Assembly (NCBI GenBank): GCA_965216465.1
Contig: CBDCFW010000006.1
Coordinates: 544,001 to 608,000 of the forward strand
DNA length: 64,000 bases
Reading direction: 5' to 3'
DNA from: Bacteroidia bacterium
GTDB taxonomy: Bacteria; Bacteroidota; Bacteroidia; NS11-12g; UBA9320
The notes below the pieces were generated by a model. It worked only from the letters and a program-made list of their open reading frames with translations. It did not search any database and was not told where the DNA came from. The translations under genes and the position numbers were made by a program. Each line of letters starts with the position of its first letter. Position 1 is the stretch's first letter. Shown piece by piece: positions 1-64,000 of the stretch.

Positions 1-2
1 AA

Positions 3-170
3 AACAAGACTCATGTAAGTGAGTTCAGATATGGTAAGTTTGAACGTAAGATAATGCTTCCAAAAAACGCCGAATCAAACAAGATTGAAGCGAAATTTGA
101 GAATGGCTTATTACGCGTAGCTGTTCCAAAAAGAGAAGAAGCGAAAGCAAAATCAATTGAAATAAAGTAA
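3..170 (+). CDS. Hsp20/alpha-crystallin small heat-shock protein, 3' fragment (runs off window start)
   Basis: Manual translation from base 3: NKTHVSEFRYGKFERKIMLPKNAESNKIEAKFENGLLRVAVPKREEAKAKSIEIK*. It has the Hsp20 'G.F.R...LP', 'A..ENG.L...vPK' and C-terminal IEI motifs. Missing from the ORF track. Confidence 0.88.
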   Translation, partial: NKTHVSEFRYGKFERKIMLPKNAESNKIEAKFENGLLRVAVPKREEAKAKSIEIK

Positions 171-200
171 GGTTTTTTCATATTAGTTAGTTGGTTTAAG

Positions 201-231
201 AAAAGAGGTTTGCTGGTCAAACCTCTTTTTT
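201..231. terminator. Bidirectional intrinsic terminator
   Basis: AAAAGAGGTTTG-ctggt-CAAACCTCTTTT hairpin with A/T tails between convergent genes. Confidence 0.8.
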
Positions 232-964
232 ATTGAACCAAAACTAAGGTTCCTGTTCCGCGTTGAACGTTAATTTCTTTATAGTCTGTAGGCTCAGCAT
301 AGTGCAGAATATTGCCTGAATTGAAAATTTTAACGAACAGTCCTTTGGTTGGATTGACTTTACAATCTAAAGGGGTATGCGTATCTAACAAAACTTCTTC
401 TACAACCAATTCGCTTGCATCAAGATCTGAAATTTCTTCAATACTCCCCTTAAGCACTCTTGAACTTCCTTTGAGTTGCATATGTGCAGAATTAAGCGAC
501 TTAACTTGAACTATGTTTGAACAATTCAGCGTTAAAGTCATATCCGATAAGGCCGAATGATAGATTGCAATGCTATCCACATGTAATGTGTCTGTATTGA
601 ATACCGTAGCTATGGATTCAAGCTTTATTTCATTTAGCTGATGTACGTATGCCGTAATAATCAATTCATAATTGAAACTTCTTACAAAATTGCATGTATT
701 GGTATTGACAATTCGCAATTGACCATCGACCACATCCGTTTTGATTTGCCCTAAGAGATTCTCCGGACCATATACTTCCAATTCTCCATTCTTTGCACTG
801 TCTTGCACTAGGATAACTTGCATTCGATCTTCTACATAAAGTCTTGTGAATGGTTCAACAGACCGAACCTCGGTATTGTCATCTCCTAGCGAGGTAATGC
901 AATCATCACGCTGCTCTTTCGAGCATGCAGCTATGAAAAATACTATGACAATCCAATACTTCAT
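230..964 (-). CDS. DUF2807 / head GIN-domain lipoprotein
   Basis: Lipobox IAAC; 'R.V.PF..l.V', 'G.ENLl..I.t.V.dG.L.i.N.N.CN.vR' and 'lDA..L' patterns. Confidence 0.75.
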   Translation of the reverse strand: MKYWIVIVFFIAACSKEQRDDCITSLGDDNTEVRSVEPFTRLYVEDRMQVILVQDSAKNGELEVYGPENLLGQIKTDVVDGQLRIVNTNTCNFVRSFNYELIITAYVHQLNEIKLESIATVFNTDTLHVDSIAIYHSALSDMTLTLNCSNIVQVKSLNSAHMQLKGSSRVLKGSIEEISDLDASELVVEEVLLDTHTPLDCKVNPTKGLFVKIFNSGNILHYAEPTDYKEINVQRGTGTLVLVQ

Positions 965-2037
965 TTTTTTACTAAATAGGTTAAACCCATCTCAAAGTAG
1001 TCAGCCACACCTCTATGAAACTTCAATGCGCCTTGCAGTTTAAATCGTTCTGACATGTTATAAATAACGCCCATGCGCTGATAAAAAGGGTCTTTTAATG
1101 TGCTTGGTTTATACACGTATGCTCCAAGTTCGCCATAGGCTCCTACCTTACCGAAATTCCACTCGTAGCCTGCTGCTAAGCCAAGCTCAAGTTGGTCACC
1201 AAAACTTACTGAATCAAGTGGAAATATTGGATTCTCTGTGTACTTATAGGTTTTATCTAATGTTGCATCTAAACCACCTCGAATAGCACTAACAGCTGAA
1301 ACAGCCCTCAGTGCCTTTACTTGAACTCCTTTGTGATAAAAATCAACTGGATTTGCAAAGTTTCGCTGCTTCTTACCGTAAATAGCTGTTGCTGCTATTC
1401 TCCATTGTTGAAGAGCCATTTCAGAGGATTCAGACTTAAACTGCTCACCATTTCCTTCTAAACCATAACGTAAAAAAAGTGCAGGCATGTTGTAGCCAAG
1501 ATTAGGCATTTTATACGCCGCGTTAGAATAGTGCGATATCCCAATTCCATATTCAATATAACTGTTCCATTTTTCGATTGGCCTATTAAGAAGAAGTGAG
1601 AATTGCATACTTCCGTTAAGACCACTTCCTATTGCCTGATTTCGTCTGTTCTCATATGGATCAAAATATTCGGTTAAATACCCTAACCCGGCACCCATTC
1701 TGAAATAACCAGAAGTCTTTGCAACGTTAAATACATTGAACTTGGCATGCATAAATGCCCCATATCCACTGCCTGTGATTTCATTTCCAATGTTGTAGTA
1801 CAAAAAGCTATAGCCAATAATCGGTTTGCGGTAATGTTGACCCCATGAGGTGCTTGACGCATCGCGTTCATAGGCTAACTCTAAACCAAAATTATGAGCA
1901 GCTAAATGTTTGATATCGGCACGATGTGCCAGCAGAAATCCAGGGGTATATCCAACAGCAAAATAGTTAGCCCTGTTTTGGGCAAATGACCAGCAAAAGC
2001 ACATGGTCAAGCATAATAATGCTGTTAGTCGATTCAT
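961..2037 (-). CDS. Outer-membrane beta-barrel of the acyloxyacyl hydrolase (PagL-like deacylase) family
   Basis: Signal peptide, amphipathic beta strands, 'N.AIGS..N' and 'HYSN..YKMPNLGYN' motifs. Confidence 0.7.
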   Translation of the reverse strand: MNRLTALLCLTMCFCWSFAQNRANYFAVGYTPGFLLAHRADIKHLAAHNFGLELAYERDASSTSWGQHYRKPIIGYSFLYYNIGNEITGSGYGAFMHAKFNVFNVAKTSGYFRMGAGLGYLTEYFDPYENRRNQAIGSGLNGSMQFSLLLNRPIEKWNSYIEYGIGISHYSNAAYKMPNLGYNMPALFLRYGLEGNGEQFKSESSEMALQQWRIAATAIYGKKQRNFANPVDFYHKGVQVKALRAVSAVSAIRGGLDATLDKTYKYTENPIFPLDSVSFGDQLELGLAAGYEWNFGKVGAYGELGAYVYKPSTLKDPFYQRMGVIYNMSERFKLQGALKFHRGVADYFEMGLTYLVKK

Positions 2038-2046
2038 TTTTTGTAA

Positions 2047-3831
2047 TTATTGCCATCGTCTCCTTCTGTACAATGCGTTCAGAAGTCCAAATAGAATTAC
2101 AGCTAATATAGGAAGAACCATATTAATCGTTTGCCACTTAATTCTTTCCCGTTTGATTCGGTTTTTGTCGAGCAGTCGTAAAATAACTTCTCTATTTCTT
2201 ACTTCGATTAAGTTGCTTTCATCACATAGAAAATCTACGCAGTTTAAAAAGAATTTCTTGTTTGCAAACTCAACTGGGGCACCAAAATTTTGAGTGGCAT
2301 AGCGATCATAACCTAAAGGATAGATTCTGCTTCCATCACTTGAAATCTGGTTACGAATCAAATCACCATCACCAATAACAATCATGCTGTTATTGTCAAT
2401 TTGGCTTTTATAATCGAGGTCAAAAGCTCGCTTTACCCCTTCTCGATGTCTAAAAGGACTTGCGAAACTTCCTTCAACCAAAACGGCTGAAATCTGTCCT
2501 CCTTTATTAAAGTTTCGCGGATCAGGTCGAACCTTGAGTAAATCAAGTGAGATCATAACAGGATTATGAGCAACTCTTGAGTTTGCAGATGATTTAAGCA
2601 AAACAGTCTTTTTAAGTGTCTGTCTGGCCGTAGTGTCCATCGTGCTACAATACTGGCCCCAAACATTTTCAAGGTTTCTTGTTATTGGATTATCATCAGC
2701 TGGGTTATATAGTGGATAGAAAACCCATGGCCAAAACCCAGTTCTATTGGTTTGTTGGTTTATTGCTGGGATACCATGGCATTGTAAGTCTTGAACTAGG
2801 GTAGGTTGAACTTTTACTCCATAGTGAAAAAGCAAGTCGTCCAAGTTATGTTCGTGATTGGCCGTCATAACCCGACCGTATTTGGCCACGGAATCCATCT
2901 CCGCTACCAGGCTCTCAACCAAGAAAATAACCTTTCCACCATTCATTACATATTGGTCGATTACAAACTTCTCAGGTTCAGTAAACTTGGTAATCGGTTT
3001 GGCAATGATTAGCCCAGAATAGTCTTTCAGTCTTCTGATAAGCGATTCAACAAATACGCTTACCACAGGTCTATCTGGATTGGCAGCTACCTCTTTAGTG
3101 AACATCTTGTAACAGTTAGAATCGGTTAGATTAATGTTAATCCGTTCAACTTCGTAAAACTCACTTAAGGCATTGGCAATATCTGCAGTTTCCTCTATGC
3201 CCAACTCGCCATGACCATCGGTAAAGGCCAATTTTAAACTTCTTCCGGCAACTCCTTTTCTTAACACATTACCAATTTCGTATTCGAGCAGTTCGATAGA
3301 CCCATTGATTTCTTGTTCCAATGGGCTTCCAAATTCCCTTTTAAGCAAGTTTAGAGGATATTCTACGCCTTTGTAAAACACAACCCCAGCAGGGATAATA
3401 TACTTGCCTGTTGGAGCTTCATCAGGCTTTAAATCTGGCTGCTCAATTTTAAGTCCTTTTTGATAGAGCTCTTGAAGGATTTTTTCTTTCTCTTTCGTCT
3501 CCTTGTCGCCTAATAGGTCTTCAAACTCAAAGTTGATTAGCCCATCTGACTCCAGACTGAACTCATTAAGCATATCACGCGTTGATGACTTCAAGCGTTT
3601 ATAGTCGAGAGGCAGGTCTCCATCAAGGTAAATTGTAAAGTATACTTCTTCATCGATTTTACCAATCAGATTCTTAGTGGATTCAGAGAGCGTATATCTC
3701 CCCTCTTTCGTAAGGTCGAATCGCTTATAGAACGAGTCTGAAATAATATTAACCAAAACAATGGCTGCAAAAGCAATAATTGCTTTTCCTATAATCTGAG
3801 ATCGTTTTTTGTTATTCTTGGTCTTGCTCAT
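2047..3831 (-). CDS. gldG: Gliding motility ABC transporter auxiliary protein GldG
   Basis: 'RFDLTKEGRYTLS', 'GHGEL', 'IDQYVMNGGK', 'PLGYD' motifs; N- and C-terminal TM helices; follows gldF. Confidence 0.92.
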   Translation of the reverse strand: MSKTKNNKKRSQIIGKAIIAFAAIVLVNIISDSFYKRFDLTKEGRYTLSESTKNLIGKIDEEVYFTIYLDGDLPLDYKRLKSSTRDMLNEFSLESDGLINFEFEDLLGDKETKEKEKILQELYQKGLKIEQPDLKPDEAPTGKYIIPAGVVFYKGVEYPLNLLKREFGSPLEQEINGSIELLEYEIGNVLRKGVAGRSLKLAFTDGHGELGIEETADIANALSEFYEVERININLTDSNCYKMFTKEVAANPDRPVVSVFVESLIRRLKDYSGLIIAKPITKFTEPEKFVIDQYVMNGGKVIFLVESLVAEMDSVAKYGRVMTANHEHNLDDLLFHYGVKVQPTLVQDLQCHGIPAINQQTNRTGFWPWVFYPLYNPADDNPITRNLENVWGQYCSTMDTTARQTLKKTVLLKSSANSRVAHNPVMISLDLLKVRPDPRNFNKGGQISAVLVEGSFASPFRHREGVKRAFDLDYKSQIDNNSMIVIGDGDLIRNQISSDGSRIYPLGYDRYATQNFGAPVEFANKKFFLNCVDFLCDESNLIEVRNREVILRLLDKNRIKRERIKWQTINMVLPILAVILFGLLNALYRRRRWQ

Positions 3832-4553
3832 TTTCTTCCTTCAAGCTTTAAATGAGTTAAACCTAAAAAAACTGTATTCACCGATACGAAGTAGATAATG
3901 TCTCGTGTATCAAGCACTCCTCTACTGATAGAATCGTAGTGGTATTGAATTCCTATCCATTGCACTAAATGGTCGAAGCTTCCAAAGAGTGACAAATTGC
4001 TAAGTTGTTGAAAACCAACATAAAAGAAGAAGCAGAGGAACATTCCTAAGATAAAAGCTACAATCTGATTTGGTGTTGCAGCTGAAGCAAACAATCCAAT
4101 GGAAGCGTAACAGCTTCCCAATAAAATCAAACCGATATAGCTTCCCCAGGTGGCACCGATATCGATGTTACCTTTAGGCAGACCTAGCTGATAAATTGAA
4201 TAGAAATAAATCAACGTTGGGACCACAGCAAATAAGACCAAACAAACAGCGGCTAAGTACTTTCCAAGAATTATCTGAAATGGACTTATGGGTTTGGTTG
4301 AAAGTATTTCGAACGTACCTTGCTTAATTTCTTCTGAAAAAGAACGCATAGTAATCGCGGATATTAAGAATATAAATATCCAGGGAGCCATTCCAAACAG
4401 TGTATCGAGGTTAGCATAGCCCAGAGTCAATACATTTCCGTCGGCAAACACCCATGTAAATAATCCAATAAAAAGCAGGAACACCATGATTACAACATAG
4501 GCAATCAATGAACTCAAAAAGCTCCGTATTTCCTTTAAAAATATGCTATACAT
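3828..4553 (-). CDS. gldF: Gliding motility ABC transporter permease GldF
   Basis: 'KEIRSFLSSLIAY', 'TMRSFSEE...GT.E.L.TKP', 'HYDSISRGVLDTRD'. Confidence 0.93.
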   Translation of the reverse strand: MYSIFLKEIRSFLSSLIAYVVIMVFLLFIGLFTWVFADGNVLTLGYANLDTLFGMAPWIFIFLISAITMRSFSEEIKQGTFEILSTKPISPFQIILGKYLAAVCLVLFAVVPTLIYFYSIYQLGLPKGNIDIGATWGSYIGLILLGSCYASIGLFASAATPNQIVAFILGMFLCFFFYVGFQQLSNLSLFGSFDHLVQWIGIQYHYDSISRGVLDTRDIIYFVSVNTVFLGLTHLKLEGRK

Positions 4554-5460
4554 TCTTTGTTAACTGCTGGAAAATTGATTCTAAACTTTCCAATTGTTCT
4601 TTTTGTTCTACAATGATTGTTTTGTTTTCAATCGCAAATTGAAATAATGCGGCTGGAAGATCGATTTCTGCATTTGCGGTTACTCTGAAATGAATATCGC
4701 TAAGCTCATTAACGGAGCTAACTCCACTAATAGCTTTCAATTTATTTGCATCGATATTGTCGCGGAATTTAACTTCAACTGTTTTGCCTTCCTTGTGCAT
4801 TTTCTGCTTAATCGTTTCAACTTGATCATCGGCAACAATTTTTCCGTGGTTAATGATGATAACCCGATTGCACATCGCCTCAACTTCCTGCATAATATGC
4901 GAAGACAATAAGATGGTCTTATCCTTCCCGAGATCAATAATCAGCTGCCTGATCTCTTGCATTTGATTTGGGTCTAAACCGGATGTAGGTTCATCTAAAA
5001 TCAATACCTCTGGATTATTCAGCAACGCTTGAGCTAGCCCAACACGTTGCTTATATCCTTTAGACAACTGGCCTATTTTCTTTTTGCGTTCAAGTGTTAA
5101 GCCTGTAGTTTCAATTACCCGATTAACAGCAGCCTTACGGTCTTTTATGTTGTAAATCCTGGCATTAAAATCGAGATATTCCGTAACATACATATCGGTA
5201 TATAACGGGTTAAGTTCTGGAAGATATCCAATTCTTTTTTTGATTGACAAGCCTTCAGCCTCAACATCCATATTAAGCACTTTGGCCTTACCGGAAGAAG
5301 CTTGAATGTAGCCACTCAATATTTTCATAGTAGTACTCTTACCCGCTCCATTTGGGCCTAAAAATCCAACAATCTCTCCGGGCTCAATACTAAAAGAAAT
5401 AGCATCGATAGCCTTTTGTTCGCCGTATATTTTGGTAAGATTATCTACTAAGATCGACAT
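4546..5460 (-). CDS. gldA: Gliding motility ABC transporter ATP-binding subunit GldA
   Basis: Walker A GPNGAGKST, signature LSKGYKQRVG, Walker B ILDEPT; directly upstream of gldF. Confidence 0.9.
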   Translation of the reverse strand: MSILVDNLTKIYGEQKAIDAISFSIEPGEIVGFLGPNGAGKSTTMKILSGYIQASSGKAKVLNMDVEAEGLSIKKRIGYLPELNPLYTDMYVTEYLDFNARIYNIKDRKAAVNRVIETTGLTLERKKKIGQLSKGYKQRVGLAQALLNNPEVLILDEPTSGLDPNQMQEIRQLIIDLGKDKTILLSSHIMQEVEAMCNRVIIINHGKIVADDQVETIKQKMHKEGKTVEVKFRDNIDANKLKAISGVSSVNELSDIHFRVTANAEIDLPAALFQFAIENKTIIVEQKEQLESLESIFQQLTKNV

Positions 5461-8340
5461 CTAGTCTATCATAACTTTGAAGTTCAACGAATTATTGTCG
5501 GCAGTTAAGGTTAAATAATATAGCCCTTCTGGCAATTCTGAAACGTTGATTTCTATATGGTTGCTTTTGGCGATGGTTGAGTACACCATTTTACCTTCTA
5601 CATTGAACAATTCAACACGGCTATTAACAATGTTACCTTCGGTTGAAATGTTTAAGAAATCTGTAGCTGGATTTGGATATAGTGTATAGCTCACGCCATT
5701 CAAATAAACAATGCTATTTGGTTTCAATCTTACCATAACGGTATCAGAATCTGTACAACCATTATCGTCAGTAACCGTTACATGGTATGAACCTGAATCG
5801 GTAACTGTGATGCTAGATGTAGTTGCACCTGTACTCCAGTCATAATCGGCATAGCCAGTTCCTGGGGTAAGTTCAATACTTTTACCATCGATCACTGCAG
5901 TATCAGGACCTAAGGTTATTGATGGAGAAGTAAACTCGTCAATGTGAATTGTATCGGTGTATGAACAGTCATCACTGTTAGTAACCGTTAAATAGTAAGT
6001 ACCTGGACCTGTTGCATTAAACGTTTCGTTTGAAGAGCCATTGTGCCATAAATAATCATCCATATTGGCTGGACCTTGCAATTGAACATTAACTTCATCG
6101 CAGTAACCCGTATCGTTTCCTAAACTGAACTCTGGCGCAGCAATTTGGGTAACGGTTATGGTATCAAAAGCTGGACAATCGAAACTGTTGTAAGCCTCTA
6201 ACCAATAAGTACCTCCTTCGCTAACTGTTAAGCTAGCACTTGAAGATGCTGTATCGTTCCATTTGTAGTCGCTTAATGAGGTAGGACCAAAAATAGTAAT
6301 GTCTGTTCCTTCGCAGAATGAGGTATCGTTTCCAAGATCTATAGTAGATGCTGGATTCGTCAAAATCTGAATTTGATCTGAGTATTTACAACCGAATGCG
6401 TCTGTAACCTCTAGTGTATGAATTCTAGATTCGCTCGTAATCAAGAATCGGTCACCGCTATCTACCCCATTCCATTTGTAGTTAACTCCACCAAATGGGC
6501 CAAAGAGTGTGATGCTCAAGTTTTCACAAATGGTAGTGTCTTCTCCTAAATCAAACGTCGGAAGCTCTCTTATTTCAACACCAATAGTATCCGTATACAG
6601 ACATGAATTAGCATCAATCATGCTTAGAACTAACGTATCTGCAATTCTCAACTTAATGGACTGCGTGTTGTACAATGTTTTTCCCTGCCATGTATATGAG
6701 TTCATTCCACTTACGGCTGTAAGAATAACACTGTCTTTTTCACAAAAGAATGTATCTGCAAGAGGTGCAATAGTTTGTCGAGCATTTACTTTAACATACA
6801 CCTCAGCTGAATCTGTAGTACAAGCACCGTCAGAAGAACTTACAAATAATTTGTAAGTCGTCGAAGAAGTTGGAGAAACCGTTGGGTTTGCGCTTGAAGA
6901 TGTCCAAGATGATCCTTCTGCGGACCATGTATACGTATATCCGCTAATGGCAGATCTACCAATTCTTAATTCGTCGTTAGTACAAATCACAAATGAATCA
7001 CCTGCAACACGTGCTTCTAGTTTACAACAGAAAGTTGTGTCGTCGTTTGTATTTGAACTTCTGGTGAAAATTGCATTCCCTGTGCCTCCAACACTTCCTG
7101 AATTCATGTAAGCGTTACTAGACAAGTTTAATACTCCATTTAAAATATTGTCTTGAAGTCCAATACAAGTATTACTTAGATTATCATCCACCTTAGTCAA
7201 GAATAAGTCTTCGTTGTTGTTGCTCATCGGTGACTCACCTGAACCGAAGACAGATAATCCAATCGAGTTCACATAGCTAACTGCAGCTTGGCTTCGTCCA
7301 TCGGCTCCAAAACCACCATAGGTATTAGATGCAGTGATTCCTCCACCAGAAAATGTCTGAACCAAAATTACATCCCGAACTGAGATTGCAGCTTGTCCAG
7401 TAAAAATCAGCGACATTGTTCCATCGCTTTGGTAGTCAACATCATAAACGCTATCTGCACCAAAAGTTCCGAACCATTCTGCGTTGTCAATAGCTAACGT
7501 TGTGTCGAGAACTGCAAGAAATGCATCGTAGCCTGTACCGGTTCCACCTTCTGTATTACCTGCGATAAGGTAATCGCCATCATTTGTGAAATCGATCGCC
7601 CTGGCTAAATCATTGCTTGTAGTTCCAAAGTTTTTATGCTTAAGTACTGCACCTCCTGTGTTGGTTACAATAACTTGTGCATCCATATCGCCAGTAGAGC
7701 CAATATTTACAGAATCGTAATCGGTGCTACCAACAATTACGATATTTCCTTTTTTATCTTCGCCAAGTGCGTATCCTTGTTCGTTACCTGCACCTCCATA
7801 GGTCTTAACCCATGAAAAACTTCCTGTCGAGCTTAATCGAGCTAAGAAAATATTGTTGTTGAAACTATCAAGGTCAATAGTTCCTACCATATAAATATCT
7901 CCATTACGTGCTTCAATTGCGTCATAAGCGCATTCTGTACTATCGGAGCGAATTGATTTCGTCCATTGCACGGTTCCAGAACCGTTAATTTTCATTAGAA
8001 AAGCATCAACGCCTGTGTTTCCAAAGCCTGCTGACTTTCCCGCTACAAGTGCTCCTCCATCGAATGTTGGATTGATCTTGTAGGCAATATCGTCAACACC
8101 GGTACCATAGGTGTATGACCAAGTCACATCTCCAAGACCATTGGTTCTTGTAATTTGAACATCCAATCCACCTTGGCCAAAACTATTGGTGGTAGAAAGT
8201 AAAAAATAGTCTCCGTTTGAGGCTTGAAACATTGACCTAGCTTGGTCGGTTGAATCATCCTTCATTACTCGTGTGAACTCAGTTTGAGCAAATGACGAAA
8301 TAGCAAAAAGCAAAAGAAAAGAAAGCGATAGTTTTTTCAT
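5461..8340 (-). CDS. Secreted T9SS type A sorting-domain protein with N-terminal beta-propeller-like repeats and tandem Ig-like spacer repeats
   Basis: Signal peptide; repeated 'W..TyGg...d.a..i' units; repeated 'LG.DT..C' / 'Y.W' / 'V.D..GC...DT' units; C-terminal 'LYPNPA...G.Y...K' CTD. Confidence 0.85.
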   Translation of the reverse strand: MKKLSLSFLLLFAISSFAQTEFTRVMKDDSTDQARSMFQASNGDYFLLSTTNSFGQGGLDVQITRTNGLGDVTWSYTYGTGVDDIAYKINPTFDGGALVAGKSAGFGNTGVDAFLMKINGSGTVQWTKSIRSDSTECAYDAIEARNGDIYMVGTIDLDSFNNNIFLARLSSTGSFSWVKTYGGAGNEQGYALGEDKKGNIVIVGSTDYDSVNIGSTGDMDAQVIVTNTGGAVLKHKNFGTTSNDLARAIDFTNDGDYLIAGNTEGGTGTGYDAFLAVLDTTLAIDNAEWFGTFGADSVYDVDYQSDGTMSLIFTGQAAISVRDVILVQTFSGGGITASNTYGGFGADGRSQAAVSYVNSIGLSVFGSGESPMSNNNEDLFLTKVDDNLSNTCIGLQDNILNGVLNLSSNAYMNSGSVGGTGNAIFTRSSNTNDDTTFCCKLEARVAGDSFVICTNDELRIGRSAISGYTYTWSAEGSSWTSSSANPTVSPTSSTTYKLFVSSSDGACTTDSAEVYVKVNARQTIAPLADTFFCEKDSVILTAVSGMNSYTWQGKTLYNTQSIKLRIADTLVLSMIDANSCLYTDTIGVEIRELPTFDLGEDTTICENLSITLFGPFGGVNYKWNGVDSGDRFLITSESRIHTLEVTDAFGCKYSDQIQILTNPASTIDLGNDTSFCEGTDITIFGPTSLSDYKWNDTASSSASLTVSEGGTYWLEAYNSFDCPAFDTITVTQIAAPEFSLGNDTGYCDEVNVQLQGPANMDDYLWHNGSSNETFNATGPGTYYLTVTNSDDCSYTDTIHIDEFTSPSITLGPDTAVIDGKSIELTPGTGYADYDWSTGATTSSITVTDSGSYHVTVTDDNGCTDSDTVMVRLKPNSIVYLNGVSYTLYPNPATDFLNISTEGNIVNSRVELFNVEGKMVYSTIAKSNHIEINVSELPEGLYYLTLTADNNSLNFKVMID

Positions 8341-8378
8341 GTAGTAACTGATTTAAAATCGTCGCAAAATAGCCCTTT

Positions 8379-8948
8379 TTACGAACTTTGATGCCATCTT
8401 TTGGCAACTTTAACCGAATAGGCTAAAAAATCTTTGAAGCCTGAATTAAATGCTTCGTTTGATAATAGGTTTCCATCGTGGTCGATGCACTGTGAAATCT
8501 CTTGTACTTCAAAGGTCTTTGGGCTCGTAATACTATCGAGATTGAAGTAGTTAAATATCTTATTAAAAACATAGCCAAGCTGTACCGCTGGCATTCTTCC
8601 ACCTCTTCCAGAACTCACCCCAATATTTGCAACAACTAAGTTGTTAAAAATGGATGAATATCTGTCGTTGGCCAATTGATGAACCATGTTTATAACCTCT
8701 GAAGTTGGAAACCAATTGTATTCTGGAGTAAGCACAAAAAGCAAGTCGCAATTATCAATTGCATCAACCAATTGTTTCTGAAATGAGGTTTCTTCGCCTC
8801 TAACCAATGACCCTTCTGCAAATGAAGGAAGATCGTAGTTTTGAAAATCGACTAGCACCGAATTCTCAACCAACTTATTGATGGCCTTTGCCGCTTTCAC
8901 GGTATTGTTATTCTTTCGTGCTGAACCCGATATTATCGCTACTTTCAT
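8379..8948 (-). CDS. NADPH-dependent FMN reductase family protein
   Basis: 'IISGSAR', 'TPEYN', 'SSGRGG' flavodoxin-like motifs. Confidence 0.85.
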   Translation of the reverse strand: MKVAIISGSARKNNNTVKAAKAINKLVENSVLVDFQNYDLPSFAEGSLVRGEETSFQKQLVDAIDNCDLLFVLTPEYNWFPTSEVINMVHQLANDRYSSIFNNLVVANIGVSSGRGGRMPAVQLGYVFNKIFNYFNLDSITSPKTFEVQEISQCIDHDGNLLSNEAFNSGFKDFLAYSVKVAKRWHQSS

Positions 8949-9475
8949 TGTTGCTTAATCATTTTTGCAATTTCTGTTACGGTCCTAAAATTTCTTCCAA
9001 AATCAATAAACCATAATGTTGTAAATGGTTGACTTTCTACAACATACACATCTCCATCATGGCTTATTGTGATGTCGTCAGGCTTCATTAAATGAACCAA
9101 TTTTTTGGCTCCAATAGAGCGACTACCAACCACAATTTCTTTATATCTTTTGTTTTGTTGGAGTTTCGCTCCCAGATCTTCTAAGGAAATATCTCCTTTT
9201 ATAAATACCTTTTGCTTCGACTTCATGTAATTTTCGTTCGGTGCTTTTCCTGCAAGTTCAAAACTTACAGCGTGATACATCGAAACCAAAAAACCAATCG
9301 CAAACGAGACAAATAGGGCTACGTCAATATTGTTTTGTATAAATGTAAAACCATACTTCCATCCATCTTCTTTAGAAATCACAATTACAAGTGCTACAGG
9401 AAGCACCAAAAGCGACACCCTTAAGATGTATGTTAAAATCACTAGAAGCTTGAATAAAAATTGCTGAATATTCAT
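8945..9475 (-). CDS. Hypothetical membrane protein (2 N-terminal TM helices)
   Basis: 176 aa ORF tightly coupled within the operon (4-nt overlap); two hydrophobic stretches. Confidence 0.65.
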   Translation of the reverse strand: MNIQQFLFKLLVILTYILRVSLLVLPVALVIVISKEDGWKYGFTFIQNNIDVALFVSFAIGFLVSMYHAVSFELAGKAPNENYMKSKQKVFIKGDISLEDLGAKLQQNKRYKEIVVGSRSIGAKKLVHLMKPDDITISHDGDVYVVESQPFTTLWFIDFGRNFRTVTEIAKMIKQQ

Positions 9476-9478
9476 AAT

Positions 9479-10333
9479 TTATTTCATGATCTTAGCTAAA
9501 ACCGCATAGGCTGCTTCGAGGTTGTAATCCGCAAGCAGCGTTTTAGCTTTATCTAAAGTTAATTCTACATTTCCTAACTTATCTATCTCTTTATCTACCA
9601 TTTCCGAAGATGGTAATTCGAGCATGTTTCCTAATTTACCGAGATCATTGCCCGTAAGTTGGTCACTTAATCGTATAAACTCAGGAAGACGGTCAACACC
9701 AATTCCTTGCGTGGTTATTGGCTTATCGATTTCGAACATAGATGCACCATTTGCACGGCTGTACCAGTTTCCTCCCATACGAGCAACCAGGTCAATTTTG
9801 GTTTGATCTATTCGGCCGTTCTCATCCAGAAGGGCTTCTCTCACATGAATGCGTTGTACTTCACAGATAACTAAATTTCCTGCGGCTCCGCCATCTCCAA
9901 GTGATTTTACCTCAAGCACCTTGCATTCAAACTGCACTGGAGATTCTTTAACTCTTAATGGCTTTATGGTTTCGGAGGCAATGCCGGTAAATCCAGCCTT
10001 TTCAAACTCATTTACTCCCTTAGGATATGGTGAACTGGCTAAGCTCATTTGGTGTACCATATCGTAGGTAACTACATTAATCACCACCTCTGGTACTTCG
10101 AGCACATTGTCTAAGGTATTTTTGGTTTCGAGTGTTCTTCCACTTCTAGCCGGTGAAAATATCATTACCGGAGGGTTTGAGCTAAACACATTAAAGAAGC
10201 TAAAAGGAGCCAAGTTGGGATTCCCATCTTTATCTATCGTACTAGCAAAAGCAATTGGACGCGGACCGACTCCACCAAGCATATAATGATGGCGAACCGG
10301 AATGGTCAATTCTTTTGGATCAATGGATAACAT
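9479..10333 (-). CDS. Flavin reductase family protein
   Basis: 'PRPIAFAST', 'NLAPFSFFN', 'ESPVQFEC', 'RMGGNWY'. Confidence 0.88.
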   Translation of the reverse strand: MLSIDPKELTIPVRHHYMLGGVGPRPIAFASTIDKDGNPNLAPFSFFNVFSSNPPVMIFSPARSGRTLETKNTLDNVLEVPEVVINVVTYDMVHQMSLASSPYPKGVNEFEKAGFTGIASETIKPLRVKESPVQFECKVLEVKSLGDGGAAGNLVICEVQRIHVREALLDENGRIDQTKIDLVARMGGNWYSRANGASMFEIDKPITTQGIGVDRLPEFIRLSDQLTGNDLGKLGNMLELPSSEMVDKEIDKLGNVELTLDKAKTLLADYNLEAAYAVLAKIMK

Positions 10334-11613
10334 TATTTCTTTACAACTATAAATTTATTCTTCTTCCCTTTTTGAAGTAAGATGTATTTGTCATTAATAA
10401 GATCATCAGACGATATAGTATATTCTTCTGTAACCTTTTCACTATTAACAGCAATCGCATTGCCTTTTAGTTCACGCTTAGCCTCACTTTTACTGCTTAA
10501 AAATCCTGAGTCAGCCAAGAGGTCCACAATATTTTGGCCTTCAACAGCCTCTACCTCAGCTTGATTTACCCCATTAAACACTGATAAGAAATCTTTCTCC
10601 GATAGTTTTCTCAACGATTCTGATGTTCCCTTTCCGAACAAAATCTGAGTTGCTTCGAATGCTGTGTTAAAACCTTCTTCACCATGCACCCAAGTTGTAA
10701 TATACTTCGCTAGTTCTTTCTGAAGTGACTTTCTATACTCTTGTCCTTTGTGCTCTGCAATTAACTCATTGATTTTAGCTTCATCGTATAACGTGAAAAT
10801 CTTAATCAGTCTTTCTGCGTCTTCATCAGAAGTATTAATCCAATACTGATAAAATTCGTATGGACTTGTTTTTTCAGCATCAAGCCACACATTTCCACCC
10901 TCACTTTTACCAAACTTACTTCCGTCTGCTTTGGTCAATAATGGAGCCGTCATGGCGTAACCTTTTCCTTCGCCTTTTCTTCTAATCAGCTCAGTTCCTG
11001 TAACGATATTTCCCCATTGGTCGCTACCTCCCATTTGGAGTTTTACGTTTCGCTTATCCCACAGGTGAAAGAAATCATAGCCCTGTACTAATTGGTAGCT
11101 AAACTCTGTGAAGCTCATGCCGTCTTCCAATCGATTTTTCACAGAATCTTTGGCCATCATGTAGTTCACAGATATGTGCTTTCCAACATCACGAATGAAT
11201 TCAAGAAAATTAAAATCTTTAAACCAGTCGTGATTATTTACTACTTCAGCACTATTGTCTCCGCAATCAAAATCAAGGAACTTTTCGAGTTGTTTCTTTT
11301 GACAAGCCAAATTGTGATTGATAACATCGATGTCAAGCAAGCTTCGTTCAGCTTTCTTGCCAGAAGGGTCTCCAACCATTCCTGTTGCTCCACCAACAAG
11401 TGCAAATGGCTTGTGGCCAGAGCGTTGCAAATGAACGAGCAGAATTATAGGAACCATATTCCCGATGTGTAATGAATCGGCAGTGGGGTCGAACCCGATA
11501 TATCCGCTTACCATTTCTTCCATCAATAATTCTTCGGTTCCGGGCATGTCTTGGTGAAACAATCCCCTCCACTTTAACTCTTCAACTAAATTGTATTTAG
11601 GTTTAAAAGACAT
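10333..11613 (-). CDS. tyrS: Tyrosine--tRNA ligase
   Basis: 'GFDPTADSLHIGN' (HIGH), 'QMGGSDQWGN', 'KFGKS' (KMSKS), C-terminal S4 domain. Confidence 0.97.
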   Translation of the reverse strand: MSFKPKYNLVEELKWRGLFHQDMPGTEELLMEEMVSGYIGFDPTADSLHIGNMVPIILLVHLQRSGHKPFALVGGATGMVGDPSGKKAERSLLDIDVINHNLACQKKQLEKFLDFDCGDNSAEVVNNHDWFKDFNFLEFIRDVGKHISVNYMMAKDSVKNRLEDGMSFTEFSYQLVQGYDFFHLWDKRNVKLQMGGSDQWGNIVTGTELIRRKGEGKGYAMTAPLLTKADGSKFGKSEGGNVWLDAEKTSPYEFYQYWINTSDEDAERLIKIFTLYDEAKINELIAEHKGQEYRKSLQKELAKYITTWVHGEEGFNTAFEATQILFGKGTSESLRKLSEKDFLSVFNGVNQAEVEAVEGQNIVDLLADSGFLSSKSEAKRELKGNAIAVNSEKVTEEYTISSDDLINDKYILLQKGKKNKFIVVKK

Positions 11614-11633
11614 TTCTGTTTGATAATAAGCGG

Positions 11634-11694
11634 CAAATGTAGCAAATGGGTGATGGAAAGTTCTAATTAGTTATTTGAAATTCGATTACATTTG
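11634..11694. promoter_or_regulatory. Divergent Bacteroidota sigma70 -7 boxes for tyrS (-) and polA (+)
   Basis: TACATTTG on the minus strand at 11634-11641 and on the plus strand at 11687-11694; both match TAnnTTTG. Confidence 0.65.
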
Positions 11695-11706
11695 ACCTCA
11701 CACAAT

Positions 11707-14502
11707 ATGTCATCTGAAAAAAAGCTTTTTCTACTCGATGCCTATGCACTAATTTTTAGAGCATACTACGCATTCATTAAAAATCCGAGAATTACTTCTT
11801 ACGGTTTAAATACCAATGCAATTTTTGGGTTTACTACCACGTTGCTTGAGGTCTTGGAGAAATACAAACCCACGCACATTGCAGTTTGCTTCGACCACAA
11901 ATCTGAGAATATTCGAAAACAAGAATTCGAGTTTTATAAAGCCAATCGAGATGAAACCCCAGAAGACATAAAGCGCTCTGAACCTTTTATACGAAAGATT
12001 ATCGATGCATTCAATATTCCTATAATTGAGAAAGAAGGCTATGAGGCTGACGACGTAATTGTAACGCTAGCAAAACACGCAGAAAATGCGGGATTTACCA
12101 CGTATATGATGACGCCGGATAAGGATTTTGGACAGGCTGTAACGGAGAAAACACTCATGTTTAGACCTGCCAGAGGAGGTAATGCTCCTGAAGTTTGGGG
12201 GCCTGCAGAAATTTGTGCAAAGTTTGGAATAAACCGAACCGAGCAGGTTATTGATGTTCTTGGACTCATGGGTGACGCCGTCGATAACATCCCTGGAGTT
12301 CCGGGAGTAGGAGCGAAAACAGCAGCCAAGCTTTTACAAGAATTTGATTCTATTGAAAACCTGTACGAGAACACTGATAAGCTCAAAGGAAAGCTCAAAG
12401 AGAAAATAGAAGAGAACAAAGAGTCTGCCTTTATATCTAAAAAACTAGCAACAATAATTACCGATGTTCCCGTTGAATTTAATGAACAAGATCTTATTGT
12501 AGAAGAAGCAAATAAAGAAACGCTTAATCAACTTTTCACCGAACTAGAATTTAGGACCCTAGGCAAACGAATCTTTGGTGATCAAATGGCTGCAGGAATG
12601 GCCGTTCAAGGAGATCTTTTTGCATCTGGGCCATCAGCAGCAGCACCTTCTGCTACACCTGAAACCACAGCCTCTGGCTTGGTTCGTTTACAAACTATTG
12701 ACTCTGTTGATCACAATTATAAACTCGTTGATAATCAACAACTAAGAACGGAGTTGATTGGCAATATCATGAGTCAAAAATCGGTATGTTTCGATACAGA
12801 AACCACTTCATTAAATGAAATGGATGCCGAAATTTTAGGGCTCGCAATTGCTTATGAATCTGGTGAGGCATTTTATGTGAACATGCCTGCTGATTTTGAA
12901 GAAACCAAATCGATTTTAAGCGAATTCAAACCCTTTTTTGAGAGCCTAAAAATTGAAAAAATAGCACAAAATCTGAAGTACGACTTGAAGGTTCTCGTCA
13001 AATATGGAATCGAAATTAAAGGACCTCAATTCGACACCATGCTGGCCCATTACTTGAACAATCCAGACGGTAGACACGGTATGGATATTTTATCTGAGAA
13101 GTATTTGAACTACAAGCCGGTTTCTATCACCGAATTGATTGGAAAAAAAGGCAAGAACCAACTGTCATTTTCTGAAGTTCCGCTAGATAAAGCTACAGAA
13201 TATGCTGCTGAAGATGCAGATATTACCTTCCAACTAAAAGCTCCATTGCAAAAGGAGATGATCGACAAGCAAGTAGCACATTTGATGCAACGCATGGAAG
13301 TGCCTTTGGTATCTGTACTTGCCAAAATGGAATTGGAAGGGGTTAATGTAGATGCCGACTTCTTAAACAACTATTCGGAGGAACTTAAAATTGAATCCGA
13401 TAAACTAGAACAGTCTATCTATGATTTATCAGGTTGTGATTTCAACATTGCAAGTCCAAAACAACTTGGAGAAGTGCTCTTTGACGTGATGAAACTCGAT
13501 AGCAAAGCCAAAAAAACGCGAACCGGTCAGTACAAGACCGATGAAGAAACACTACGTAAACTGGCTGAAGATCATGAGATTGTAGGTAACATATTGGAGT
13601 TTCGTCAAATTAATAAGCTAAAATCGACTTATGTAGATGCTTTACCCAAATTGATACATCCGAGCACTGGACGCGTACACACCAGCTTCGCTCAGGCCGT
13701 TGCTGCAACAGGAAGATTGAGCAGCAACAACCCCAACCTGCAAAACATTCCGATTAGAACGGATAAAGGGAAAGAGATTCGAAAAGCATTTGTTCCTAGA
13801 GATGAAAATCACATACTTTTAGCTGCGGACTATTCTCAGATTGAATTGAGAATTGTTGCTTCTGTTGCTGAAGATCCTGGACTGATGGAAGCTTTTCATG
13901 CCGGATTAGATATTCATACCGCAACTGCAGCCAAAGTGTTTGGAATTCCAACCGAAGAAGTTACCAAAGAGCAACGCTATCGAGCTAAGAGTGTAAACTT
14001 TGGCTTAATTTATGGACAAGGAGCATTTGGACTTTCTAAAAATATTGGGGTGTCGAGAAGTGAAGCACAAGATCTTATTGAAGCTTATTTTGAACAATTT
14101 GCTGGAGTTAAGAAATACATGGATGACTCCATTGCATTTTGTCGAGACAATGGATATGTAAAAACCATGATGGGTAGGAGAAGATATATTCCAGACATCA
14201 ACTCAGCGAACAAAACGGTGGTTGGATTTGCTGAGCGAAATGCTATTAATGCACCGATTCAAGGATCTGCTGCTGACATGATTAAGATGGCCATGATAAA
14301 CATTGATGCCCGCTTGAGTAAAATGAATATTGGCACCAAAATGATTCTACAGGTGCATGATGAATTACTTTTTGACGTTCCTAAATCTGAACTTGACGAA
14401 ATTACACCCATTATTAAACAAGAAATGGAAAGAGCAATGCCGCTCAAAGTACCTGTTTTGGTTGAAGCTGGCACCGGGAATAATTGGCTTGAAGCTCACT
14501 AA
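11707..14502 (+). CDS. polA: DNA polymerase I
   Basis: 5'-3' exonuclease 'EADD', 3'-5' exonuclease 'FDTET', polymerase 'DYSQIELR' and 'QVHDEL'. ATG 11707 preferred because the track's TTG at 11692 lies inside the promoter box. Confidence 0.97.
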   Translation: MSSEKKLFLLDAYALIFRAYYAFIKNPRITSYGLNTNAIFGFTTTLLEVLEKYKPTHIAVCFDHKSENIRKQEFEFYKANRDETPEDIKRSEPFIRKIIDAFNIPIIEKEGYEADDVIVTLAKHAENAGFTTYMMTPDKDFGQAVTEKTLMFRPARGGNAPEVWGPAEICAKFGINRTEQVIDVLGLMGDAVDNIPGVPGVGAKTAAKLLQEFDSIENLYENTDKLKGKLKEKIEENKESAFISKKLATIITDVPVEFNEQDLIVEEANKETLNQLFTELEFRTLGKRIFGDQMAAGMAVQGDLFASGPSAAAPSATPETTASGLVRLQTIDSVDHNYKLVDNQQLRTELIGNIMSQKSVCFDTETTSLNEMDAEILGLAIAYESGEAFYVNMPADFEETKSILSEFKPFFESLKIEKIAQNLKYDLKVLVKYGIEIKGPQFDTMLAHYLNNPDGRHGMDILSEKYLNYKPVSITELIGKKGKNQLSFSEVPLDKATEYAAEDADITFQLKAPLQKEMIDKQVAHLMQRMEVPLVSVLAKMELEGVNVDADFLNNYSEELKIESDKLEQSIYDLSGCDFNIASPKQLGEVLFDVMKLDSKAKKTRTGQYKTDEETLRKLAEDHEIVGNILEFRQINKLKSTYVDALPKLIHPSTGRVHTSFAQAVAATGRLSSNNPNLQNIPIRTDKGKEIRKAFVPRDENHILLAADYSQIELRIVASVAEDPGLMEAFHAGLDIHTATAAKVFGIPTEEVTKEQRYRAKSVNFGLIYGQGAFGLSKNIGVSRSEAQDLIEAYFEQFAGVKKYMDDSIAFCRDNGYVKTMMGRRRYIPDINSANKTVVGFAERNAINAPIQGSAADMIKMAMINIDARLSKMNIGTKMILQVHDELLFDVPKSELDEITPIIKQEMERAMPLKVPVLVEAGTGNNWLEAH

Positions 14503-14523
14503 TTAATAATATTGCCCCAAAAT

Positions 14524-15267
14524 ATGTCTAAAACCTATTTTGCTTCAGATTTTCATTTAGGAATACCTAATTATGAGGAGTCGCTCAAGCGAGAGAAAAA
14601 AGTTGTTGCTTGGCTCGATGAAATCAGTGAGGATTGTGAAAAATTGTTTTTGCTTGGAGACATATTTGATTTCTGGTACGAGTACCGTAAAGCTGTGCCT
14701 CGCTACTATACGCGATTGTTAGGGAAGCTTGCTCAAATGTCTGACAGCGGAATAGAAATCTACTTTTTTAAAGGAAACCACGATATGTGGACGTTCGATT
14801 ACCTTGAGAAAGAAATTGGTGTTACCGTGGTTAATGAAGAATGGATGGGAGAAATTAACGACAAGAATTTTTACTTGCATCATGGAGACGCCTTGTGGAA
14901 AGGTGAACGTTCTTACAAGATGATTCGCAAGTTGTTTAGAAGCCGTTGGGCGATCTGGTTATTCCATCGTTTACACCCCAATTTTGGTATTGGACTCGCT
15001 AATTTCTTATCGCGGAAAAGCAGAAGTAAAAATGTAGCAAAAGACACGAAGGAGATTCCTTTAGAAAGCGAATATCAATACCAGTTTGCCAAACATCATG
15101 TAAAAGATCATTCCTTCGATTTCTATATCTTTGGTCATCGACATAAGCCCATGGATGTACTTCTAAACGAAAAATCTCGTTTAATTAACCTAGGTGATTG
15201 GGTGAATTTTTACACCTACGCAGAGTTTGACGGTAATGATTTGCAACTTAAGACATATAGCAATTAG
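14524..15267 (+). CDS. lpxH: UDP-2,3-diacylglucosamine diphosphatase (metallophosphoesterase)
   Basis: 'SDFHLG', 'GDIFDFW', 'GNHD', 'HHGD', 'FGHRH', 'NLGDW'. Confidence 0.88.
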   Translation: MSKTYFASDFHLGIPNYEESLKREKKVVAWLDEISEDCEKLFLLGDIFDFWYEYRKAVPRYYTRLLGKLAQMSDSGIEIYFFKGNHDMWTFDYLEKEIGVTVVNEEWMGEINDKNFYLHHGDALWKGERSYKMIRKLFRSRWAIWLFHRLHPNFGIGLANFLSRKSRSKNVAKDTKEIPLESEYQYQFAKHHVKDHSFDFYIFGHRHKPMDVLLNEKSRLINLGDWVNFYTYAEFDGNDLQLKTYSN

Positions 15268-16036
15268 CATCTTTGCACTTCTAATTTGTGGAGTGGGATT
15301 TGCACAAGATTCACTTGTTGTAAAGTCTGTCGATCAAATCGAAGCATTGGCTTTAGATGCTAATGGGTTTTTTTACGCCGCGGATAATAATAATACGCTT
15401 CATAAACTGGACGAAAATGGCAAAGAAATCACCAATGTAAATGTGAAAATCTACGGTAAGATTTCAAAAATTGATTGCTCTAATCCATTTGAAATTTACA
15501 CTTATCATCAAGATCAAAACGTTGTGGTTTACTATGATAACATGTTGAATATTAGAGGAGTAACTCGTTTTAACGACTTGTACCTTAGCGGTGTTTCGGC
15601 CATTGCTCGAACCTACGACAATGGGGTTTGGGCGTTTGACAATTCGAATAATACCATTAAAAAAATATCGAAAGCAGGTGATATTGAGTTTGAAACCAAT
15701 AACGTGAATATAATGCTTGGAAAAGAGCTTCATGTATTCAACATTTTGGAGTTTAATAACAATGTTTATTTGTGTGATAGTCTGATTGGATTGATTCAGT
15801 TTGATATGTACGGGACTTACGTTTCTACCCACTTTATTTCAGACGTAATTGATGCTCTTATTGATGATCAAAATTGTCTGATCAACAAAGACAATCAGAT
15901 CATGACATACCATTTTTTAAGTCGTGATTTGAGACCGATAGAACCCAAAATTACATTGACCAATTTTATGGCAGGAAGCAATACCAAACTGGTATCATTC
16001 GAGAATAATGTGATTTTGGTCTTTACTGCCAATTAA
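15236..16036 (+). CDS. Conserved hypothetical secreted protein, probable beta-propeller
   Basis: Signal-peptide-like N-terminus; 'D..NPF....y' and 'FD.yGTY' repeats; start codon uncertain (15227 or 15236). Confidence 0.6.
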   Translation: MICNLRHIAISIFALLICGVGFAQDSLVVKSVDQIEALALDANGFFYAADNNNTLHKLDENGKEITNVNVKIYGKISKIDCSNPFEIYTYHQDQNVVVYYDNMLNIRGVTRFNDLYLSGVSAIARTYDNGVWAFDNSNNTIKKISKAGDIEFETNNVNIMLGKELHVFNILEFNNNVYLCDSLIGLIQFDMYGTYVSTHFISDVIDALIDDQNCLINKDNQIMTYHFLSRDLRPIEPKITLTNFMAGSNTKLVSFENNVILVFTAN

Positions 16037-16041
16037 AACAA

Positions 16042-16049
16042 TATTTTTG
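16042..16049 (+). promoter_or_regulatory. -7 promoter box for prfA
   Basis: TATTTTTG, 16 nt upstream of the ATG. Confidence 0.55.
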
Positions 16050-16065
16050 CAGCTAATTTTTACCG

Positions 16066-17136
16066 ATGTTAGACAAGCTCGAGGCCATACATGCCCGGTA
16101 TAAAGAGGTTGAATTGCTGCTAAGCAGTCCTGAAATTGCTTCGGATATGAAGAAGTTCACTAAACTTAACAAGGAGTATAGTGATTTGAAGCAAATTGAT
16201 GAGAAGTATTTTGAATACAAAAACCTGCTCTCTAATTTGGCTGAAGCCAAGGAGATGCTTGAAATGAGCGATGATCCTGAAATGAAGGAGCTTGCAAAGG
16301 AAGAATTCGAGAGCTTATCAGAAAAACAAGCACCCCTAGAAGAGGAAATCAAAATTCTATTGATTCCCAAAGATCCTGAAGATGATAAAAACGCTATTCT
16401 AGAAATTCGTGCCGGTACTGGTGGAGACGAAGCAAGTTTGTTTGCTGGAGATCTTTACCGAATGTATGCCAAATACTTCGACCAGAAAGGGTGGAGATAT
16501 GAGGTAATGGACACTACCGAAGGGACTGTCGGAGGATACAAGGAAATAATCTTGAAAATCGAAGGAACCGAAATCTTCGGTAACTTAAAGTATGAAGCCG
16601 GCGTTCATCGTGTTCAGCGTGTACCAGACACTGAAACTCAAGGAAGAGTTCATACATCAGCGGCAACAGTTGCTGTGCTTCCTGAAGTTGAAGAGGTAGA
16701 TGTTCAAATCAATCCTGCTGATATTGAAATGCAAACTTCAAGATCAGGAGGTGCTGGAGGTCAAAATGTAAACAAGGTTGAAACCAAGGTTCAGCTTACG
16801 CACAAACCGACCGGTATTGTTGTAGTATGTCAAATTGAGCGTTCTCAACTTGGCAATAGAGAAAGAGCTATGGAGATGTTGCGGGCTAAGCTTTACGACA
16901 TTGAATTGGTGAAACGAAATGGAGACATTGCTGCTAAAAGAAAGACTATGGTTTCTACCGGAGACCGGTCGGCAAAAATCAGAACTTACAACTACCCTCA
17001 AGGAAGGGTAACAGATCACCGTATCAATCTGACACTCTACAATTTACCTGGAGTAATGAACGGCGATATCGACGAAATAATCAGCCAATTAAAAATGGCA
17101 GAAAATGCAGAAAAACTTAAGGTCGGAGGCTTATAA
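16066..17136 (+). CDS. prfA: Peptide chain release factor 1
   Basis: GGQ motif, RF1-type 'P.T' tripeptide (VPDT), 'RTYNYPQGR'. Confidence 0.96.
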
Positions 17137-17203
17137 ACAACTACTGTTGGTATTTTGTTGGCACTAGAATTTACGTCCAGACCTTTTATGCATTATGTTA
17201 ATT

Positions 17204-17211
17204 TACTTTTG
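17204..17211 (+). promoter_or_regulatory. -7 promoter box for glutamine synthetase
   Basis: TACTTTTG upstream of ATG 17233. Confidence 0.55.
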
Positions 17212-17232
17212 ACCATACTATATCATTAAACA

Positions 17233-19392
17233 ATGAGATTTGACGCTATAAAATCAGCCCAAAACAGAAAAGTCTTCAAAAACAAAACTGCAAAAACACC
17301 AATTCCTGAATTGTACGGAAGCAATGTTTTTGGCGACGAGGCAATGAAAAATGTCTTGAGTAAGGAAGCTTACAAATCTGTAAATTCTTCTATCAAAGAA
17401 GGAAAGGCAATTAATCGTGAAATGGCTGCACATGTTGCAGCTGGTTTAAAGAGATGGGCTCTTTCAAAAGGAGCGACACATTACACTCACTGGTTTCAAC
17501 CCTTAACAGGAGCAACAGCTGAGAAGCACGACTCTTTTTACGACCCAGACAACGGAGCTGCCATTGAAAAGTTCTCCGCTGAGAATTTAGTGCAGCAAGA
17601 GCCTGACGCATCAAGCTTACCGAATGGTGGATTGAGAAACACTTTTGAGGCTAGAGGTTATACGGCCTGGGATCCATCGTCTCCAGCCTTCATTTATGAA
17701 AACTCTACAGGGAAAACATTGTGTATCCCAACTGTTTTTGTTTCATACAATGGCGAAGCTCTAGATTACAAAGCACCACTTTTGAAATCATTGAATTTGG
17801 TAGACAAAGCAGCAACCGCGGTTTGTAAATACTTCGATACTAAAGTAACTAATTGTAAAGCGTCACTTGGTATTGAGCAAGAATATTTCTTAGTAGACGA
17901 AGCATTGTTTAATGCTCGACCTGACCTTGTACTATGCGAACGCACGTTGGTAGGTCATGCCCCTGCTAAAGGCCAGCAAATGGATGACCATTACTTTGGT
18001 TCTATTCCTGATCGTGTATTCAATTACATGTACGATTTTGAACTAGAAGCATTGAAGCTTGGAATTCCTTTGAAAACTCGTCACAATGAGGTTGCCCCAG
18101 GGCAGTTTGAATGTGCACCGATGTTCGAAGATGTAAATCTAGCCATCGACCACAATCAATTGTTAATGGACTTGATGGATGAGGTAGCGAGAAGACATGG
18201 GTTTAGAGTGTTATTCCACGAAAAGCCGTTTGCAGGAGTTAATGGCTCAGGAAAACACAACAATTGGTCTTTGATCACAAACACTGGAGTAAATCTTCTT
18301 TCTCCTGGAGACAATCCTGATTCAAATCTTCTGTTCTTAACTGCTTTCATTAATACAATCAAAGCGGTACATGACAACTCAGATATTATCAGAGCTAGTA
18401 TCGCGTCATCGTCAAATGACCATAGATTGGGTGCAAACGAAGCACCTCCGGCTATCATTTCGGTATTTATCGGGTCTACCCTAACCAAAGTACTTGAAGC
18501 TTTTGAAAAAGATACCAAATCAAGCAATGAATCAGGCAGAACAATTTTAATTGATAAGATTCCAGAAATTATTGCTGATAATACGGACAGAAATAGAACT
18601 TCACCTTTCGCCTTTACTGGAAATAAATTTGAGTTAAGAGCAGTTGGGTCAAACACCAACTCTGCTCAACCAATGACAGTTCTAAATTCTGCCGTAGGTA
18701 ACCAACTTATTGATTTTAAGAAGAAGGTTGATGCTCGAATCGAAAAAGGAACAAGCAAGAAGCAAGCTATCATTGCTGAGTTAAAAGCAACGCTAAAAGC
18801 TTCTAAGAAAATTCTTTTTGAAGGAAACAACTACAGCGATGAGTGGGCTGCTGAAGCCAAGAAAAGAGGTTTAAGCAACATCAAGAACACTCCAGAATCG
18901 TTGAAAGCGTATGTTAGTAAGCAAGCAATCAAAACCTTTGTAGACAATAACATTTTTACCAAAGAAGAACTTCATGCTCGTCTTGAAATCATGTACGAAG
19001 AGTATACGAAGAAAATTCAAATCGAGGGAAGAGTGCTGGGTGAAATGGTTTACACTTACATACTTCCTCCTTCAATTGAGTATCTAACTACGTTGGCAAA
19101 TAATGTTAAAGCTTTAAAAGATGCAGGATTAAAATCAGGCAAATCTCAAACTGACTTGATTAAAGCGATTGCAGATCATATCGATCAGGCTAAAGCAAAG
19201 ACTGATAAAATGACCGAAGAGCGTAAAAAAGCCAACAGAATGAAAGACATCGAGAAAATGGCTATTGCCTACAACAAAAAGGTGAAAGAATCATTTGATG
19301 ACATTCGTAAGCATATCGACAAATTAGAGCTTCTTGTAGACGATCAACTTTGGCAATTGCCAAAATACAGAGAGTTGCTATTTATCAAGTAA
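17233..19392 (+). CDS. glnA: Glutamine synthetase type III
   Basis: 719 aa; 'HYTHWFQPLTG.TAEKHD', 'EPDASS', 'HNEVAP', 'DRNRTSPFAFTGNKFE'. Confidence 0.95.
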   Translation: MRFDAIKSAQNRKVFKNKTAKTPIPELYGSNVFGDEAMKNVLSKEAYKSVNSSIKEGKAINREMAAHVAAGLKRWALSKGATHYTHWFQPLTGATAEKHDSFYDPDNGAAIEKFSAENLVQQEPDASSLPNGGLRNTFEARGYTAWDPSSPAFIYENSTGKTLCIPTVFVSYNGEALDYKAPLLKSLNLVDKAATAVCKYFDTKVTNCKASLGIEQEYFLVDEALFNARPDLVLCERTLVGHAPAKGQQMDDHYFGSIPDRVFNYMYDFELEALKLGIPLKTRHNEVAPGQFECAPMFEDVNLAIDHNQLLMDLMDEVARRHGFRVLFHEKPFAGVNGSGKHNNWSLITNTGVNLLSPGDNPDSNLLFLTAFINTIKAVHDNSDIIRASIASSSNDHRLGANEAPPAIISVFIGSTLTKVLEAFEKDTKSSNESGRTILIDKIPEIIADNTDRNRTSPFAFTGNKFELRAVGSNTNSAQPMTVLNSAVGNQLIDFKKKVDARIEKGTSKKQAIIAELKATLKASKKILFEGNNYSDEWAAEAKKRGLSNIKNTPESLKAYVSKQAIKTFVDNNIFTKEELHARLEIMYEEYTKKIQIEGRVLGEMVYTYILPPSIEYLTTLANNVKALKDAGLKSGKSQTDLIKAIADHIDQAKAKTDKMTEERKKANRMKDIEKMAIAYNKKVKESFDDIRKHIDKLELLVDDQLWQLPKYRELLFIK

Positions 19393-19416
19393 TTACGATT
19401 ATTTAATATACAGATT

Positions 19417-19450
19417 ACCCCTTCAGTACATAATTATTGGAGGGGTTTTT
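19417..19450 (+). terminator. Intrinsic terminator after glnA
   Basis: ACCCCTTCAGTA-loop-TATTGGAGGGGT followed by a T-run. Confidence 0.7.
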
Positions 19451-19518
19451 CGTTTAATACTAACTTTTATTTGTTTTTAGGTACAGAATTTTTGATTTTT
19501 GACGTTTCTAAATTCGTA

Positions 19519-22110
19519 ATGCATTTGAAACTAAGATACTATACAAAAGCTCTTTCTCTCTTTCTTTTAGTCGGCTTGATCTCTGCGTGTGGAGGCCCAA
19601 CCATGAAAAAGGCCAATGAGGCAATGGAGAAGAAGGAATATGCCAAAGCTGCTGACATGTATGATAAGCTTGCTGGTAATCCTGATACTGAGAAGGAAGA
19701 TAAGCAAACAGCATCGTTCAGGGGTGCAGAATGCTACCGCTTGGTACACAAGCCTAAATCAGCATTAAAATTATACAATAAAGCACTTAAGTATGGTGTT
19801 CAGGATCCTGTTGTATTATATCGTATTGGAGACATGCACAAGCAACATGGCGAATACGAATTGGCGATAGAAGCCTTCAAAAAGTATCAAAAAGAAGTTC
19901 CAGAAGACGAGCGCGTAGAAGCAATGATTCAAGGATGTGAAGATGCATTAACTTGGAAAGAAGAGCCAACACGTTATACGGTTAACGAATTTAAACCCGC
20001 AAATCATAAAAGTGCCGACGACTTTTCACCCATGTGGGCAGATCGTAAGCAAAAATCAATCATGTTTACTTCTGACCGCCCAGAAGGGGTAAGTAAGGAA
20101 GATTATACAATGACCATGAGAATGCATACCGATGTTTGGGTTGTGAAAAAAGAAGGAAGCAGAGGGAAAGTTAAGTGGGGAAATGCAGAAGTTGTTGAAG
20201 GATTAAACACCAAATACAACGACGGTGTTATTGCCTTTAACAAAAGAATGTCGAAAATGTACGTTACCCAATGTAACGGTGAAGACGGAAAAGAGCTTAA
20301 CTGTAAAATATATGAAGCTCGTAAAGTTGGTAAAGGATGGGAAATGAATCCTGAACCACTTGATTTTTGTAAAGGACCAGGAAATGAAAAATGGAACTAC
20401 GGTCATCCTGTTTTAGCAAATGGTGACAAAACCATGTATTTCGCTTCGGATAGACCGGGTGGATATGGAGATACATTAGGTTTAGAGAAAACTAAGGATA
20501 TCTGGATGGTAACCTATGTGAGAAGAGGTAGAACGTGGAGTGAACCAGTTAACTTGGGTCCAATGATTAATACGGAAGGAAATGAAATGTTCCCTTATGT
20601 ACATACCGATGGAACACTTTACTTCTCATCTGACGGTCATCCTGGTTTAGGTGCACTTGACATTTTTGAAACGAGAAAATCTGGTGATGGTCCTACCGAT
20701 TGGGACGTTCCGAAAAATATGAAGAACCCAATTAACTCTAAAGGTGACGACTTTGGTATTATCATGGACGCAACCAAAGAGCATGGATTCTTTACCTCGA
20801 ATAGAAAGAAAAATCAAGACGACATTTATGAGTTCTTTATGGAGCCTATCGAGTGTACACTTAAAGGACAAGTAACCGATTGCGACAGTGGAACTGCTAT
20901 TGCAGATGCCTTAGTTTTAATCAGCAATAATGTTGATTCTTCTAAAATCAGACTGAGAACAGATAGCAAAGGTTATTACGAAACTTCATTAGGTATTAAT
21001 AAAGAATATACCATCGAAGTTTCTAAGCGTTCTGATTACTATTATGATGCTAAACCGCAATACGTTTCGACCATGGGAGTTCAAACCTCTCTTGATTGCC
21101 AGCACGTTAAAGACTTCTGCTTGAAAAACACTTGTAACGATGTTTTCGTTCTTCCAATCTATTACGATTTGGATAAGGCATTCATCCGTGAAGATGCTAA
21201 ACCGATTCTTGACGACTTAATTAAAACCTTGAAAAAGTACCCAAGAATGGCTGTTGAGCTTGGATCTCATACAGACTGTAGAGCGGATTATGAATACAAC
21301 AGAGCACTTTCACAAAGAAGAGCTGATTCAGCAATCGCATACTTAATCGATAATGGAGGTTTGAATCCGTTCAGACTAGAAGCTCACGGTTACGGCGAAT
21401 CTCAATTGGTAAACCATTGTGAGTGTGAAGGAACAAATGTTACTCCATGTTCTGATGAAGAACACCAAGAAAACAGACGTACGACTGTGAAAGTTGTGAA
21501 CTGTAACTTTGATGTGCTATCAATTGGCGTTGACTACAAAGAAAGAAATGATGAAGCTCTAGCAGGCAAAGGATCTATCTACAGCCCTTACTTGCTTGAA
21601 AAACAAAGAGAATACCTAACTAAAACAAAGGGTAATATCGATAGTTTCTTGAATGCACGTGCAGTTGAAGATAGCTTGAAACTTGTTAAGCAAGAAGAAG
21701 AAGAGTTAATGGCTAAATATGATTTCATTAACTTAACGAAGTCTCGTGATAAACTCACTTTATATGGATACATAGGAAGAAAGAAAGTGAAGTTTGTTTT
21801 CAACGGTGAAGAGAGAAGAACGTTAATTCCTCAAACTATGGTTGAGCAGTTGTTAGACAACAAAACCATTACTGTTGATGATTTCAGAAACTCAAACGAC
21901 AAGATCAAATTGTCCAATGGAATGAAGGTGTTTGGTACATCATTTACCATCCCTGAATTGAAAATTGGAGATAAGGTATATACCAAAGTAAAATGTAAAA
22001 TGGTTACTACCATCAAACAACCGGTTCTTGGTTTCAATGTATTTGACAAAGAATATGTTGACTTCGAAATCAAAGACAACAAGATCTGGCTGCTTAAAGA
22101 TTTAGAATAA
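19519..22110 (+). CDS. PorE-like lipoprotein (TPR, PD40 propeller, carboxypeptidase-regulatory-like, OmpA domains) with an extra C-terminal retropepsin-like domain
   Basis: Lipobox LISAC after ATG 19519; TPR-like helices; 'YFASDRPGGYG' and 'YFSSDGHPGLG' PD40 repeats; OmpA motifs 'SHTD.R....YN..LS.RRA' and 'GYGE..L...NRRT'; about 200 aa extension. Confidence 0.85.
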   Translation: MHLKLRYYTKALSLFLLVGLISACGGPTMKKANEAMEKKEYAKAADMYDKLAGNPDTEKEDKQTASFRGAECYRLVHKPKSALKLYNKALKYGVQDPVVLYRIGDMHKQHGEYELAIEAFKKYQKEVPEDERVEAMIQGCEDALTWKEEPTRYTVNEFKPANHKSADDFSPMWADRKQKSIMFTSDRPEGVSKEDYTMTMRMHTDVWVVKKEGSRGKVKWGNAEVVEGLNTKYNDGVIAFNKRMSKMYVTQCNGEDGKELNCKIYEARKVGKGWEMNPEPLDFCKGPGNEKWNYGHPVLANGDKTMYFASDRPGGYGDTLGLEKTKDIWMVTYVRRGRTWSEPVNLGPMINTEGNEMFPYVHTDGTLYFSSDGHPGLGALDIFETRKSGDGPTDWDVPKNMKNPINSKGDDFGIIMDATKEHGFFTSNRKKNQDDIYEFFMEPIECTLKGQVTDCDSGTAIADALVLISNNVDSSKIRLRTDSKGYYETSLGINKEYTIEVSKRSDYYYDAKPQYVSTMGVQTSLDCQHVKDFCLKNTCNDVFVLPIYYDLDKAFIREDAKPILDDLIKTLKKYPRMAVELGSHTDCRADYEYNRALSQRRADSAIAYLIDNGGLNPFRLEAHGYGESQLVNHCECEGTNVTPCSDEEHQENRRTTVKVVNCNFDVLSIGVDYKERNDEALAGKGSIYSPYLLEKQREYLTKTKGNIDSFLNARAVEDSLKLVKQEEEELMAKYDFINLTKSRDKLTLYGYIGRKKVKFVFNGEERRTLIPQTMVEQLLDNKTITVDDFRNSNDKIKLSNGMKVFGTSFTIPELKIGDKVYTKVKCKMVTTIKQPVLGFNVFDKEYVDFEIKDNKIWLLKDLE

Positions 22111-22124
22111 AGTTATCGTCAAAA

Positions 22125-23279
22125 TTGAGTAGATACGAAAAAAGAGGAGTTTCCTCTCAAAAAGAAGATGTCCATAAGGCTATCTCAAATGTAGATAAGG
22201 GACTGTTTCCAAATGCTTTTTGTAAGATAGTTGAAGATGTTATTGGAGGTGATGACGCATTCTGTAACATTGTTCACGCTGATGGGGCCGGAACTAAATC
22301 GTCTCTTGCCTATCTCTATTGGAAGGAAACCGGAGATCTTTCAGTTTGGAAAGGTATAGCACAAGATGCGTTGGTAATGAATACCGACGACATCATTTGC
22401 ACAGGAGCAACCGGACCATTTTTACTTTCGAATACGATAGGAAGAAACAAACACTTGGTGCCAGGGGAGGTAATCAAAGCTATTATTGACGGATTTGAAG
22501 AATGCATCGACAATCTCAATGATTTTGGTGTTAGCATTAAGTTTACTGGGGGTGAAACTGCAGACGTTGGGGACTTGGTTAAAACGTTAATCGTAGATAG
22601 CACAGTAGCATGTCGACCAAAACGCTCCGAAATAATGGAAGTTGATATTCAAGATGGTGATGTTATTGTTGGATTCTCGTCTTCGGGTCAAGCATCGTAT
22701 GAGCATCAATACAATTCAGGAATTGGTTCGAATGGACTCACTTCTGGTCGACACGATTTGATTGACCACTCCTATTATGCTAAATATCCGGAAACTTTTG
22801 ATATCAATACTGACGAAGAGTATATCTACTCTGGCCAGTTTAAGCTAACCGACAAGTTAGAAGGTACACCGTTGGATATTGGCAAAGCATTATTGTCTCC
22901 TACTCGTACCTACGCACCTATTATAAAAAAGATGCTTTCTAGTGCTGAAATGAAGAATGAAATTCACGGAATGATTCATTGTACAGGAGGTGCACAAACC
23001 AAGGTTATGAAGTTTCTTGACAAGCCTTTGCACATTAATAAGTCATCTTTACTTGAAATTCCACCATTATTCAAGACCATACACGAAACCACAGGTACTC
23101 CTCTGAAAGAAATGTATGAAGTATTCAATATGGGGCATCGATTAGAAGTATATTGTTCTAAATCTATTGCTAATGAACTAGTTAGCCTTGCGTCTGACTT
23201 CAATATAGACGCGAAAGTAATTGGAGAATGCAGCCAAAGCGATAAGCCACAATTGACAATTAATGGTATAGATTACTAG
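22125..23279 (+). CDS. purM: Phosphoribosylformylglycinamidine cyclo-ligase (AIR synthase, Bacteroidota type)
   Basis: 'RGVS..KEDVH', 'HADGAGTKS', 'GGETADVGD', 'HCTGG.QTK', 'FNMGHR'. Confidence 0.92.
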   Translation: MSRYEKRGVSSQKEDVHKAISNVDKGLFPNAFCKIVEDVIGGDDAFCNIVHADGAGTKSSLAYLYWKETGDLSVWKGIAQDALVMNTDDIICTGATGPFLLSNTIGRNKHLVPGEVIKAIIDGFEECIDNLNDFGVSIKFTGGETADVGDLVKTLIVDSTVACRPKRSEIMEVDIQDGDVIVGFSSSGQASYEHQYNSGIGSNGLTSGRHDLIDHSYYAKYPETFDINTDEEYIYSGQFKLTDKLEGTPLDIGKALLSPTRTYAPIIKKMLSSAEMKNEIHGMIHCTGGAQTKVMKFLDKPLHINKSSLLEIPPLFKTIHETTGTPLKEMYEVFNMGHRLEVYCSKSIANELVSLASDFNIDAKVIGECSQSDKPQLTINGIDY

Positions 23280-23336
23280 GAATTATAAGCCCTATGTCAT
23301 TTTTTAAATACTGGATTTTTAATCCATGATATTGAC

Positions 23337-23344
23337 TATATTTG
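23337..23344 (+). promoter_or_regulatory. -7 promoter box for the Omp28-like gene
   Basis: TATATTTG upstream of ATG 23374. Confidence 0.5.
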
Positions 23345-23373
23345 ACGACCTTAAATTATATTAAATAATAGAA

Positions 23374-24288
23374 ATGAAAAAATTACTTTTACTAGCATTT
23401 ATCTCTGCATTCGTATTTGTAGGATGTGGTGACAAGACTGATGATCCTTCAGGAGGTGGTGATAAAGCACCAACAACTTATACTTCTAAGGCATTATTAG
23501 AGTATTTCAGTGGAACTTGGTGTCCATACTGCCCAGACGGGAAAAAATTATCACTAGAAGTTAAAGATAGAGTTCCTGCGGGATCTTATACTTCAGTTGT
23601 ATACCACAACAACGACCAAATGGATAACATCTACGACGATGCTATTGACAGTAAGTTTGCTGCTGGTTACCCAACTGGTATGATTAACAGAATTGGTGGT
23701 GAAGCAGGTAGCAGATACACTCCTGAAATCAACCAAATTCAATCTTGGGCTCAATACGATCCAGATTTACATAACAAATGGTTAAAGCAAGCTAAAGCGG
23801 TTCAAGCTGAAGCAGCTAAATGTGGTCTTGCTATTGACGCTTCTGATAAAGTTGGAAGTACTGTAAACATCGAAGTAAAATTAGGTGTTGGTGCTGAAGC
23901 TCTTCCAGAAGGAAACTACTTCCTAACTGTTCTTGTTGTTGAAGATGCAATGACTGGATCAGGTCAAGGATGGGATCAAAGAAACGGATATAACAACGCT
24001 CAAGGTCACGCTTACCAAGGTAAAGGTGATCCATGGACTGGATATGTACACGACAATGTTGTAAGAAACGTATTAACTGCTCCTTTAGGAGATGAAATTC
24101 CTACTGAAAATGTAGCAGCTGGTGCAATTTCTACTTACAACTTCACTACTGACATCCAAGGATTAGGTGATGACCTAACAATAGTAGCATTCATCAGTGA
24201 GTACACTGAAACTCTTACTGCTGGAACTACTTCTTTTGTTTACAACATGCAAACTGCTGCTGTTGGAAGCAACCAAGCTTGGGACTAA
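23374..24288 (+). CDS. Omp28-related outer-membrane lipoprotein with a thioredoxin-like CxxC
   Basis: Lipobox FVGC; 'LEYFSGTWCPYCP', 'GYPT..INR', 'H.NVVR' motifs. Confidence 0.8.
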   Translation: MKKLLLLAFISAFVFVGCGDKTDDPSGGGDKAPTTYTSKALLEYFSGTWCPYCPDGKKLSLEVKDRVPAGSYTSVVYHNNDQMDNIYDDAIDSKFAAGYPTGMINRIGGEAGSRYTPEINQIQSWAQYDPDLHNKWLKQAKAVQAEAAKCGLAIDASDKVGSTVNIEVKLGVGAEALPEGNYFLTVLVVEDAMTGSGQGWDQRNGYNNAQGHAYQGKGDPWTGYVHDNVVRNVLTAPLGDEIPTENVAAGAISTYNFTTDIQGLGDDLTIVAFISEYTETLTAGTTSFVYNMQTAAVGSNQAWD

Positions 24289-24308
24289 TTTATATACTAT
24301 ATTAAAAT

Positions 24309-24336
24309 GCCTCGCCTTCGGGCGGGGCTTTTTTTT
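24309..24336 (+). terminator. Intrinsic terminator after the Omp28-like gene
   Basis: GCCTCGCC-TTCG-GGCGGGGC followed by T8. Confidence 0.85.
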
Positions 24337-24342
24337 GACCTC

Positions 24343-25374
24343 ATGCAAGATATTCGACAATTATCAAAAGAAGAACTTCAAGAAGTTTGCATAGCTCTAG
24401 GAGAAAAAAAGTTTAGAGCAAAACAACTCTGGGAGTGGCTATGGCAAAAGGGTGTAACTTCTTTTGACGACATGAGTAATCTTTCGAAATCTTTTCGTGA
24501 GAGTCTTAAGGCTGAGTATACCATTAATGGCGTTCAAATTGCCAATTCTCAGCAAAGCAACGATGGTACCATCAAGTATGCATTCAAGCTCAATGACGGC
24601 TTCTTAGTTGAAGGAGTACTAATACCATCAAAAGATAGAGTTACAGCCTGCATATCTTCTCAGGTAGGATGCAGTTTAAGCTGCACATTCTGTGCAACTG
24701 GCTTCCTAAAGCGTGAACGCAACTTACGATCAGATGAAATATTTGATCAAGTTGTTTTACTTAAAAGAGAAGCTGAAAAAGCTTATAATCTTAACCTAAG
24801 CAACATTGTACTTATGGGCATGGGTGAACCTTTACTCAACTACGCAAACGTAAATTCGGGTATTGAAAAAATCACTTCACCAGATGGCTTAGGAATGTCA
24901 CCTCAACGAATTACCCTATCAACCGCAGGCATCGCTAAGATGATTAAAAAGCTCGGGGACGACGGAGTTCGATACAACCTGGCTCTCTCATTGCATGCCG
25001 CAAATAATGAAAAGAGAAGTTCTATTATGCCAATCAATGACAGCAATTCACTTGAAGATTTAATTGAAGCTTTGAACTACTTCTACGATAAAACTGGTAC
25101 TCGGGTGACCTTAGAGTACTGTGTAATTAATGACATTAATGACGACAACCAAGAAGCTCAAGAACTTGTAGATTTTGCTCGTCAAATAAGATGTAAGATT
25201 AATTTAATCGAGTATAACCCAATAGATTTGGCTGAATTCGAGGCCAGTTCAATTGAAAAGGTAGAACGATTCGCTGCCTACCTCGAAAAAAATAAATTGA
25301 TTGTAAACGTGCGCAGAAGCCGTGGTAAAGATATTGATGCAGCATGCGGACAACTGGCTAATAAACTAGCTTAA
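24343..25374 (+). CDS. rlmN: 23S rRNA (adenine2503-C2)-methyltransferase, radical SAM
   Basis: 'CISSQVGC...C.FC' (CxxxCxxC), 'MGMGEP', 'DIDAACGQL'. Start at 24343, since the longer track ORF starts inside the terminator. Confidence 0.95.
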   Translation: MQDIRQLSKEELQEVCIALGEKKFRAKQLWEWLWQKGVTSFDDMSNLSKSFRESLKAEYTINGVQIANSQQSNDGTIKYAFKLNDGFLVEGVLIPSKDRVTACISSQVGCSLSCTFCATGFLKRERNLRSDEIFDQVVLLKREAEKAYNLNLSNIVLMGMGEPLLNYANVNSGIEKITSPDGLGMSPQRITLSTAGIAKMIKKLGDDGVRYNLALSLHAANNEKRSSIMPINDSNSLEDLIEALNYFYDKTGTRVTLEYCVINDINDDNQEAQELVDFARQIRCKINLIEYNPIDLAEFEASSIEKVERFAAYLEKNKLIVNVRRSRGKDIDAACGQLANKLA

Positions 25375-25761
25375 AAAACGCGAACGTTCTTCTTCTGAAG
25401 GCAATCTACATACCGCTCTCTTTCCAAACCACTTGTATCGATTTCGAGCAACCCAACGATAAAACCAATTGCGAATGGGTCTAGGAAAAATCCAGAATAT
25501 TCTTAAAAATTGAAATGGCCACTTTAAGAATGCCACCAGTTTTAAAGCTGCATCTGATTCAACCCATGCATTTCTCCCATCGAAGTAAACTATACTGTCT
25601 TTCTCGGCCAGAAAAGGGAACTCTGATATCAACTTTGCTCCATGATCCGATTGAAGTGATGAAAATTTAAGCCTGCTTCCATTCTCGTACTTCATCAAAA
25701 AATTCACCGAGGAGTTACATAAATTGCAAACACCATCAAAATATACCACACGATCGCTCAT
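25366..25761 (-). CDS. DCC1-like thiol-disulfide oxidoreductase (DUF393)
   Basis: 'FDGVCNLC' (DxxCxxC), 'Y..VARNRY.WFG...C'. Confidence 0.88.
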   Translation of the reverse strand: MSDRVVYFDGVCNLCNSSVNFLMKYENGSRLKFSSLQSDHGAKLISEFPFLAEKDSIVYFDGRNAWVESDAALKLVAFLKWPFQFLRIFWIFPRPIRNWFYRWVARNRYKWFGKRAVCRLPSEEERSRFLS

Positions 25762-25777
25762 TACACTGATTACCAAA

Positions 25778-25826
25778 CAAATTTAAGTTTCAATCCTTAA
25801 TTGAACACATAGAATAAATACCTTTG
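25778..25826. promoter_or_regulatory. Divergent -7 boxes for the DCC gene (-) and hscA (+)
   Basis: TAAATTTG on the minus strand at 25778-25785; TACCTTTG on the plus strand at 25819-25826. Confidence 0.6.
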
Positions 25827-25830
25827 CGCA

Positions 25831-27690
25831 ATGGCTAAAATTTCGATTGATCTCAGCACCGGAACTGTAGAATCATCCAAAGCAGTAATTGGAATAGACC
25901 TAGGTACCACAAATAGTCTAATCGCTTCAATTAATTCAAATGATGGCCATCCCTATTGTCTTTCAAAAGATGAGCACAATATTGTACCCAGCGCGATTTA
26001 TTTTGGGTCTGATGGCGAGGGGGTGAAAGTAGGACGCTCAGCTATTGATATGCTGGTTAAAGAACCCGAAAACACCATTTACTCTGTAAAACGACTCATG
26101 GGGAAAAGTTATGCCGATATTGTAGCGAACGAACACGGTTATAATTTTGAAATCATTGATGAGGAAGATCGACTCGTTAAGGTAAAAATTAATGATAAAC
26201 TCTACACCCCTATTGAGTTATCATCATACATTTTAAAAGAACTTAAGCAAGTTGCTGAATTACAACTAAATCAGAAAATAAACAAGGTTGTAATTACCGT
26301 TCCGGCCTATTTTAATGATGCACAAAGACAGGCCACTCGTGATGCTGGAAAACTTGCAGGCTTGGATGTTCTCCGAATTATTAATGAGCCCACTGCAGCA
26401 AGTCTTGCCTATGGAATAGGAACTAATCAAGAAGAGCCTAAAACAGTTGCAGTTTATGATTTAGGAGGAGGTACTTTTGATATTTCAATCCTTAACATCC
26501 ACAATGGAATTTTTGAGGTACTTTCAACTAATGGAGACACCTATTTAGGCGGAGATGATATTGACAATGGAATTGTACAATTTTGGTCTAAATCGTTGAA
26601 TTTGAACGATTTGTCTAAAACCGATAGGCAATCAATTCGATTGCTTGCAGAGCGAGCTAAAAAAGCTCTAAGTACTTCAGAAAACTTTAGTGAATCTTGT
26701 TCAATTGGAGGGAACACGCATCAATTCATTCTTGACCGAAAGCAACTTTTAGATATAATTCAGCCTCTTATTAATAAGACCATGGAGTGCTGTTCAAACG
26801 CATTACAAGACGCAGAGTTGAGCCAATCAGATATTGATGAAGTTGTGCTGGTTGGAGGCAGTACTAGAACTTTAGCAATTAAGGAAGCTGTATCAACATA
26901 CTTTAGCTCATCGAAGATAAATGACCAACTTAACCCTGATGAAGTGGTTGCTCTCGGAGCTGCAATTGAAGCAGACATTCTTGCTGGAAACAGAAAAGAC
27001 ATGTTACTTTTAGATGTAACACCTCTGTCTTTAGGAATAGAAACTTTGGGTGGTTTAATGGATGTGTTAATTCCAAGAAATAACAAAATTCCTGCTAAAC
27101 TTAAAAAGCAATACACAACTTCTGTAGATGGTCAAGTTAATCTCTTGATTAATGTTTTTCAAGGTGAACGAGAGATGGTCGCCGACAACCGTAAGCTCGG
27201 TGAGTTTATTCTAGAAGGCATTCCTGCCATGCCTGCAGGACTGCCAAAAGTTGAAGTTAGTTTTATGTTGAATGCCGACGGAATTCTTCAAGTCAGCGCA
27301 GAAGAATTAAGATCTGGAGTTAAGCAAAATGTTCAGATGAAACCTCAATATGGCATTACCGATGCCGAGATTCAGACTATGCTAACAGATAGCATTAAAT
27401 TCGCTCAAGAAGATATGGATCGTAGATCATGGGCAGAAACTGAAACAGAGGCTAACCAGCTTATTTATGCGACCAATAAGTTTCTAACCGAAAATAAATC
27501 GCTGATTGAAAAAGATGATGAAGCCCGAATCTTAGACCACATATCAAGTTTAAAATCTGCAATTGATGCTAAAAACCAAGATTTGGTCGTTAAAGAGACG
27601 GATGCCTTAAACAACACCACTAGGAAATATGCCGAAATGGTGATGGATGCTTCGATTGCTAAGGCATTGCAAGGCAAGAAAATAGAATGA
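25831..27690 (+). CDS. hscA: Fe-S protein assembly Hsp70 chaperone HscA
   Basis: Hsp70 motifs 'GIDLGTTNS' and 'DLGGGTFD'; HscA-type 'PDEVVALGAA', 'LLLDVTPLSLGIETLGG', 'P.MPAG', 'KPQYG.TD'. Confidence 0.82.
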   Translation: MAKISIDLSTGTVESSKAVIGIDLGTTNSLIASINSNDGHPYCLSKDEHNIVPSAIYFGSDGEGVKVGRSAIDMLVKEPENTIYSVKRLMGKSYADIVANEHGYNFEIIDEEDRLVKVKINDKLYTPIELSSYILKELKQVAELQLNQKINKVVITVPAYFNDAQRQATRDAGKLAGLDVLRIINEPTAASLAYGIGTNQEEPKTVAVYDLGGGTFDISILNIHNGIFEVLSTNGDTYLGGDDIDNGIVQFWSKSLNLNDLSKTDRQSIRLLAERAKKALSTSENFSESCSIGGNTHQFILDRKQLLDIIQPLINKTMECCSNALQDAELSQSDIDEVVLVGGSTRTLAIKEAVSTYFSSSKINDQLNPDEVVALGAAIEADILAGNRKDMLLLDVTPLSLGIETLGGLMDVLIPRNNKIPAKLKKQYTTSVDGQVNLLINVFQGEREMVADNRKLGEFILEGIPAMPAGLPKVEVSFMLNADGILQVSAEELRSGVKQNVQMKPQYGITDAEIQTMLTDSIKFAQEDMDRRSWAETETEANQLIYATNKFLTENKSLIEKDDEARILDHISSLKSAIDAKNQDLVVKETDALNNTTRKYAEMVMDASIAKALQGKKIE

Positions 27691-28301
27691 AGAAAACTGC
27701 ATTATTCATATTACTCGTACTAAGTGGATTGGTTCAAGCGCAAAATGAATCGGATGTACATAAAATTGGCATAAAGACAAGCATCAATCTATCGCAGCTT
27801 AGAGGTAGTGAATTGCAGAACCCTTCGATTAAATTTGGTTATACCGCAGGAGCATATTACCAATTTACGATTAACGAGAACTTGTTTCTTCATTCTGAAT
27901 TCCTGGGTAATTTTCAAGGCTCGAATTTTGATAATGCAGACGACGAATATTCTCGAATTTCATTATTCTATCTAGATTTTCCGGTTTTATTGGGTTTTAA
28001 TCTCGATGAAGATAAGAAGCATCAAGTCTATCTTGGACCTTACGGCTCGTACCTAGGTCTATCTTCTATGTTTATTGGCGGAAAGCGCAAGGCAGAGCAG
28101 AACGACCTTGATCTCTTGCCATTTGATTACGGAGGGGCACTGTACTATCAATTGAACGGAAAGTTCATGGCTTTTCAAATTGGTGTAAAAGCTGGCATGC
28201 TTGACATCAATAACGGGATTAACTTTGCAAATATTAATCCTCCAACAGGCAATAACGGCTCGATTCAAAATATTAGTCTAGAGCTCGGGATGCTTTTCTA
28301 A
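27687..28301 (+). CDS. Porin family / outer-membrane beta-barrel protein
   Basis: Signal peptide, 'YLD.PVL.G', 'GPY.SYL', terminal Phe. Confidence 0.75.
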   Translation: MKKTALFILLVLSGLVQAQNESDVHKIGIKTSINLSQLRGSELQNPSIKFGYTAGAYYQFTINENLFLHSEFLGNFQGSNFDNADDEYSRISLFYLDFPVLLGFNLDEDKKHQVYLGPYGSYLGLSSMFIGGKRKAEQNDLDLLPFDYGGALYYQLNGKFMAFQIGVKAGMLDINNGINFANINPPTGNNGSIQNISLELGMLF

Positions 28302-28302
28302 T

Positions 28303-29193
28303 TTGAAAAAAGTTTTTCTATATCTCGTGGCAGCAATACCTCTGATTATTGTTGCAGGTAGCTACACTGAGTTTAGCCAACAAGAAGAAAAGCTTAACAA
28401 GTCTTATCAGGTTCATCCAGTACCCATTCCAGAACAACTGGCATTCGCTGGAGAAGAAGTTCCCATAGAAAAATTTGAGGTTAAAGAACGCTTAGATCGT
28501 GAGTTATTAGTAAACACCTATTGGCAAAGCAATACCATGCTCATTTTAAAGCGTACCCGAAAATACTTCACCATAATTGAGCCCATACTAAAAGAAAACA
28601 ACATTCCAGACGACTTTAAGTACTTAGCCGTAGTTGAAAGTGGATTGCAGCATCTAACCTCACCAGCTGGGGCAAAAGGAATTTGGCAATTCATGCCGGC
28701 AACGGGAAAATCATATGGTTTAGAGATAAACCAAGATGTAGACGAACGTTATCATCTTGAAAAAAGCACAGAAGCGGCGTGTAAATACTTCAAAAAGGCA
28801 TACAATCAATTTGGGAATTGGACCCTTGTTGCAGCTTCTTTCAATAGAGGAATGAATGGCATTAATTATGATTTATCAAAGCAATCAGTTAACAACTACT
28901 ACGACCTTCATTTAAACTCAGAGACTTCTCGATACATGCTTCGAATTCTGGCGTTTAAAACGATCGTTGAGCACCCTGAGTCATACGGCTTCCATTTAGA
29001 GGAGAAAGACTATTACAGAAGCCCGAAAACGGTTTTAACAACAATTGAGAAGGATGTGCCCAACATCTCAAACTATGCCAAGTCAATTGGCTCAAATTAC
29101 CATGTGATTAAAAGTTTGAATCCATGGATTAAAGGCAACCGTTTGCTGGTTCGTTCAAAAACGTATCAAATAAAAACCCCGCTAAGAAATTAG
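28303..29193 (+). CDS. Lytic transglycosylase (MltD-like SLT domain)
   Basis: 'DFKYLAVVESG', 'GIWQFM', 'W.L.AASFN.G', 'ETSRY'. Confidence 0.88.
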   Translation: MKKVFLYLVAAIPLIIVAGSYTEFSQQEEKLNKSYQVHPVPIPEQLAFAGEEVPIEKFEVKERLDRELLVNTYWQSNTMLILKRTRKYFTIIEPILKENNIPDDFKYLAVVESGLQHLTSPAGAKGIWQFMPATGKSYGLEINQDVDERYHLEKSTEAACKYFKKAYNQFGNWTLVAASFNRGMNGINYDLSKQSVNNYYDLHLNSETSRYMLRILAFKTIVEHPESYGFHLEEKDYYRSPKTVLTTIEKDVPNISNYAKSIGSNYHVIKSLNPWIKGNRLLVRSKTYQIKTPLRN

Positions 29194-29200
29194 CAGGGCT
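29176..29200. terminator. Probable terminator between the convergent lytic transglycosylase and DUF2795 genes
   Basis: Imperfect hairpin CCCCGCTAA-gaaa-TTAGCAGGG with an A-run on its left (U-tail on the minus strand). Confidence 0.5.
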
Positions 29201-29223
29201 CTATAAAAGTATCTTGATAAAGA

Positions 29224-29445
29224 TTACAGTTCGTCTTGATTGAAAAAGTAATCGTCTGTTGATGGGTATTCAGACCATATCTCTTCGATAGTCTCGAATG
29301 GCTCTCCATCATCTTCTAACTCCTGAAGGTTTTCAACAACTTCAAGTGGTGCTCCAGTTCTAATGGCGAAATCTATTAATTCGTCTTTTGTAGCTGGCCA
29401 AGGTGCGTCATCTAAGTAAGATGCTAATTCTAATGTCCAATACAT
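29224..29445 (-). CDS. DUF2795 domain small acidic protein
   Basis: 'MYWTLELASYL.DAPWPATKDELID', a conserved Bacteroidota sequence. Confidence 0.9.
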   Translation of the reverse strand: MYWTLELASYLDDAPWPATKDELIDFAIRTGAPLEVVENLQELEDDGEPFETIEEIWSEYPSTDDYFFNQDEL

Positions 29446-29586
29446 ATTATCGCTGTTTAATTTTGTTTTATCCGGTTAGTAACTTCCCAACAATTCAAAC
29501 CCCGCTTAGTTAGCGCGAAAATAGAATTTTAAATCATTTATGCAACTTCCTTGACTAAATAAATTTACATGGCTCTAAAAAGCTGA

Positions 29587-30321
29587 TTACCTGCTAGATA
29601 GGGCATATAGTAGCACTCCAGCTGCCACCGAAACGTTCAGCGAATCGATGTTTGAGCTCATTGGTATCCTCACAGTTTGATCCATAAGAGCCAATCTCTC
29701 TCTCGATAAGCCTTTATCTTCATTGCCCATCCACAGTACCCAAGAGTCCTGGTCGGCAAATGAAGCTTTATTCAAATCGAGCTCTGATTTTTCGGTTGCT
29801 GCTATTTGAGTAAGTCCCCAACTCTTCAAATAATTGAGGGTATTAGCTAAGCTACTAACACGTGCAACGGGCAGTTTTAGCAGAGCTCCTGCTGATGACT
29901 TTACAGCACCCTCTCCTATTTCCGCATTGGCTTTCACACCAACTATAAGCAAGTCGACATCGAATGCTAAACAGCTCCTAGAAATCGCACCAATATTGCG
30001 AACATCTTGAATTCCATCAGCAACCACAATTTTAGGAGGTTTGCCTTCTTCATAAAAACGAGTTATGGTCTCTTCAAGAGGAACAAACTCAATGGGAGAC
30101 TTTATTGCAATTACTCCTTGATGATTAGCTCGCGTGATACGGTTGAGCTTTTCAACCGGAACCATTTGAAATGGAGTTTCCTTCTTTTTAGCTAGCTGTC
30201 TAAGTATTCCAACTTTCTGCTTGTCTGCAGACTTGTTGATATAAACTTTGGCCACGGTTATATCACTTTCAAGCAGTTCTTCAACTGCATGAAATCCTAT
30301 AACCAATCCTGACTTTCCCAC
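29587..30321 (-). CDS. rlmB: 23S rRNA (guanosine-2'-O)-methyltransferase RlmB (SpoU family)
   Basis: 'NHQGVIA', 'D.RNIGAI.R', 'MGNE..GL', 'SLNVSVA'. Confidence 0.88.
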   Translation of the reverse strand: MGKSGLVIGFHAVEELLESDITVAKVYINKSADKQKVGILRQLAKKKETPFQMVPVEKLNRITRANHQGVIAIKSPIEFVPLEETITRFYEEGKPPKIVVADGIQDVRNIGAISRSCLAFDVDLLIVGVKANAEIGEGAVKSSAGALLKLPVARVSSLANTLNYLKSWGLTQIAATEKSELDLNKASFADQDSWVLWMGNEDKGLSRERLALMDQTVRIPMSSNIDSLNVSVAAGVLLYALSSR

Positions 30322-30327
30322 TTAGAT

Positions 30328-33300
30328 TTAAATTCCGGTACTCAGTTGATTGAAGAGTGCTTCGTACTCTTTCGCAATATCTTCACGTTTGTACTGTCTT
30401 GCGAGCGGTGCAACGTTTCTAAGAATCTCTAAGTTTTCTCTCAGTTCCGCATCAACAACAGAACCAGGAATACCACTTCTCTTGAAACGCTTGAAGTAAC
30501 GAATCAAATCCGCTGCTTCATCCGCAACTTCAGTAATCATCTGATCACCTTTTTCAGTTTGTTCCGCTTTATAGTAAACATCCGCACTTGCTGCTTTTAG
30601 TCTCAAGTTCATTGGAAGAATTGATTCAGGCATCGCTCTGAAACATTCGTCAACTAAAGCAACTGCTGTATCAGACTCTCCATTTCTTGAGTAGAAGTCA
30701 GCAATCTGAACAAACAATGATCTTAGATTTTGAGGAACCAATTTGGCTTTGTCATCTAAGAACAACTCCCCTTTCTCCATTCCTCCCCACTCATAATCTT
30801 CCATTAAACGCTTGTAAAGCAATTCCATATCATCCATTCCACGGAATCTTCTGTTTGCTTCTATTGGAAGTAATTGGTAGGTTAATCCGTTATTTCTTAA
30901 GTACTTGTCAAGATTTAGGTACACTGACGAACCGGTTGTGGTAGTCCAATAAATAGGTCTTTTCCAACCTTGCTTAGCATTGGTAGCAATAATATCTAAA
31001 ACAACAATGTCTCCTTTGCTTAGTCCATTCTTTCCGATGTTCCATTCTAATCTATCAACAATTTTACCGGTATCTTTTGCAGGAACAAATCCAGAGGCAA
31101 TTACCGCTTCTTTGTCTACATTTACTCTGAAGTTTTTAACTGGGAAGTAGTTGCTAGGGCCATTTCTTCCAGCTACCATTTTAGACGGCTCATCTGAAGT
31201 CATGTAATCTAAAACTTCATCTAAATTATAGTGTCTCGACAAATCGAACTTCTTGGTATCGTAATACCTGATGTAGTCACGCTTACCTGCAACCAGCTTT
31301 TCAGCAGGAATGCTCATTGGAAGTGGTTCTGATTCGAACACCTGCTTACGCAACGCACTTGAATACCACTCGGTAGGCAATAGACTTAAGTTAATAATTC
31401 TAACATCTGACCTATAGCCTTCTACGTTTTGAGCATACCACAACGGATAAGTATCATTATCACCATTGGTAAAGAGAATGGCATTTTCTTCACAGCTATT
31501 TAAATAGTTCTTGGCAAATGAAATTGCCAATTGTCTATCTGAACGATCGTGATCGTCCCAGTTTTGAGAACCCATCAACACAGGTGCTGCAAGTAGGGCC
31601 AAGATGGTGGCACCAACTGCTGCGGTTGATTTGTTAATATACCTTTTCACCATGTCAACGATGGCAAGTACACTCAATCCAATCCAAATACAGAATGTCT
31701 GGAAAGATCCCGCAAACGTGTAATCACGTTCTCTTGGTTCCATAGGAGGCTGATTTAAATAAACAATAACCAACAGACCAGTAAAGATGAACATTACCAA
31801 TACGCTGTAGAAATCCATTTTTCCTTTTTTATACTGGATAAATATTCCTAAGAGGCCTAAAATAAATGGCAAGAAATAATATGTGTTTCTAGCTTTATTG
31901 TGCATCAATGATGCAGGTATATTATCTTGAGGTCCAAGTCGGGATTGATCTATAAATGAAATTCCACTTAACCAGTTGCCCTCAAGTGGGTTTCCGTTAA
32001 CATTTTGCAGGTCATTTTGTCTTCCCACAAAATTCCACATGAAGTAACGCATATACATCCACCCTATTTGGTAATTCCAGAAGAACTTCATGTTGTTTTT
32101 GAACGACGGTTTGGTCATCCGAGCTTGTGCCAATTGTCGTTGTAACTCTTGGTCACCAGGGTTAGCTTTGGTTTGTTGTTCCAACACATTAATTCTTCGG
32201 TACATGTCTTCCATTCCACTCCAAATTGGATAGAATTGGGCTTTCTCTGTCATATCTCCCATACGCGGGAATACGGTTGAGTATTTTTCATCCCATTTGT
32301 AAGACAATTTATTTCCTATTTCTTCATATCCATCTTCGCCTCTTCTATATTGCATTCTACCCTCATCTATGGTAAGACCTTGACCCGTAAAATTGTAGTA
32401 ATCTTGAACGGTCCAATATGGACCATAGAACAATGGTCTTTCTCCATATTGCTCACGATTGATATAGCTCATTAAGCTTTGAGCATCTTGAGGATCGTTC
32501 ATGTTAATTGCAGGTTCTGCAGATGAACGAATTACTACCATAGAATAAGAAGAGAAACCTAGCATAATAAATGCAAAGCATAATAATGTAAGGTTTAAGA
32601 TTGGCTTATGCATCTTCTTAGTGTAATACAATCCGAAGGCAATTAAACCTCCTAAGAGTACCATAAAGAACAATACTCCGGAGTTGTAAGGTAGGCCAAG
32701 ACCATTTACAAATATCTTGTCGAAAAATGCAGCTACTGCTGGTGTCTTTGGTATAACAATAAACTGCAATAATCCAATAGATCCAAGTCCAATGGCAGCA
32801 GCTTTGATAACATTCATTCGGTTAACCTCATACTTGTTTAAGAAGTAGTATAAGAAGACTGCTGGAACCACAAGTAAGTTCAATAAGTGAAGTCCAATAC
32901 CTAATCCGACAACGTATGCCACAAAAACAATCCAACGATCTGAAGTTGGTTCATCTTTAACACACTCCCATTTCAAAATAGCCCAAAATGCAAGTGCCAT
33001 GAAACAAGATGAAGCGGCATAAACCTCTGCCTCAACAGCACTAAACCAGAATGTATCCATGAAAGTTACAGATAATGCTGCAACTAAACCAGAACCGATA
33101 ATCGCAATTGAATTTCCAAAATCAACACTAGTAGCATTTAAGTCAATGTTTAAAATCTTCTTAGCGAAGTGAGTGGTAATCCAAAACGTAAACATCACCG
33201 TAGCAGCACTTGCCACTACAGAAACCATATTCACTGCAATTGCAACTTCGTTCGTTCCTGCTTCAGCAAAAATCGCAAAAAATCGCCCGATCATCAAGAA

Positions 33301-33468
33301 AAGTGGAGCCCCGGGAGGGTGTACAATTTGAAGCTTATCGGATGCCGAGATAAACTCTCCACAATCCCATAAACTAACAGACTCTTCAATAGTAAAGATA
33401 TATACAACTAATGCGATCAGAAATGAAATCCAACCGAAGATGATATTAGTTCTCTTGAAATTATTCAT
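30328..33468 (-). CDS. DUF2723 multi-pass membrane protein (TMEM260-like, GT-C-type)
   Basis: 'WDCGEFI', 'HPPGAP', 'WFSAVEAEVYA', 'RERDY', 'GDNDTYPLWY'. Confidence 0.9.
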   Translation of the reverse strand: MNNFKRTNIIFGWISFLIALVVYIFTIEESVSLWDCGEFISASDKLQIVHPPGAPLFLMIGRFFAIFAEAGTNEVAIAVNMVSVVASAATVMFTFWITTHFAKKILNIDLNATSVDFGNSIAIIGSGLVAALSVTFMDTFWFSAVEAEVYAASSCFMALAFWAILKWECVKDEPTSDRWIVFVAYVVGLGIGLHLLNLLVVPAVFLYYFLNKYEVNRMNVIKAAAIGLGSIGLLQFIVIPKTPAVAAFFDKIFVNGLGLPYNSGVLFFMVLLGGLIAFGLYYTKKMHKPILNLTLLCFAFIMLGFSSYSMVVIRSSAEPAINMNDPQDAQSLMSYINREQYGERPLFYGPYWTVQDYYNFTGQGLTIDEGRMQYRRGEDGYEEIGNKLSYKWDEKYSTVFPRMGDMTEKAQFYPIWSGMEDMYRRINVLEQQTKANPGDQELQRQLAQARMTKPSFKNNMKFFWNYQIGWMYMRYFMWNFVGRQNDLQNVNGNPLEGNWLSGISFIDQSRLGPQDNIPASLMHNKARNTYYFLPFILGLLGIFIQYKKGKMDFYSVLVMFIFTGLLVIVYLNQPPMEPRERDYTFAGSFQTFCIWIGLSVLAIVDMVKRYINKSTAAVGATILALLAAPVLMGSQNWDDHDRSDRQLAISFAKNYLNSCEENAILFTNGDNDTYPLWYAQNVEGYRSDVRIINLSLLPTEWYSSALRKQVFESEPLPMSIPAEKLVAGKRDYIRYYDTKKFDLSRHYNLDEVLDYMTSDEPSKMVAGRNGPSNYFPVKNFRVNVDKEAVIASGFVPAKDTGKIVDRLEWNIGKNGLSKGDIVVLDIIATNAKQGWKRPIYWTTTTGSSVYLNLDKYLRNNGLTYQLLPIEANRRFRGMDDMELLYKRLMEDYEWGGMEKGELFLDDKAKLVPQNLRSLFVQIADFYSRNGESDTAVALVDECFRAMPESILPMNLRLKAASADVYYKAEQTEKGDQMITEVADEAADLIRYFKRFKRSGIPGSVVDAELRENLEILRNVAPLARQYKREDIAKEYEALFNQLSTGI

Positions 33469-33645
33469 TCGTAAGTTAAAATTTAGGTGGCGAAAATAAA
33501 TATTTAGTTCATAATCTCCCTATTCTAGGGATATGAATGTAGACGAATTCAACAGAGAAAAAGTTCGTTGATTCGACGACGATAAATTAAATTCGACCAG
33601 CAAATGGTTTAGAAATTCTTTATTTGCACTGAATATTTACTGTAA

Positions 33646-34542
33646 TTGACTACTTCATTTAACATTAAAGCTTGTCCTGTTTGTGATAACACATCGTTTA
33701 ACAAACACCTCGATGTTCCTGATTGGCTTGTTTCTAAAAAAAGCTTCAAACTCAATGCCTGTGGGGCTTGCGGCTTTGTTTTTACCGCAGATGCTCCTAG
33801 TCCTGAAGAAATAGGACCATATTACAACAGTGAAGAATATGTAGAGCATAGTGACACTAAAAAAGGCTTGATTTATGGCATCTACCATTATGCTAGAAAG
33901 TTAATGTTGAACTACAAGCTTCGAATAATACGTAAGCTTGGAACAGGAAATAAAATTCTTGATGTGGGCTCAGGATCCGGATACTTCTTAAACCACATGA
34001 AGAAAAACGGCTATGATGTAACAGGAGTGGAGATCAGCGACAAAGCAATTCAGCTTTGTTCAGCTAATTTTGGAATTCAGGCCTTTAAACCAGAATATAT
34101 GCTCGAAGGCAAGCTTGATAATGACTATGACCTAATCACACTATGGCATGTATTTGAGCACGTATACAGCTACAACGAATATTTCGATATTTTCAATAAT
34201 TCACTTAGTAAAAATGGTAAATTGGTAATTGCTATGCCTAACCATGACAGCTTTGATAGCCAATTTTACAGAACCCATTGGGCGGCATATGATACCCCAC
34301 GACATATTTGGCATTTCACACCTAAAACCTTTGAGCAATTTGCGTCAAAGAGAGGCTTTAAAATGATTCAGAAATATCGACTGCCACTTGATCCATTCTT
34401 CAATTCAATGGTAAGTGCTTCTTACAAAGAGAAGTTCACTTTTCTTCCATTTACAGTATTGGTAGGATTTTGGTCTTATCTCAAATCGCTTGTTAATAAA
34501 AACAAGTCGAGCTCATTAATTTACATCCTCGAGAAAAAGTAA
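33646..34542 (+). CDS. Class I SAM-dependent methyltransferase with N-terminal Zn-ribbon
   Basis: CPVC...CGAC; 'LDVGSGSG'; 'ITLWHVFEH'; 'W..YD.PRH'. Confidence 0.85.
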   Translation: MTTSFNIKACPVCDNTSFNKHLDVPDWLVSKKSFKLNACGACGFVFTADAPSPEEIGPYYNSEEYVEHSDTKKGLIYGIYHYARKLMLNYKLRIIRKLGTGNKILDVGSGSGYFLNHMKKNGYDVTGVEISDKAIQLCSANFGIQAFKPEYMLEGKLDNDYDLITLWHVFEHVYSYNEYFDIFNNSLSKNGKLVIAMPNHDSFDSQFYRTHWAAYDTPRHIWHFTPKTFEQFASKRGFKMIQKYRLPLDPFFNSMVSASYKEKFTFLPFTVLVGFWSYLKSLVNKNKSSSLIYILEKK

Positions 34543-35328
34543 TTACAGTTTCACAAAAACTGTTGAAGACTGAGTGTGATGATCGTCTATTACAACGTGA
34601 TACATTCCCGAAGGTAATTCTGCAATATTCACAACCGGACTGAAGGCTTGGTTGAGTACGATTTTACCAAATGGGTCGATGAACTTAATATGGGCTCGTT
34701 CTGAGAACTTTCCAGCGATAAACAGTTGATTTTCAGACGGATTTGGAAACACCTTAACCGATACTCTTTCAAACTTAGGTGTGCTTGCTGTAAGATTTTC
34801 TACAATATCGAGTGTATCTACAAGAACAATATCTCCACCCGTTGTTTGGTTGTTGTTGGCAGCCAAAACAGCAATGTAGAGTTTCAGGGTGCCTGTACCT
34901 GCGGCTGGGGCTGTCCAATCGGTTTCCCAAGTTATTCCATCGCTTCCGAAACTGCTCGCAAATTTGTGAGTAGCTCTTACCCCATGGGCAGTAACGGCAG
35001 TATCTCCAACAAAGTTTCCTACTCCGGTACCACTCGAATCTTCTGCCATCATTTCAAAGCCAAAAACATCACGAGCACCTTGGGAGGCATTAATAGTTAT
35101 ACGATACGTTGAATCAGGGCTATAGCCTTTAGTAGGCACATTAATTGACAGCATTTCTTTTGATGTAGGGGGATTACCATTGTTATGACAACCTCCATTC
35201 GTTCCACATGTGCTGGCATCTGTTGAAGACCCCGACCTTCCTAATGGTGAGCCTCCTCGGTTACTCATTAAAACAACTGATAAAATCATTAAGCCAAGAG
35301 TGGATAGTAGTTTAAATTTCTTTTGCAT
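34543..35328 (-). CDS. Reeler / choice-of-anchor V-like protein with T9SS CTD
   Basis: Signal peptide; 'FGFE', 'W...WTAP..G', 'AN.N....GD'; C-terminal 'VFPNPS...GMY...FVK'. Confidence 0.78.
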   Translation of the reverse strand: MQKKFKLLSTLGLMILSVVLMSNRGGSPLGRSGSSTDASTCGTNGGCHNNGNPPTSKEMLSINVPTKGYSPDSTYRITINASQGARDVFGFEMMAEDSSGTGVGNFVGDTAVTAHGVRATHKFASSFGSDGITWETDWTAPAAGTGTLKLYIAVLAANNNQTTGGDIVLVDTLDIVENLTASTPKFERVSVKVFPNPSENQLFIAGKFSERAHIKFIDPFGKIVLNQAFSPVVNIAELPSGMYHVVIDDHHTQSSTVFVKL

Positions 35329-35381
35329 GGTAGTGTAAGAGTTTCAAATTTAAGGTCTCTTTCCATATTCCTGAAGTTTCT

Positions 35382-35460
35382 TTTGCGAGATATCAACAAT
35401 TAGCTTAGATTTGCACTGAAATATAGAAGTGAGAAAGGGGTTAAAAGCCCCTTTTTTCTT
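35382..35460 (+). promoter_or_regulatory. Promoter (-33/-7) and leader hairpin of the rimP-nusA-infB operon
   Basis: TTTG at 35382-35385, 20-nt spacer, TAGATTTG at 35406-35413; then AAAGGGG-ttaaaag-CCCCTTT followed by Ts. Confidence 0.65.
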
Positions 35461-35470
35461 ACCTAAAAAT

Positions 35471-35935
35471 TTGGATTTAAAAGCGTTCATAACAGAAATT
35501 ATCGAATCGGAACTAACCGGCTCTGATCACTTTTTGGTAAGTGTTGTAAGCAACGAGGCTGAAACCAGCTTTAAATTTTTCATTGATGGAAAAAATGGAG
35601 TCGACATTCAGCTTTGTGGCCGACTAAGCAGAAAGGTGTCGAGGTTGTTAGACGAAGAGGAGTACGACGATACTCCAATTCGATTTGAGATTTCTTCACC
35701 AGGTGCTGATCGACCTCTGATTGACAATCGTCAGTATAATCAGCATATAGGTCGCGACTTGGCCGTTGTGATGAACGATGAAAGTGAATTGGAAGGTGAA
35801 CTTCTAGAAGTAAATGAAGAAGGTATAGTATTAGAGACTATGGCTTCAAAACATAAAAAAGAAACAAATAATATTTTGTTTAACGACATTAATAATAGTA
35901 CCGTAAAAATATCCTTTAAACGTAAAAAGAAATGA
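35471..35935 (+). CDS. rimP: Ribosome maturation factor RimP
   Basis: 'D...GV.I..C..LSR', 'EISSPG..RPL'; upstream of nusA. Start likely TTG 35471 (track uses GTG 35429). Confidence 0.88.
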   Translation: MDLKAFITEIIESELTGSDHFLVSVVSNEAETSFKFFIDGKNGVDIQLCGRLSRKVSRLLDEEEYDDTPIRFEISSPGADRPLIDNRQYNQHIGRDLAVVMNDESELEGELLEVNEEGIVLETMASKHKKETNNILFNDINNSTVKISFKRKKK

Positions 35936-37167
35936 GCTTACAACTAGTAGAATCTTTCTCGGAATTCAAAGAATTTAAGAACATCGATAGAGCAACTATG
36001 ATGCGTGTTCTTGAAGACGTATTCAGAACCATGATTAGAAGAAAATATGGGTCTGATGACAACTTTGATGTAATTGTTAACACTGATAACGGAGACCTTG
36101 AGATTTATCGCAACAGAGAAATCGTTGACGAAGGTGAAGTTGAAGATCCAAACAAAGAAATTTCATTATCTGAAGCAAGAAAATTGGAAGACGATTATGA
36201 AATTGGTGAAGAGGCTATTGAAGAAATCAATATGGCTGACTTCGGAAGAAGAACGATTCTTACAGCTCGTCAAACCTTATTATCTAAGGTTCTTGAGCTT
36301 GAAAAAGACGAATTCTACAAAAAATACAAAGACCGTGTTGGAGAAATTGTTGTTGGAGAGGTTTATCAGATTTGGAAAAACGAGATCATGATTCTTGACG
36401 ACGAAGGAAATGAATTGATTCTTCCAAAACGAGAAATGATCCCGCGTGACTTTTTCAAAAAAGGTGATGCAGTTCGAGCGGTTGTTTTAAGAGTTGAAAT
36501 GTACAACTCAAACCCTAAGATTATTCTTTCAAGAACCGCTCCAGAATTCTTAGAGCGCTTGTTCGAATTGGAAGTTCCAGAAATCTTAGACGGATTAATT
36601 ACGGTTAAGAAAATTGTTCGTGAACCCGGAGAAAGAGCTAAGGTTGCGGTAGAAAGCTACGACGATCGAATTGATCCTGTCGGAGCTTGTGTGGGAATGA
36701 AAGGAAGTCGTATTCACGGTATTGTTCGTGAATTGAAAAATGAGAATATTGATGTGATTAACTTCACTGCCAATACACAATTATTGATTCAAAGAAGTTT
36801 GAGTCCTGCTAAAATCTCTTCTATCACATTGGATGATGAGAATGGAAAAGCGGATGTATTCCTTCCGGCGGATCAAGTATCACTTGCTATTGGTAAAGGA
36901 GGGCACAATATTAAACTTGCTGGTAAATTGGTTGGATACAGCATTGATGTTTATCGTGAGTCAAATGAGGACGAAGAAATGGATGTTGATTTGGACGAGT
37001 TTGCAGATGAAATTGATGAGTGGATCTTGGACGAATTGAAAGGTATCGGTCTAGATACAGCAAAAAGTGTATTAGACATGACTGACGATGATTTAGTTTC
37101 AAGAACCGAATTAGAGCAAGAAACTATAGAAGAAATTAAAAAAATATTAGAAGCGGAGTTTGAATAG
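35932..37167 (+). CDS. nusA: Transcription termination factor NusA
   Basis: S1 and KH domains; 'R.PGERAKVAV', 'DPVGACVG..GSR', 'AIGKGG.N'. Confidence 0.97.
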   Translation: MSLQLVESFSEFKEFKNIDRATMMRVLEDVFRTMIRRKYGSDDNFDVIVNTDNGDLEIYRNREIVDEGEVEDPNKEISLSEARKLEDDYEIGEEAIEEINMADFGRRTILTARQTLLSKVLELEKDEFYKKYKDRVGEIVVGEVYQIWKNEIMILDDEGNELILPKREMIPRDFFKKGDAVRAVVLRVEMYNSNPKIILSRTAPEFLERLFELEVPEILDGLITVKKIVREPGERAKVAVESYDDRIDPVGACVGMKGSRIHGIVRELKNENIDVINFTANTQLLIQRSLSPAKISSITLDDENGKADVFLPADQVSLAIGKGGHNIKLAGKLVGYSIDVYRESNEDEEMDVDLDEFADEIDEWILDELKGIGLDTAKSVLDMTDDDLVSRTELEQETIEEIKKILEAEFE

Positions 37168-37216
37168 TAAATACAATATGGATTAATGTATTATTTTCGA
37201 ACGCTGTGTAGCATAG

Positions 37217-39952
37217 ATGGCTGACAAGGGAAAGACATATAGAATTAATAAGGTAGCAACTGAGTTTAATGTTAGTTGGAAAACAATCGTTGAACATTTG
37301 CAAGAAAAGGGCTTTGAAGTAGAGTCTAAAATCACTGCAAAGATCAATGATGAGATGTACCAAGACTTAGTAGGTTTTTATCAAAAAGATAAGCAAGCTA
37401 AGGAAGAAGCGGAGCAGCTCGAAATTAACATTAGAAAAGATGCTCGTACTCAAGAAATTAAAGAGGTTAAGAAATCAACTCCTGTAACTGAAGAATTTCC
37501 TAAGGTTGAAACTATTTTAGTTAAAGACACCACACTTTCTACCAAAAAGGAAGATGAGGAAGAGAAACCAGAAGAAGTTGTAGCTGAGAAACCAGAAGTT
37601 GTTGAAGAGGAGAAGCCTGAAGAACCCAAAGAGGAAGAAAAACCGGAAACTGAAGAGGGGAAACTCAGTGGACCAAAAGTTCTTGGTACTATCGATATTA
37701 AACCTTCGAAGCCAGCTAAAAAAGAAGAAAAACCAGTTGAAGAAAAGCCTGAAGTAAAGGAAGAAAAACCGGTTGAAGCCAAAAAAGAAGATAGCCCAGA
37801 ACCAAGTGAAGAGGATAAGTTCAAACAAACTGAATACACCAAGCTTCAAGGTACTAAGGTTCTAGGAAATATAAAAATCACTAAGCCTGTTAAGAAGGAA
37901 CGTCCAAAAGACCGAGCTTCTGACGAACCTAAAAAGAAAAGAAAGCGTATTCGAGGCGAAAAGGTAACTGCCGAAAAGCTACGAAATGAGCGCATGAAGG
38001 ATCGTAAAAAAGGCGAAGAAAAGTCTGAAGTTTCTGAGAAAGAAATTCAAGACAAAATCAAAAAGACGCTTGCAAAAATGTCTTCATCAAACAAAGCACC
38101 ATCGCATGGTGGTAAAGTTAGAAAGAAGGCTAGAAAGTTCAGAAGACAAGAGCACAAGAAGAAGTGGGAAGAACAACAACTGCAAGAGCAAATTGAAAGC
38201 AAAATCTTAGATGTAACCGAGTTTGTTACGGCAAACGAGCTTGCAAATATGATGGACGTTAGTGTTAATGAAATTATCAGTGCTTGTTTTACACTTGGAA
38301 TGATGGTTTCGATCAACCAACGTCTGGATGCTGAAACTATTCAAATTGTAGCTGAAGAATTTGGATATGAAATCAACTTCGTAGATGCCGGTGAAACCAT
38401 CGAAATTGAGGAAGAAGAAGACGATCCAGAAAACCTATTGCCTCGTCACCCAATTGTTACCGTAATGGGACACGTTGACCACGGTAAAACTTCATTGCTA
38501 GATTATATCAGAAATGCGAATGTAATTGCTGGTGAGGCCGGTGGTATTACCCAGCACGTTGCTGCGTATGAGGTGGAGCTAAAAGATGGAAATCACATGA
38601 CTTTCATTGATACTCCAGGTCACGAAGCCTTTACAGCAATGAGAGCAAGGGGTGCACAGGTTACTGATATCGCGATTATTGTGATTGCTGCTGACGACGC
38701 CGTGATGCCTCAAACAAAAGAAGCAATTAGTCACGCTCAAGCGGCAGAAGTACCTATTGTATTTGCATTCAACAAAATTGATAAGGAAGGAGCTAACCCA
38801 GATAAAGTAAAAGAACAACTTTCAACCATGAATATTTTGGTTGAAGATTGGGGAGGTAAATATCAAAGCCAAGCAATCTCGGCAAAAACTGGATTGAACA
38901 TTGAAGAATTGCTTGAAAAAGTTCTTCTTGAGGCTGAATTACTAGAATTAAAAGCGAACCCAAATAGAAATGCCAAAGGAGCTGTTCTCGAATCTAAGCT
39001 TGAAAAAGGACGAGGTGTTGTAACCTCTATGCTTGTTCAAGAAGGTACACTTCGAATTGGTGACGCCATAGTTGCAGGTCAACATTTTGCAAGAGTAAAA
39101 GCGATGTTCAACGAGCGTGGTGTTGCGGTTCAAGAAGCAGGACCAGCATCTCCAGTATCTATACTTGGATTCTCAGGAACTCCAGCTGCAGGTGAAACCT
39201 TCCAGGTAATGACCGATGAGGCAACTGCTAAAGATATTGCCAATAAACGTGAGCAACTTCAAAGGGAGCAAGGTATTAGAGCGACTAAGCACCTAACGTT
39301 GAAAGAAATCGGAAGACGTTTAGCTGTAGGAAACTTTAAAGAGCTTAACCTGATTATTAAGGCTGATGTGGATGGCTCTGCTGAAGCGCTTTCAGATTCA
39401 TTGATTAAACTTTCTACCGAAGAAATTCAAATCAATGTAATTCATAAATCTGTTGGTCCAATTACAGATAATGACATCCTACTGGCAACAGCATCAGATG
39501 CCATTGTAATTGGTTTCCAAGTTAGACCGATGCCAAGTGCTAAGAAATTGGCAGAATCTGAAGAAATCGAAATTCGCTTGTACAGTGTAATCTATCAAGC
39601 CATTGAAGAAATTAAATCGGCAATGGAAGGACTTCTTGATCCTGATCTTGAAGAACAAATCACGGGTACTGCTGAAATTAGAGAAACATTTAAAATCACT
39701 AAAGTGGGTACAATCGCTGGTTGTATGCAGATTGAAGGTAAGATGTACCGCGATAACAAGGTACGCTTAATTCGTGAAGGTGTAGTTGTATATACTGGAG
39801 AACTTGAGTCTCTTAAACGTTTCAAAGACGACGTTAAAGAAGTGAACAAAGGTTACGAATGTGGTATGCAGATTAAAAACTACAACGATATTCAAATTGG
39901 TGATTTGATTGAAGGATTTAGAGAAGTTGAGGTTAAACGAAAACTGAAATAA
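37217..39952 (+). CDS. infB: Translation initiation factor IF-2
   Basis: '[11 protein letters not shown]', 'DTPGHEAF', 'NKID'; E/K/P-rich N-terminal linker. Confidence 0.97.
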
Positions 39953-40014
39953 GTTTGACCGACAACCTTAACTAATTTTCCTCTTCCCCATTTTTTTCCT
40001 GTAAATTGCACGAT

Positions 40015-41019
40015 ATGAATAAGGCAATTATCAAAGGCTTAGGATTTTATGTGCCAGATCACGTGGTGACTAACAATGATCTATCTAAAATGATGGATAC
40101 CAATGATGCGTGGATTCAAGAAAGAACAGGCATTAAAGAAAGACGTTGGATCAAAGACAATAGTGATTCAACTACTTCAATGGGGGTTAAAGCTGCAATC
40201 AACGCAATTAACGACGCTCAAATCGATAAGACCGACATCGACTTTATCATTTTTGCCACACTGAGCCCTGATTATTATTTCCCTGGGCCTGGTGTTTCAG
40301 TACAAAAAGAGTTAGGTCTCGACACTGTCGGAGCATTAGATGTCAGAAACCAATGCAGTGGTTTTGTGTACGGCCTTTCAGTTGCTGACCAATACATCAA
40401 GTCTGGAATGTATAAGAACATCTTAGTCATCGGTTCAGAATTTCATAGCGGCGGTTTAGACAAAACAACTCGAGGTAGAGGTGTGACTGTAATTTTTGGT
40501 GATGGAGCTGGTGCTGCAGTAGTGTCAGCCACTTCTGATGAAAATAGAGGCGTACTTTCGACTCATCTACACTCAGACGGACAGCATGCTGAGGAATTAG
40601 CTTTGCTTGGTCCGAGCACGGCCCGCTGGGTTCCCGAAATTATTAAAAAAGCGGATGATGAAGACACCAGTTACTATCCTTATATGAATGGTAATTTTGT
40701 TTTTAAACATGCAGTTACCCGATTCCCTCAGGTAATTAACGAAGCTCTTGAACTTAATGGCTATAAAGCTGAAGATATTGACCTGCTCGTTCCACATCAG
40801 GCCAATTTGCGAATCGCTCAATTTATTCAGCGGTCGATGAAGCTAACCAATGATCAGGTGTATAACAACATTCAACGCTACGGTAATACCACAGCAGCCT
40901 CTATACCTATAGCTTTAGCAGAAGCCAAGCAAGAAGGTAGAATCAAAGAGGGTGATTTGGTGTGTTTAGCTGCCTTTGGAAGCGGTTTTACATGGGCGAG
41001 TGCACTAATTCGTTGGTAA
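40015..41019 (+). CDS. fabH: 3-oxoacyl-ACP synthase III (FabH family)
   Basis: 'WI.ERTGI.ERR', catalytic Cys in 'NQCSGF', 'PHQAN', 'GNT..ASIP', 'FGSGFTW'. Confidence 0.88.
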   Translation: MNKAIIKGLGFYVPDHVVTNNDLSKMMDTNDAWIQERTGIKERRWIKDNSDSTTSMGVKAAINAINDAQIDKTDIDFIIFATLSPDYYFPGPGVSVQKELGLDTVGALDVRNQCSGFVYGLSVADQYIKSGMYKNILVIGSEFHSGGLDKTTRGRGVTVIFGDGAGAAVVSATSDENRGVLSTHLHSDGQHAEELALLGPSTARWVPEIIKKADDEDTSYYPYMNGNFVFKHAVTRFPQVINEALELNGYKAEDIDLLVPHQANLRIAQFIQRSMKLTNDQVYNNIQRYGNTTAASIPIALAEAKQEGRIKEGDLVCLAAFGSGFTWASALIRW

Positions 41020-41474
41020 TGGCAAAAAAGACTCTAGCGAAAAAACAAACAATAGGACTTAGTGACCAGCTAGATATTCCTAGTGCCAAGCTCATTAATG
41101 TTCCATGTAAAATAGATACAGGGGCATACAATTGTTCCATCGATTGTTCTAAATTTAGATTGGTTAAGATTCACGGGGTACCTACCCTTTTCTTTACACT
41201 TCTCGGAAAAGAATACAAGCAATTTTCAGGAGTCGAACTACAAACCACCCAGTTTGTCCAAAAAAAGGTAAAAAGCTCATCAGGACATAGCCAGTACCGT
41301 TATCAAATCATGTTAGAAATTGAGTTATTTGGAGAAATACACGAAGCTGCCTTTAATTTAAGTCGAAGACACAATATGAAATACCCGATTCTGCTGGGTC
41401 GAAAATTTCTGTCTAAAAGATTTGTCGTAGATGTTTCAAAGAAAAACCTAAGTCTAAAACTCAAATCGAAGTAG
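41019..41474 (+). CDS. RimK-associated retropepsin-like putative protease ('ATP-dependent zinc protease' family)
   Basis: 'KIDTGA..CSI', 'VKSSSG...R', 'R..MKYP.LLGR.FL'; ATG overlaps the fabH stop (TAATG). Confidence 0.8.
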   Translation: MAKKTLAKKQTIGLSDQLDIPSAKLINVPCKIDTGAYNCSIDCSKFRLVKIHGVPTLFFTLLGKEYKQFSGVELQTTQFVQKKVKSSSGHSQYRYQIMLEIELFGEIHEAAFNLSRRHNMKYPILLGRKFLSKRFVVDVSKKNLSLKLKSK

Positions 41475-42320
41475 AGCTTCTATCATTAATTCAGGTTTTG
41501 AAAATGGAATAAAGTGGTCTTCTTCTGGATACCTGAATACTTCTACACTCTTTGCATTTACTAGCATTTTTTCAGCATAATCTTCGTTTCCAGCCGGAAC
41601 CAAATTGTCTTTCATTCCTTGAATGATTTTAACATCTTGAGTTATTCCTGACCAAAGAGGAGTCATCTTGTCAAGCTCTTCTTTAGCCGGCATAATCTCC
41701 TGATTACTAACAACAAAGCTTCTTGGCATGAGCCATCTTATCGGTCTGCGATTCAAGAACTTTCTCCATTTTTCTTGCGGCTCCAACTCAGGAGAAACAG
41801 AGCCCGCGACAATAAGTAGCGATTGAGCAATCGTAGAATCATTCATTACCATTCTACAGATTAACGGACCACCTAATGAATGTCCAACCAATACTATTTG
41901 CTTAAAGTTGAATTGACGCACAACTGCATTCATGAGATCGGCCTGTTTTTCCATACTGGGTTCAGAATTTCCAAAATCTGAGTAGCCGAACCCTGGACGA
42001 TCAATTAACAAAACATTGTAACGCGAAAGAAGCAACGAGTCCTTTGCAAACTGTAAAAAGTTACTTGAAGAGCCTGGAGATCCATGAATAAACACTGCAA
42101 GTGGCTTAGTTGTATCGTGACCCACCAAGGTATAATGAAGTTGTCGTTCGCCACCATTCTTAAGACCCAATTCAACCGGATATTGTAAGCTAATTTCTTT
42201 GAGTTCTTCGAGTTGCTTTTTGTCAGATTGCCTAAATTGGAAGCAACTTCCTACCAACATCCATAATCCAATAATTATAAAGGAGAATTTAAATCTTTTC
42301 CGTTTCCACCAGTTTTTCAT
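41454..42320 (-). CDS. Alpha/beta hydrolase
   Basis: 'FIHGSPGS', 'DRPGFGYS', nucleophile 'GHSLGG', 'G..D.LVP', 'HFIP'. Confidence 0.88.
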   Translation of the reverse strand: MKNWWKRKRFKFSFIIIGLWMLVGSCFQFRQSDKKQLEELKEISLQYPVELGLKNGGERQLHYTLVGHDTTKPLAVFIHGSPGSSSNFLQFAKDSLLLSRYNVLLIDRPGFGYSDFGNSEPSMEKQADLMNAVVRQFNFKQIVLVGHSLGGPLICRMVMNDSTIAQSLLIVAGSVSPELEPQEKWRKFLNRRPIRWLMPRSFVVSNQEIMPAKEELDKMTPLWSGITQDVKIIQGMKDNLVPAGNEDYAEKMLVNAKSVEVFRYPEEDHFIPFSKPELMIEALLRFEF

Positions 42321-44037
42321 TTGCTAATGCATATACTTTATTGCACATCTTGAGCTCGTCATTTTTATGGGTAATAAAAACTGCAGTTTTACCTGCTTCT
42401 TTTAGCTTATTGATGGCTTCCAGTGTTTGTTGAACTGATTTAGTGTCCAAATTGTTTGTTGCCTCATCGAAAATAAACAGCTCTGCATCTTTATACAATG
42501 CCCGAGCTAAGGCAATTCGCTGACGTTGTCCGCCCGATATTTGGTTGCCCAATTCACCAACCGAAGTATCCAATCCTGATTCTAAGCCATCAACCCAATC
42601 CCAAAGATTTACTTGTTTCAAACACTCTTTAATTTTTTCGTGATCGATTTTATTTGGGTCTTGTAAAAAGGCAACATTTTCTAATATTGACCGATTAAGC
42701 ATAAAAACATCTTGCTTAACATACGAAAACAAATATCTATAGCCCTCAATATTCTCGTCAATAAGCTGACCGTCAATCTTAATCTCTCCTTTGTCTGGTT
42801 TAATCAGCGAAGCAATAACATTGACTAAGGTTGACTTTCCAGAACCACTCGGGCCAACAATACCGATAAAATCTCCTTTATTAATATCTACGCTGACCTC
42901 GTTCAGAATGGGTTCTTCTTCATGGTACGAAAAGCTCACATTTCTTAAGCTTATTTTCTCCTTAAATGGAATGTTGGTTATTGACTCACTGCTCGAATCA
43001 TAAGAGCTATTGTCGCTTGGTGTAAAGTAATCGAGAGCATAAGAGTTGGTTGCTAAGTTGTTTGATGACCCTAAAATTCGATTTACACTTGGAAGAAGTC
43101 GAAATGCCACACCAGCATATATTGAAATATACGTGATTAGGTTGTCGTTTCCTTTATTATAAATCAATGCAAAAAGCACTACGCATAAAATACCAGAAAT
43201 CGCCACCACCTCATAGATTCTCATCGGTATAAACTGCGAGCTAACATAAATAGACTGCTTCAAGTTAAATGACTCTTTCTTATTCTTATCGTACTCGTTA
43301 ATGAAATATTGAGTGCCATTCCATAGCTTGATATTAGCTATTCCATTGGTAAGTTGACTGATGTTTTCATAAATAACCGGATTGATTAAGTGCACCTTTT
43401 TGCCCTTCTTACCTAATCTACTTTTATTAAAATAAATCAATATCCCCGCTGTTGGTAAAATAGTAATGAAGGTAAAGAGAAATAAGAACGGTTTGTAAAT
43501 CAAAATTGCCCCTAGCATAAGCACTACGATTGCCAGTTCTGAAAGCAAAAGAATGCTCGGGATGATAACCATCTCCGGTAAAAATAGTGCAGCTCCAAAC
43601 AGCTCATTTATGATCTCCGAAGACTTTCTCTTTTTAAAATACAACAAGTCATTATGAGCAATCTCATGGTATCGTTTCGCCGAAATTTTATCGGTGGTTT
43701 CATAAGCAAACTTTACTTGAGCCTTATTAATTTGAACGATGATTATGTTCTTGAATACATATACTAAAAAGAGTAAACCTGTTATAATAGCCACAAATTG
43801 AATCTGGCTTTCTACTCCAAAAAGATTGGAAAGGTAGGCTGTAAATATGTTGTGTTGAATGAAGTTTGGTCGCAGAATAGAAAGTACCGTATGAAGTAAA
43901 ACTGAAATTCCGACAATCTCAAACAGGGCATTAAATACTCCCCAAAGCACCATAGTATAATAGCGGCGGCGTTGTTTAGGAGTGAATATGGCTAATAGAT
44001 TAACCCATATTTCGTTGATGCCTTTAAATCTGCTCAT
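42289..44037 (-). CDS. ABC transporter, fused permease/ATPase (MsbA/PglK-like exporter)
   Basis: N-terminal TM domain with 'AFRLLPS.NRI'; Walker A GPSGSGKST, ISGGQ, FDEAT, H-loop. Confidence 0.85.
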   Translation of the reverse strand: MSRFKGINEIWVNLLAIFTPKQRRRYYTMVLWGVFNALFEIVGISVLLHTVLSILRPNFIQHNIFTAYLSNLFGVESQIQFVAIITGLLFLVYVFKNIIIVQINKAQVKFAYETTDKISAKRYHEIAHNDLLYFKKRKSSEIINELFGAALFLPEMVIIPSILLLSELAIVVLMLGAILIYKPFLFLFTFITILPTAGILIYFNKSRLGKKGKKVHLINPVIYENISQLTNGIANIKLWNGTQYFINEYDKNKKESFNLKQSIYVSSQFIPMRIYEVVAISGILCVVLFALIYNKGNDNLITYISIYAGVAFRLLPSVNRILGSSNNLATNSYALDYFTPSDNSSYDSSSESITNIPFKEKISLRNVSFSYHEEEPILNEVSVDINKGDFIGIVGPSGSGKSTLVNVIASLIKPDKGEIKIDGQLIDENIEGYRYLFSYVKQDVFMLNRSILENVAFLQDPNKIDHEKIKECLKQVNLWDWVDGLESGLDTSVGELGNQISGGQRQRIALARALYKDAELFIFDEATNNLDTKSVQQTLEAINKLKEAGKTAVFITHKNDELKMCNKVYALANEKLVETEKI

Positions 44038-44846
44038 TCAATAATTTTTAGCATTTTTAGTTCGACAAGAATAGGTGTATATCCAGCAACTTTACTATTG
44101 CCTTCAGGACCAAAGGCTTGGCTTGAAGGTACAACGGCTCTTATGCTCTCCCCTTCAGTTAACTGACTGACTAAAAATCGAATACCCGGTAGAATTGATT
44201 GGTCATCAACATCAAATATTAAGGGGTCCCCCTCTTTGCTAAACGCTATTAAATCTCTATTGATAGAAGTAATAGAGTATTCTATTTCAGCTTTCTGATA
44301 ATCTGTTTCTGTATCCTTAAAATCGTTTAGATACTCATAATAGATTCCAGTTGTAGAGTCTAAGCTACCATTCCATCTGTTTTGCTCAATAAACCTTTTA
44401 ATAGCTCCATCTTCATACGCTCGCTTATGTGCTAAATATTCGAAGGGATTCAATACATCTCTAACCCAAATTTTGACGGTTATTAATTCTTCTTTTTCCA
44501 ATGTCAATGGCACCACTCCTCCTAATGAGGTATAAAATTCATTCGCTGAAAGTTTAAGTTCAACAAAATCTTCGATACACGTTTGGCTAATAAGTTTAAA
44601 AACATTGGATGCAGTATCTATTAAGCTTTTACTTAATTCTACCTTACGATTTAAGTCGTTGGTGTTGAGATAAACAGAGTCATTGGCATCTGTTGAGGTA
44701 ATATCAATCAACCAATATTTCTTGTTCACATAATTGCAGGTATCGCCGCCTCGGTTGTATGATATTTCTCCTAGCTTCTGATCACCTTGCTCTTTACACG
44801 AAGCAATGGTCAATGCACAACAAAGTATAAACAGTAGTTTTTTCAT
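44034..44846 (-). CDS. FKBP-type peptidyl-prolyl isomerase lipoprotein
   Basis: Lipobox IASC; C-terminal FKBP-like 'ILPG......L.EGE.....VPS..AFG..G....GYTP'. Confidence 0.7.
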   Translation of the reverse strand: MKKLLFILCCALTIASCKEQGDQKLGEISYNRGGDTCNYVNKKYWLIDITSTDANDSVYLNTNDLNRKVELSKSLIDTASNVFKLISQTCIEDFVELKLSANEFYTSLGGVVPLTLEKEELITVKIWVRDVLNPFEYLAHKRAYEDGAIKRFIEQNRWNGSLDSTTGIYYEYLNDFKDTETDYQKAEIEYSITSINRDLIAFSKEGDPLIFDVDDQSILPGIRFLVSQLTEGESIRAVVPSSQAFGPEGNSKVAGYTPILVELKMLKIIE

Positions 44847-45853
44847 TTTAAATATCTATCGTAGGATTTGATTGCATTTCTAAATTTATCAAGAGTCTTA
44901 TCAAGACTTTCAGTGCTAGCTCCTCCAGCTGCATTCTTGTGCCCTCCACCATTAAAATATTCAGCAGAAAACTCATTGCATGGAAACACGTCTCTACTTC
45001 TAAAACTCATTTTCACCAGTGGTCCTCTATCAATTATCAAAGCACTCATTTGTACTCCTTTTATACCAAGGCCGTAATTAACGAATCCTTCTGTGTCACC
45101 AGTTTTTACATGAAACCTTTCCAATTCTTCTAAAGTCATGTGTGCAAGTGCCACTTTACCATCTTCAATAACTTCAATTTTATTACCCAAGAAATATCCA
45201 AGCAATTGCAATCTTTCTAATCGATTTTGATCAAACAAGCTTTCATAGATGTGCGATGGTTGAACTCCCAAATCCATCAGATCTGCAGCAGTTCTTATGG
45301 TTTCACTGGTGGTGCTCCCATAACGAAATGAACCGGTATCGGTAATCAAACCTGTATAAATGCATTCACCAGCTTCCTTGGTTAGCAATTCTTTGTTTAA
45401 ATGAGTAGTTATGTATCGATAAATTAGCTCACAAGTTGAACTCGCACCAATGTCTACCATTCGTTCGTTATCAAAATCTTGAGGATCTCGATGGTGATCA
45501 ATTAATACAACATTTGCTTGGCACTCTGCAATTTTCTCACCCATCTCATTAATTCGGCTGAGCGCATTAAAGTCGAGGCAATAAACAACCCCCGCCTCAG
45601 CAATTAATTGATTTGCTTCATCTTCGTTTCCATGGTAGATGAGCACCTCGTTGTTGCCTGGTAGCCACCACAAAAAATCTGCATAATCTGTAGGAGTTAT
45701 TACCTTCGATTCGATGCCTGCAGCTCGCAAATAGTTCATCAAGCCTAAACTCGAACCCATGGCATCACCATCGGGTTTATGATGAGTAGTTATAACTATG
45801 TTGCCTGAATGTTTTCTTAAGTCTTCTAAGTTATGGTTTATCGTATTTTGCAC
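44843..45853 (-). CDS. nrnA: DHH family phosphoesterase / nanoRNase NrnA
   Basis: 'H.KPDGDA.GS', 'IDHH', 'TDTGSF', 'GGGH.NAAG'. Confidence 0.88.
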   Translation of the reverse strand: MQNTINHNLEDLRKHSGNIVITTHHKPDGDAMGSSLGLMNYLRAAGIESKVITPTDYADFLWWLPGNNEVLIYHGNEDEANQLIAEAGVVYCLDFNALSRINEMGEKIAECQANVVLIDHHRDPQDFDNERMVDIGASSTCELIYRYITTHLNKELLTKEAGECIYTGLITDTGSFRYGSTTSETIRTAADLMDLGVQPSHIYESLFDQNRLERLQLLGYFLGNKIEVIEDGKVALAHMTLEELERFHVKTGDTEGFVNYGLGIKGVQMSALIIDRGPLVKMSFRSRDVFPCNEFSAEYFNGGGHKNAAGGASTESLDKTLDKFRNAIKSYDRYLK

Positions 45854-45897
45854 CTATAAAATTTGAAGCAAAACTCGTAAAAAGAAAGAGATAATTC

Positions 45898-45905
45898 TAT
45901 TTTTG
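45898..45905 (+). promoter_or_regulatory. -7 promoter box for ndk
   Basis: TATTTTTG, 21 nt upstream of the ATG. Confidence 0.55.
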
Positions 45906-45926
45906 CCGCCTTAATTCGAAAAAACA

Positions 45927-46343
45927 ATGTCAAACATCACATTTACAATGATTAAGCCGGATGCAGTGTCAAAAGGCTACACAGGAAAAATCATCAACGA
46001 TATTATTGAAGGAGGTTTTTCTATCAAAGCGATGAAGTATCTTCACCTTTCAAAAGATAAGGCTGAAGCGTTTTATGGTATCCACAGAGAAAGACCATTT
46101 TTCAATGACCTTGTTGAATACATGACATCTGGACCAATCGTTGCAGCTGTTCTTGGAAAAGATAATGCAGTTGCTGATTACAGAACTTTAATTGGAGCTA
46201 CAAACCCAGCTGAAGCAGCTGAAGGAACAATCAGAAACAAGTACGCTGAGTCAATTGAAGCAAATGCGGTTCACGGTTCTGACAGCGATGAGAACGCTAA
46301 AGGAGAAGCATCTTTCTTCTTCTCGGAATTTGAAATGTACTAA
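45927..46343 (+). CDS. ndk: Nucleoside-diphosphate kinase
   Basis: 'IKPDA', 'GATNP..A..GTIR', 'NAVHGSDS'. Confidence 0.97.
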
Positions 46344-46364
46344 GAGATTTTTTAACTAAATATG

Positions 46365-46403
46365 AATGGGCTATTGACGTTTGTCGTTTTTAGCCCATTT
46401 TTT
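46365..46403 (+). terminator. Intrinsic terminator after ndk
   Basis: AATGGGCTA...TAGCCCATT stem followed by a T-run. Confidence 0.65.
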
Positions 46404-46457
46404 ATGGTTATTTATGTAGGCTCAACACAATTTTTCGTAATTTGAACCTTTATATAT

Positions 46458-48542
46458 ATGATGATGTTCAGAAACAAACTATTTATACTATTACCTTTCG
46501 TTTTTATTGCTTTTGGATTTTACCTCAAGGCTCAAGACGAAGGCGAAGATATTTTACTCCGGGCGGTTAATGTTAGCCTTCAAAATGCACACTACGATCC
46601 CGTAAAAATAGATGACAATTTCTCTGAAAAAGGTTTCGACTTATATCTCGATAACGTTGACCCTAATAAACGATTGTTTTTGAAATCAGATATTGAGGAG
46701 ATGACCAAACACAAGTACCTTCTCGATGAACAAACGCGAAATGGCACCTATGAGTTTTTTGATCTTTCGTTAAACATCATCAATCAAAGAACTGCACAAA
46801 CTGAAAAATTCTTCAATGAAATTTTAGCTCAGCCATTTGATTTTACACAAAATGAATCGGTTGATTTCAACGATAGTATGCCCTACGCTGCTTCAGAAGA
46901 CGAATTGTTCAATAGATGGCACAAATATTTGAAATACAATGTGCTAACTCGTTTGCATTCTGACATCCTCGCACAAGAAAAAGCAGTTGAAAATAACGAC
47001 TCTGGTTTTGTAGCTCAATCATTCGATTCACTTGAACGCAAGGCACGTAAAGGAGTGCTTAAAACTCATGTAGATTGGTACAAGCGTCTAAATCGTTTGG
47101 AGCGTAAAGATAGACTTGCCGTGTACATCAACAGTTTAACCACTGTTTACGATCCACATACGAACTACTTCCCTCCTGCAGATAAAGATAATTTCGATAT
47201 TCAAATGTCAGGAAGGCTGGAAGGAATTGGAGCTCAACTTCAAGATAAAGATGGCTATATTAGAATTACACGAATTATTCCTGGTGGACCTTCATCATTG
47301 CAAGGAGATCTTAAAGCCAATGATTTAATATTGGCTGTTGCACAAGAAGACGAAGATCCTGTTGATATAGTAGATTGGCGAATTGATGATGCCGTTAAAT
47401 TGATTCGAGGGAAAAAAGGAACTAAGGTTACACTAACCGTACGTAAGCCTGACGGGGCAGAACAAGATGTCACTATTACCAGAGACATTGTTGTACTTGA
47501 AGAAACCTACGCAAAATCGTTGATTATCAACGATGTAGATAATTTAAAGTCTGGATATATCTTCCTTCCTAGCTTCTATGCAGACTTTAGAAATCCTGCA
47601 GGAAGATTTAGTTGGAAAGATGTTAAAGCAGAGGTTGAAAAACTAAAAGCTGCTGGAGTACAAGGCATTATTCTAGACTTAAGAAACAATGGGGGCGGTT
47701 CACTCGATGATGTAGTGAAAATGGCCGGATTGTTTATCGACGAAGGACCAATTGTACAAGTAAAAGAAAAAGGTAGAAAAGCTCATGTGCTCGAAGATCG
47801 TAGATCTGGAGCTGAATGGGAAGGAGCACTGGTAATCATGGTTAATGAATTTAGTGCTTCTGCTTCTGAGATTATGGCTGCTGCAATGCAAGACTATAAT
47901 CGAGCAGTAATCATTGGATCGTCTTCTACACATGGTAAAGGCACCGTTCAACGCTTTTTACCTCTTAATCAGACGCTGAGAAGTAAAAACATCCCAGATT
48001 TAGGAAGTGTAAAATTAACTATCCAAAAGTTCTATAGAATTAATGGCGATGCCACCCAACTTAAAGGTGTAAGCTCAGATGTTCTGTTGCCTGACAACTA
48101 CATGTACTTGGAAACAGGTGAAAAAGAGCACGATTACCCCATGGAGTGGGATCAAATCTCAAGCTCAAGCTACGATAGTAGAGGCTATAGCGTACCAAAC
48201 AGAGTAATTAAAAAGAGTAAGGCAAGAGTTTCTGCAAATGAAACATTCAAGCTCATAGAAGAAAATGCTCAACGTTGGGAAGCTCAAAGAGAATCAACTT
48301 CTTACTCACTTAACTTCGAAGAGTATAAGTCTAATGAAGCAAAAGAAAAGGAAGAAGGAGAAAAATATAAGGCCATAGGAAAAGAACCTATTCCTGATTT
48401 CACTGTGGTTAATGTTCCTAGTGATGAAGAAGAGATCAACAAAGAAGAATCTCGTAAAAAAAGAAATGAAGAATGGATTAAAGGAGTACAAAAAGATCCT
48501 TACATCTATGAGGCTCTTCAAATCATTGAAGACTGGAATTAA
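46458..48542 (+). CDS. prc: Carboxy-terminal processing protease (S41, Prc/Tsp)
   Basis: 'DPHTNY', PDZ 'GIGA.L', 'DLRNNGGG', 'SASASEI', 'GKGTVQ', 'KFYRING'. Confidence 0.92.
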   Translation: MMMFRNKLFILLPFVFIAFGFYLKAQDEGEDILLRAVNVSLQNAHYDPVKIDDNFSEKGFDLYLDNVDPNKRLFLKSDIEEMTKHKYLLDEQTRNGTYEFFDLSLNIINQRTAQTEKFFNEILAQPFDFTQNESVDFNDSMPYAASEDELFNRWHKYLKYNVLTRLHSDILAQEKAVENNDSGFVAQSFDSLERKARKGVLKTHVDWYKRLNRLERKDRLAVYINSLTTVYDPHTNYFPPADKDNFDIQMSGRLEGIGAQLQDKDGYIRITRIIPGGPSSLQGDLKANDLILAVAQEDEDPVDIVDWRIDDAVKLIRGKKGTKVTLTVRKPDGAEQDVTITRDIVVLEETYAKSLIINDVDNLKSGYIFLPSFYADFRNPAGRFSWKDVKAEVEKLKAAGVQGIILDLRNNGGGSLDDVVKMAGLFIDEGPIVQVKEKGRKAHVLEDRRSGAEWEGALVIMVNEFSASASEIMAAAMQDYNRAVIIGSSSTHGKGTVQRFLPLNQTLRSKNIPDLGSVKLTIQKFYRINGDATQLKGVSSDVLLPDNYMYLETGEKEHDYPMEWDQISSSSYDSRGYSVPNRVIKKSKARVSANETFKLIEENAQRWEAQRESTSYSLNFEEYKSNEAKEKEEGEKYKAIGKEPIPDFTVVNVPSDEEEINKEESRKKRNEEWIKGVQKDPYIYEALQIIEDWN

Positions 48543-48675
48543 TTCTCAACTAAAATATTGAAGCCCCCCCAAAGCTTTGGGGATGGGAGGACCTTTTTGT
48601 ATCTGGTCATTTCAGTTATAACGATTATAAATTCACTTTTCTCGTTTGCATCACGTGAATTTTCAAGGGTTTGAT

Positions 48676-48683
48676 TAAATTTG
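48676..48683 (+). promoter_or_regulatory. -7 promoter box for the six-gene AAA operon
   Basis: TAAATTTG, 25 nt upstream of ATG 48709. Confidence 0.55.
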
Positions 48684-48708
48684 GGCAACTAATATTTTAA
48701 AACAAACT

Positions 48709-50073
48709 ATGTCAGATTCCTTTGATTTACTTGACCAACTAGGGGACCAAGAAAAAGTAGAAGCTCTAAAAGCAAAAATTGAAAAAAAGACCAGCACAGA
48801 TATCTCGTCTAAGCTGGACAAAATTGAACAAGAAATAGAAAAAGCAGTTGAAGAAAATCGCTCAACTGAAGATATCGTTTCGGGCATTATCAATGCCAAT
48901 TTTGAAACATTAAATGGAGATGTAAATGCTACTGAAGCTGATCTTCAAGAATTGATGCTCCACCTGAGATCGATGCTCGATAGTTGTGGGGGTGAATTTG
49001 CCAACTTACAAGAGTTGAATGATTCAGAATTAAAACTTATTGATAAGGCGACTAAAGCTCGTGAAGTTGCTGAAAAAGAAGCTAGCGATGCAGAGTCGAT
49101 GTCAAATGCATGGAATATCCTGTTTGGGTACAAGAACCGCAAGGTAAAAGCCACAAAAACCGATCTTACTAAAAAAATTGAGTTGTTAAAAGCTGCTGAA
49201 GCAGAGGCCCAAAGAAGATATCGTGAGCGTTTAAAAAATGCGGATATTGGTGAAAGTTTAAATCGAATCATTAGCCAAGTTCAAGGCATGGTTGGCATCG
49301 TAGAAAACATGATTGTTGATGTTGATGGCCAAATCGGTGCGTTGAAAAATCGTAAAGAGCTTGCATTCGATACCAAAGAGAAAGCAGCTCGAATAATGGA
49401 AGAGCGTAAAACAGACCTGGATGATGTTGAAGTTAAACTCAAAAGTGCTGAAGCCGAGTTAACAGAGTTAGCCAATAACAGCCCTGAGTACACCGAGCAA
49501 GAAAAGAAGATTGCAGATCTTAAAGAGATGCGTGCGAACCTTAAAGGTAAATTCAATATTGCTTTGGGTATTTTCCAGTCTAAAGAAAGATTCGTTGATC
49601 AAATTGTGGTTCACTTAGAAGCACAAACTACAACTAAGAATAACCTGAAACAATTAATTGGACAACTGAAGAGTGACACCGAAGAAAGGGTTACAACTTA
49701 CGAATCAGGCTTACAGCTTATCCAATCAGCAACTGCACAAGAAGCCGCTTCAATGTATGAAGAAGCAGGGGTTAAAACCGATCAGAAGATTACTGAAATT
49801 GCGGCTAAAGTTCTTGTTGGTTCTGAAAAAGATAGAATTGAGCGTGTGAAGAAACATCCTCAAAGAATGACTGAATTGCATAAGGTTCTTGTTGCCATGG
49901 CTGAAGCTACCGCAAAATATAAGGAAGAGGATGCAAAGCTAATGGAGGAACACAGCAAAAAATTTGGAATTAATGTAACTGAAACATTCTCTTCAAGCTA
50001 CGAAGGCAAGGCAGATACGCCAACTGAAGAGTCAAAAGGAAATGACAACTCTGTAGATAATTTAATGGATTAA
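48709..50073 (+). CDS. Hypothetical long coiled-coil protein (AAA operon gene 1)
   Basis: 454 aa, E/K/A/L-rich with heptad periodicity; no signal peptide or TM helix. Confidence 0.8.
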   Translation: MSDSFDLLDQLGDQEKVEALKAKIEKKTSTDISSKLDKIEQEIEKAVEENRSTEDIVSGIINANFETLNGDVNATEADLQELMLHLRSMLDSCGGEFANLQELNDSELKLIDKATKAREVAEKEASDAESMSNAWNILFGYKNRKVKATKTDLTKKIELLKAAEAEAQRRYRERLKNADIGESLNRIISQVQGMVGIVENMIVDVDGQIGALKNRKELAFDTKEKAARIMEERKTDLDDVEVKLKSAEAELTELANNSPEYTEQEKKIADLKEMRANLKGKFNIALGIFQSKERFVDQIVVHLEAQTTTKNNLKQLIGQLKSDTEERVTTYESGLQLIQSATAQEAASMYEEAGVKTDQKITEIAAKVLVGSEKDRIERVKKHPQRMTELHKVLVAMAEATAKYKEEDAKLMEEHSKKFGINVTETFSSSYEGKADTPTEESKGNDNSVDNLMD

Positions 50074-50087
50074 CGCAGAGCATATAG

Positions 50088-51185
50088 GTGAAACCAATTG
50101 ACATAAATAATCATTTTACGTCCTTAGACCGAAGTGTCTTGGACGGAGAAAATGCCTATACTGCCTATTTCGGATATGTAAAAAATGCCTTAGATATTCT
50201 CTTAAGCTCATTTAACAGAATTCCAAGTCATAATCCTTTAGAGGTGGTTATGCTTAAGAAGTTTGCTCAAAAATTCTTGCATACCATTGAAGCCTTTCGG
50301 TTGAAGTATAACTTCGACGAGAATCAATCGATGTTGGTTGATTTAACGGAAAGTAGTTTTCCTAATTTCTTAGAATTTAAACGGTTACAAGATGACTTGC
50401 ACAAACGTGAGGCTCAGCTGAAGTCACTTCCGAACAAGGACACATTAAAGCAGAATATTTTAGATGCACTAATTCGAAATCATAAAGATCCGAATCGACT
50501 GCTTCAGCAGCTGAGTAAACGCAACTATTATTCGAGTTTAGAAATACATAAACTGTTTTTTGAGTTTACTCCTGGTAAAATTGAGTTAATCAAACAGCAC
50601 GATGATAAAGAAGAAACAAGAACCTACTTTTATTCTTGGGCTTCTTTTGACAGTGTTACCAACAAACCTTATGTATACACAATGGTGTTTGACAATCCAA
50701 CCAACACCAAGCATAGCGGTGGCGACATCAAGCGAGACCATGACTTTATCGAGGTCATAAAACGATGTACACACAACAGCGCACCGCTAAAAGTGGTTGC
50801 ATCAGATATTGATAATTCATACGAGAATATCTACCCAAAAGTGCTTAAACGAATTGAGTTGGGTCCAATTTATGGGAAGTATAGCCAAGACAAACATCCC
50901 TTTACGCTTATGCTTCGAAATCATTTTTCGGAAGAAGATTTCATTTTAACCTATCAAACCGAAATTGTTTTCTCGGTAGGTCAAAAGCGAACTTCCTCAT
51001 TTCTATCGAAGGGTGAATTGAGACAAGTATTTCATGTTGACGAGTCAAATAAAGACTGCATGGAAAAAATGATATCTCAACTCGACAAATATATGATTAC
51101 CTCGCATCGCGTACTGCAATACATTAACGATACTCAGCCAGAGGCATTAAAAGAACTTACTGTTCCTGCCTACGTATATAATTGA
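50088..51185 (+). CDS. Hypothetical soluble protein (AAA operon gene 2)
   Basis: 365 aa ORF, GTG start; stop 1 nt before the next ATG. Confidence 0.75.
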   Translation: MKPIDINNHFTSLDRSVLDGENAYTAYFGYVKNALDILLSSFNRIPSHNPLEVVMLKKFAQKFLHTIEAFRLKYNFDENQSMLVDLTESSFPNFLEFKRLQDDLHKREAQLKSLPNKDTLKQNILDALIRNHKDPNRLLQQLSKRNYYSSLEIHKLFFEFTPGKIELIKQHDDKEETRTYFYSWASFDSVTNKPYVYTMVFDNPTNTKHSGGDIKRDHDFIEVIKRCTHNSAPLKVVASDIDNSYENIYPKVLKRIELGPIYGKYSQDKHPFTLMLRNHFSEEDFILTYQTEIVFSVGQKRTSSFLSKGELRQVFHVDESNKDCMEKMISQLDKYMITSHRVLQYINDTQPEALKELTVPAYVYN

Positions 51186-51186
51186 T

Positions 51187-53148
51187 ATGGAAAAACAAGA
51201 ATCATCATTACTCAAAATAAAAGAAGAAGACTTATTAGAATATAAGGATGAAGTAACGGGATACCTCAAAACGGTAAGCTGGAAACCCGATCATAAAAAC
51301 TCGAATCAAAGTATTGATTTGAATTTTTTAAGTGATGTAACAAAGGCTCTCGATATTCAGAAAGAAGATGAGATTTCGATTATGAAAGCCGCAATTCGCA
51401 TTAGCAATGACCGGGTAATCCTTTCAAACCAATCGAACCACGTACTTAATGCCATTCGAACGGGGTTTTGTATTGGTAAATATGTTGCCTCGCTCTATTC
51501 TGATACCAGCGGATTAGAATTGCTGCATCAAAAGAATGTAAGTGGTTCGCTCCACCAATCTGAATTGCCTGAATTTCATGATAAGAGTCAAACACAGTCG
51601 GCTATTTTACTGTATAGTGCTGCCTCTTATATCAAATTTACATTGCAGGACTATCTGGCAGATGAAGTGTCGTCTATTCAAATCGACTTCGGGGGAATTC
51701 CTCAAGTAAGTTTAACACGACCAACAAAGGCCATCAAGTGTGCTTTGTATTACTATGCGGCATACCTTGAAAAGTCAGGAATTGTAAAAACTGATCTACA
51801 CTTCATAAAAATGACCTTGCTCTATTTCGAGCGGTTAATGGAAGAGATTCAGCTTCGTAAGAATGCGTTAAAATACACGACCGTATTTTCTGATAATCAC
51901 TACAAACTTGAGAATTCTGAGTTTGTAATTCAAGGGTTTGAACAAGCCTCTTTAGCAAGTGTTAAAGGAATGCAATTCAATCCAATCAGAATGGAGCAAA
52001 TTGTATCGAACAAACAAGCTAAGCACATGTTTAAGCGCTATGCGGATCGATTAATGTGCTTTGACTTTGAGGCGAAGAAAAATCCGATGAATGAATTGGG
52101 AGGACTTCCTTCAATCACTATGGCAGATGGTAAGCCAGGTACAGGAAAAAGTATGCTTATCGCGGCAACAGCAACCTTACTGCAGGAACGATGCGATCAG
52201 CTTGGTCACAACTTTTTATTTTGGCCTCTTCCTGAAAATATTGTTTCTACTTTTCAAGGTGGAACTGCAGAAAGAGCCATGGAATGGTTTAAACCCATGC
52301 AGGACACCAACAAAATTGTATTTGCACCTATCGACGACGCCGAAAACAATCTTGAAGAAAGAACCAGACAAGGAGTTTCGGCTGGTGTTAGGGAATTTAT
52401 CGGAGTGTTTTTAAGGAATACAGAAGGGGCTTACGCAGTAAACAATGGAAACCGATTAATCAGCTTGTTCACTAACATCCCAGACCAAATTGATAAAGCT
52501 GTACTCTCCAGAATCCAAATGAGAATCTCGATGGAAGGTGCATCAGATAAGTACGACTTTATTGACCAAGACTACCTCTGGTGGAATAAATATGCTCAAC
52601 TCGATCAGAATTTCATTGACAATACCGATCCTTCGAGTTATACCTACATGGAAGCTCAAAAATCTGTTAATTCAATTAACGATTTACTCAGCGACAAGTA
52701 CAAATTCACCAATGATAAGGTAAAAGACATTTACAAGGATTGCTTAGATGATGTAGATATCAATTCGCATGAATTTTTTGGTGTTTTTTACAGTGAGATT
52801 TTAAAGCAATATCCATTTTTCTCTTCTCGTGACCTTCGAAACATTCAGAAGGCTGTTGATGCTCGATTGATCGATTTTGATTTGCCAGAAGTGTGGTGGG
52901 AGAATCACGATGATTTCTTTAACAAAAATTATGACGACAAGTTGGTCATTCTTAAAGAACTGATGAAGGAAAACATGAAAGGAGCATCGTTTAGTCAAGT
53001 TCGCGTATTTGAAGCATTGAACTACATCGAAAATGCCATACGAATTAATGAAACTGGCATAAATAGAGACATCAAAGAGCGTGCGAAACAGATGTATATT
53101 CAAGAACAAGCAAGTAAAAAGTTAAGAAGCGGAGAGATACATGATTAA
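51187..53148 (+). CDS. AAA family ATPase with about 280-aa N-terminal domain (AAA operon gene 3)
   Basis: Walker A GKPGTGKS (52129-52152), pore loop IVSTFQG, Walker B APIDD, sensor-1 FTN, SRH IDKAVLSR. Confidence 0.88.
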   Translation: MEKQESSLLKIKEEDLLEYKDEVTGYLKTVSWKPDHKNSNQSIDLNFLSDVTKALDIQKEDEISIMKAAIRISNDRVILSNQSNHVLNAIRTGFCIGKYVASLYSDTSGLELLHQKNVSGSLHQSELPEFHDKSQTQSAILLYSAASYIKFTLQDYLADEVSSIQIDFGGIPQVSLTRPTKAIKCALYYYAAYLEKSGIVKTDLHFIKMTLLYFERLMEEIQLRKNALKYTTVFSDNHYKLENSEFVIQGFEQASLASVKGMQFNPIRMEQIVSNKQAKHMFKRYADRLMCFDFEAKKNPMNELGGLPSITMADGKPGTGKSMLIAATATLLQERCDQLGHNFLFWPLPENIVSTFQGGTAERAMEWFKPMQDTNKIVFAPIDDAENNLEERTRQGVSAGVREFIGVFLRNTEGAYAVNNGNRLISLFTNIPDQIDKAVLSRIQMRISMEGASDKYDFIDQDYLWWNKYAQLDQNFIDNTDPSSYTYMEAQKSVNSINDLLSDKYKFTNDKVKDIYKDCLDDVDINSHEFFGVFYSEILKQYPFFSSRDLRNIQKAVDARLIDFDLPEVWWENHDDFFNKNYDDKLVILKELMKENMKGASFSQVRVFEALNYIENAIRINETGINRDIKERAKQMYIQEQASKKLRSGEIHD

Positions 53149-54414
53149 GCTTGTACAAAACGGACTTTTTGGTAACAACCTGTATTCGGTTGATAGTCCT
53201 CCTATGGTTAAACGATACAATGAATGCTTGGAGGATATTGGTTTACAAAAAACGAAGCTTAAAAAGTTTCATATTGATGGCTGGGGATGGAGCCCAGAAA
53301 TAGCTGAAGAGCAAAAAAATCGATTCTATTTGTCACATGGCTTAGCCAATCCATTTGGGGTCATAATTTCACCTAAGCAGCAAAACGCTCCAATCTACAT
53401 GCCGTTTCATAGCTTCGACCGAGAAATTCATAAATACATTTTTAAAACATATAGTCAACAGATTGAAGATATCACAGCCACTTGTGGATTGTGGTTCGAA
53501 TTGGATCAAGAAATCTCAGCCTACCGTTCACCTCAAGATTTGTTAATGGTAGATTATATCAATGTCAATTTCTATTCGGTAGATCGAATCATGACTGCGG
53601 CAAGAGAACAAAGAGCATTGATTAGAGAGTTTCATGATGTGCCTCAAGCTTGGTCAAACGATGAATTGAGATTGAAGATTATAGAAAGCAGTCAAAAATA
53701 TGGGGATCTTAGGTTCCGAAAATTTGAAATCCCAAAGGTTCCGTTTAGTGCGGTAGAAAATTATTATACCCTAGGATTTAACGGGTTATACATTCTCAAA
53801 GGAAAGGGAAATGAGAAACCACTTTTAATCTTTAAAGATAACAGCTCAAAAGTTTCAGGTCAATTGGATAATTCGCACATTGAATTTAACATAGACGACC
53901 CTGGACTTTTAAGTTATTTATACAATAAATCGTTGATTTCCAACGATATTGACTTGTTTACAGATCACCCTAGCTTGATTGAAATCATGAAAGATTTCTT
54001 TCTCGTTAAGGCGGCTGTTGAACATAACGAAAAGGTTGAATTTAAAGACTTAAATACAGTACAAAAGAAGGGTTTGGTTAACAGAATGTTACAAGAAGAA
54101 CTACTGTCTGATGTTTACTTCGAATTGGAACGCTTGCTAAGTGCGTTGCAAAAGCAAGAGCAATTGGACCGATACATAACAAGCGAAACATTGCAACCTT
54201 ATTTGTTGCATCCTCACCCTAGTTTATCAACCCAAGAAAGCGGGTAATTTGGCACTTGTTGTGTAACATCAATGCACATTCACCAATGCTTACGTACTTG
54301 TTCGACAAACCTTCTTTCTACACCGCATATACTTCATGGCCGAAACAAGTACAGGTTTGGATCATTGAAAATATACTTCGACACAAAGAAATTTATAACG
54401 ACTTAATGAACTAA
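53141..54414 (+). CDS. DUF6638-like protein, interrupted by a 1-nt frameshift near 54240 (AAA operon gene 4)
   Basis: N-terminus 'RYN.CL..G...T.L..F.IDG.GWSPEIAEE...YL.HG.AN...IISP.Q...P.Y.PFHSFDR' matches my recollection of DUF6638. Track ORF stops at 54247; the frame from 54241 continues RVIWHLL...YLFDKPSFY...W...W to TAA 54414. Confidence 0.7.
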
Positions 54415-54416
54415 TC

Positions 54417-54918
54417 ATGGATATTTTAATTTCACTCTTAATTGGATTTGCACTTGGTATTGTTTTCTTCATCTGGGATAACAAGAAAGGTAAAAAATGG
54501 CATCGTAGGTGGTATGACCTAAGTCACAAAACACCTTTGGCTGAAGATTCAGAGGATAGCTTTATTGTTAATCAGCCCTTCTCTAAGAAATTGATTCCGG
54601 CAGTGATTATTACCATTCTGTTTAGTTACGTGACATGGTCATTTGGTGACATCAATCCAATTCTGGCGATAATTTCTTCCTTAATTATGCTGGTAGCTGT
54701 ACTGATTGGGTTTTATGTTGGTCCATTCATGAGCAGAACTGTACCTAAAGGTTTAAATGAAGCAAACAAAACATTAAAAAAAGCTGGATGCGTTGGAGCA
54801 AGATATACTTCAAGACCAACCTGAAAAAGAGGTCATTGAAATTAAGCCTAAGGACGAAAATGAGCCCAAAAAAGATGATGATTGGAGAAAAGGAGTTAAA
54901 GACTTTTTAGATAAGTAA
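54417..54918 (+). CDS. Small membrane protein (about 3 TM) with charged C-terminal tail, 1-nt frameshift in A7 at 54776-54782 (AAA operon gene 5)
   Basis: Track ORF ends at 54824; removing one A gives ...TLKKLDALEQDILQDQPEKEVIEIKPKDENEPKKDDDWRKGVKDFLDK*, ending at 54918, 3 nt before the next ATG. Confidence 0.7.
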
Positions 54919-54921
54919 ACT

Positions 54922-56511
54922 ATGGAACAAGCAGAAGAGTCAAGAAGCAGGATTTATTGGGTCCTTCATAACCTCCGCAAACGACTTGGGGGATTTATAA
55001 AACGTGCATTTAAGAATAGACCAATACTTAGCATCATTATATCCTTGGTTTTAGTTTATATGGTGTTTGTAAGCAGGGGCAGTTTTCAACCAGGCTTTCT
55101 ATTCCTAAGAAAATATTACTTGCTTGTTTTAGTCATTCTTTTGATCTTTTATTGGTTTGTTAAAACATGGGAAAGGCGAGAAACTAGAGGTAAAATCATA
55201 ACAACGGTTCTCATGCTGTTGGTAGCAACTGGCAGCTATTTTTATGGTGCTGGAGTATATCGTTATGTTAGCTTGTACTTTCATTACTCTCAAATTAATA
55301 AGGTCGAGCTAGATGAATTTCCCGAGACAGCTTTTGAGCGCATTCAGCCCATTAACTCTGTTCGAACATTAATCAATCAGGAAGGTCTTTCGGAAACAGA
55401 AGATGCTACTTTGCCTCGATTTGTGAGAGGTAGCGACAATGAATATTATTTCACCTGCGCGGTTGGACCTTCTCAGGAATACAAAGTACAACAGATGACC
55501 AAAAACATGTATGAGGTCATTCATATTCCAGCTGATTTGCCCGCTCCGGTGTTTTCAAAAAAATATCGAGAAGAAGTCAATTTTGATGTTGGAGAACTCT
55601 TACTTTTCAGCAAGAAAACTAAGTATGCAGTGGTAAAGAAATTTAACCTTCTGCAGTACTTTAATTATGAGATTGGATCTCCTATTTATGTGCCCAGCCA
55701 AGACAAAGGATGGTTGCAAGTTGTTCCACTTATTCGATGGAAGGGAGTTCTATTTCCTCGTCCTGTGTTTGGCGGGGTGATGGTAATCGATGAAACGACA
55801 TCAGAAGACAACTTTATGATGCGTATTCTATTTGGTGAAGGTCAATACTATACTCCTACTGAAATTCATAACATAGATGGCCTGCATGGGCAAAATTTGA
55901 TCCCTGAAAAAGTGGCCAAGTTCACAGCGGAGAGCTTCCGCTTTACAAATGGTTTTTTTGCTCCTTTACCTATGTATCACGAAGGTGATATACGTATTCC
56001 ATCGCTGCCTAATGACGTTGATCCTCAACCATTTACAGCATTTTTTAATATTAAAAATGATGAGAAGCTGTATAACTTCTTTGGACTAGAACCCTATCAA
56101 GAAAACAAGAAAGGATTGAGTTTAAGTCTCTTTATTCCTGGAGATGATGACAGCAAAGTATATTTTATAGACCACCGAAAATCGAACTTGTCTTACATCG
56201 GAAGCAGTGCAATTTCTGCTAAGATTATTGAAAGTAAAAAGAACTACGACTGGACTAAAAACTACCCAGCTGAAAGCAGACCATTTATTCGAAATGTGGA
56301 AGGAAAATCACGGTTATTCTGGTTAAGCACAATTGTTACCAAGGCAGGTGAAAATACTGGTGATTACATTGGAGGTAGTATCCCAGAAATTACCTTAACC
56401 GATGCCGTGCACGGTAAAGTTGTCTGGATCAACTCTGATTCGCTAATTCAAAATGATTCATGGATCAGACAAGCCCAAAGTGAATTACACAATTATTGGG
56501 AAAATGAATAA
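54922..56511 (+). CDS. Hypothetical membrane protein: 3 N-terminal TM helices plus a large soluble domain (AAA operon gene 6)
   Basis: 529 aa; three hydrophobic stretches in the first about 115 aa, then about 410 aa hydrophilic and aromatic-rich. Confidence 0.78.
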   Translation: MEQAEESRSRIYWVLHNLRKRLGGFIKRAFKNRPILSIIISLVLVYMVFVSRGSFQPGFLFLRKYYLLVLVILLIFYWFVKTWERRETRGKIITTVLMLLVATGSYFYGAGVYRYVSLYFHYSQINKVELDEFPETAFERIQPINSVRTLINQEGLSETEDATLPRFVRGSDNEYYFTCAVGPSQEYKVQQMTKNMYEVIHIPADLPAPVFSKKYREEVNFDVGELLLFSKKTKYAVVKKFNLLQYFNYEIGSPIYVPSQDKGWLQVVPLIRWKGVLFPRPVFGGVMVIDETTSEDNFMMRILFGEGQYYTPTEIHNIDGLHGQNLIPEKVAKFTAESFRFTNGFFAPLPMYHEGDIRIPSLPNDVDPQPFTAFFNIKNDEKLYNFFGLEPYQENKKGLSLSLFIPGDDDSKVYFIDHRKSNLSYIGSSAISAKIIESKKNYDWTKNYPAESRPFIRNVEGKSRLFWLSTIVTKAGENTGDYIGGSIPEITLTDAVHGKVVWINSDSLIQNDSWIRQAQSELHNYWENE

Positions 56512-57186
56512 TTAGGCAGGTTCGCAGCATTCCATCTGCTCTTTTTCTGCATTGAAATCTGGGCTGATATAAGGAATACCTAAGCCTGCTGATCTTACTA
56601 CTAGCATCAACCCTACAAAAAGTAGAAGTTTGGGTGTATGCTTGTTAAGCTTTTGCATTATGCCTGCTTTACCAAATTGCGGCAAGTACGATATGGCCAA
56701 CAAAATAGGTAAGGTTCCCAAACCAAAAAGAATCATGTACAGTGACACATTGAGTGCACTTCCTGCATTGACTGAAAGAATTGCAGCACCAAAGGATAAG
56801 CCACATGGTAAAAGGCCGTTCAGTACCCCTAAAAATAAACTTCCCGTTCTGCCAGGATTGGTTTTTAGCATTCTGTTTGAAACCACTTTAGTTATCTTTT
56901 CAATTAGGCGATTAACCGGTTTGATGTAACCTTTTAAGGCATAGAGAATCAGCAATACTCCACTGGCTAAGCCGACATATTGTTGCATTTCAAAAACTTG
57001 AAGCGGAGATACTAAAAAATAGAAGAATATGGCCAAGGCTATGTATCCAATCCATCTACCAAGATGGTGAACCAGCAATGAAAACAGTGAATATTGTCGT
57101 GCCCCTAATCCTAACATAAATGGACCACACATCGCAGCGCAATGCAAGCTTCCTAATAGACCAAGTATGAAGGCTGACCACATCAT
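56512..57186 (-). CDS. Sulfite exporter TauE/SafE (DsbD_2)-type cbb3 oxidase accessory membrane protein
   Basis: 'GSLHC..MCGP', 'G.LNGLLPCG', 'FGLGTLP'. Confidence 0.85.
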   Translation of the reverse strand: MMWSAFILGLLGSLHCAAMCGPFMLGLGARQYSLFSLLVHHLGRWIGYIALAIFFYFLVSPLQVFEMQQYVGLASGVLLILYALKGYIKPVNRLIEKITKVVSNRMLKTNPGRTGSLFLGVLNGLLPCGLSFGAAILSVNAGSALNVSLYMILFGLGTLPILLAISYLPQFGKAGIMQKLNKHTPKLLLFVGLMLVVRSAGLGIPYISPDFNAEKEQMECCEPA

Positions 57187-57608
57187 AATGCTAATTGTTG
57201 CTTTTTAAAGAATGGTTTTCCGTTTACCTCACCTTGCACTTCCATAATCCAATTTCCTTCTTCCAATTCTCCAAGTGCTATTTTAACATTTGAACTAGGA
57301 CTTGTATCGGTGAAAATAAGATCTCGATCCTGACTTTTATCTGCCAGATGTACCAGCTTAAAACTTGAAATCAGACCGATTGAATCAAACTGAAATAAAA
57401 ACTGATTATGATTTCTAATCAACTCGTAGCTCACATATTTCGCTTGAACTTCCATGTTCATTCGAGAGGCGTGTTCTTCACCTAATTCATAATAGTCTTC
57501 TTCATACAACTCTTGAGAAGATGTAGCCATTTTAATGCCCATTCCTACTATTAATAGAATGAAGCACACCATTGTGACTATCAATATTTTGGACCAATCA
57601 AATTTCAT
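57183..57608 (-). CDS. fixH: FixH/CcoH family protein
   Basis: N-terminal TM, 'L.EEDYYE', 'G.W'; position after ccoG. Confidence 0.75.
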   Translation of the reverse strand: MKFDWSKILIVTMVCFILLIVGMGIKMATSSQELYEEDYYELGEEHASRMNMEVQAKYVSYELIRNHNQFLFQFDSIGLISSFKLVHLADKSQDRDLIFTDTSPSSNVKIALGELEEGNWIMEVQGEVNGKPFFKKQQLAL

Positions 57609-59005
57609 TTTCGTACTGGAGCTAAGAATGTAGTTTCAAAACTACGTAGAAGCTCACCATCTACAAACAGGTCGAGGTGCATTTTATGCTCGTTTTGCGA
57701 AATATCTTTCGCTTGCATCTCAATGATAAAGACTTTTTTCTCTTCACTATTTGCTTCTAGCACTGAGTCTTGCTCGGCACGAGTCATTGTAGCATTATCA
57801 TCTTTCAACACAATTTTAAACTCAACATCATCGAAAGTTTTGTTCACCATCGAAAGGTTATATACGTTGGTAATTGTTCCGTCATCAGCTTCAGCATAGG
57901 TCATTCCAACTGCTCTAAGCACCTTTGCTTCTACACTTTTTCTATTGGCTAAAATGCCTACAGAAGCACCTAGAAGCAATACCATAACCAAGCTATAGGC
58001 AATAATTCTTGGCGTAAACTTGAAACCAACTTTGTTCTCGATGTTATTGGTTGAATCAATACGAATTAGTCCTCTCGGCTTTTTGATCTTGTCCATTACC
58101 GAATCACACGCATCCATGCATGCTGTACAGTTTACACATTCGAGTTGAGTGCCATTTCGGATATCAATTCCTGTAGGACAAACATCTACACAAATACCGC
58201 AGTCAACACAATCGCCCTTGTCTGCTTGACTTTCATTTTTTCTGATTTTGCCTCGTGGCTCCCCCCGAACATGATCGTAATTCACTACCATGCTATTGGG
58301 ATCAAGCATTACACCTTGTAAGCGACCGTAAGGGCAAATCATAATACACACCAACTCTCGAAGGCGTGCAAAAACGAGATAAAAGACAATTGTGAAAATA
58401 ACCAAGCCAATTAAGGTGACATAGTTTTCAGAGAATGGCCCAGTAATTTTAGCCCATAATTCTTCATAACCAATGAGGTACACTAAGAATGTATGAGCGA
58501 TTACAAATGATATTAAAAAGAAGATGCTATGCTTTGCTCCTTTCTTCAGGATTTTTTCCCGATTCCAAGGCATAGCATCTAATTTTCGTTGTTTGTTTGC
58601 GTTACCTTCAATCCAGTTTTCGACCTTTCTAAACACCATTTCCATGAATATGGTTTGTGGACAAGCCCATCCACACCATACTCTACCGAAAATTACGGTG
58701 AATAGAATAATGAAAACCAGAAGGGTGAGAGCGAGAAACACAAAAACGTGAAAGTCTTGTGGCCAAAATGGCTGTCCGAAAACTACAAACTTTCTTTCGA
58801 AAACATTGAGCAGTAAAAGTGGATATCCCCCAATTTTAACAAAAGGTGCTAGGAAAAAGAATGCTAAAAGAAACCAACTTAAATATGTTCTATACCTATA
58901 AAATGCTCCTTTTATTATCTTGGGATATATCCATATCCTTTTACCGCTCTCGGTCACATTAGCTAAATGCTCCCTAAAGTTCTCTGTATTTTTATGATCG
59001 CTCAT
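57605..59005 (-). CDS. ccoG: Cytochrome c oxidase accessory protein CcoG
   Basis: 'GRVWCGWACPQT', 'CPYGRLQ', 'DCVDCGICVDVCPTGIDIR', 'CVNCTACMDAC'. Confidence 0.95.
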   Translation of the reverse strand: MSDHKNTENFREHLANVTESGKRIWIYPKIIKGAFYRYRTYLSWFLLAFFFLAPFVKIGGYPLLLLNVFERKFVVFGQPFWPQDFHVFVFLALTLLVFIILFTVIFGRVWCGWACPQTIFMEMVFRKVENWIEGNANKQRKLDAMPWNREKILKKGAKHSIFFLISFVIAHTFLVYLIGYEELWAKITGPFSENYVTLIGLVIFTIVFYLVFARLRELVCIMICPYGRLQGVMLDPNSMVVNYDHVRGEPRGKIRKNESQADKGDCVDCGICVDVCPTGIDIRNGTQLECVNCTACMDACDSVMDKIKKPRGLIRIDSTNNIENKVGFKFTPRIIAYSLVMVLLLGASVGILANRKSVEAKVLRAVGMTYAEADDGTITNVYNLSMVNKTFDDVEFKIVLKDDNATMTRAEQDSVLEANSEEKKVFIIEMQAKDISQNEHKMHLDLFVDGELLRSFETTFLAPVRK

Positions 59006-59020
59006 TGAGTAGGCTCAAAT

Positions 59021-59920
59021 TTAGCCTTCTACTTCTTCAGTTTCTGTAACTTCAGTTGCTTCTTCAGCAGCTTCCGTTTCAGGTTCTTCTTCAGGTGTCC
59101 AAATTTGACCTTCAGGTTCTTTCGCACCATCTGGGTTTGAACCTTCCAAGCTAATAATATAGCTTGTTACCTCTTGAATTTTCTGCGGACTTAGTTGATC
59201 TTGCCAAGCAGTCATCCCTTTATCGATTATACCATACTTTATCGATTTAAAGATGTTCTTAGCTCCACCACCGTGTTTCCAGTATTCATCTGTAAGGTTA
59301 GGCCCAACATTTCCTTTACCTCCTTTATCGTGACATACTTTACAGTTTTGAATGTAGATCTTTCTTCCGGCATCAATAGCTGCTGCATCGGTTAATGCTA
59401 CAACAGTATTCTCGTCTACAAAAGATGCTTCTTCTTCAAGATTCTCTGTTTTCTTTTCTGTTGCTGCTTCAATCTCAGCCGCGTATTCTTGTTCTTGGGT
59501 CATTCCAGAATCTGTAACACTGTATCTTACAAAATAGATAACAGCAAAAAGGATTGTACCGTAGAATAAGAACATAAACCAAGGTGGAGGAGGGTTATCT
59601 AACTCATAAATTCCATCGTGTGGTTCATTGATACGCGTATCTTGATCTGTTCCAACCGGCTTAAGCTGAAATAGCTTCTCCCAGGTTGTACGTTGATCGT
59701 ACATTTTTTGTTCTTCTGATTCGTATTCACCGCGTACGTACTTTTTCAAGCTAATCGTAACTCTATACAGTAAATAGGTTACCAAAAGTAGAAGACCAAC
59801 AATTATATATATGATCCATAACAAAGGCTCAGATAAGCCGCCTTGTGCCTCCCCTGACTGTGCAAACAGATTAAAGGAAGTTAAACTCGCTATTAGTGTT
59901 AGGGCAATTTTATTCTTCAT
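59021..59920 (-). CDS. ccoP: cbb3-type cytochrome c oxidase subunit III
   Basis: 'DGIYELDNPPP.W', heme motif CKVCH, 'GPNLTD.YW.HGG', 'GM.AW'; ATG 59920 preferred. Confidence 0.9.
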   Translation of the reverse strand: MKNKIALTLIASLTSFNLFAQSGEAQGGLSEPLLWIIYIIVGLLLLVTYLLYRVTISLKKYVRGEYESEEQKMYDQRTTWEKLFQLKPVGTDQDTRINEPHDGIYELDNPPPPWFMFLFYGTILFAVIYFVRYSVTDSGMTQEQEYAAEIEAATEKKTENLEEEASFVDENTVVALTDAAAIDAGRKIYIQNCKVCHDKGGKGNVGPNLTDEYWKHGGGAKNIFKSIKYGIIDKGMTAWQDQLSPQKIQEVTSYIISLEGSNPDGAKEPEGQIWTPEEEPETEAAEEATEVTETEEVEG

Positions 59921-60089
59921 GATTTTCAATTTTTGATGGTTTTAAGGGTAAATTAGATAACTCTGTTACTTGTTCTTTATTGAGTGAAAACATGTACACC
60001 GCAGCAAGAACAAATACCATTATAAAAATTAGAAGAGCGATAATCAAATAGACATCTGCACCTTCAACGTATCCTATCATTTTTCCCAT
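59910..60089 (-). CDS. ccoQ: cbb3-type cytochrome c oxidase subunit CcoQ
   Basis: Manual translation (59 aa, not in track): MGKMIGYVEGADVYLIIALLIFIMVFVLAAVYMFSLNKEQVTELSNLPLKPSKIENHEE*; single TM and 'S.LPL'; lies between ccoNO and ccoP. Confidence 0.82.
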   Translation of the reverse strand: MGKMIGYVEGADVYLIIALLIFIMVFVLAAVYMFSLNKEQVTELSNLPLKPSKIENHEE

Positions 60090-60097
60090 AATTCTAA

Positions 60098-62245
60098 TTA
60101 TTTAGTTGCTTCCTCCTTATTATTAATATCTCGTCCTAATTTATGCAGATAAGCTATCAAAGCAATAATTTCTTTGTTCTTATCTACCTGGATTCCTTTC
60201 TCGTTTGATAAGAAATCAGCAATTTTTTGTGCTTGCTTATCAAGATCTTGCTGAGCGATTTGCTCGTAACCTTCAGGATAAGGTACTCCGAGTTTACGCA
60301 TCGCAGAAATCTTTCCTGCCAAATCTGAATAATCGCCATCTTCATCAATTAACCAAGGATAAGCTGGCATAATTGAACCATCTGAAGTTGATCGAGGATC
60401 TTTCATATGGCGATAATGCCAATCTGCAGTCTTGTAAACTTTAGAAGAGGTATTACCTGTTCTTGCCAAATCCGGACCGGTACGCTTACTACCCCATAAG
60501 AATGGATGGTCGTAAACATTCTCTCCAGATTTTGAATATTCACCATAACGAACAGTTTCAGATCTAAATGGTCTTACCTGTTGAGAGTGACAGTTGTTAC
60601 ATCCTTCTCTGATGTAAATATCACGTCCTTCTAACTCAAGTGGAGTATAAGGCTGAACATTCGGAATGGTCTGAACATTCGACTCAACTAAGAACGAAGG
60701 AACAAACTCTACTATAGTTCCAATACCAACAGCAAATAATGAGAAAACGAGCAGTTGAACTGGACGTTTTTCAATCCATCTGTGCCAGTAAGCATGTTCT
60801 ACCTTGCCCGGCTCGTCTTTAACCAATGGGTAAGCTTCTGCTGGCTCATCAGCAACAAGACTACCTTGGCCAATTGTTTTAGCTAAGTTCCAAACCATAA
60901 TAATGGCTCCAGATAAGTAAAGTAAACCACCAAAAGCTCTAATCATGTGCATTGGAAGAATCTCTAAAGTTGTATCTAAGAAGTTACCATATTTCAAGTA
61001 TCCGTCAGCAGTAAATTGGTTCCACATTTGACCTTGAGTAAATCCAGCAAAGTACATAGGAATTGCATAGAACAAGATTCCTAAAGTAGCGATCCAGAAG
61101 TGAGATGAAATCGCCTTCTTCGAGTAGATCTTAGTATTGTAGATTTTAGGGATGATGTAGTAAAGGATAGCAAAAGTTAGCAATCCATTCCATCCTAATG
61201 CTCCAACGTGAACGTGGGCTACAATCCAGTCTGTAAAGTGGGCAATGGCATTTACATTTTTAAGTGAAAGCATAGGTCCTTCAAAGGTTGCCATACCGTA
61301 AGCAGTAATACCAACAACCATAAATTTAAGAACCGCATCATCACGTACTTTATCCCATGCACCTCTTAAGGTCAACAGACCGTTTAACATACCTCCCCAT
61401 GATGGAGCGATAAGCATAATACTAAAGATTACACCTAATGTTTGTGCCCAACCTGGTAATGAAGTATACAACAAATGGTGAGGACCAGCCCAGATATACA
61501 AGAATATCAATGACCAGAAGTGAAGAATAGACAACTTGTAGGAGTAAATTGGTCTATTCGCCATCTTAGGCATGAAGTAGTACATCAATCCCAGGAATGG
61601 TGTTGTAAGGAAGAATGCTACTGCATTGTGACCATACCACCATTGCACCAAGGCATCTTGCACCCCTGCATACCAAGAGTAAGACTTAAGGAAGGTTACT
61701 GGCATCTCAAAGCTATTTACGATGTGTAATAGTGCTACCGTAACAAACGTTGCGATGTAGAACCAAATAGCCACATAAAGATGCTTTTCTCTTCTTTTGA
61801 TAATGGTACCTAACATATTCCAACCAAACACTACCCATATAACTGCAATGGCAATATCAATTGGCCATTCAAGCTCGGCATACTCCTTTGAAGTAGTAAT
61901 ACCAAATGGAAGGGTAAGTGCGGCTGCAACAATGATCAGTTGCCACCCCCAAAAGTGAATTTTACTTAAGGTGTCGCTAAACATTCTCGTTTTCAACAAA
62001 CGTTGCAATGAATAGTAAACACCCATAAACACAGCGTTACCCACAAAGGCAAAAATGATTGCGTTGGTGTGCAGTGGTCTCAAACGACCAAAGGTGATGT
62101 ACCGTGTGTTAAAATTAAAATAGGGGTCAAACAATTGCGTTGCAATTATTACCCCAACTAGCATACCAACCAGGCCCCAGACCATGGTGGCGATTGCAAA
62201 ATTTTTGACAATCCGATTGTCGTAATTAAAGGTCTCTTTTTGCAT
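60098..62245 (-). CDS. ccoN: cbb3-type cytochrome c oxidase fused subunits I/II (CcoNO)
   Basis: 'FGRLRPLHTN', 'WWYGHNAV', 'GPHH', 'HVH'; CcoO part 'EGC..CHSQQVRP', 'WGSKRTGPDL', 'MPAYPW'. Confidence 0.96.
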   Translation of the reverse strand: MQKETFNYDNRIVKNFAIATMVWGLVGMLVGVIIATQLFDPYFNFNTRYITFGRLRPLHTNAIIFAFVGNAVFMGVYYSLQRLLKTRMFSDTLSKIHFWGWQLIIVAAALTLPFGITTSKEYAELEWPIDIAIAVIWVVFGWNMLGTIIKRREKHLYVAIWFYIATFVTVALLHIVNSFEMPVTFLKSYSWYAGVQDALVQWWYGHNAVAFFLTTPFLGLMYYFMPKMANRPIYSYKLSILHFWSLIFLYIWAGPHHLLYTSLPGWAQTLGVIFSIMLIAPSWGGMLNGLLTLRGAWDKVRDDAVLKFMVVGITAYGMATFEGPMLSLKNVNAIAHFTDWIVAHVHVGALGWNGLLTFAILYYIIPKIYNTKIYSKKAISSHFWIATLGILFYAIPMYFAGFTQGQMWNQFTADGYLKYGNFLDTTLEILPMHMIRAFGGLLYLSGAIIMVWNLAKTIGQGSLVADEPAEAYPLVKDEPGKVEHAYWHRWIEKRPVQLLVFSLFAVGIGTIVEFVPSFLVESNVQTIPNVQPYTPLELEGRDIYIREGCNNCHSQQVRPFRSETVRYGEYSKSGENVYDHPFLWGSKRTGPDLARTGNTSSKVYKTADWHYRHMKDPRSTSDGSIMPAYPWLIDEDGDYSDLAGKISAMRKLGVPYPEGYEQIAQQDLDKQAQKIADFLSNEKGIQVDKNKEIIALIAYLHKLGRDINNKEEATK

Positions 62246-62246
62246 A

Positions 62247-62408
62247 TTAGTTTTGATTTAATTGATTTGAATTTTTTTTATCTAGTACCCTCATTGAAGG
62301 TGATTCTAAGTCGTCGAATTGGCCTTTCTTCACGGCCAGATAGAAAGCATATAAAAAGCCGATGGCTAGCATCAAACTTACAGATATGAGTATGGCTATT
62401 ACTTTCAT
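62247..62408 (-). CDS. ccoS: cbb3-type oxidase assembly protein CcoS
   Basis: Manual translation (53 aa, not in track): MKVIAILISVSLMLAIGFLYAFYLAVKKGQFDDLESPSMRVLDKKNSNQLNQN*; 'GQFDDL..P..R.L' motif. Confidence 0.9.
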   Translation of the reverse strand: MKVIAILISVSLMLAIGFLYAFYLAVKKGQFDDLESPSMRVLDKKNSNQLNQN

Positions 62409-64000
62409 ATTAGATTTAATTTTTTAGCTTTTCTTCTTATTAATAGGGTATCCAATAGCACAACCGAAACTGAGCTAATTGGCATTAAAATCGCAGCAAT
62501 TATTGGCGTTAACAGTCCCATTACAGCAAATGCAACTCCAGTGATATTATACATCAAAGAGAACACTAAACTGATTTGCAACACTATTTTTGAGTAGCGT
62601 GTTAAATCCATGAAACTTGGTAGACTGGTAAAGCTTTCTGAAAGAATTACGGCATCTGCACCTGGATAAAATCCATTTAGATTGTCAGTAACTGCAATAC
62701 CAATATCCCCTTCTTGTATTGCTGAACTGTCGTTAAGTCCATCGCCAATCATCATAACAGGTTGATCCGAACTGATAGCTTTAATTTCTTTTGCTTTTTG
62801 ATTCGGTTTCAATCCAAAAATCATGCGTTCAAATCCACTAAACATGGCTTGCAATCTGCCTTTTTCAGAAGCGTTGTCTCCGCTCAGAACAGATATTGAA
62901 TATTTTTGACCCAGCTGTTCTAGAACTCGTGCCAAGCCTGAACGATATGCTGCAGTTATCAAATAGTGCCCAATTACCTCATCGTTGATTGAAATGTAAA
63001 CAGCAGAACCCTTCTGCGATTTTTCAAAGTTGCTTACCCATTCTGATGAGCCAATTTTAATGAAATATTTTCCGGCAAATCCAGATATTCCCTTTCCGGT
63101 TTCTTCCTCAAAATCATCAATTTCAATGGTTTTCTCATTAGCTAAGTGTTTAGCAAGAATCTGGCTCAACGGATGTGAACTTTGCGAAGCAAGAGATGCT
63201 ATGGCTTGTTTGAAGTATTCTGATAGTTCATTTCCGTTGTAGGTAATGTTCAATGCCTCTTTTTCAGTCAAGGTTCCTGTTTTGTCAAAAACAATATGCT
63301 GAATTCTATTTAAAGTAGAAACAGCATTCGACGATTTCAAGAAGAAGTTATTGCTTGAAAAAACACGTAAAATATTTCCGTAAGTAAATGGAGCACTCAA
63401 TGCAAGTGCACATGGGCACGCCACAATAAGCACAGAGCTGAATACAAATGCAGCTGTACTTGGATCTATAAATAACCAGTAAAGCCCTGAAATAAGGGCT
63501 ATTGAGATTACGCTAATTGTAAAGTACTTACTGATATGGTCCGTCCAATGGGTTTCAAATTCTTTCTGTTCAGATTTAGAATTCCAAGTTTCCCAAAGTT
63601 TGTCGATACTTGGTTTTTCATTGAGTTTAATCACCAAATCTCCTAGCTGCTGACATCCTCCAGCAAAAACCTTTTGGCCTTTGCTTGCCTTTTCTGGTAT
63701 CGTTTCGCCAGTGATAAAAGCATAGTCGATTAAACCCTTGCCTCGAACGAGACTGCCATTAACTGGAATAATTTCTCCGTGTTTAACTAAAACTTGATCA
63801 CCTGCATTTAGGCTATCTATACGTTGCCAGTTGATTTCATTTTCACCATTTACTTGACGAACAACAAGTGGAATGAAGTCTTGAATATTTCTGTGATAGG
63901 AAACCTGGTCGTACACTTTGTGTTGAAACCACTTTCCAATCAAAAGGAAAAAGATGAGTCCTGCTAACGAATCAAGATAGCCAACGCCAACTCCGCTAAA
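62405..64000 (-). CDS. ccoI: Heavy-metal P1B-type ATPase CcoI/FixI (5' end beyond the window)
   Basis: TGE, CPC, DKTGT, HP and GDGLND motifs; frame stays open to base 64000 (FSGVGVGYLDSLAGLIFFLLIGKW...). Confidence 0.88.
   Translation of the reverse strand, partial: FSGVGVGYLDSLAGLIFFLLIGKWFQHKVYDQVSYHRNIQDFIPLVVRQVNGENEINWQRIDSLNAGDQVLVKHGEIIPVNGSLVRGKGLIDYAFITGETIPEKASKGQKVFAGGCQQLGDLVIKLNEKPSIDKLWETWNSKSEQKEFETHWTDHISKYFTISVISIALISGLYWLFIDPSTAAFVFSSVLIVACPCALALSAPFTYGNILRVFSSNNFFLKSSNAVSTLNRIQHIVFDKTGTLTEKEALNITYNGNELSEYFKQAIASLASQSSHPLSQILAKHLANEKTIEIDDFEEETGKGISGFAGKYFIKIGSSEWVSNFEKSQKGSAVYISINDEVIGHYLITAAYRSGLARVLEQLGQKYSISVLSGDNASEKGRLQAMFSGFERMIFGLKPNQKAKEIKAISSDQPVMMIGDGLNDSSAIQEGDIGIAVTDNLNGFYPGADAVILSESFTSLPSFMDLTRYSKIVLQISLVFSLMYNITGVAFAVMGLLTPIIAAILMPISSVSVVLLDTLLIRRKAKKLNLI

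Follow-up and report, generated by a model that had tools for sequence, protein, structure and literature searches.

The locus considered here raises the question of what six adjoining genes do together when only one of their products, a AAA ATPase, has a recognizable activity. The genes lie on one strand of a 64-kb stretch of DNA from a Bacteroidia bacterium, which was analysed as a whole and is called the window below (Table 1). The six genes probably form a single operon, complete in itself, that belongs to a widespread, undescribed system. When the two frameshifted genes were read through, the intergenic gaps were 14, 1, −8, 2 and 3 nt, and the gaps and gene sizes of the preliminary description were confirmed by ORF calls, stop-to-stop frames and tblastn against four congeners. 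The spacing of the genes and their synteny at other loci suggest a single transcription unit. As the preliminary description had proposed, a −7 box precedes the six genes: TAAATTTG was the sole plus-strand match to TANNTTTG from the stop of the upstream gene to the end of gene 6 (48544-56511). TAnnTTTG is the Bacteroidota −7 consensus. Matches to the motif were not enriched in the window (54 observed versus 74 ± 8.6 in shuffled sequences), and the box on its own is therefore weak evidence for a promoter.

Table 1. Features of the six-gene cassette (positions in the window)
Feature	Position	Strand	Description
−7 promoter-like box TAAATTTG	48676..48683	+	Bacteroidota-type; 26 nt 5′ of the gene 1 ATG
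Gene 1	48709..50073	+	454-aa acidic coiled-coil protein
Gene 2	50088..51185	+	365-aa soluble protein, unnamed family
Gene 3	51187..53148	+	653-aa classical-clade AAA ATPase
Gene 4, DUF6638	53141..54414	+	Frameshifted; pieces 53141-54247 (368 aa) and 54223-54414; 424 aa read through
Gene 5, small three-TM protein	54417..54918	+	Frameshifted; pieces 54417-54824 (135 aa) and 54778-54918; 166 aa read through
Gene 6, three-TM protein with large extracytoplasmic domain	54922..56511	+	529 aa

The two single-base frameshifts noted earlier were borne out. Gene 4 has a net loss of one base (−1), bracketed to about 54225-54247, and gene 5 a net gain of one base (+1) within an A7 run at 54776-54782; in both, the reading frame carries on in another stop-to-stop frame. 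Both pieces of each split gene fell in one frame in four congeners (tblastn), whose intact ORFs encode 422-423 aa for gene 4 and 171-177 aa for gene 5. Unless they are assembly errors, the frameshifts suggest that this copy was recently inactivated, and it is quite possible, though short of an even chance, that the cassette in this genome is a pseudo-operon, a matter of its status and not of its function. Genes 4 and 5 were the sole split genes noticed among about 50 in the window, their frameshifts are at most 560 nt apart, and the absence of DUF6638 from 20 of 24 sampled congeners indicates that loss is common in the genus. Against this, the shifted downstream frames are open to their natural stops with 48-60% identity to congeners, so the events are either very recent or artefactual, and the A7 run that holds the second frameshift is the kind of site where errors typically arise. 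Exact matches to the window came from metagenome contigs at about 2x depth, but none bridged either frameshift site, and one 544-nt contig spanned 54237 to 54780, ending at both of them. Given these ends, the reads may differ from the assembly at both sites.

To follow the cassette in other genomes, 80 loci fetched through DUF6638 alone were kept; their phylum labels numbered about 12, and CPR bacteria were among them. The matched genes were colinear on one strand at all 80 loci. All six genes were present at 63 loci, and a further 10 were truncated where the contig or locus ends; homologues of genes 1, 2 and 5 were found at 71, 73 and 72 loci, respectively. Median gaps were 2-12 nt for gene pairs 2-3, 3-4, 4-5 and 5-6. 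The six genes thus co-occur as a conserved set across phyla, and such constancy of gene order in about a dozen phyla, the genome-reduced CPR bacteria among them, points to a multi-protein machine under strong joint selection. Genes 1-4 stood alone at four loci, and genes 4-6 lacked adjoining genes 1-3 at two. A Vibrio megaplasmid carried the four-gene core alone, Sinorhizobium carried the core with the membrane-anchored protein DUF2333, which is not related to gene 6, and in Winogradskyella an opposite-strand protease gene was inserted between genes 4 and 5. The DUF6638 marker was found in at least 554 genome stretches of a collection with one genome per species and, in a separate sample, in 96 of 301 Flavobacteriaceae genomes. 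It was patchy within the genus (4/24 congeners) and was detected in 3 of 400 other sampled Bacteroidota, a distribution as compatible with an accessory or conflict role as with a housekeeping one. The ATPase tree mostly followed phyla (12 label changes, minimum 11), with some cross-phylum neighbours such as a gammaproteobacterial MAG beside a Buchananbacteria MAG. The genes around the cassette were mostly housekeeping genes that differed from locus to locus. The preliminary description had placed similar cores in other Bacteroidota and in Rhodobacteraceae, sometimes near TelA or SPFH genes. The first was correct, and a form with four genes was found in Alphaproteobacteria (Rhizobiaceae); no Rhodobacteraceae were noticed among the 80 loci, and for 94 immediate neighbours the 25 Pfam families listed included neither TelA nor SPFH.

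Gene 3 matched the Pfam AAA family PF00004 (E 1e-8, 36.1 bits, cut-off 21.2). Its profile matches, spanning E 5e-9 to 1e-6 or about 2e-6, included Cdc48 D2 (E 5.4e-9), VAT (6e-8), NVL, Afg2, Rpt4 and Vps4B (about 2e-6). The protein consists of an N-domain (about residues 1-258), a AAA core (about 259-450), an insertion and a helical lid around residues 544-554. In an alignment of 38 sequences, the Walker A motif G-PGTGK (G315, P317, G318, T319, G320 and K321) was invariant, as were Q357 and G358 of pore loop 1 (S-T-F-Q-G-G, residues 354-359), with S354 nearly so; the loop has the classical pattern of an aromatic residue, any residue and Gly. The second region of homology contains the arginine fingers after the sensor-1 T-N; here T429, N430, P432, D436, A438, S441 and both arginine fingers, R442 and R446, were invariant. 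The match to PF00004, the Walker A motif, the second region of homology and the pore loop place gene 3 in the classical AAA clade, and by its sequence it is a single-ring, threading-type member. Walker B has the general pattern h-h-h-h-D-E and is usually D-E-x-D in classical AAA proteins. In gene 3 it reads I-D-D-A-E, with D383, D384 and E386 invariant and the acidic residues in an unusual order, so catalytic competence is not certain. No Pfam domain was found N-terminal of residue 315, and the N-domain profile had no PDB relative (best E 0.056, not MIT); a Vps4/CdvC-type N-terminal MIT domain was thus not detected by Pfam or PDB profile matches.

The gene 1 product has a net charge of −21 and heptad periodicity in 30% of windows, compared with 6.2% in 200 shuffles (largest shuffle 16.9%). 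The columns of its N-terminal D-S-F-D-L-L motif were conserved in 43-62 of 71 homologues. The preliminary description had likened the cassette to ESCRT-III, PspA and TelA systems, and kinship with these was not upheld. No homology of the coiled-coil protein to polymer-forming families was detected: none of 37 homologues matched PspA_IM30, Snf7 or TelA in Pfam (E ≤ 0.05 for PspA_IM30 and Snf7), and hhalign gave a probability of 13.5% over 105 columns for PspA and 0.5% for TelA. Six-frame HMM searches found neither PspA (PF04012) nor TelA (PF05816) anywhere in the genome. A functional analogy, with a coiled-coil client, a AAA ATPase and membrane anchors, is possible.

Like genes 1, 5 and 6, gene 2 matched no Pfam family, and it had no match in NCBIfam, PADLOC or PHROG either. 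A profile search with gene 2 yielded 538 representative clusters, those listed being about 200-415 aa long; no fusions were seen among the best 150 of the 538, and none of 67 relatives carried a Pfam domain. Gene 4 is a member of DUF6638 (PF20343; E 2.4e-32, 112.8 bits, cut-off 27), as had been suspected, and the family is single-copy in this genome. The match covers profile positions 2-328 of 439, and the remainder is encoded in the shifted downstream frame, which aligns to congeners; this copy therefore lacks a full-length uninterrupted domain. No function has been assigned to the family, and a full-text literature search turned up no paper mentioning it.

Genes 5 and 6 were each predicted by a hydropathy scan to have three membrane segments, in agreement with the earlier reading. 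Those of gene 5 lie at residues 1-19, 59-77 and 82-100, with basic loops inside, and are followed by a conserved, charged tail that lies in the cytoplasm and terminates in a D-W-R-x-G-like motif. In gene 6 the N-terminus is basic and cytoplasmic, three TM helices are present, and 419 aa make up a beta-rich extracytoplasmic domain. The basic loops place this domain outside and the gene 5 tail inside. None of the 120 listed relatives of gene 6 carried a Pfam domain. AlphaFold models were obtained for gene 6 (pLDDT 89.1, pTM 0.86) and for an intact congener gene 4 (pLDDT 89.8, pTM 0.85). Both predicted folds were confident, and Foldseek found no convincing neighbour for either among solved structures in the PDB (query TM at most 0.22 for gene 6; best E 0.89 for gene 4). 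A single viral look-alike of gene 6 was found in BFVD (E 1.1e-16, TM 0.57/0.52).

Taken as a whole, the cluster matched no characterized system in Pfam, NCBIfam, PADLOC or PHROG, and a literature search found no paper describing it. Our best explanation, offered tentatively, is a AAA machine for protein remodelling that is tethered to the membrane and combines a cytoplasmic core with a membrane module that can be exchanged. The core would comprise the products of genes 1-4, namely the acidic coiled-coil protein, the ATPase and the two soluble proteins encoded on either side of the ATPase gene. Genes 5 and 6 would form the module, and the outward-facing domain of gene 6 would couple the core to the envelope. 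We infer that the six proteins act jointly in envelope physiology, with gene 3 threading a polypeptide through its central pore. Its most likely client would be an assembly formed by the coiled-coil protein or, alternatively, a membrane partner's tail, and ATP hydrolysis would disassemble or reset that assembly. The modularity of the membrane part, seen in the core-only loci, the DUF2333 swap and the Winogradskyella insertion, counts for this machine. Also in its favour are the co-occurrence of the genes, the class and motifs of the ATPase, the topology of genes 5 and 6, the varying housekeeping neighbours, the frequency of DUF6638 in Flavobacteriaceae and the mostly phylum-following ATPase tree. 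Counting against it are the failure to detect homology of gene 1 to polymer-forming families, the unusual Walker B, the patchy distribution within the genus and the two loci where genes 4-6 lack adjoining genes 1-3.

An unlikely alternative is a system dedicated to the extraction, assembly or quality control of an envelope protein, in which the coiled-coil protein would be an adaptor and not the client, and the ATPase would pull or unfold a membrane or secreted client in the manner of Msp1, Bcs1, FtsH or Pex1/6. The intact pore loop of a classical-clade AAA and the two dedicated membrane partners, one with the conserved charged tail, are consistent with it, as is the replacement of the membrane partner by DUF2333 in other lineages; however, some core-only forms have no adjoining membrane gene, the ATPase comes with neither a protease domain nor a chamber, and no candidate client gene is conserved near the cassette. 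Still less probable is an anti-phage or conflict system, in which infection would be sensed by the core or by the outward domain of gene 6, and the ATPase would activate an effector, for example membrane disruption by the coiled-coil protein. The patchiness of DUF6638 in close relatives and the cross-phylum neighbours in the ATPase tree would suit such a role, a Cas6 gene adjoins the cassette at one Trueperaceae locus, and the AAA domain of gene 3 gave a weak PADLOC match to IetA (E 0.0027). Yet the other five proteins matched no PADLOC model (PADLOC-DB 2.0.0, which covers systems described to 2023), and the cassette lacks the IetS-type protease or other defence component that would accompany the ATPase in IetAS and other AAA-containing defence systems. 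Family searches recognized no effector domain in the cassette proteins, whether nuclease, protease, NADase or other, in line with the earlier statement that the ATPase is the only recognizable activity. Among the 94 immediate neighbours at 55 loci, no defence family recurred beyond generic ATPase models, and Cas6, BrxH and DpdF occurred once each. Nearly a third of the sampled Flavobacteriaceae also carry the cassette, and at 16 loci an ABC-F gene lies upstream in the same orientation. The cassette occurs in several small CPR genomes (one of 1.1 Mb), and its ATPase tree largely follows phyla. The defence-family checks of the cassette and its neighbours gave nothing in favour of the anti-phage role that had been raised earlier.

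Returning to the remodelling machine, its nearest known counterparts are only partly similar. For Vps4/CdvC acting on ESCRT-III (CdvB, Snf7), and for bacterial PspA/Vipp1, the likeness includes a profile match of gene 3 to the Vps4B AAA domain, but neither PspA nor Snf7 is detectable in gene 1, the 258-aa N-domain of gene 3 has no sequence match to MIT or any other PDB entry, and the conserved genes 2, 4, 5 and 6 have no counterpart there. The AAA contexts in parts of the 2024 PSP survey are architectures different from the cassette (PMC11237479). Cdc48/p97/VAT gave the best sequence matches to the AAA core, and two soluble-protein genes flank the ATPase gene as genes for cofactors such as Ufd1-Npl4 might; in contrast, the cassette ATPase has one AAA ring and not two, its N-domain is unrelated by sequence, and no similarity to known cofactors was detected for genes 2 and 4.

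A more far-reaching proposal, which we consider rather unlikely, is that the cassette encodes an ancient, unrecognized prokaryotic envelope machine, an independently arisen functional analogue of ESCRT-III/Vps4. Assembly of the coiled-coil protein would take place on the inner side of the membrane, its dedicated AAA ATPase and two novel-fold cofactors would take the assembly apart again, and the novel outward-facing domain would be linked to this cycle through the membrane. Such a machine would have been kept from CPR bacteria to Flavobacteriaceae, and in Proteobacteria as a core form, and its membrane component would have been borrowed by at least one virus. Five of the six proteins have no characterized relative despite their wide spread. 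Working out the role of the cassette would give bacterial cell biology a new ATP-driven system, and cultured carriers make this testable, including Algibacter lectus, Aquaticitalea lipolytica, Hyunsoonleella aquatilis and Desulfonema magnum, and Sinorhizobium meliloti for the core form.

The ORF calls in the window filled the cassette region with six genes on the plus strand, encoding a coiled-coil protein (gene 1), a soluble protein of an unnamed family (gene 2), an AAA ATPase (gene 3), a DUF6638 protein (PF20343; gene 4), a small protein with three transmembrane segments (gene 5) and a second three-segment protein with a large, predicted extracytoplasmic domain (gene 6). Genes 4 and 5 stopped early and resumed in another frame, and the pieces of each shared one frame in four congeners, in which the intact ORFs encoded 422-423 aa (gene 4) and 171-177 aa (gene 5). 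After read-through of both genes, the gaps from gene 1 to gene 6 were 14, 1, -8, 2 and 3 nt; these gaps and the product sizes exactly reproduced those of the preliminary description, whose observation of the cassette was confirmed.

Features of the cassette, its surroundings and related loci, with the share of the best 80 loci in which each cassette gene was matched
Feature	Position	Strand	Product (aa, read-through)	Loci matched	Detail
Palindrome CCCCAAAGCTTTGGGG	48560-48600				G+C-rich
Box TAAATTTG	48676-48683	+			match to TANNTTTG
Cassette	48709-56511	+			six ORFs
Gene 1		+	454	71/80
Gene 2		+	365	73/80
Gene 3		+	653	76/80
Gene 4		+	424	80/80
Gene 4 frameshift	54225-54247 (bracket)	+			net loss, one base
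Gene 4, other frame	54223-54414	+
Gene 5		+	166	72/80
Gene 5 frameshift	54776-54782 (A7 run)	+			net gain, one base
Gene 5, other frame	54778-54918	+
Gene 6		+	529	68/80
Metagenome contig	54237-54780				544 nt
cbb3-type cytochrome oxidase set	56512-62245	-			DsbD_2-like, FixH, FixG, FixP, fused CcoN-CcoO
Inserted protease gene, Winogradskyella L080	~11290-14130
Inserted NUDIX gene, Flavobacteriaceae-clade L083	9318-9908				also L071-L073, L075, L088-L090, L092, L093
Insertions, S. meliloti Ak57 L132	7060-8805

The frameshifts reflect either recent inactivation or an assembly error. Genes 4 and 5 were the only split genes seen among about 50 in the window, and their shifted frames remain open and conserved. 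The sequencing runs listed as covering the region included no RNA run. Three metagenome runs of one study covered parts of the region at about 2x depth; their contigs showed no difference from the window sequence, and none spanned either frameshift site. One contig had ends coinciding exactly with both sites, which may mean that the reads disagree with the assembly at these points, or may be due to chance at a depth of 2x.

By Pfam, ndk and a tail-specific S41 protease gene were located upstream of the cassette, and the cbb3 set downstream was convergent with it, with 0 nt between the stop of gene 6 and that of its neighbor; the context is therefore a housekeeping one. Five complete congeners without the cassette retained ndk and the protease gene and differed in the downstream region, which precluded the definition of a clean empty site. 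A single -7 box had been noted before the six genes, and the box was indeed the sole plus-strand match between the upstream stop and the end of gene 6; since its motif showed no enrichment across the window (54 matches vs. 74 +/- 8.6 in shuffles), it carries little weight taken alone. Scans for sigma-70 promoters and for terminators did not exceed the shuffle expectation. The palindrome, which the terminator scan left uncalled, followed the stop of the protease gene and preceded a T run by about 12 nt.

Loci from other genomes were collected with DUF6638 alone as bait, using a scan that combined pattern matching and tblastn over a collection with one genome per species and yielded at least 554 DUF6638 relatives among 587 candidate stretches. 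The cassette genes were scored in the best 80 of these loci by two rounds of profile search. The matched genes were colinear and on a single strand in all 80 loci, and the full six-gene set was present in 63, upholding the proposal that the six genes occur together. The cassette was truncated by a contig or locus end in 10 loci, only genes 1-4 were found in four (Desulfonema magnum, one Yonathbacteria MAG and two Trueperaceae), only genes 4-6 in two, and one locus had no separate call for gene 2 and a gene 3 ORF of 1028 aa. About 12 phylum labels were represented among the 80, including several CPR groups, Verrucomicrobiota, Thermodesulfobacteriota, Bdellovibrionota, Deinococcota and Pseudomonadota.

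DUF6638 was detected in 4 of 24 sampled congeners, in none of 16 sister-family genomes, in 3 of 400 evenly drawn other Bacteroidota and in 96 of 301 sampled Flavobacteriaceae. A FastTree phylogeny of 70 ATPase sequences largely tracked the phylum labels (12 changes vs. a minimum of 11) and placed the Bacteroidota in at least two clades; its deep nodes are unsafe owing to long branches. Loci L050 and L059, from a gammaproteobacterial and a Buchananbacteria (CPR) MAG, had sister ATPases on short branches of 0.13 each, resulting either from a recent transfer between phyla or from faulty binning. The neighbors of the cassette were variable, each Pfam family occurring at most three times among 94 immediate neighbors at 55 loci; a same-strand ABC-F gene was located upstream in 16 Flavobacteriaceae-clade loci.

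The gene order in Sinorhizobium meliloti was hypothetical, hypothetical, ATP-binding, DUF6638-like and DUF2333, the last with two hydrophobic segments at its N-terminus, and an 882-kb plasmid of Vibrio parahaemolyticus carried the first four genes only, without DUF2333. In three Winogradskyella loci (L080, L081 and L086), the operon was split between genes 4 and 5 by an opposite-strand gene for a 944-aa trypsin-like protease with a T9SS sorting domain (type IX secretion). These three forms demonstrate a core of genes 1-4 combined with an exchangeable membrane module. Gene 6 itself was ruled out as a DUF2333 relative (hhalign probability 0.3%).

Other genes were observed between the ATPase and DUF6638 genes. 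Ten Flavobacteriaceae-clade loci carried a NUDIX hydrolase gene there; an excerpt of a paper on Pseudomonas fluorescens (PMC5256989) also describes a NUDIX gene adjoining duf2333. S. meliloti strain Ak57 (CP090106.1, labelled pSymB yet 3.72 Mb) had an endonuclease-domain gene and an ISRm16 transposase at this position. The tag SMc02733, a candidate for the S. meliloti ATPase gene and attached to a ChvI-bound fragment in an excerpt of another paper, was set aside, as the link was not established.

The only Pfam families detected across the six proteins were AAA, in the gene 3 product (E 1e-8), and DUF6638, in that of gene 4 (E 2.4e-32). Gene 3 falls within the classical AAA clade, and the profile of its family matched Cdc48 D2, VAT, NVL, Afg2, Rpt4 and Vps4B (E 5e-9 to 1e-6). 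Invariant positions in 38 sequences comprised those of Walker A, the pore-loop pair Q357-G358, D383/D384/E386, the sensor T-N and R442/R446, and Walker B read D-D-x-E vs. the usual D-E-x-D. Its N-domain (258 aa) had no PDB relative by sequence, and profiles of this domain and of genes 1, 2, 4 and 6 returned only coiled-coil noise from PDB sequences. Gene 1 was acidic (net charge -21), and 30% of its 28-residue windows showed heptad periodicity vs. 6.2% in shuffles (largest shuffle 16.9%). The gene 2 family comprised 538 representative clusters by profile search, none of the best 150 being a fusion; the listed relatives of genes 2 and 6 had no Pfam domain or name beyond "hypothetical".

AlphaFold models of gene 6 (pLDDT 89.1, pTM 0.86) and of an intact congener DUF6638 (pLDDT 89.8, pTM 0.85) were confident. 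Against the PDB, gene 6 gave a single match at E <= 0.001 (TM 0.13) and query TM values of at most 0.22, and the best DUF6638 match reached only E 0.89. ESM Atlas look-ups with DUF6638 and a gene 2 homologue gave neither a usable match nor a stored model. Among predicted viral structures (BFVD), one unnamed 588-aa protein, A0A6G5YLZ4, was a full-length look-alike of gene 6 that shared its full predicted fold (E 1.1e-16, TM 0.57/0.52); it was not traceable in the phage (INPHARED) or IMG/VR collections. DUF6638 (two versions) and gene 6 had no tblastn match in 50,697 phage records, and pattern scans of IMG/VR based on alignments of DUF6638, gene 6 and the ATPase yielded five generic AAA matches and no relative.

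The cassette had been likened to ESCRT-III/Vps4 or PspA/TelA-like remodelling systems. None of 37 gene 1 homologues matched PspA, Snf7 or TelA models, and hhalign gave gene 1 13.5% against PspA and 0.5% against TelA. Six-frame searches detected neither PspA nor TelA in the source genome, one of 121 Bacteroidota genomes searched, of which 42 had PspA and six TelA. The AAA contexts in an excerpt of a 2024 PSP survey (PMC11237479) also differ from the cassette. Membership of gene 1 in these families is thus unsupported, though the likeness may hold as a working analogy.

A role in anti-phage defence, the alternative raised earlier, appears quite unlikely: defence matches among the 94 neighbors consisted of generic ATPase models and one each of Cas6, BrxH and DpdF, and for the six proteins NCBIfam, PADLOC and PHROGs gave no further significant match, a weak IetA match in PADLOC (E 0.0027) and an unannotated PHROG match (E 1.7e-6) both falling on the AAA domain of gene 3. 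Genes 5 and 6 have three hydrophobic segments each; judging from the basic loops, the gene 5 tail is cytoplasmic and the C-terminal domain of gene 6 (419 aa) faces outward. A machinery for envelope-protein extraction or assembly is conceivable with such an arrangement, and we regard it as unlikely. The mechanism that we tentatively favor is a remodelling machine that would be driven by the AAA ATPase and tethered to the membrane.

Full-text searches turned up no mention of "DUF6638", a single paper naming DUF2333 merely as a neighbor gene, and none combining an AAA ATPase, a coiled coil and a conserved gene cluster with Patescibacteria. We conclude that the cassette represents a genuine and widespread system, so far undescribed.
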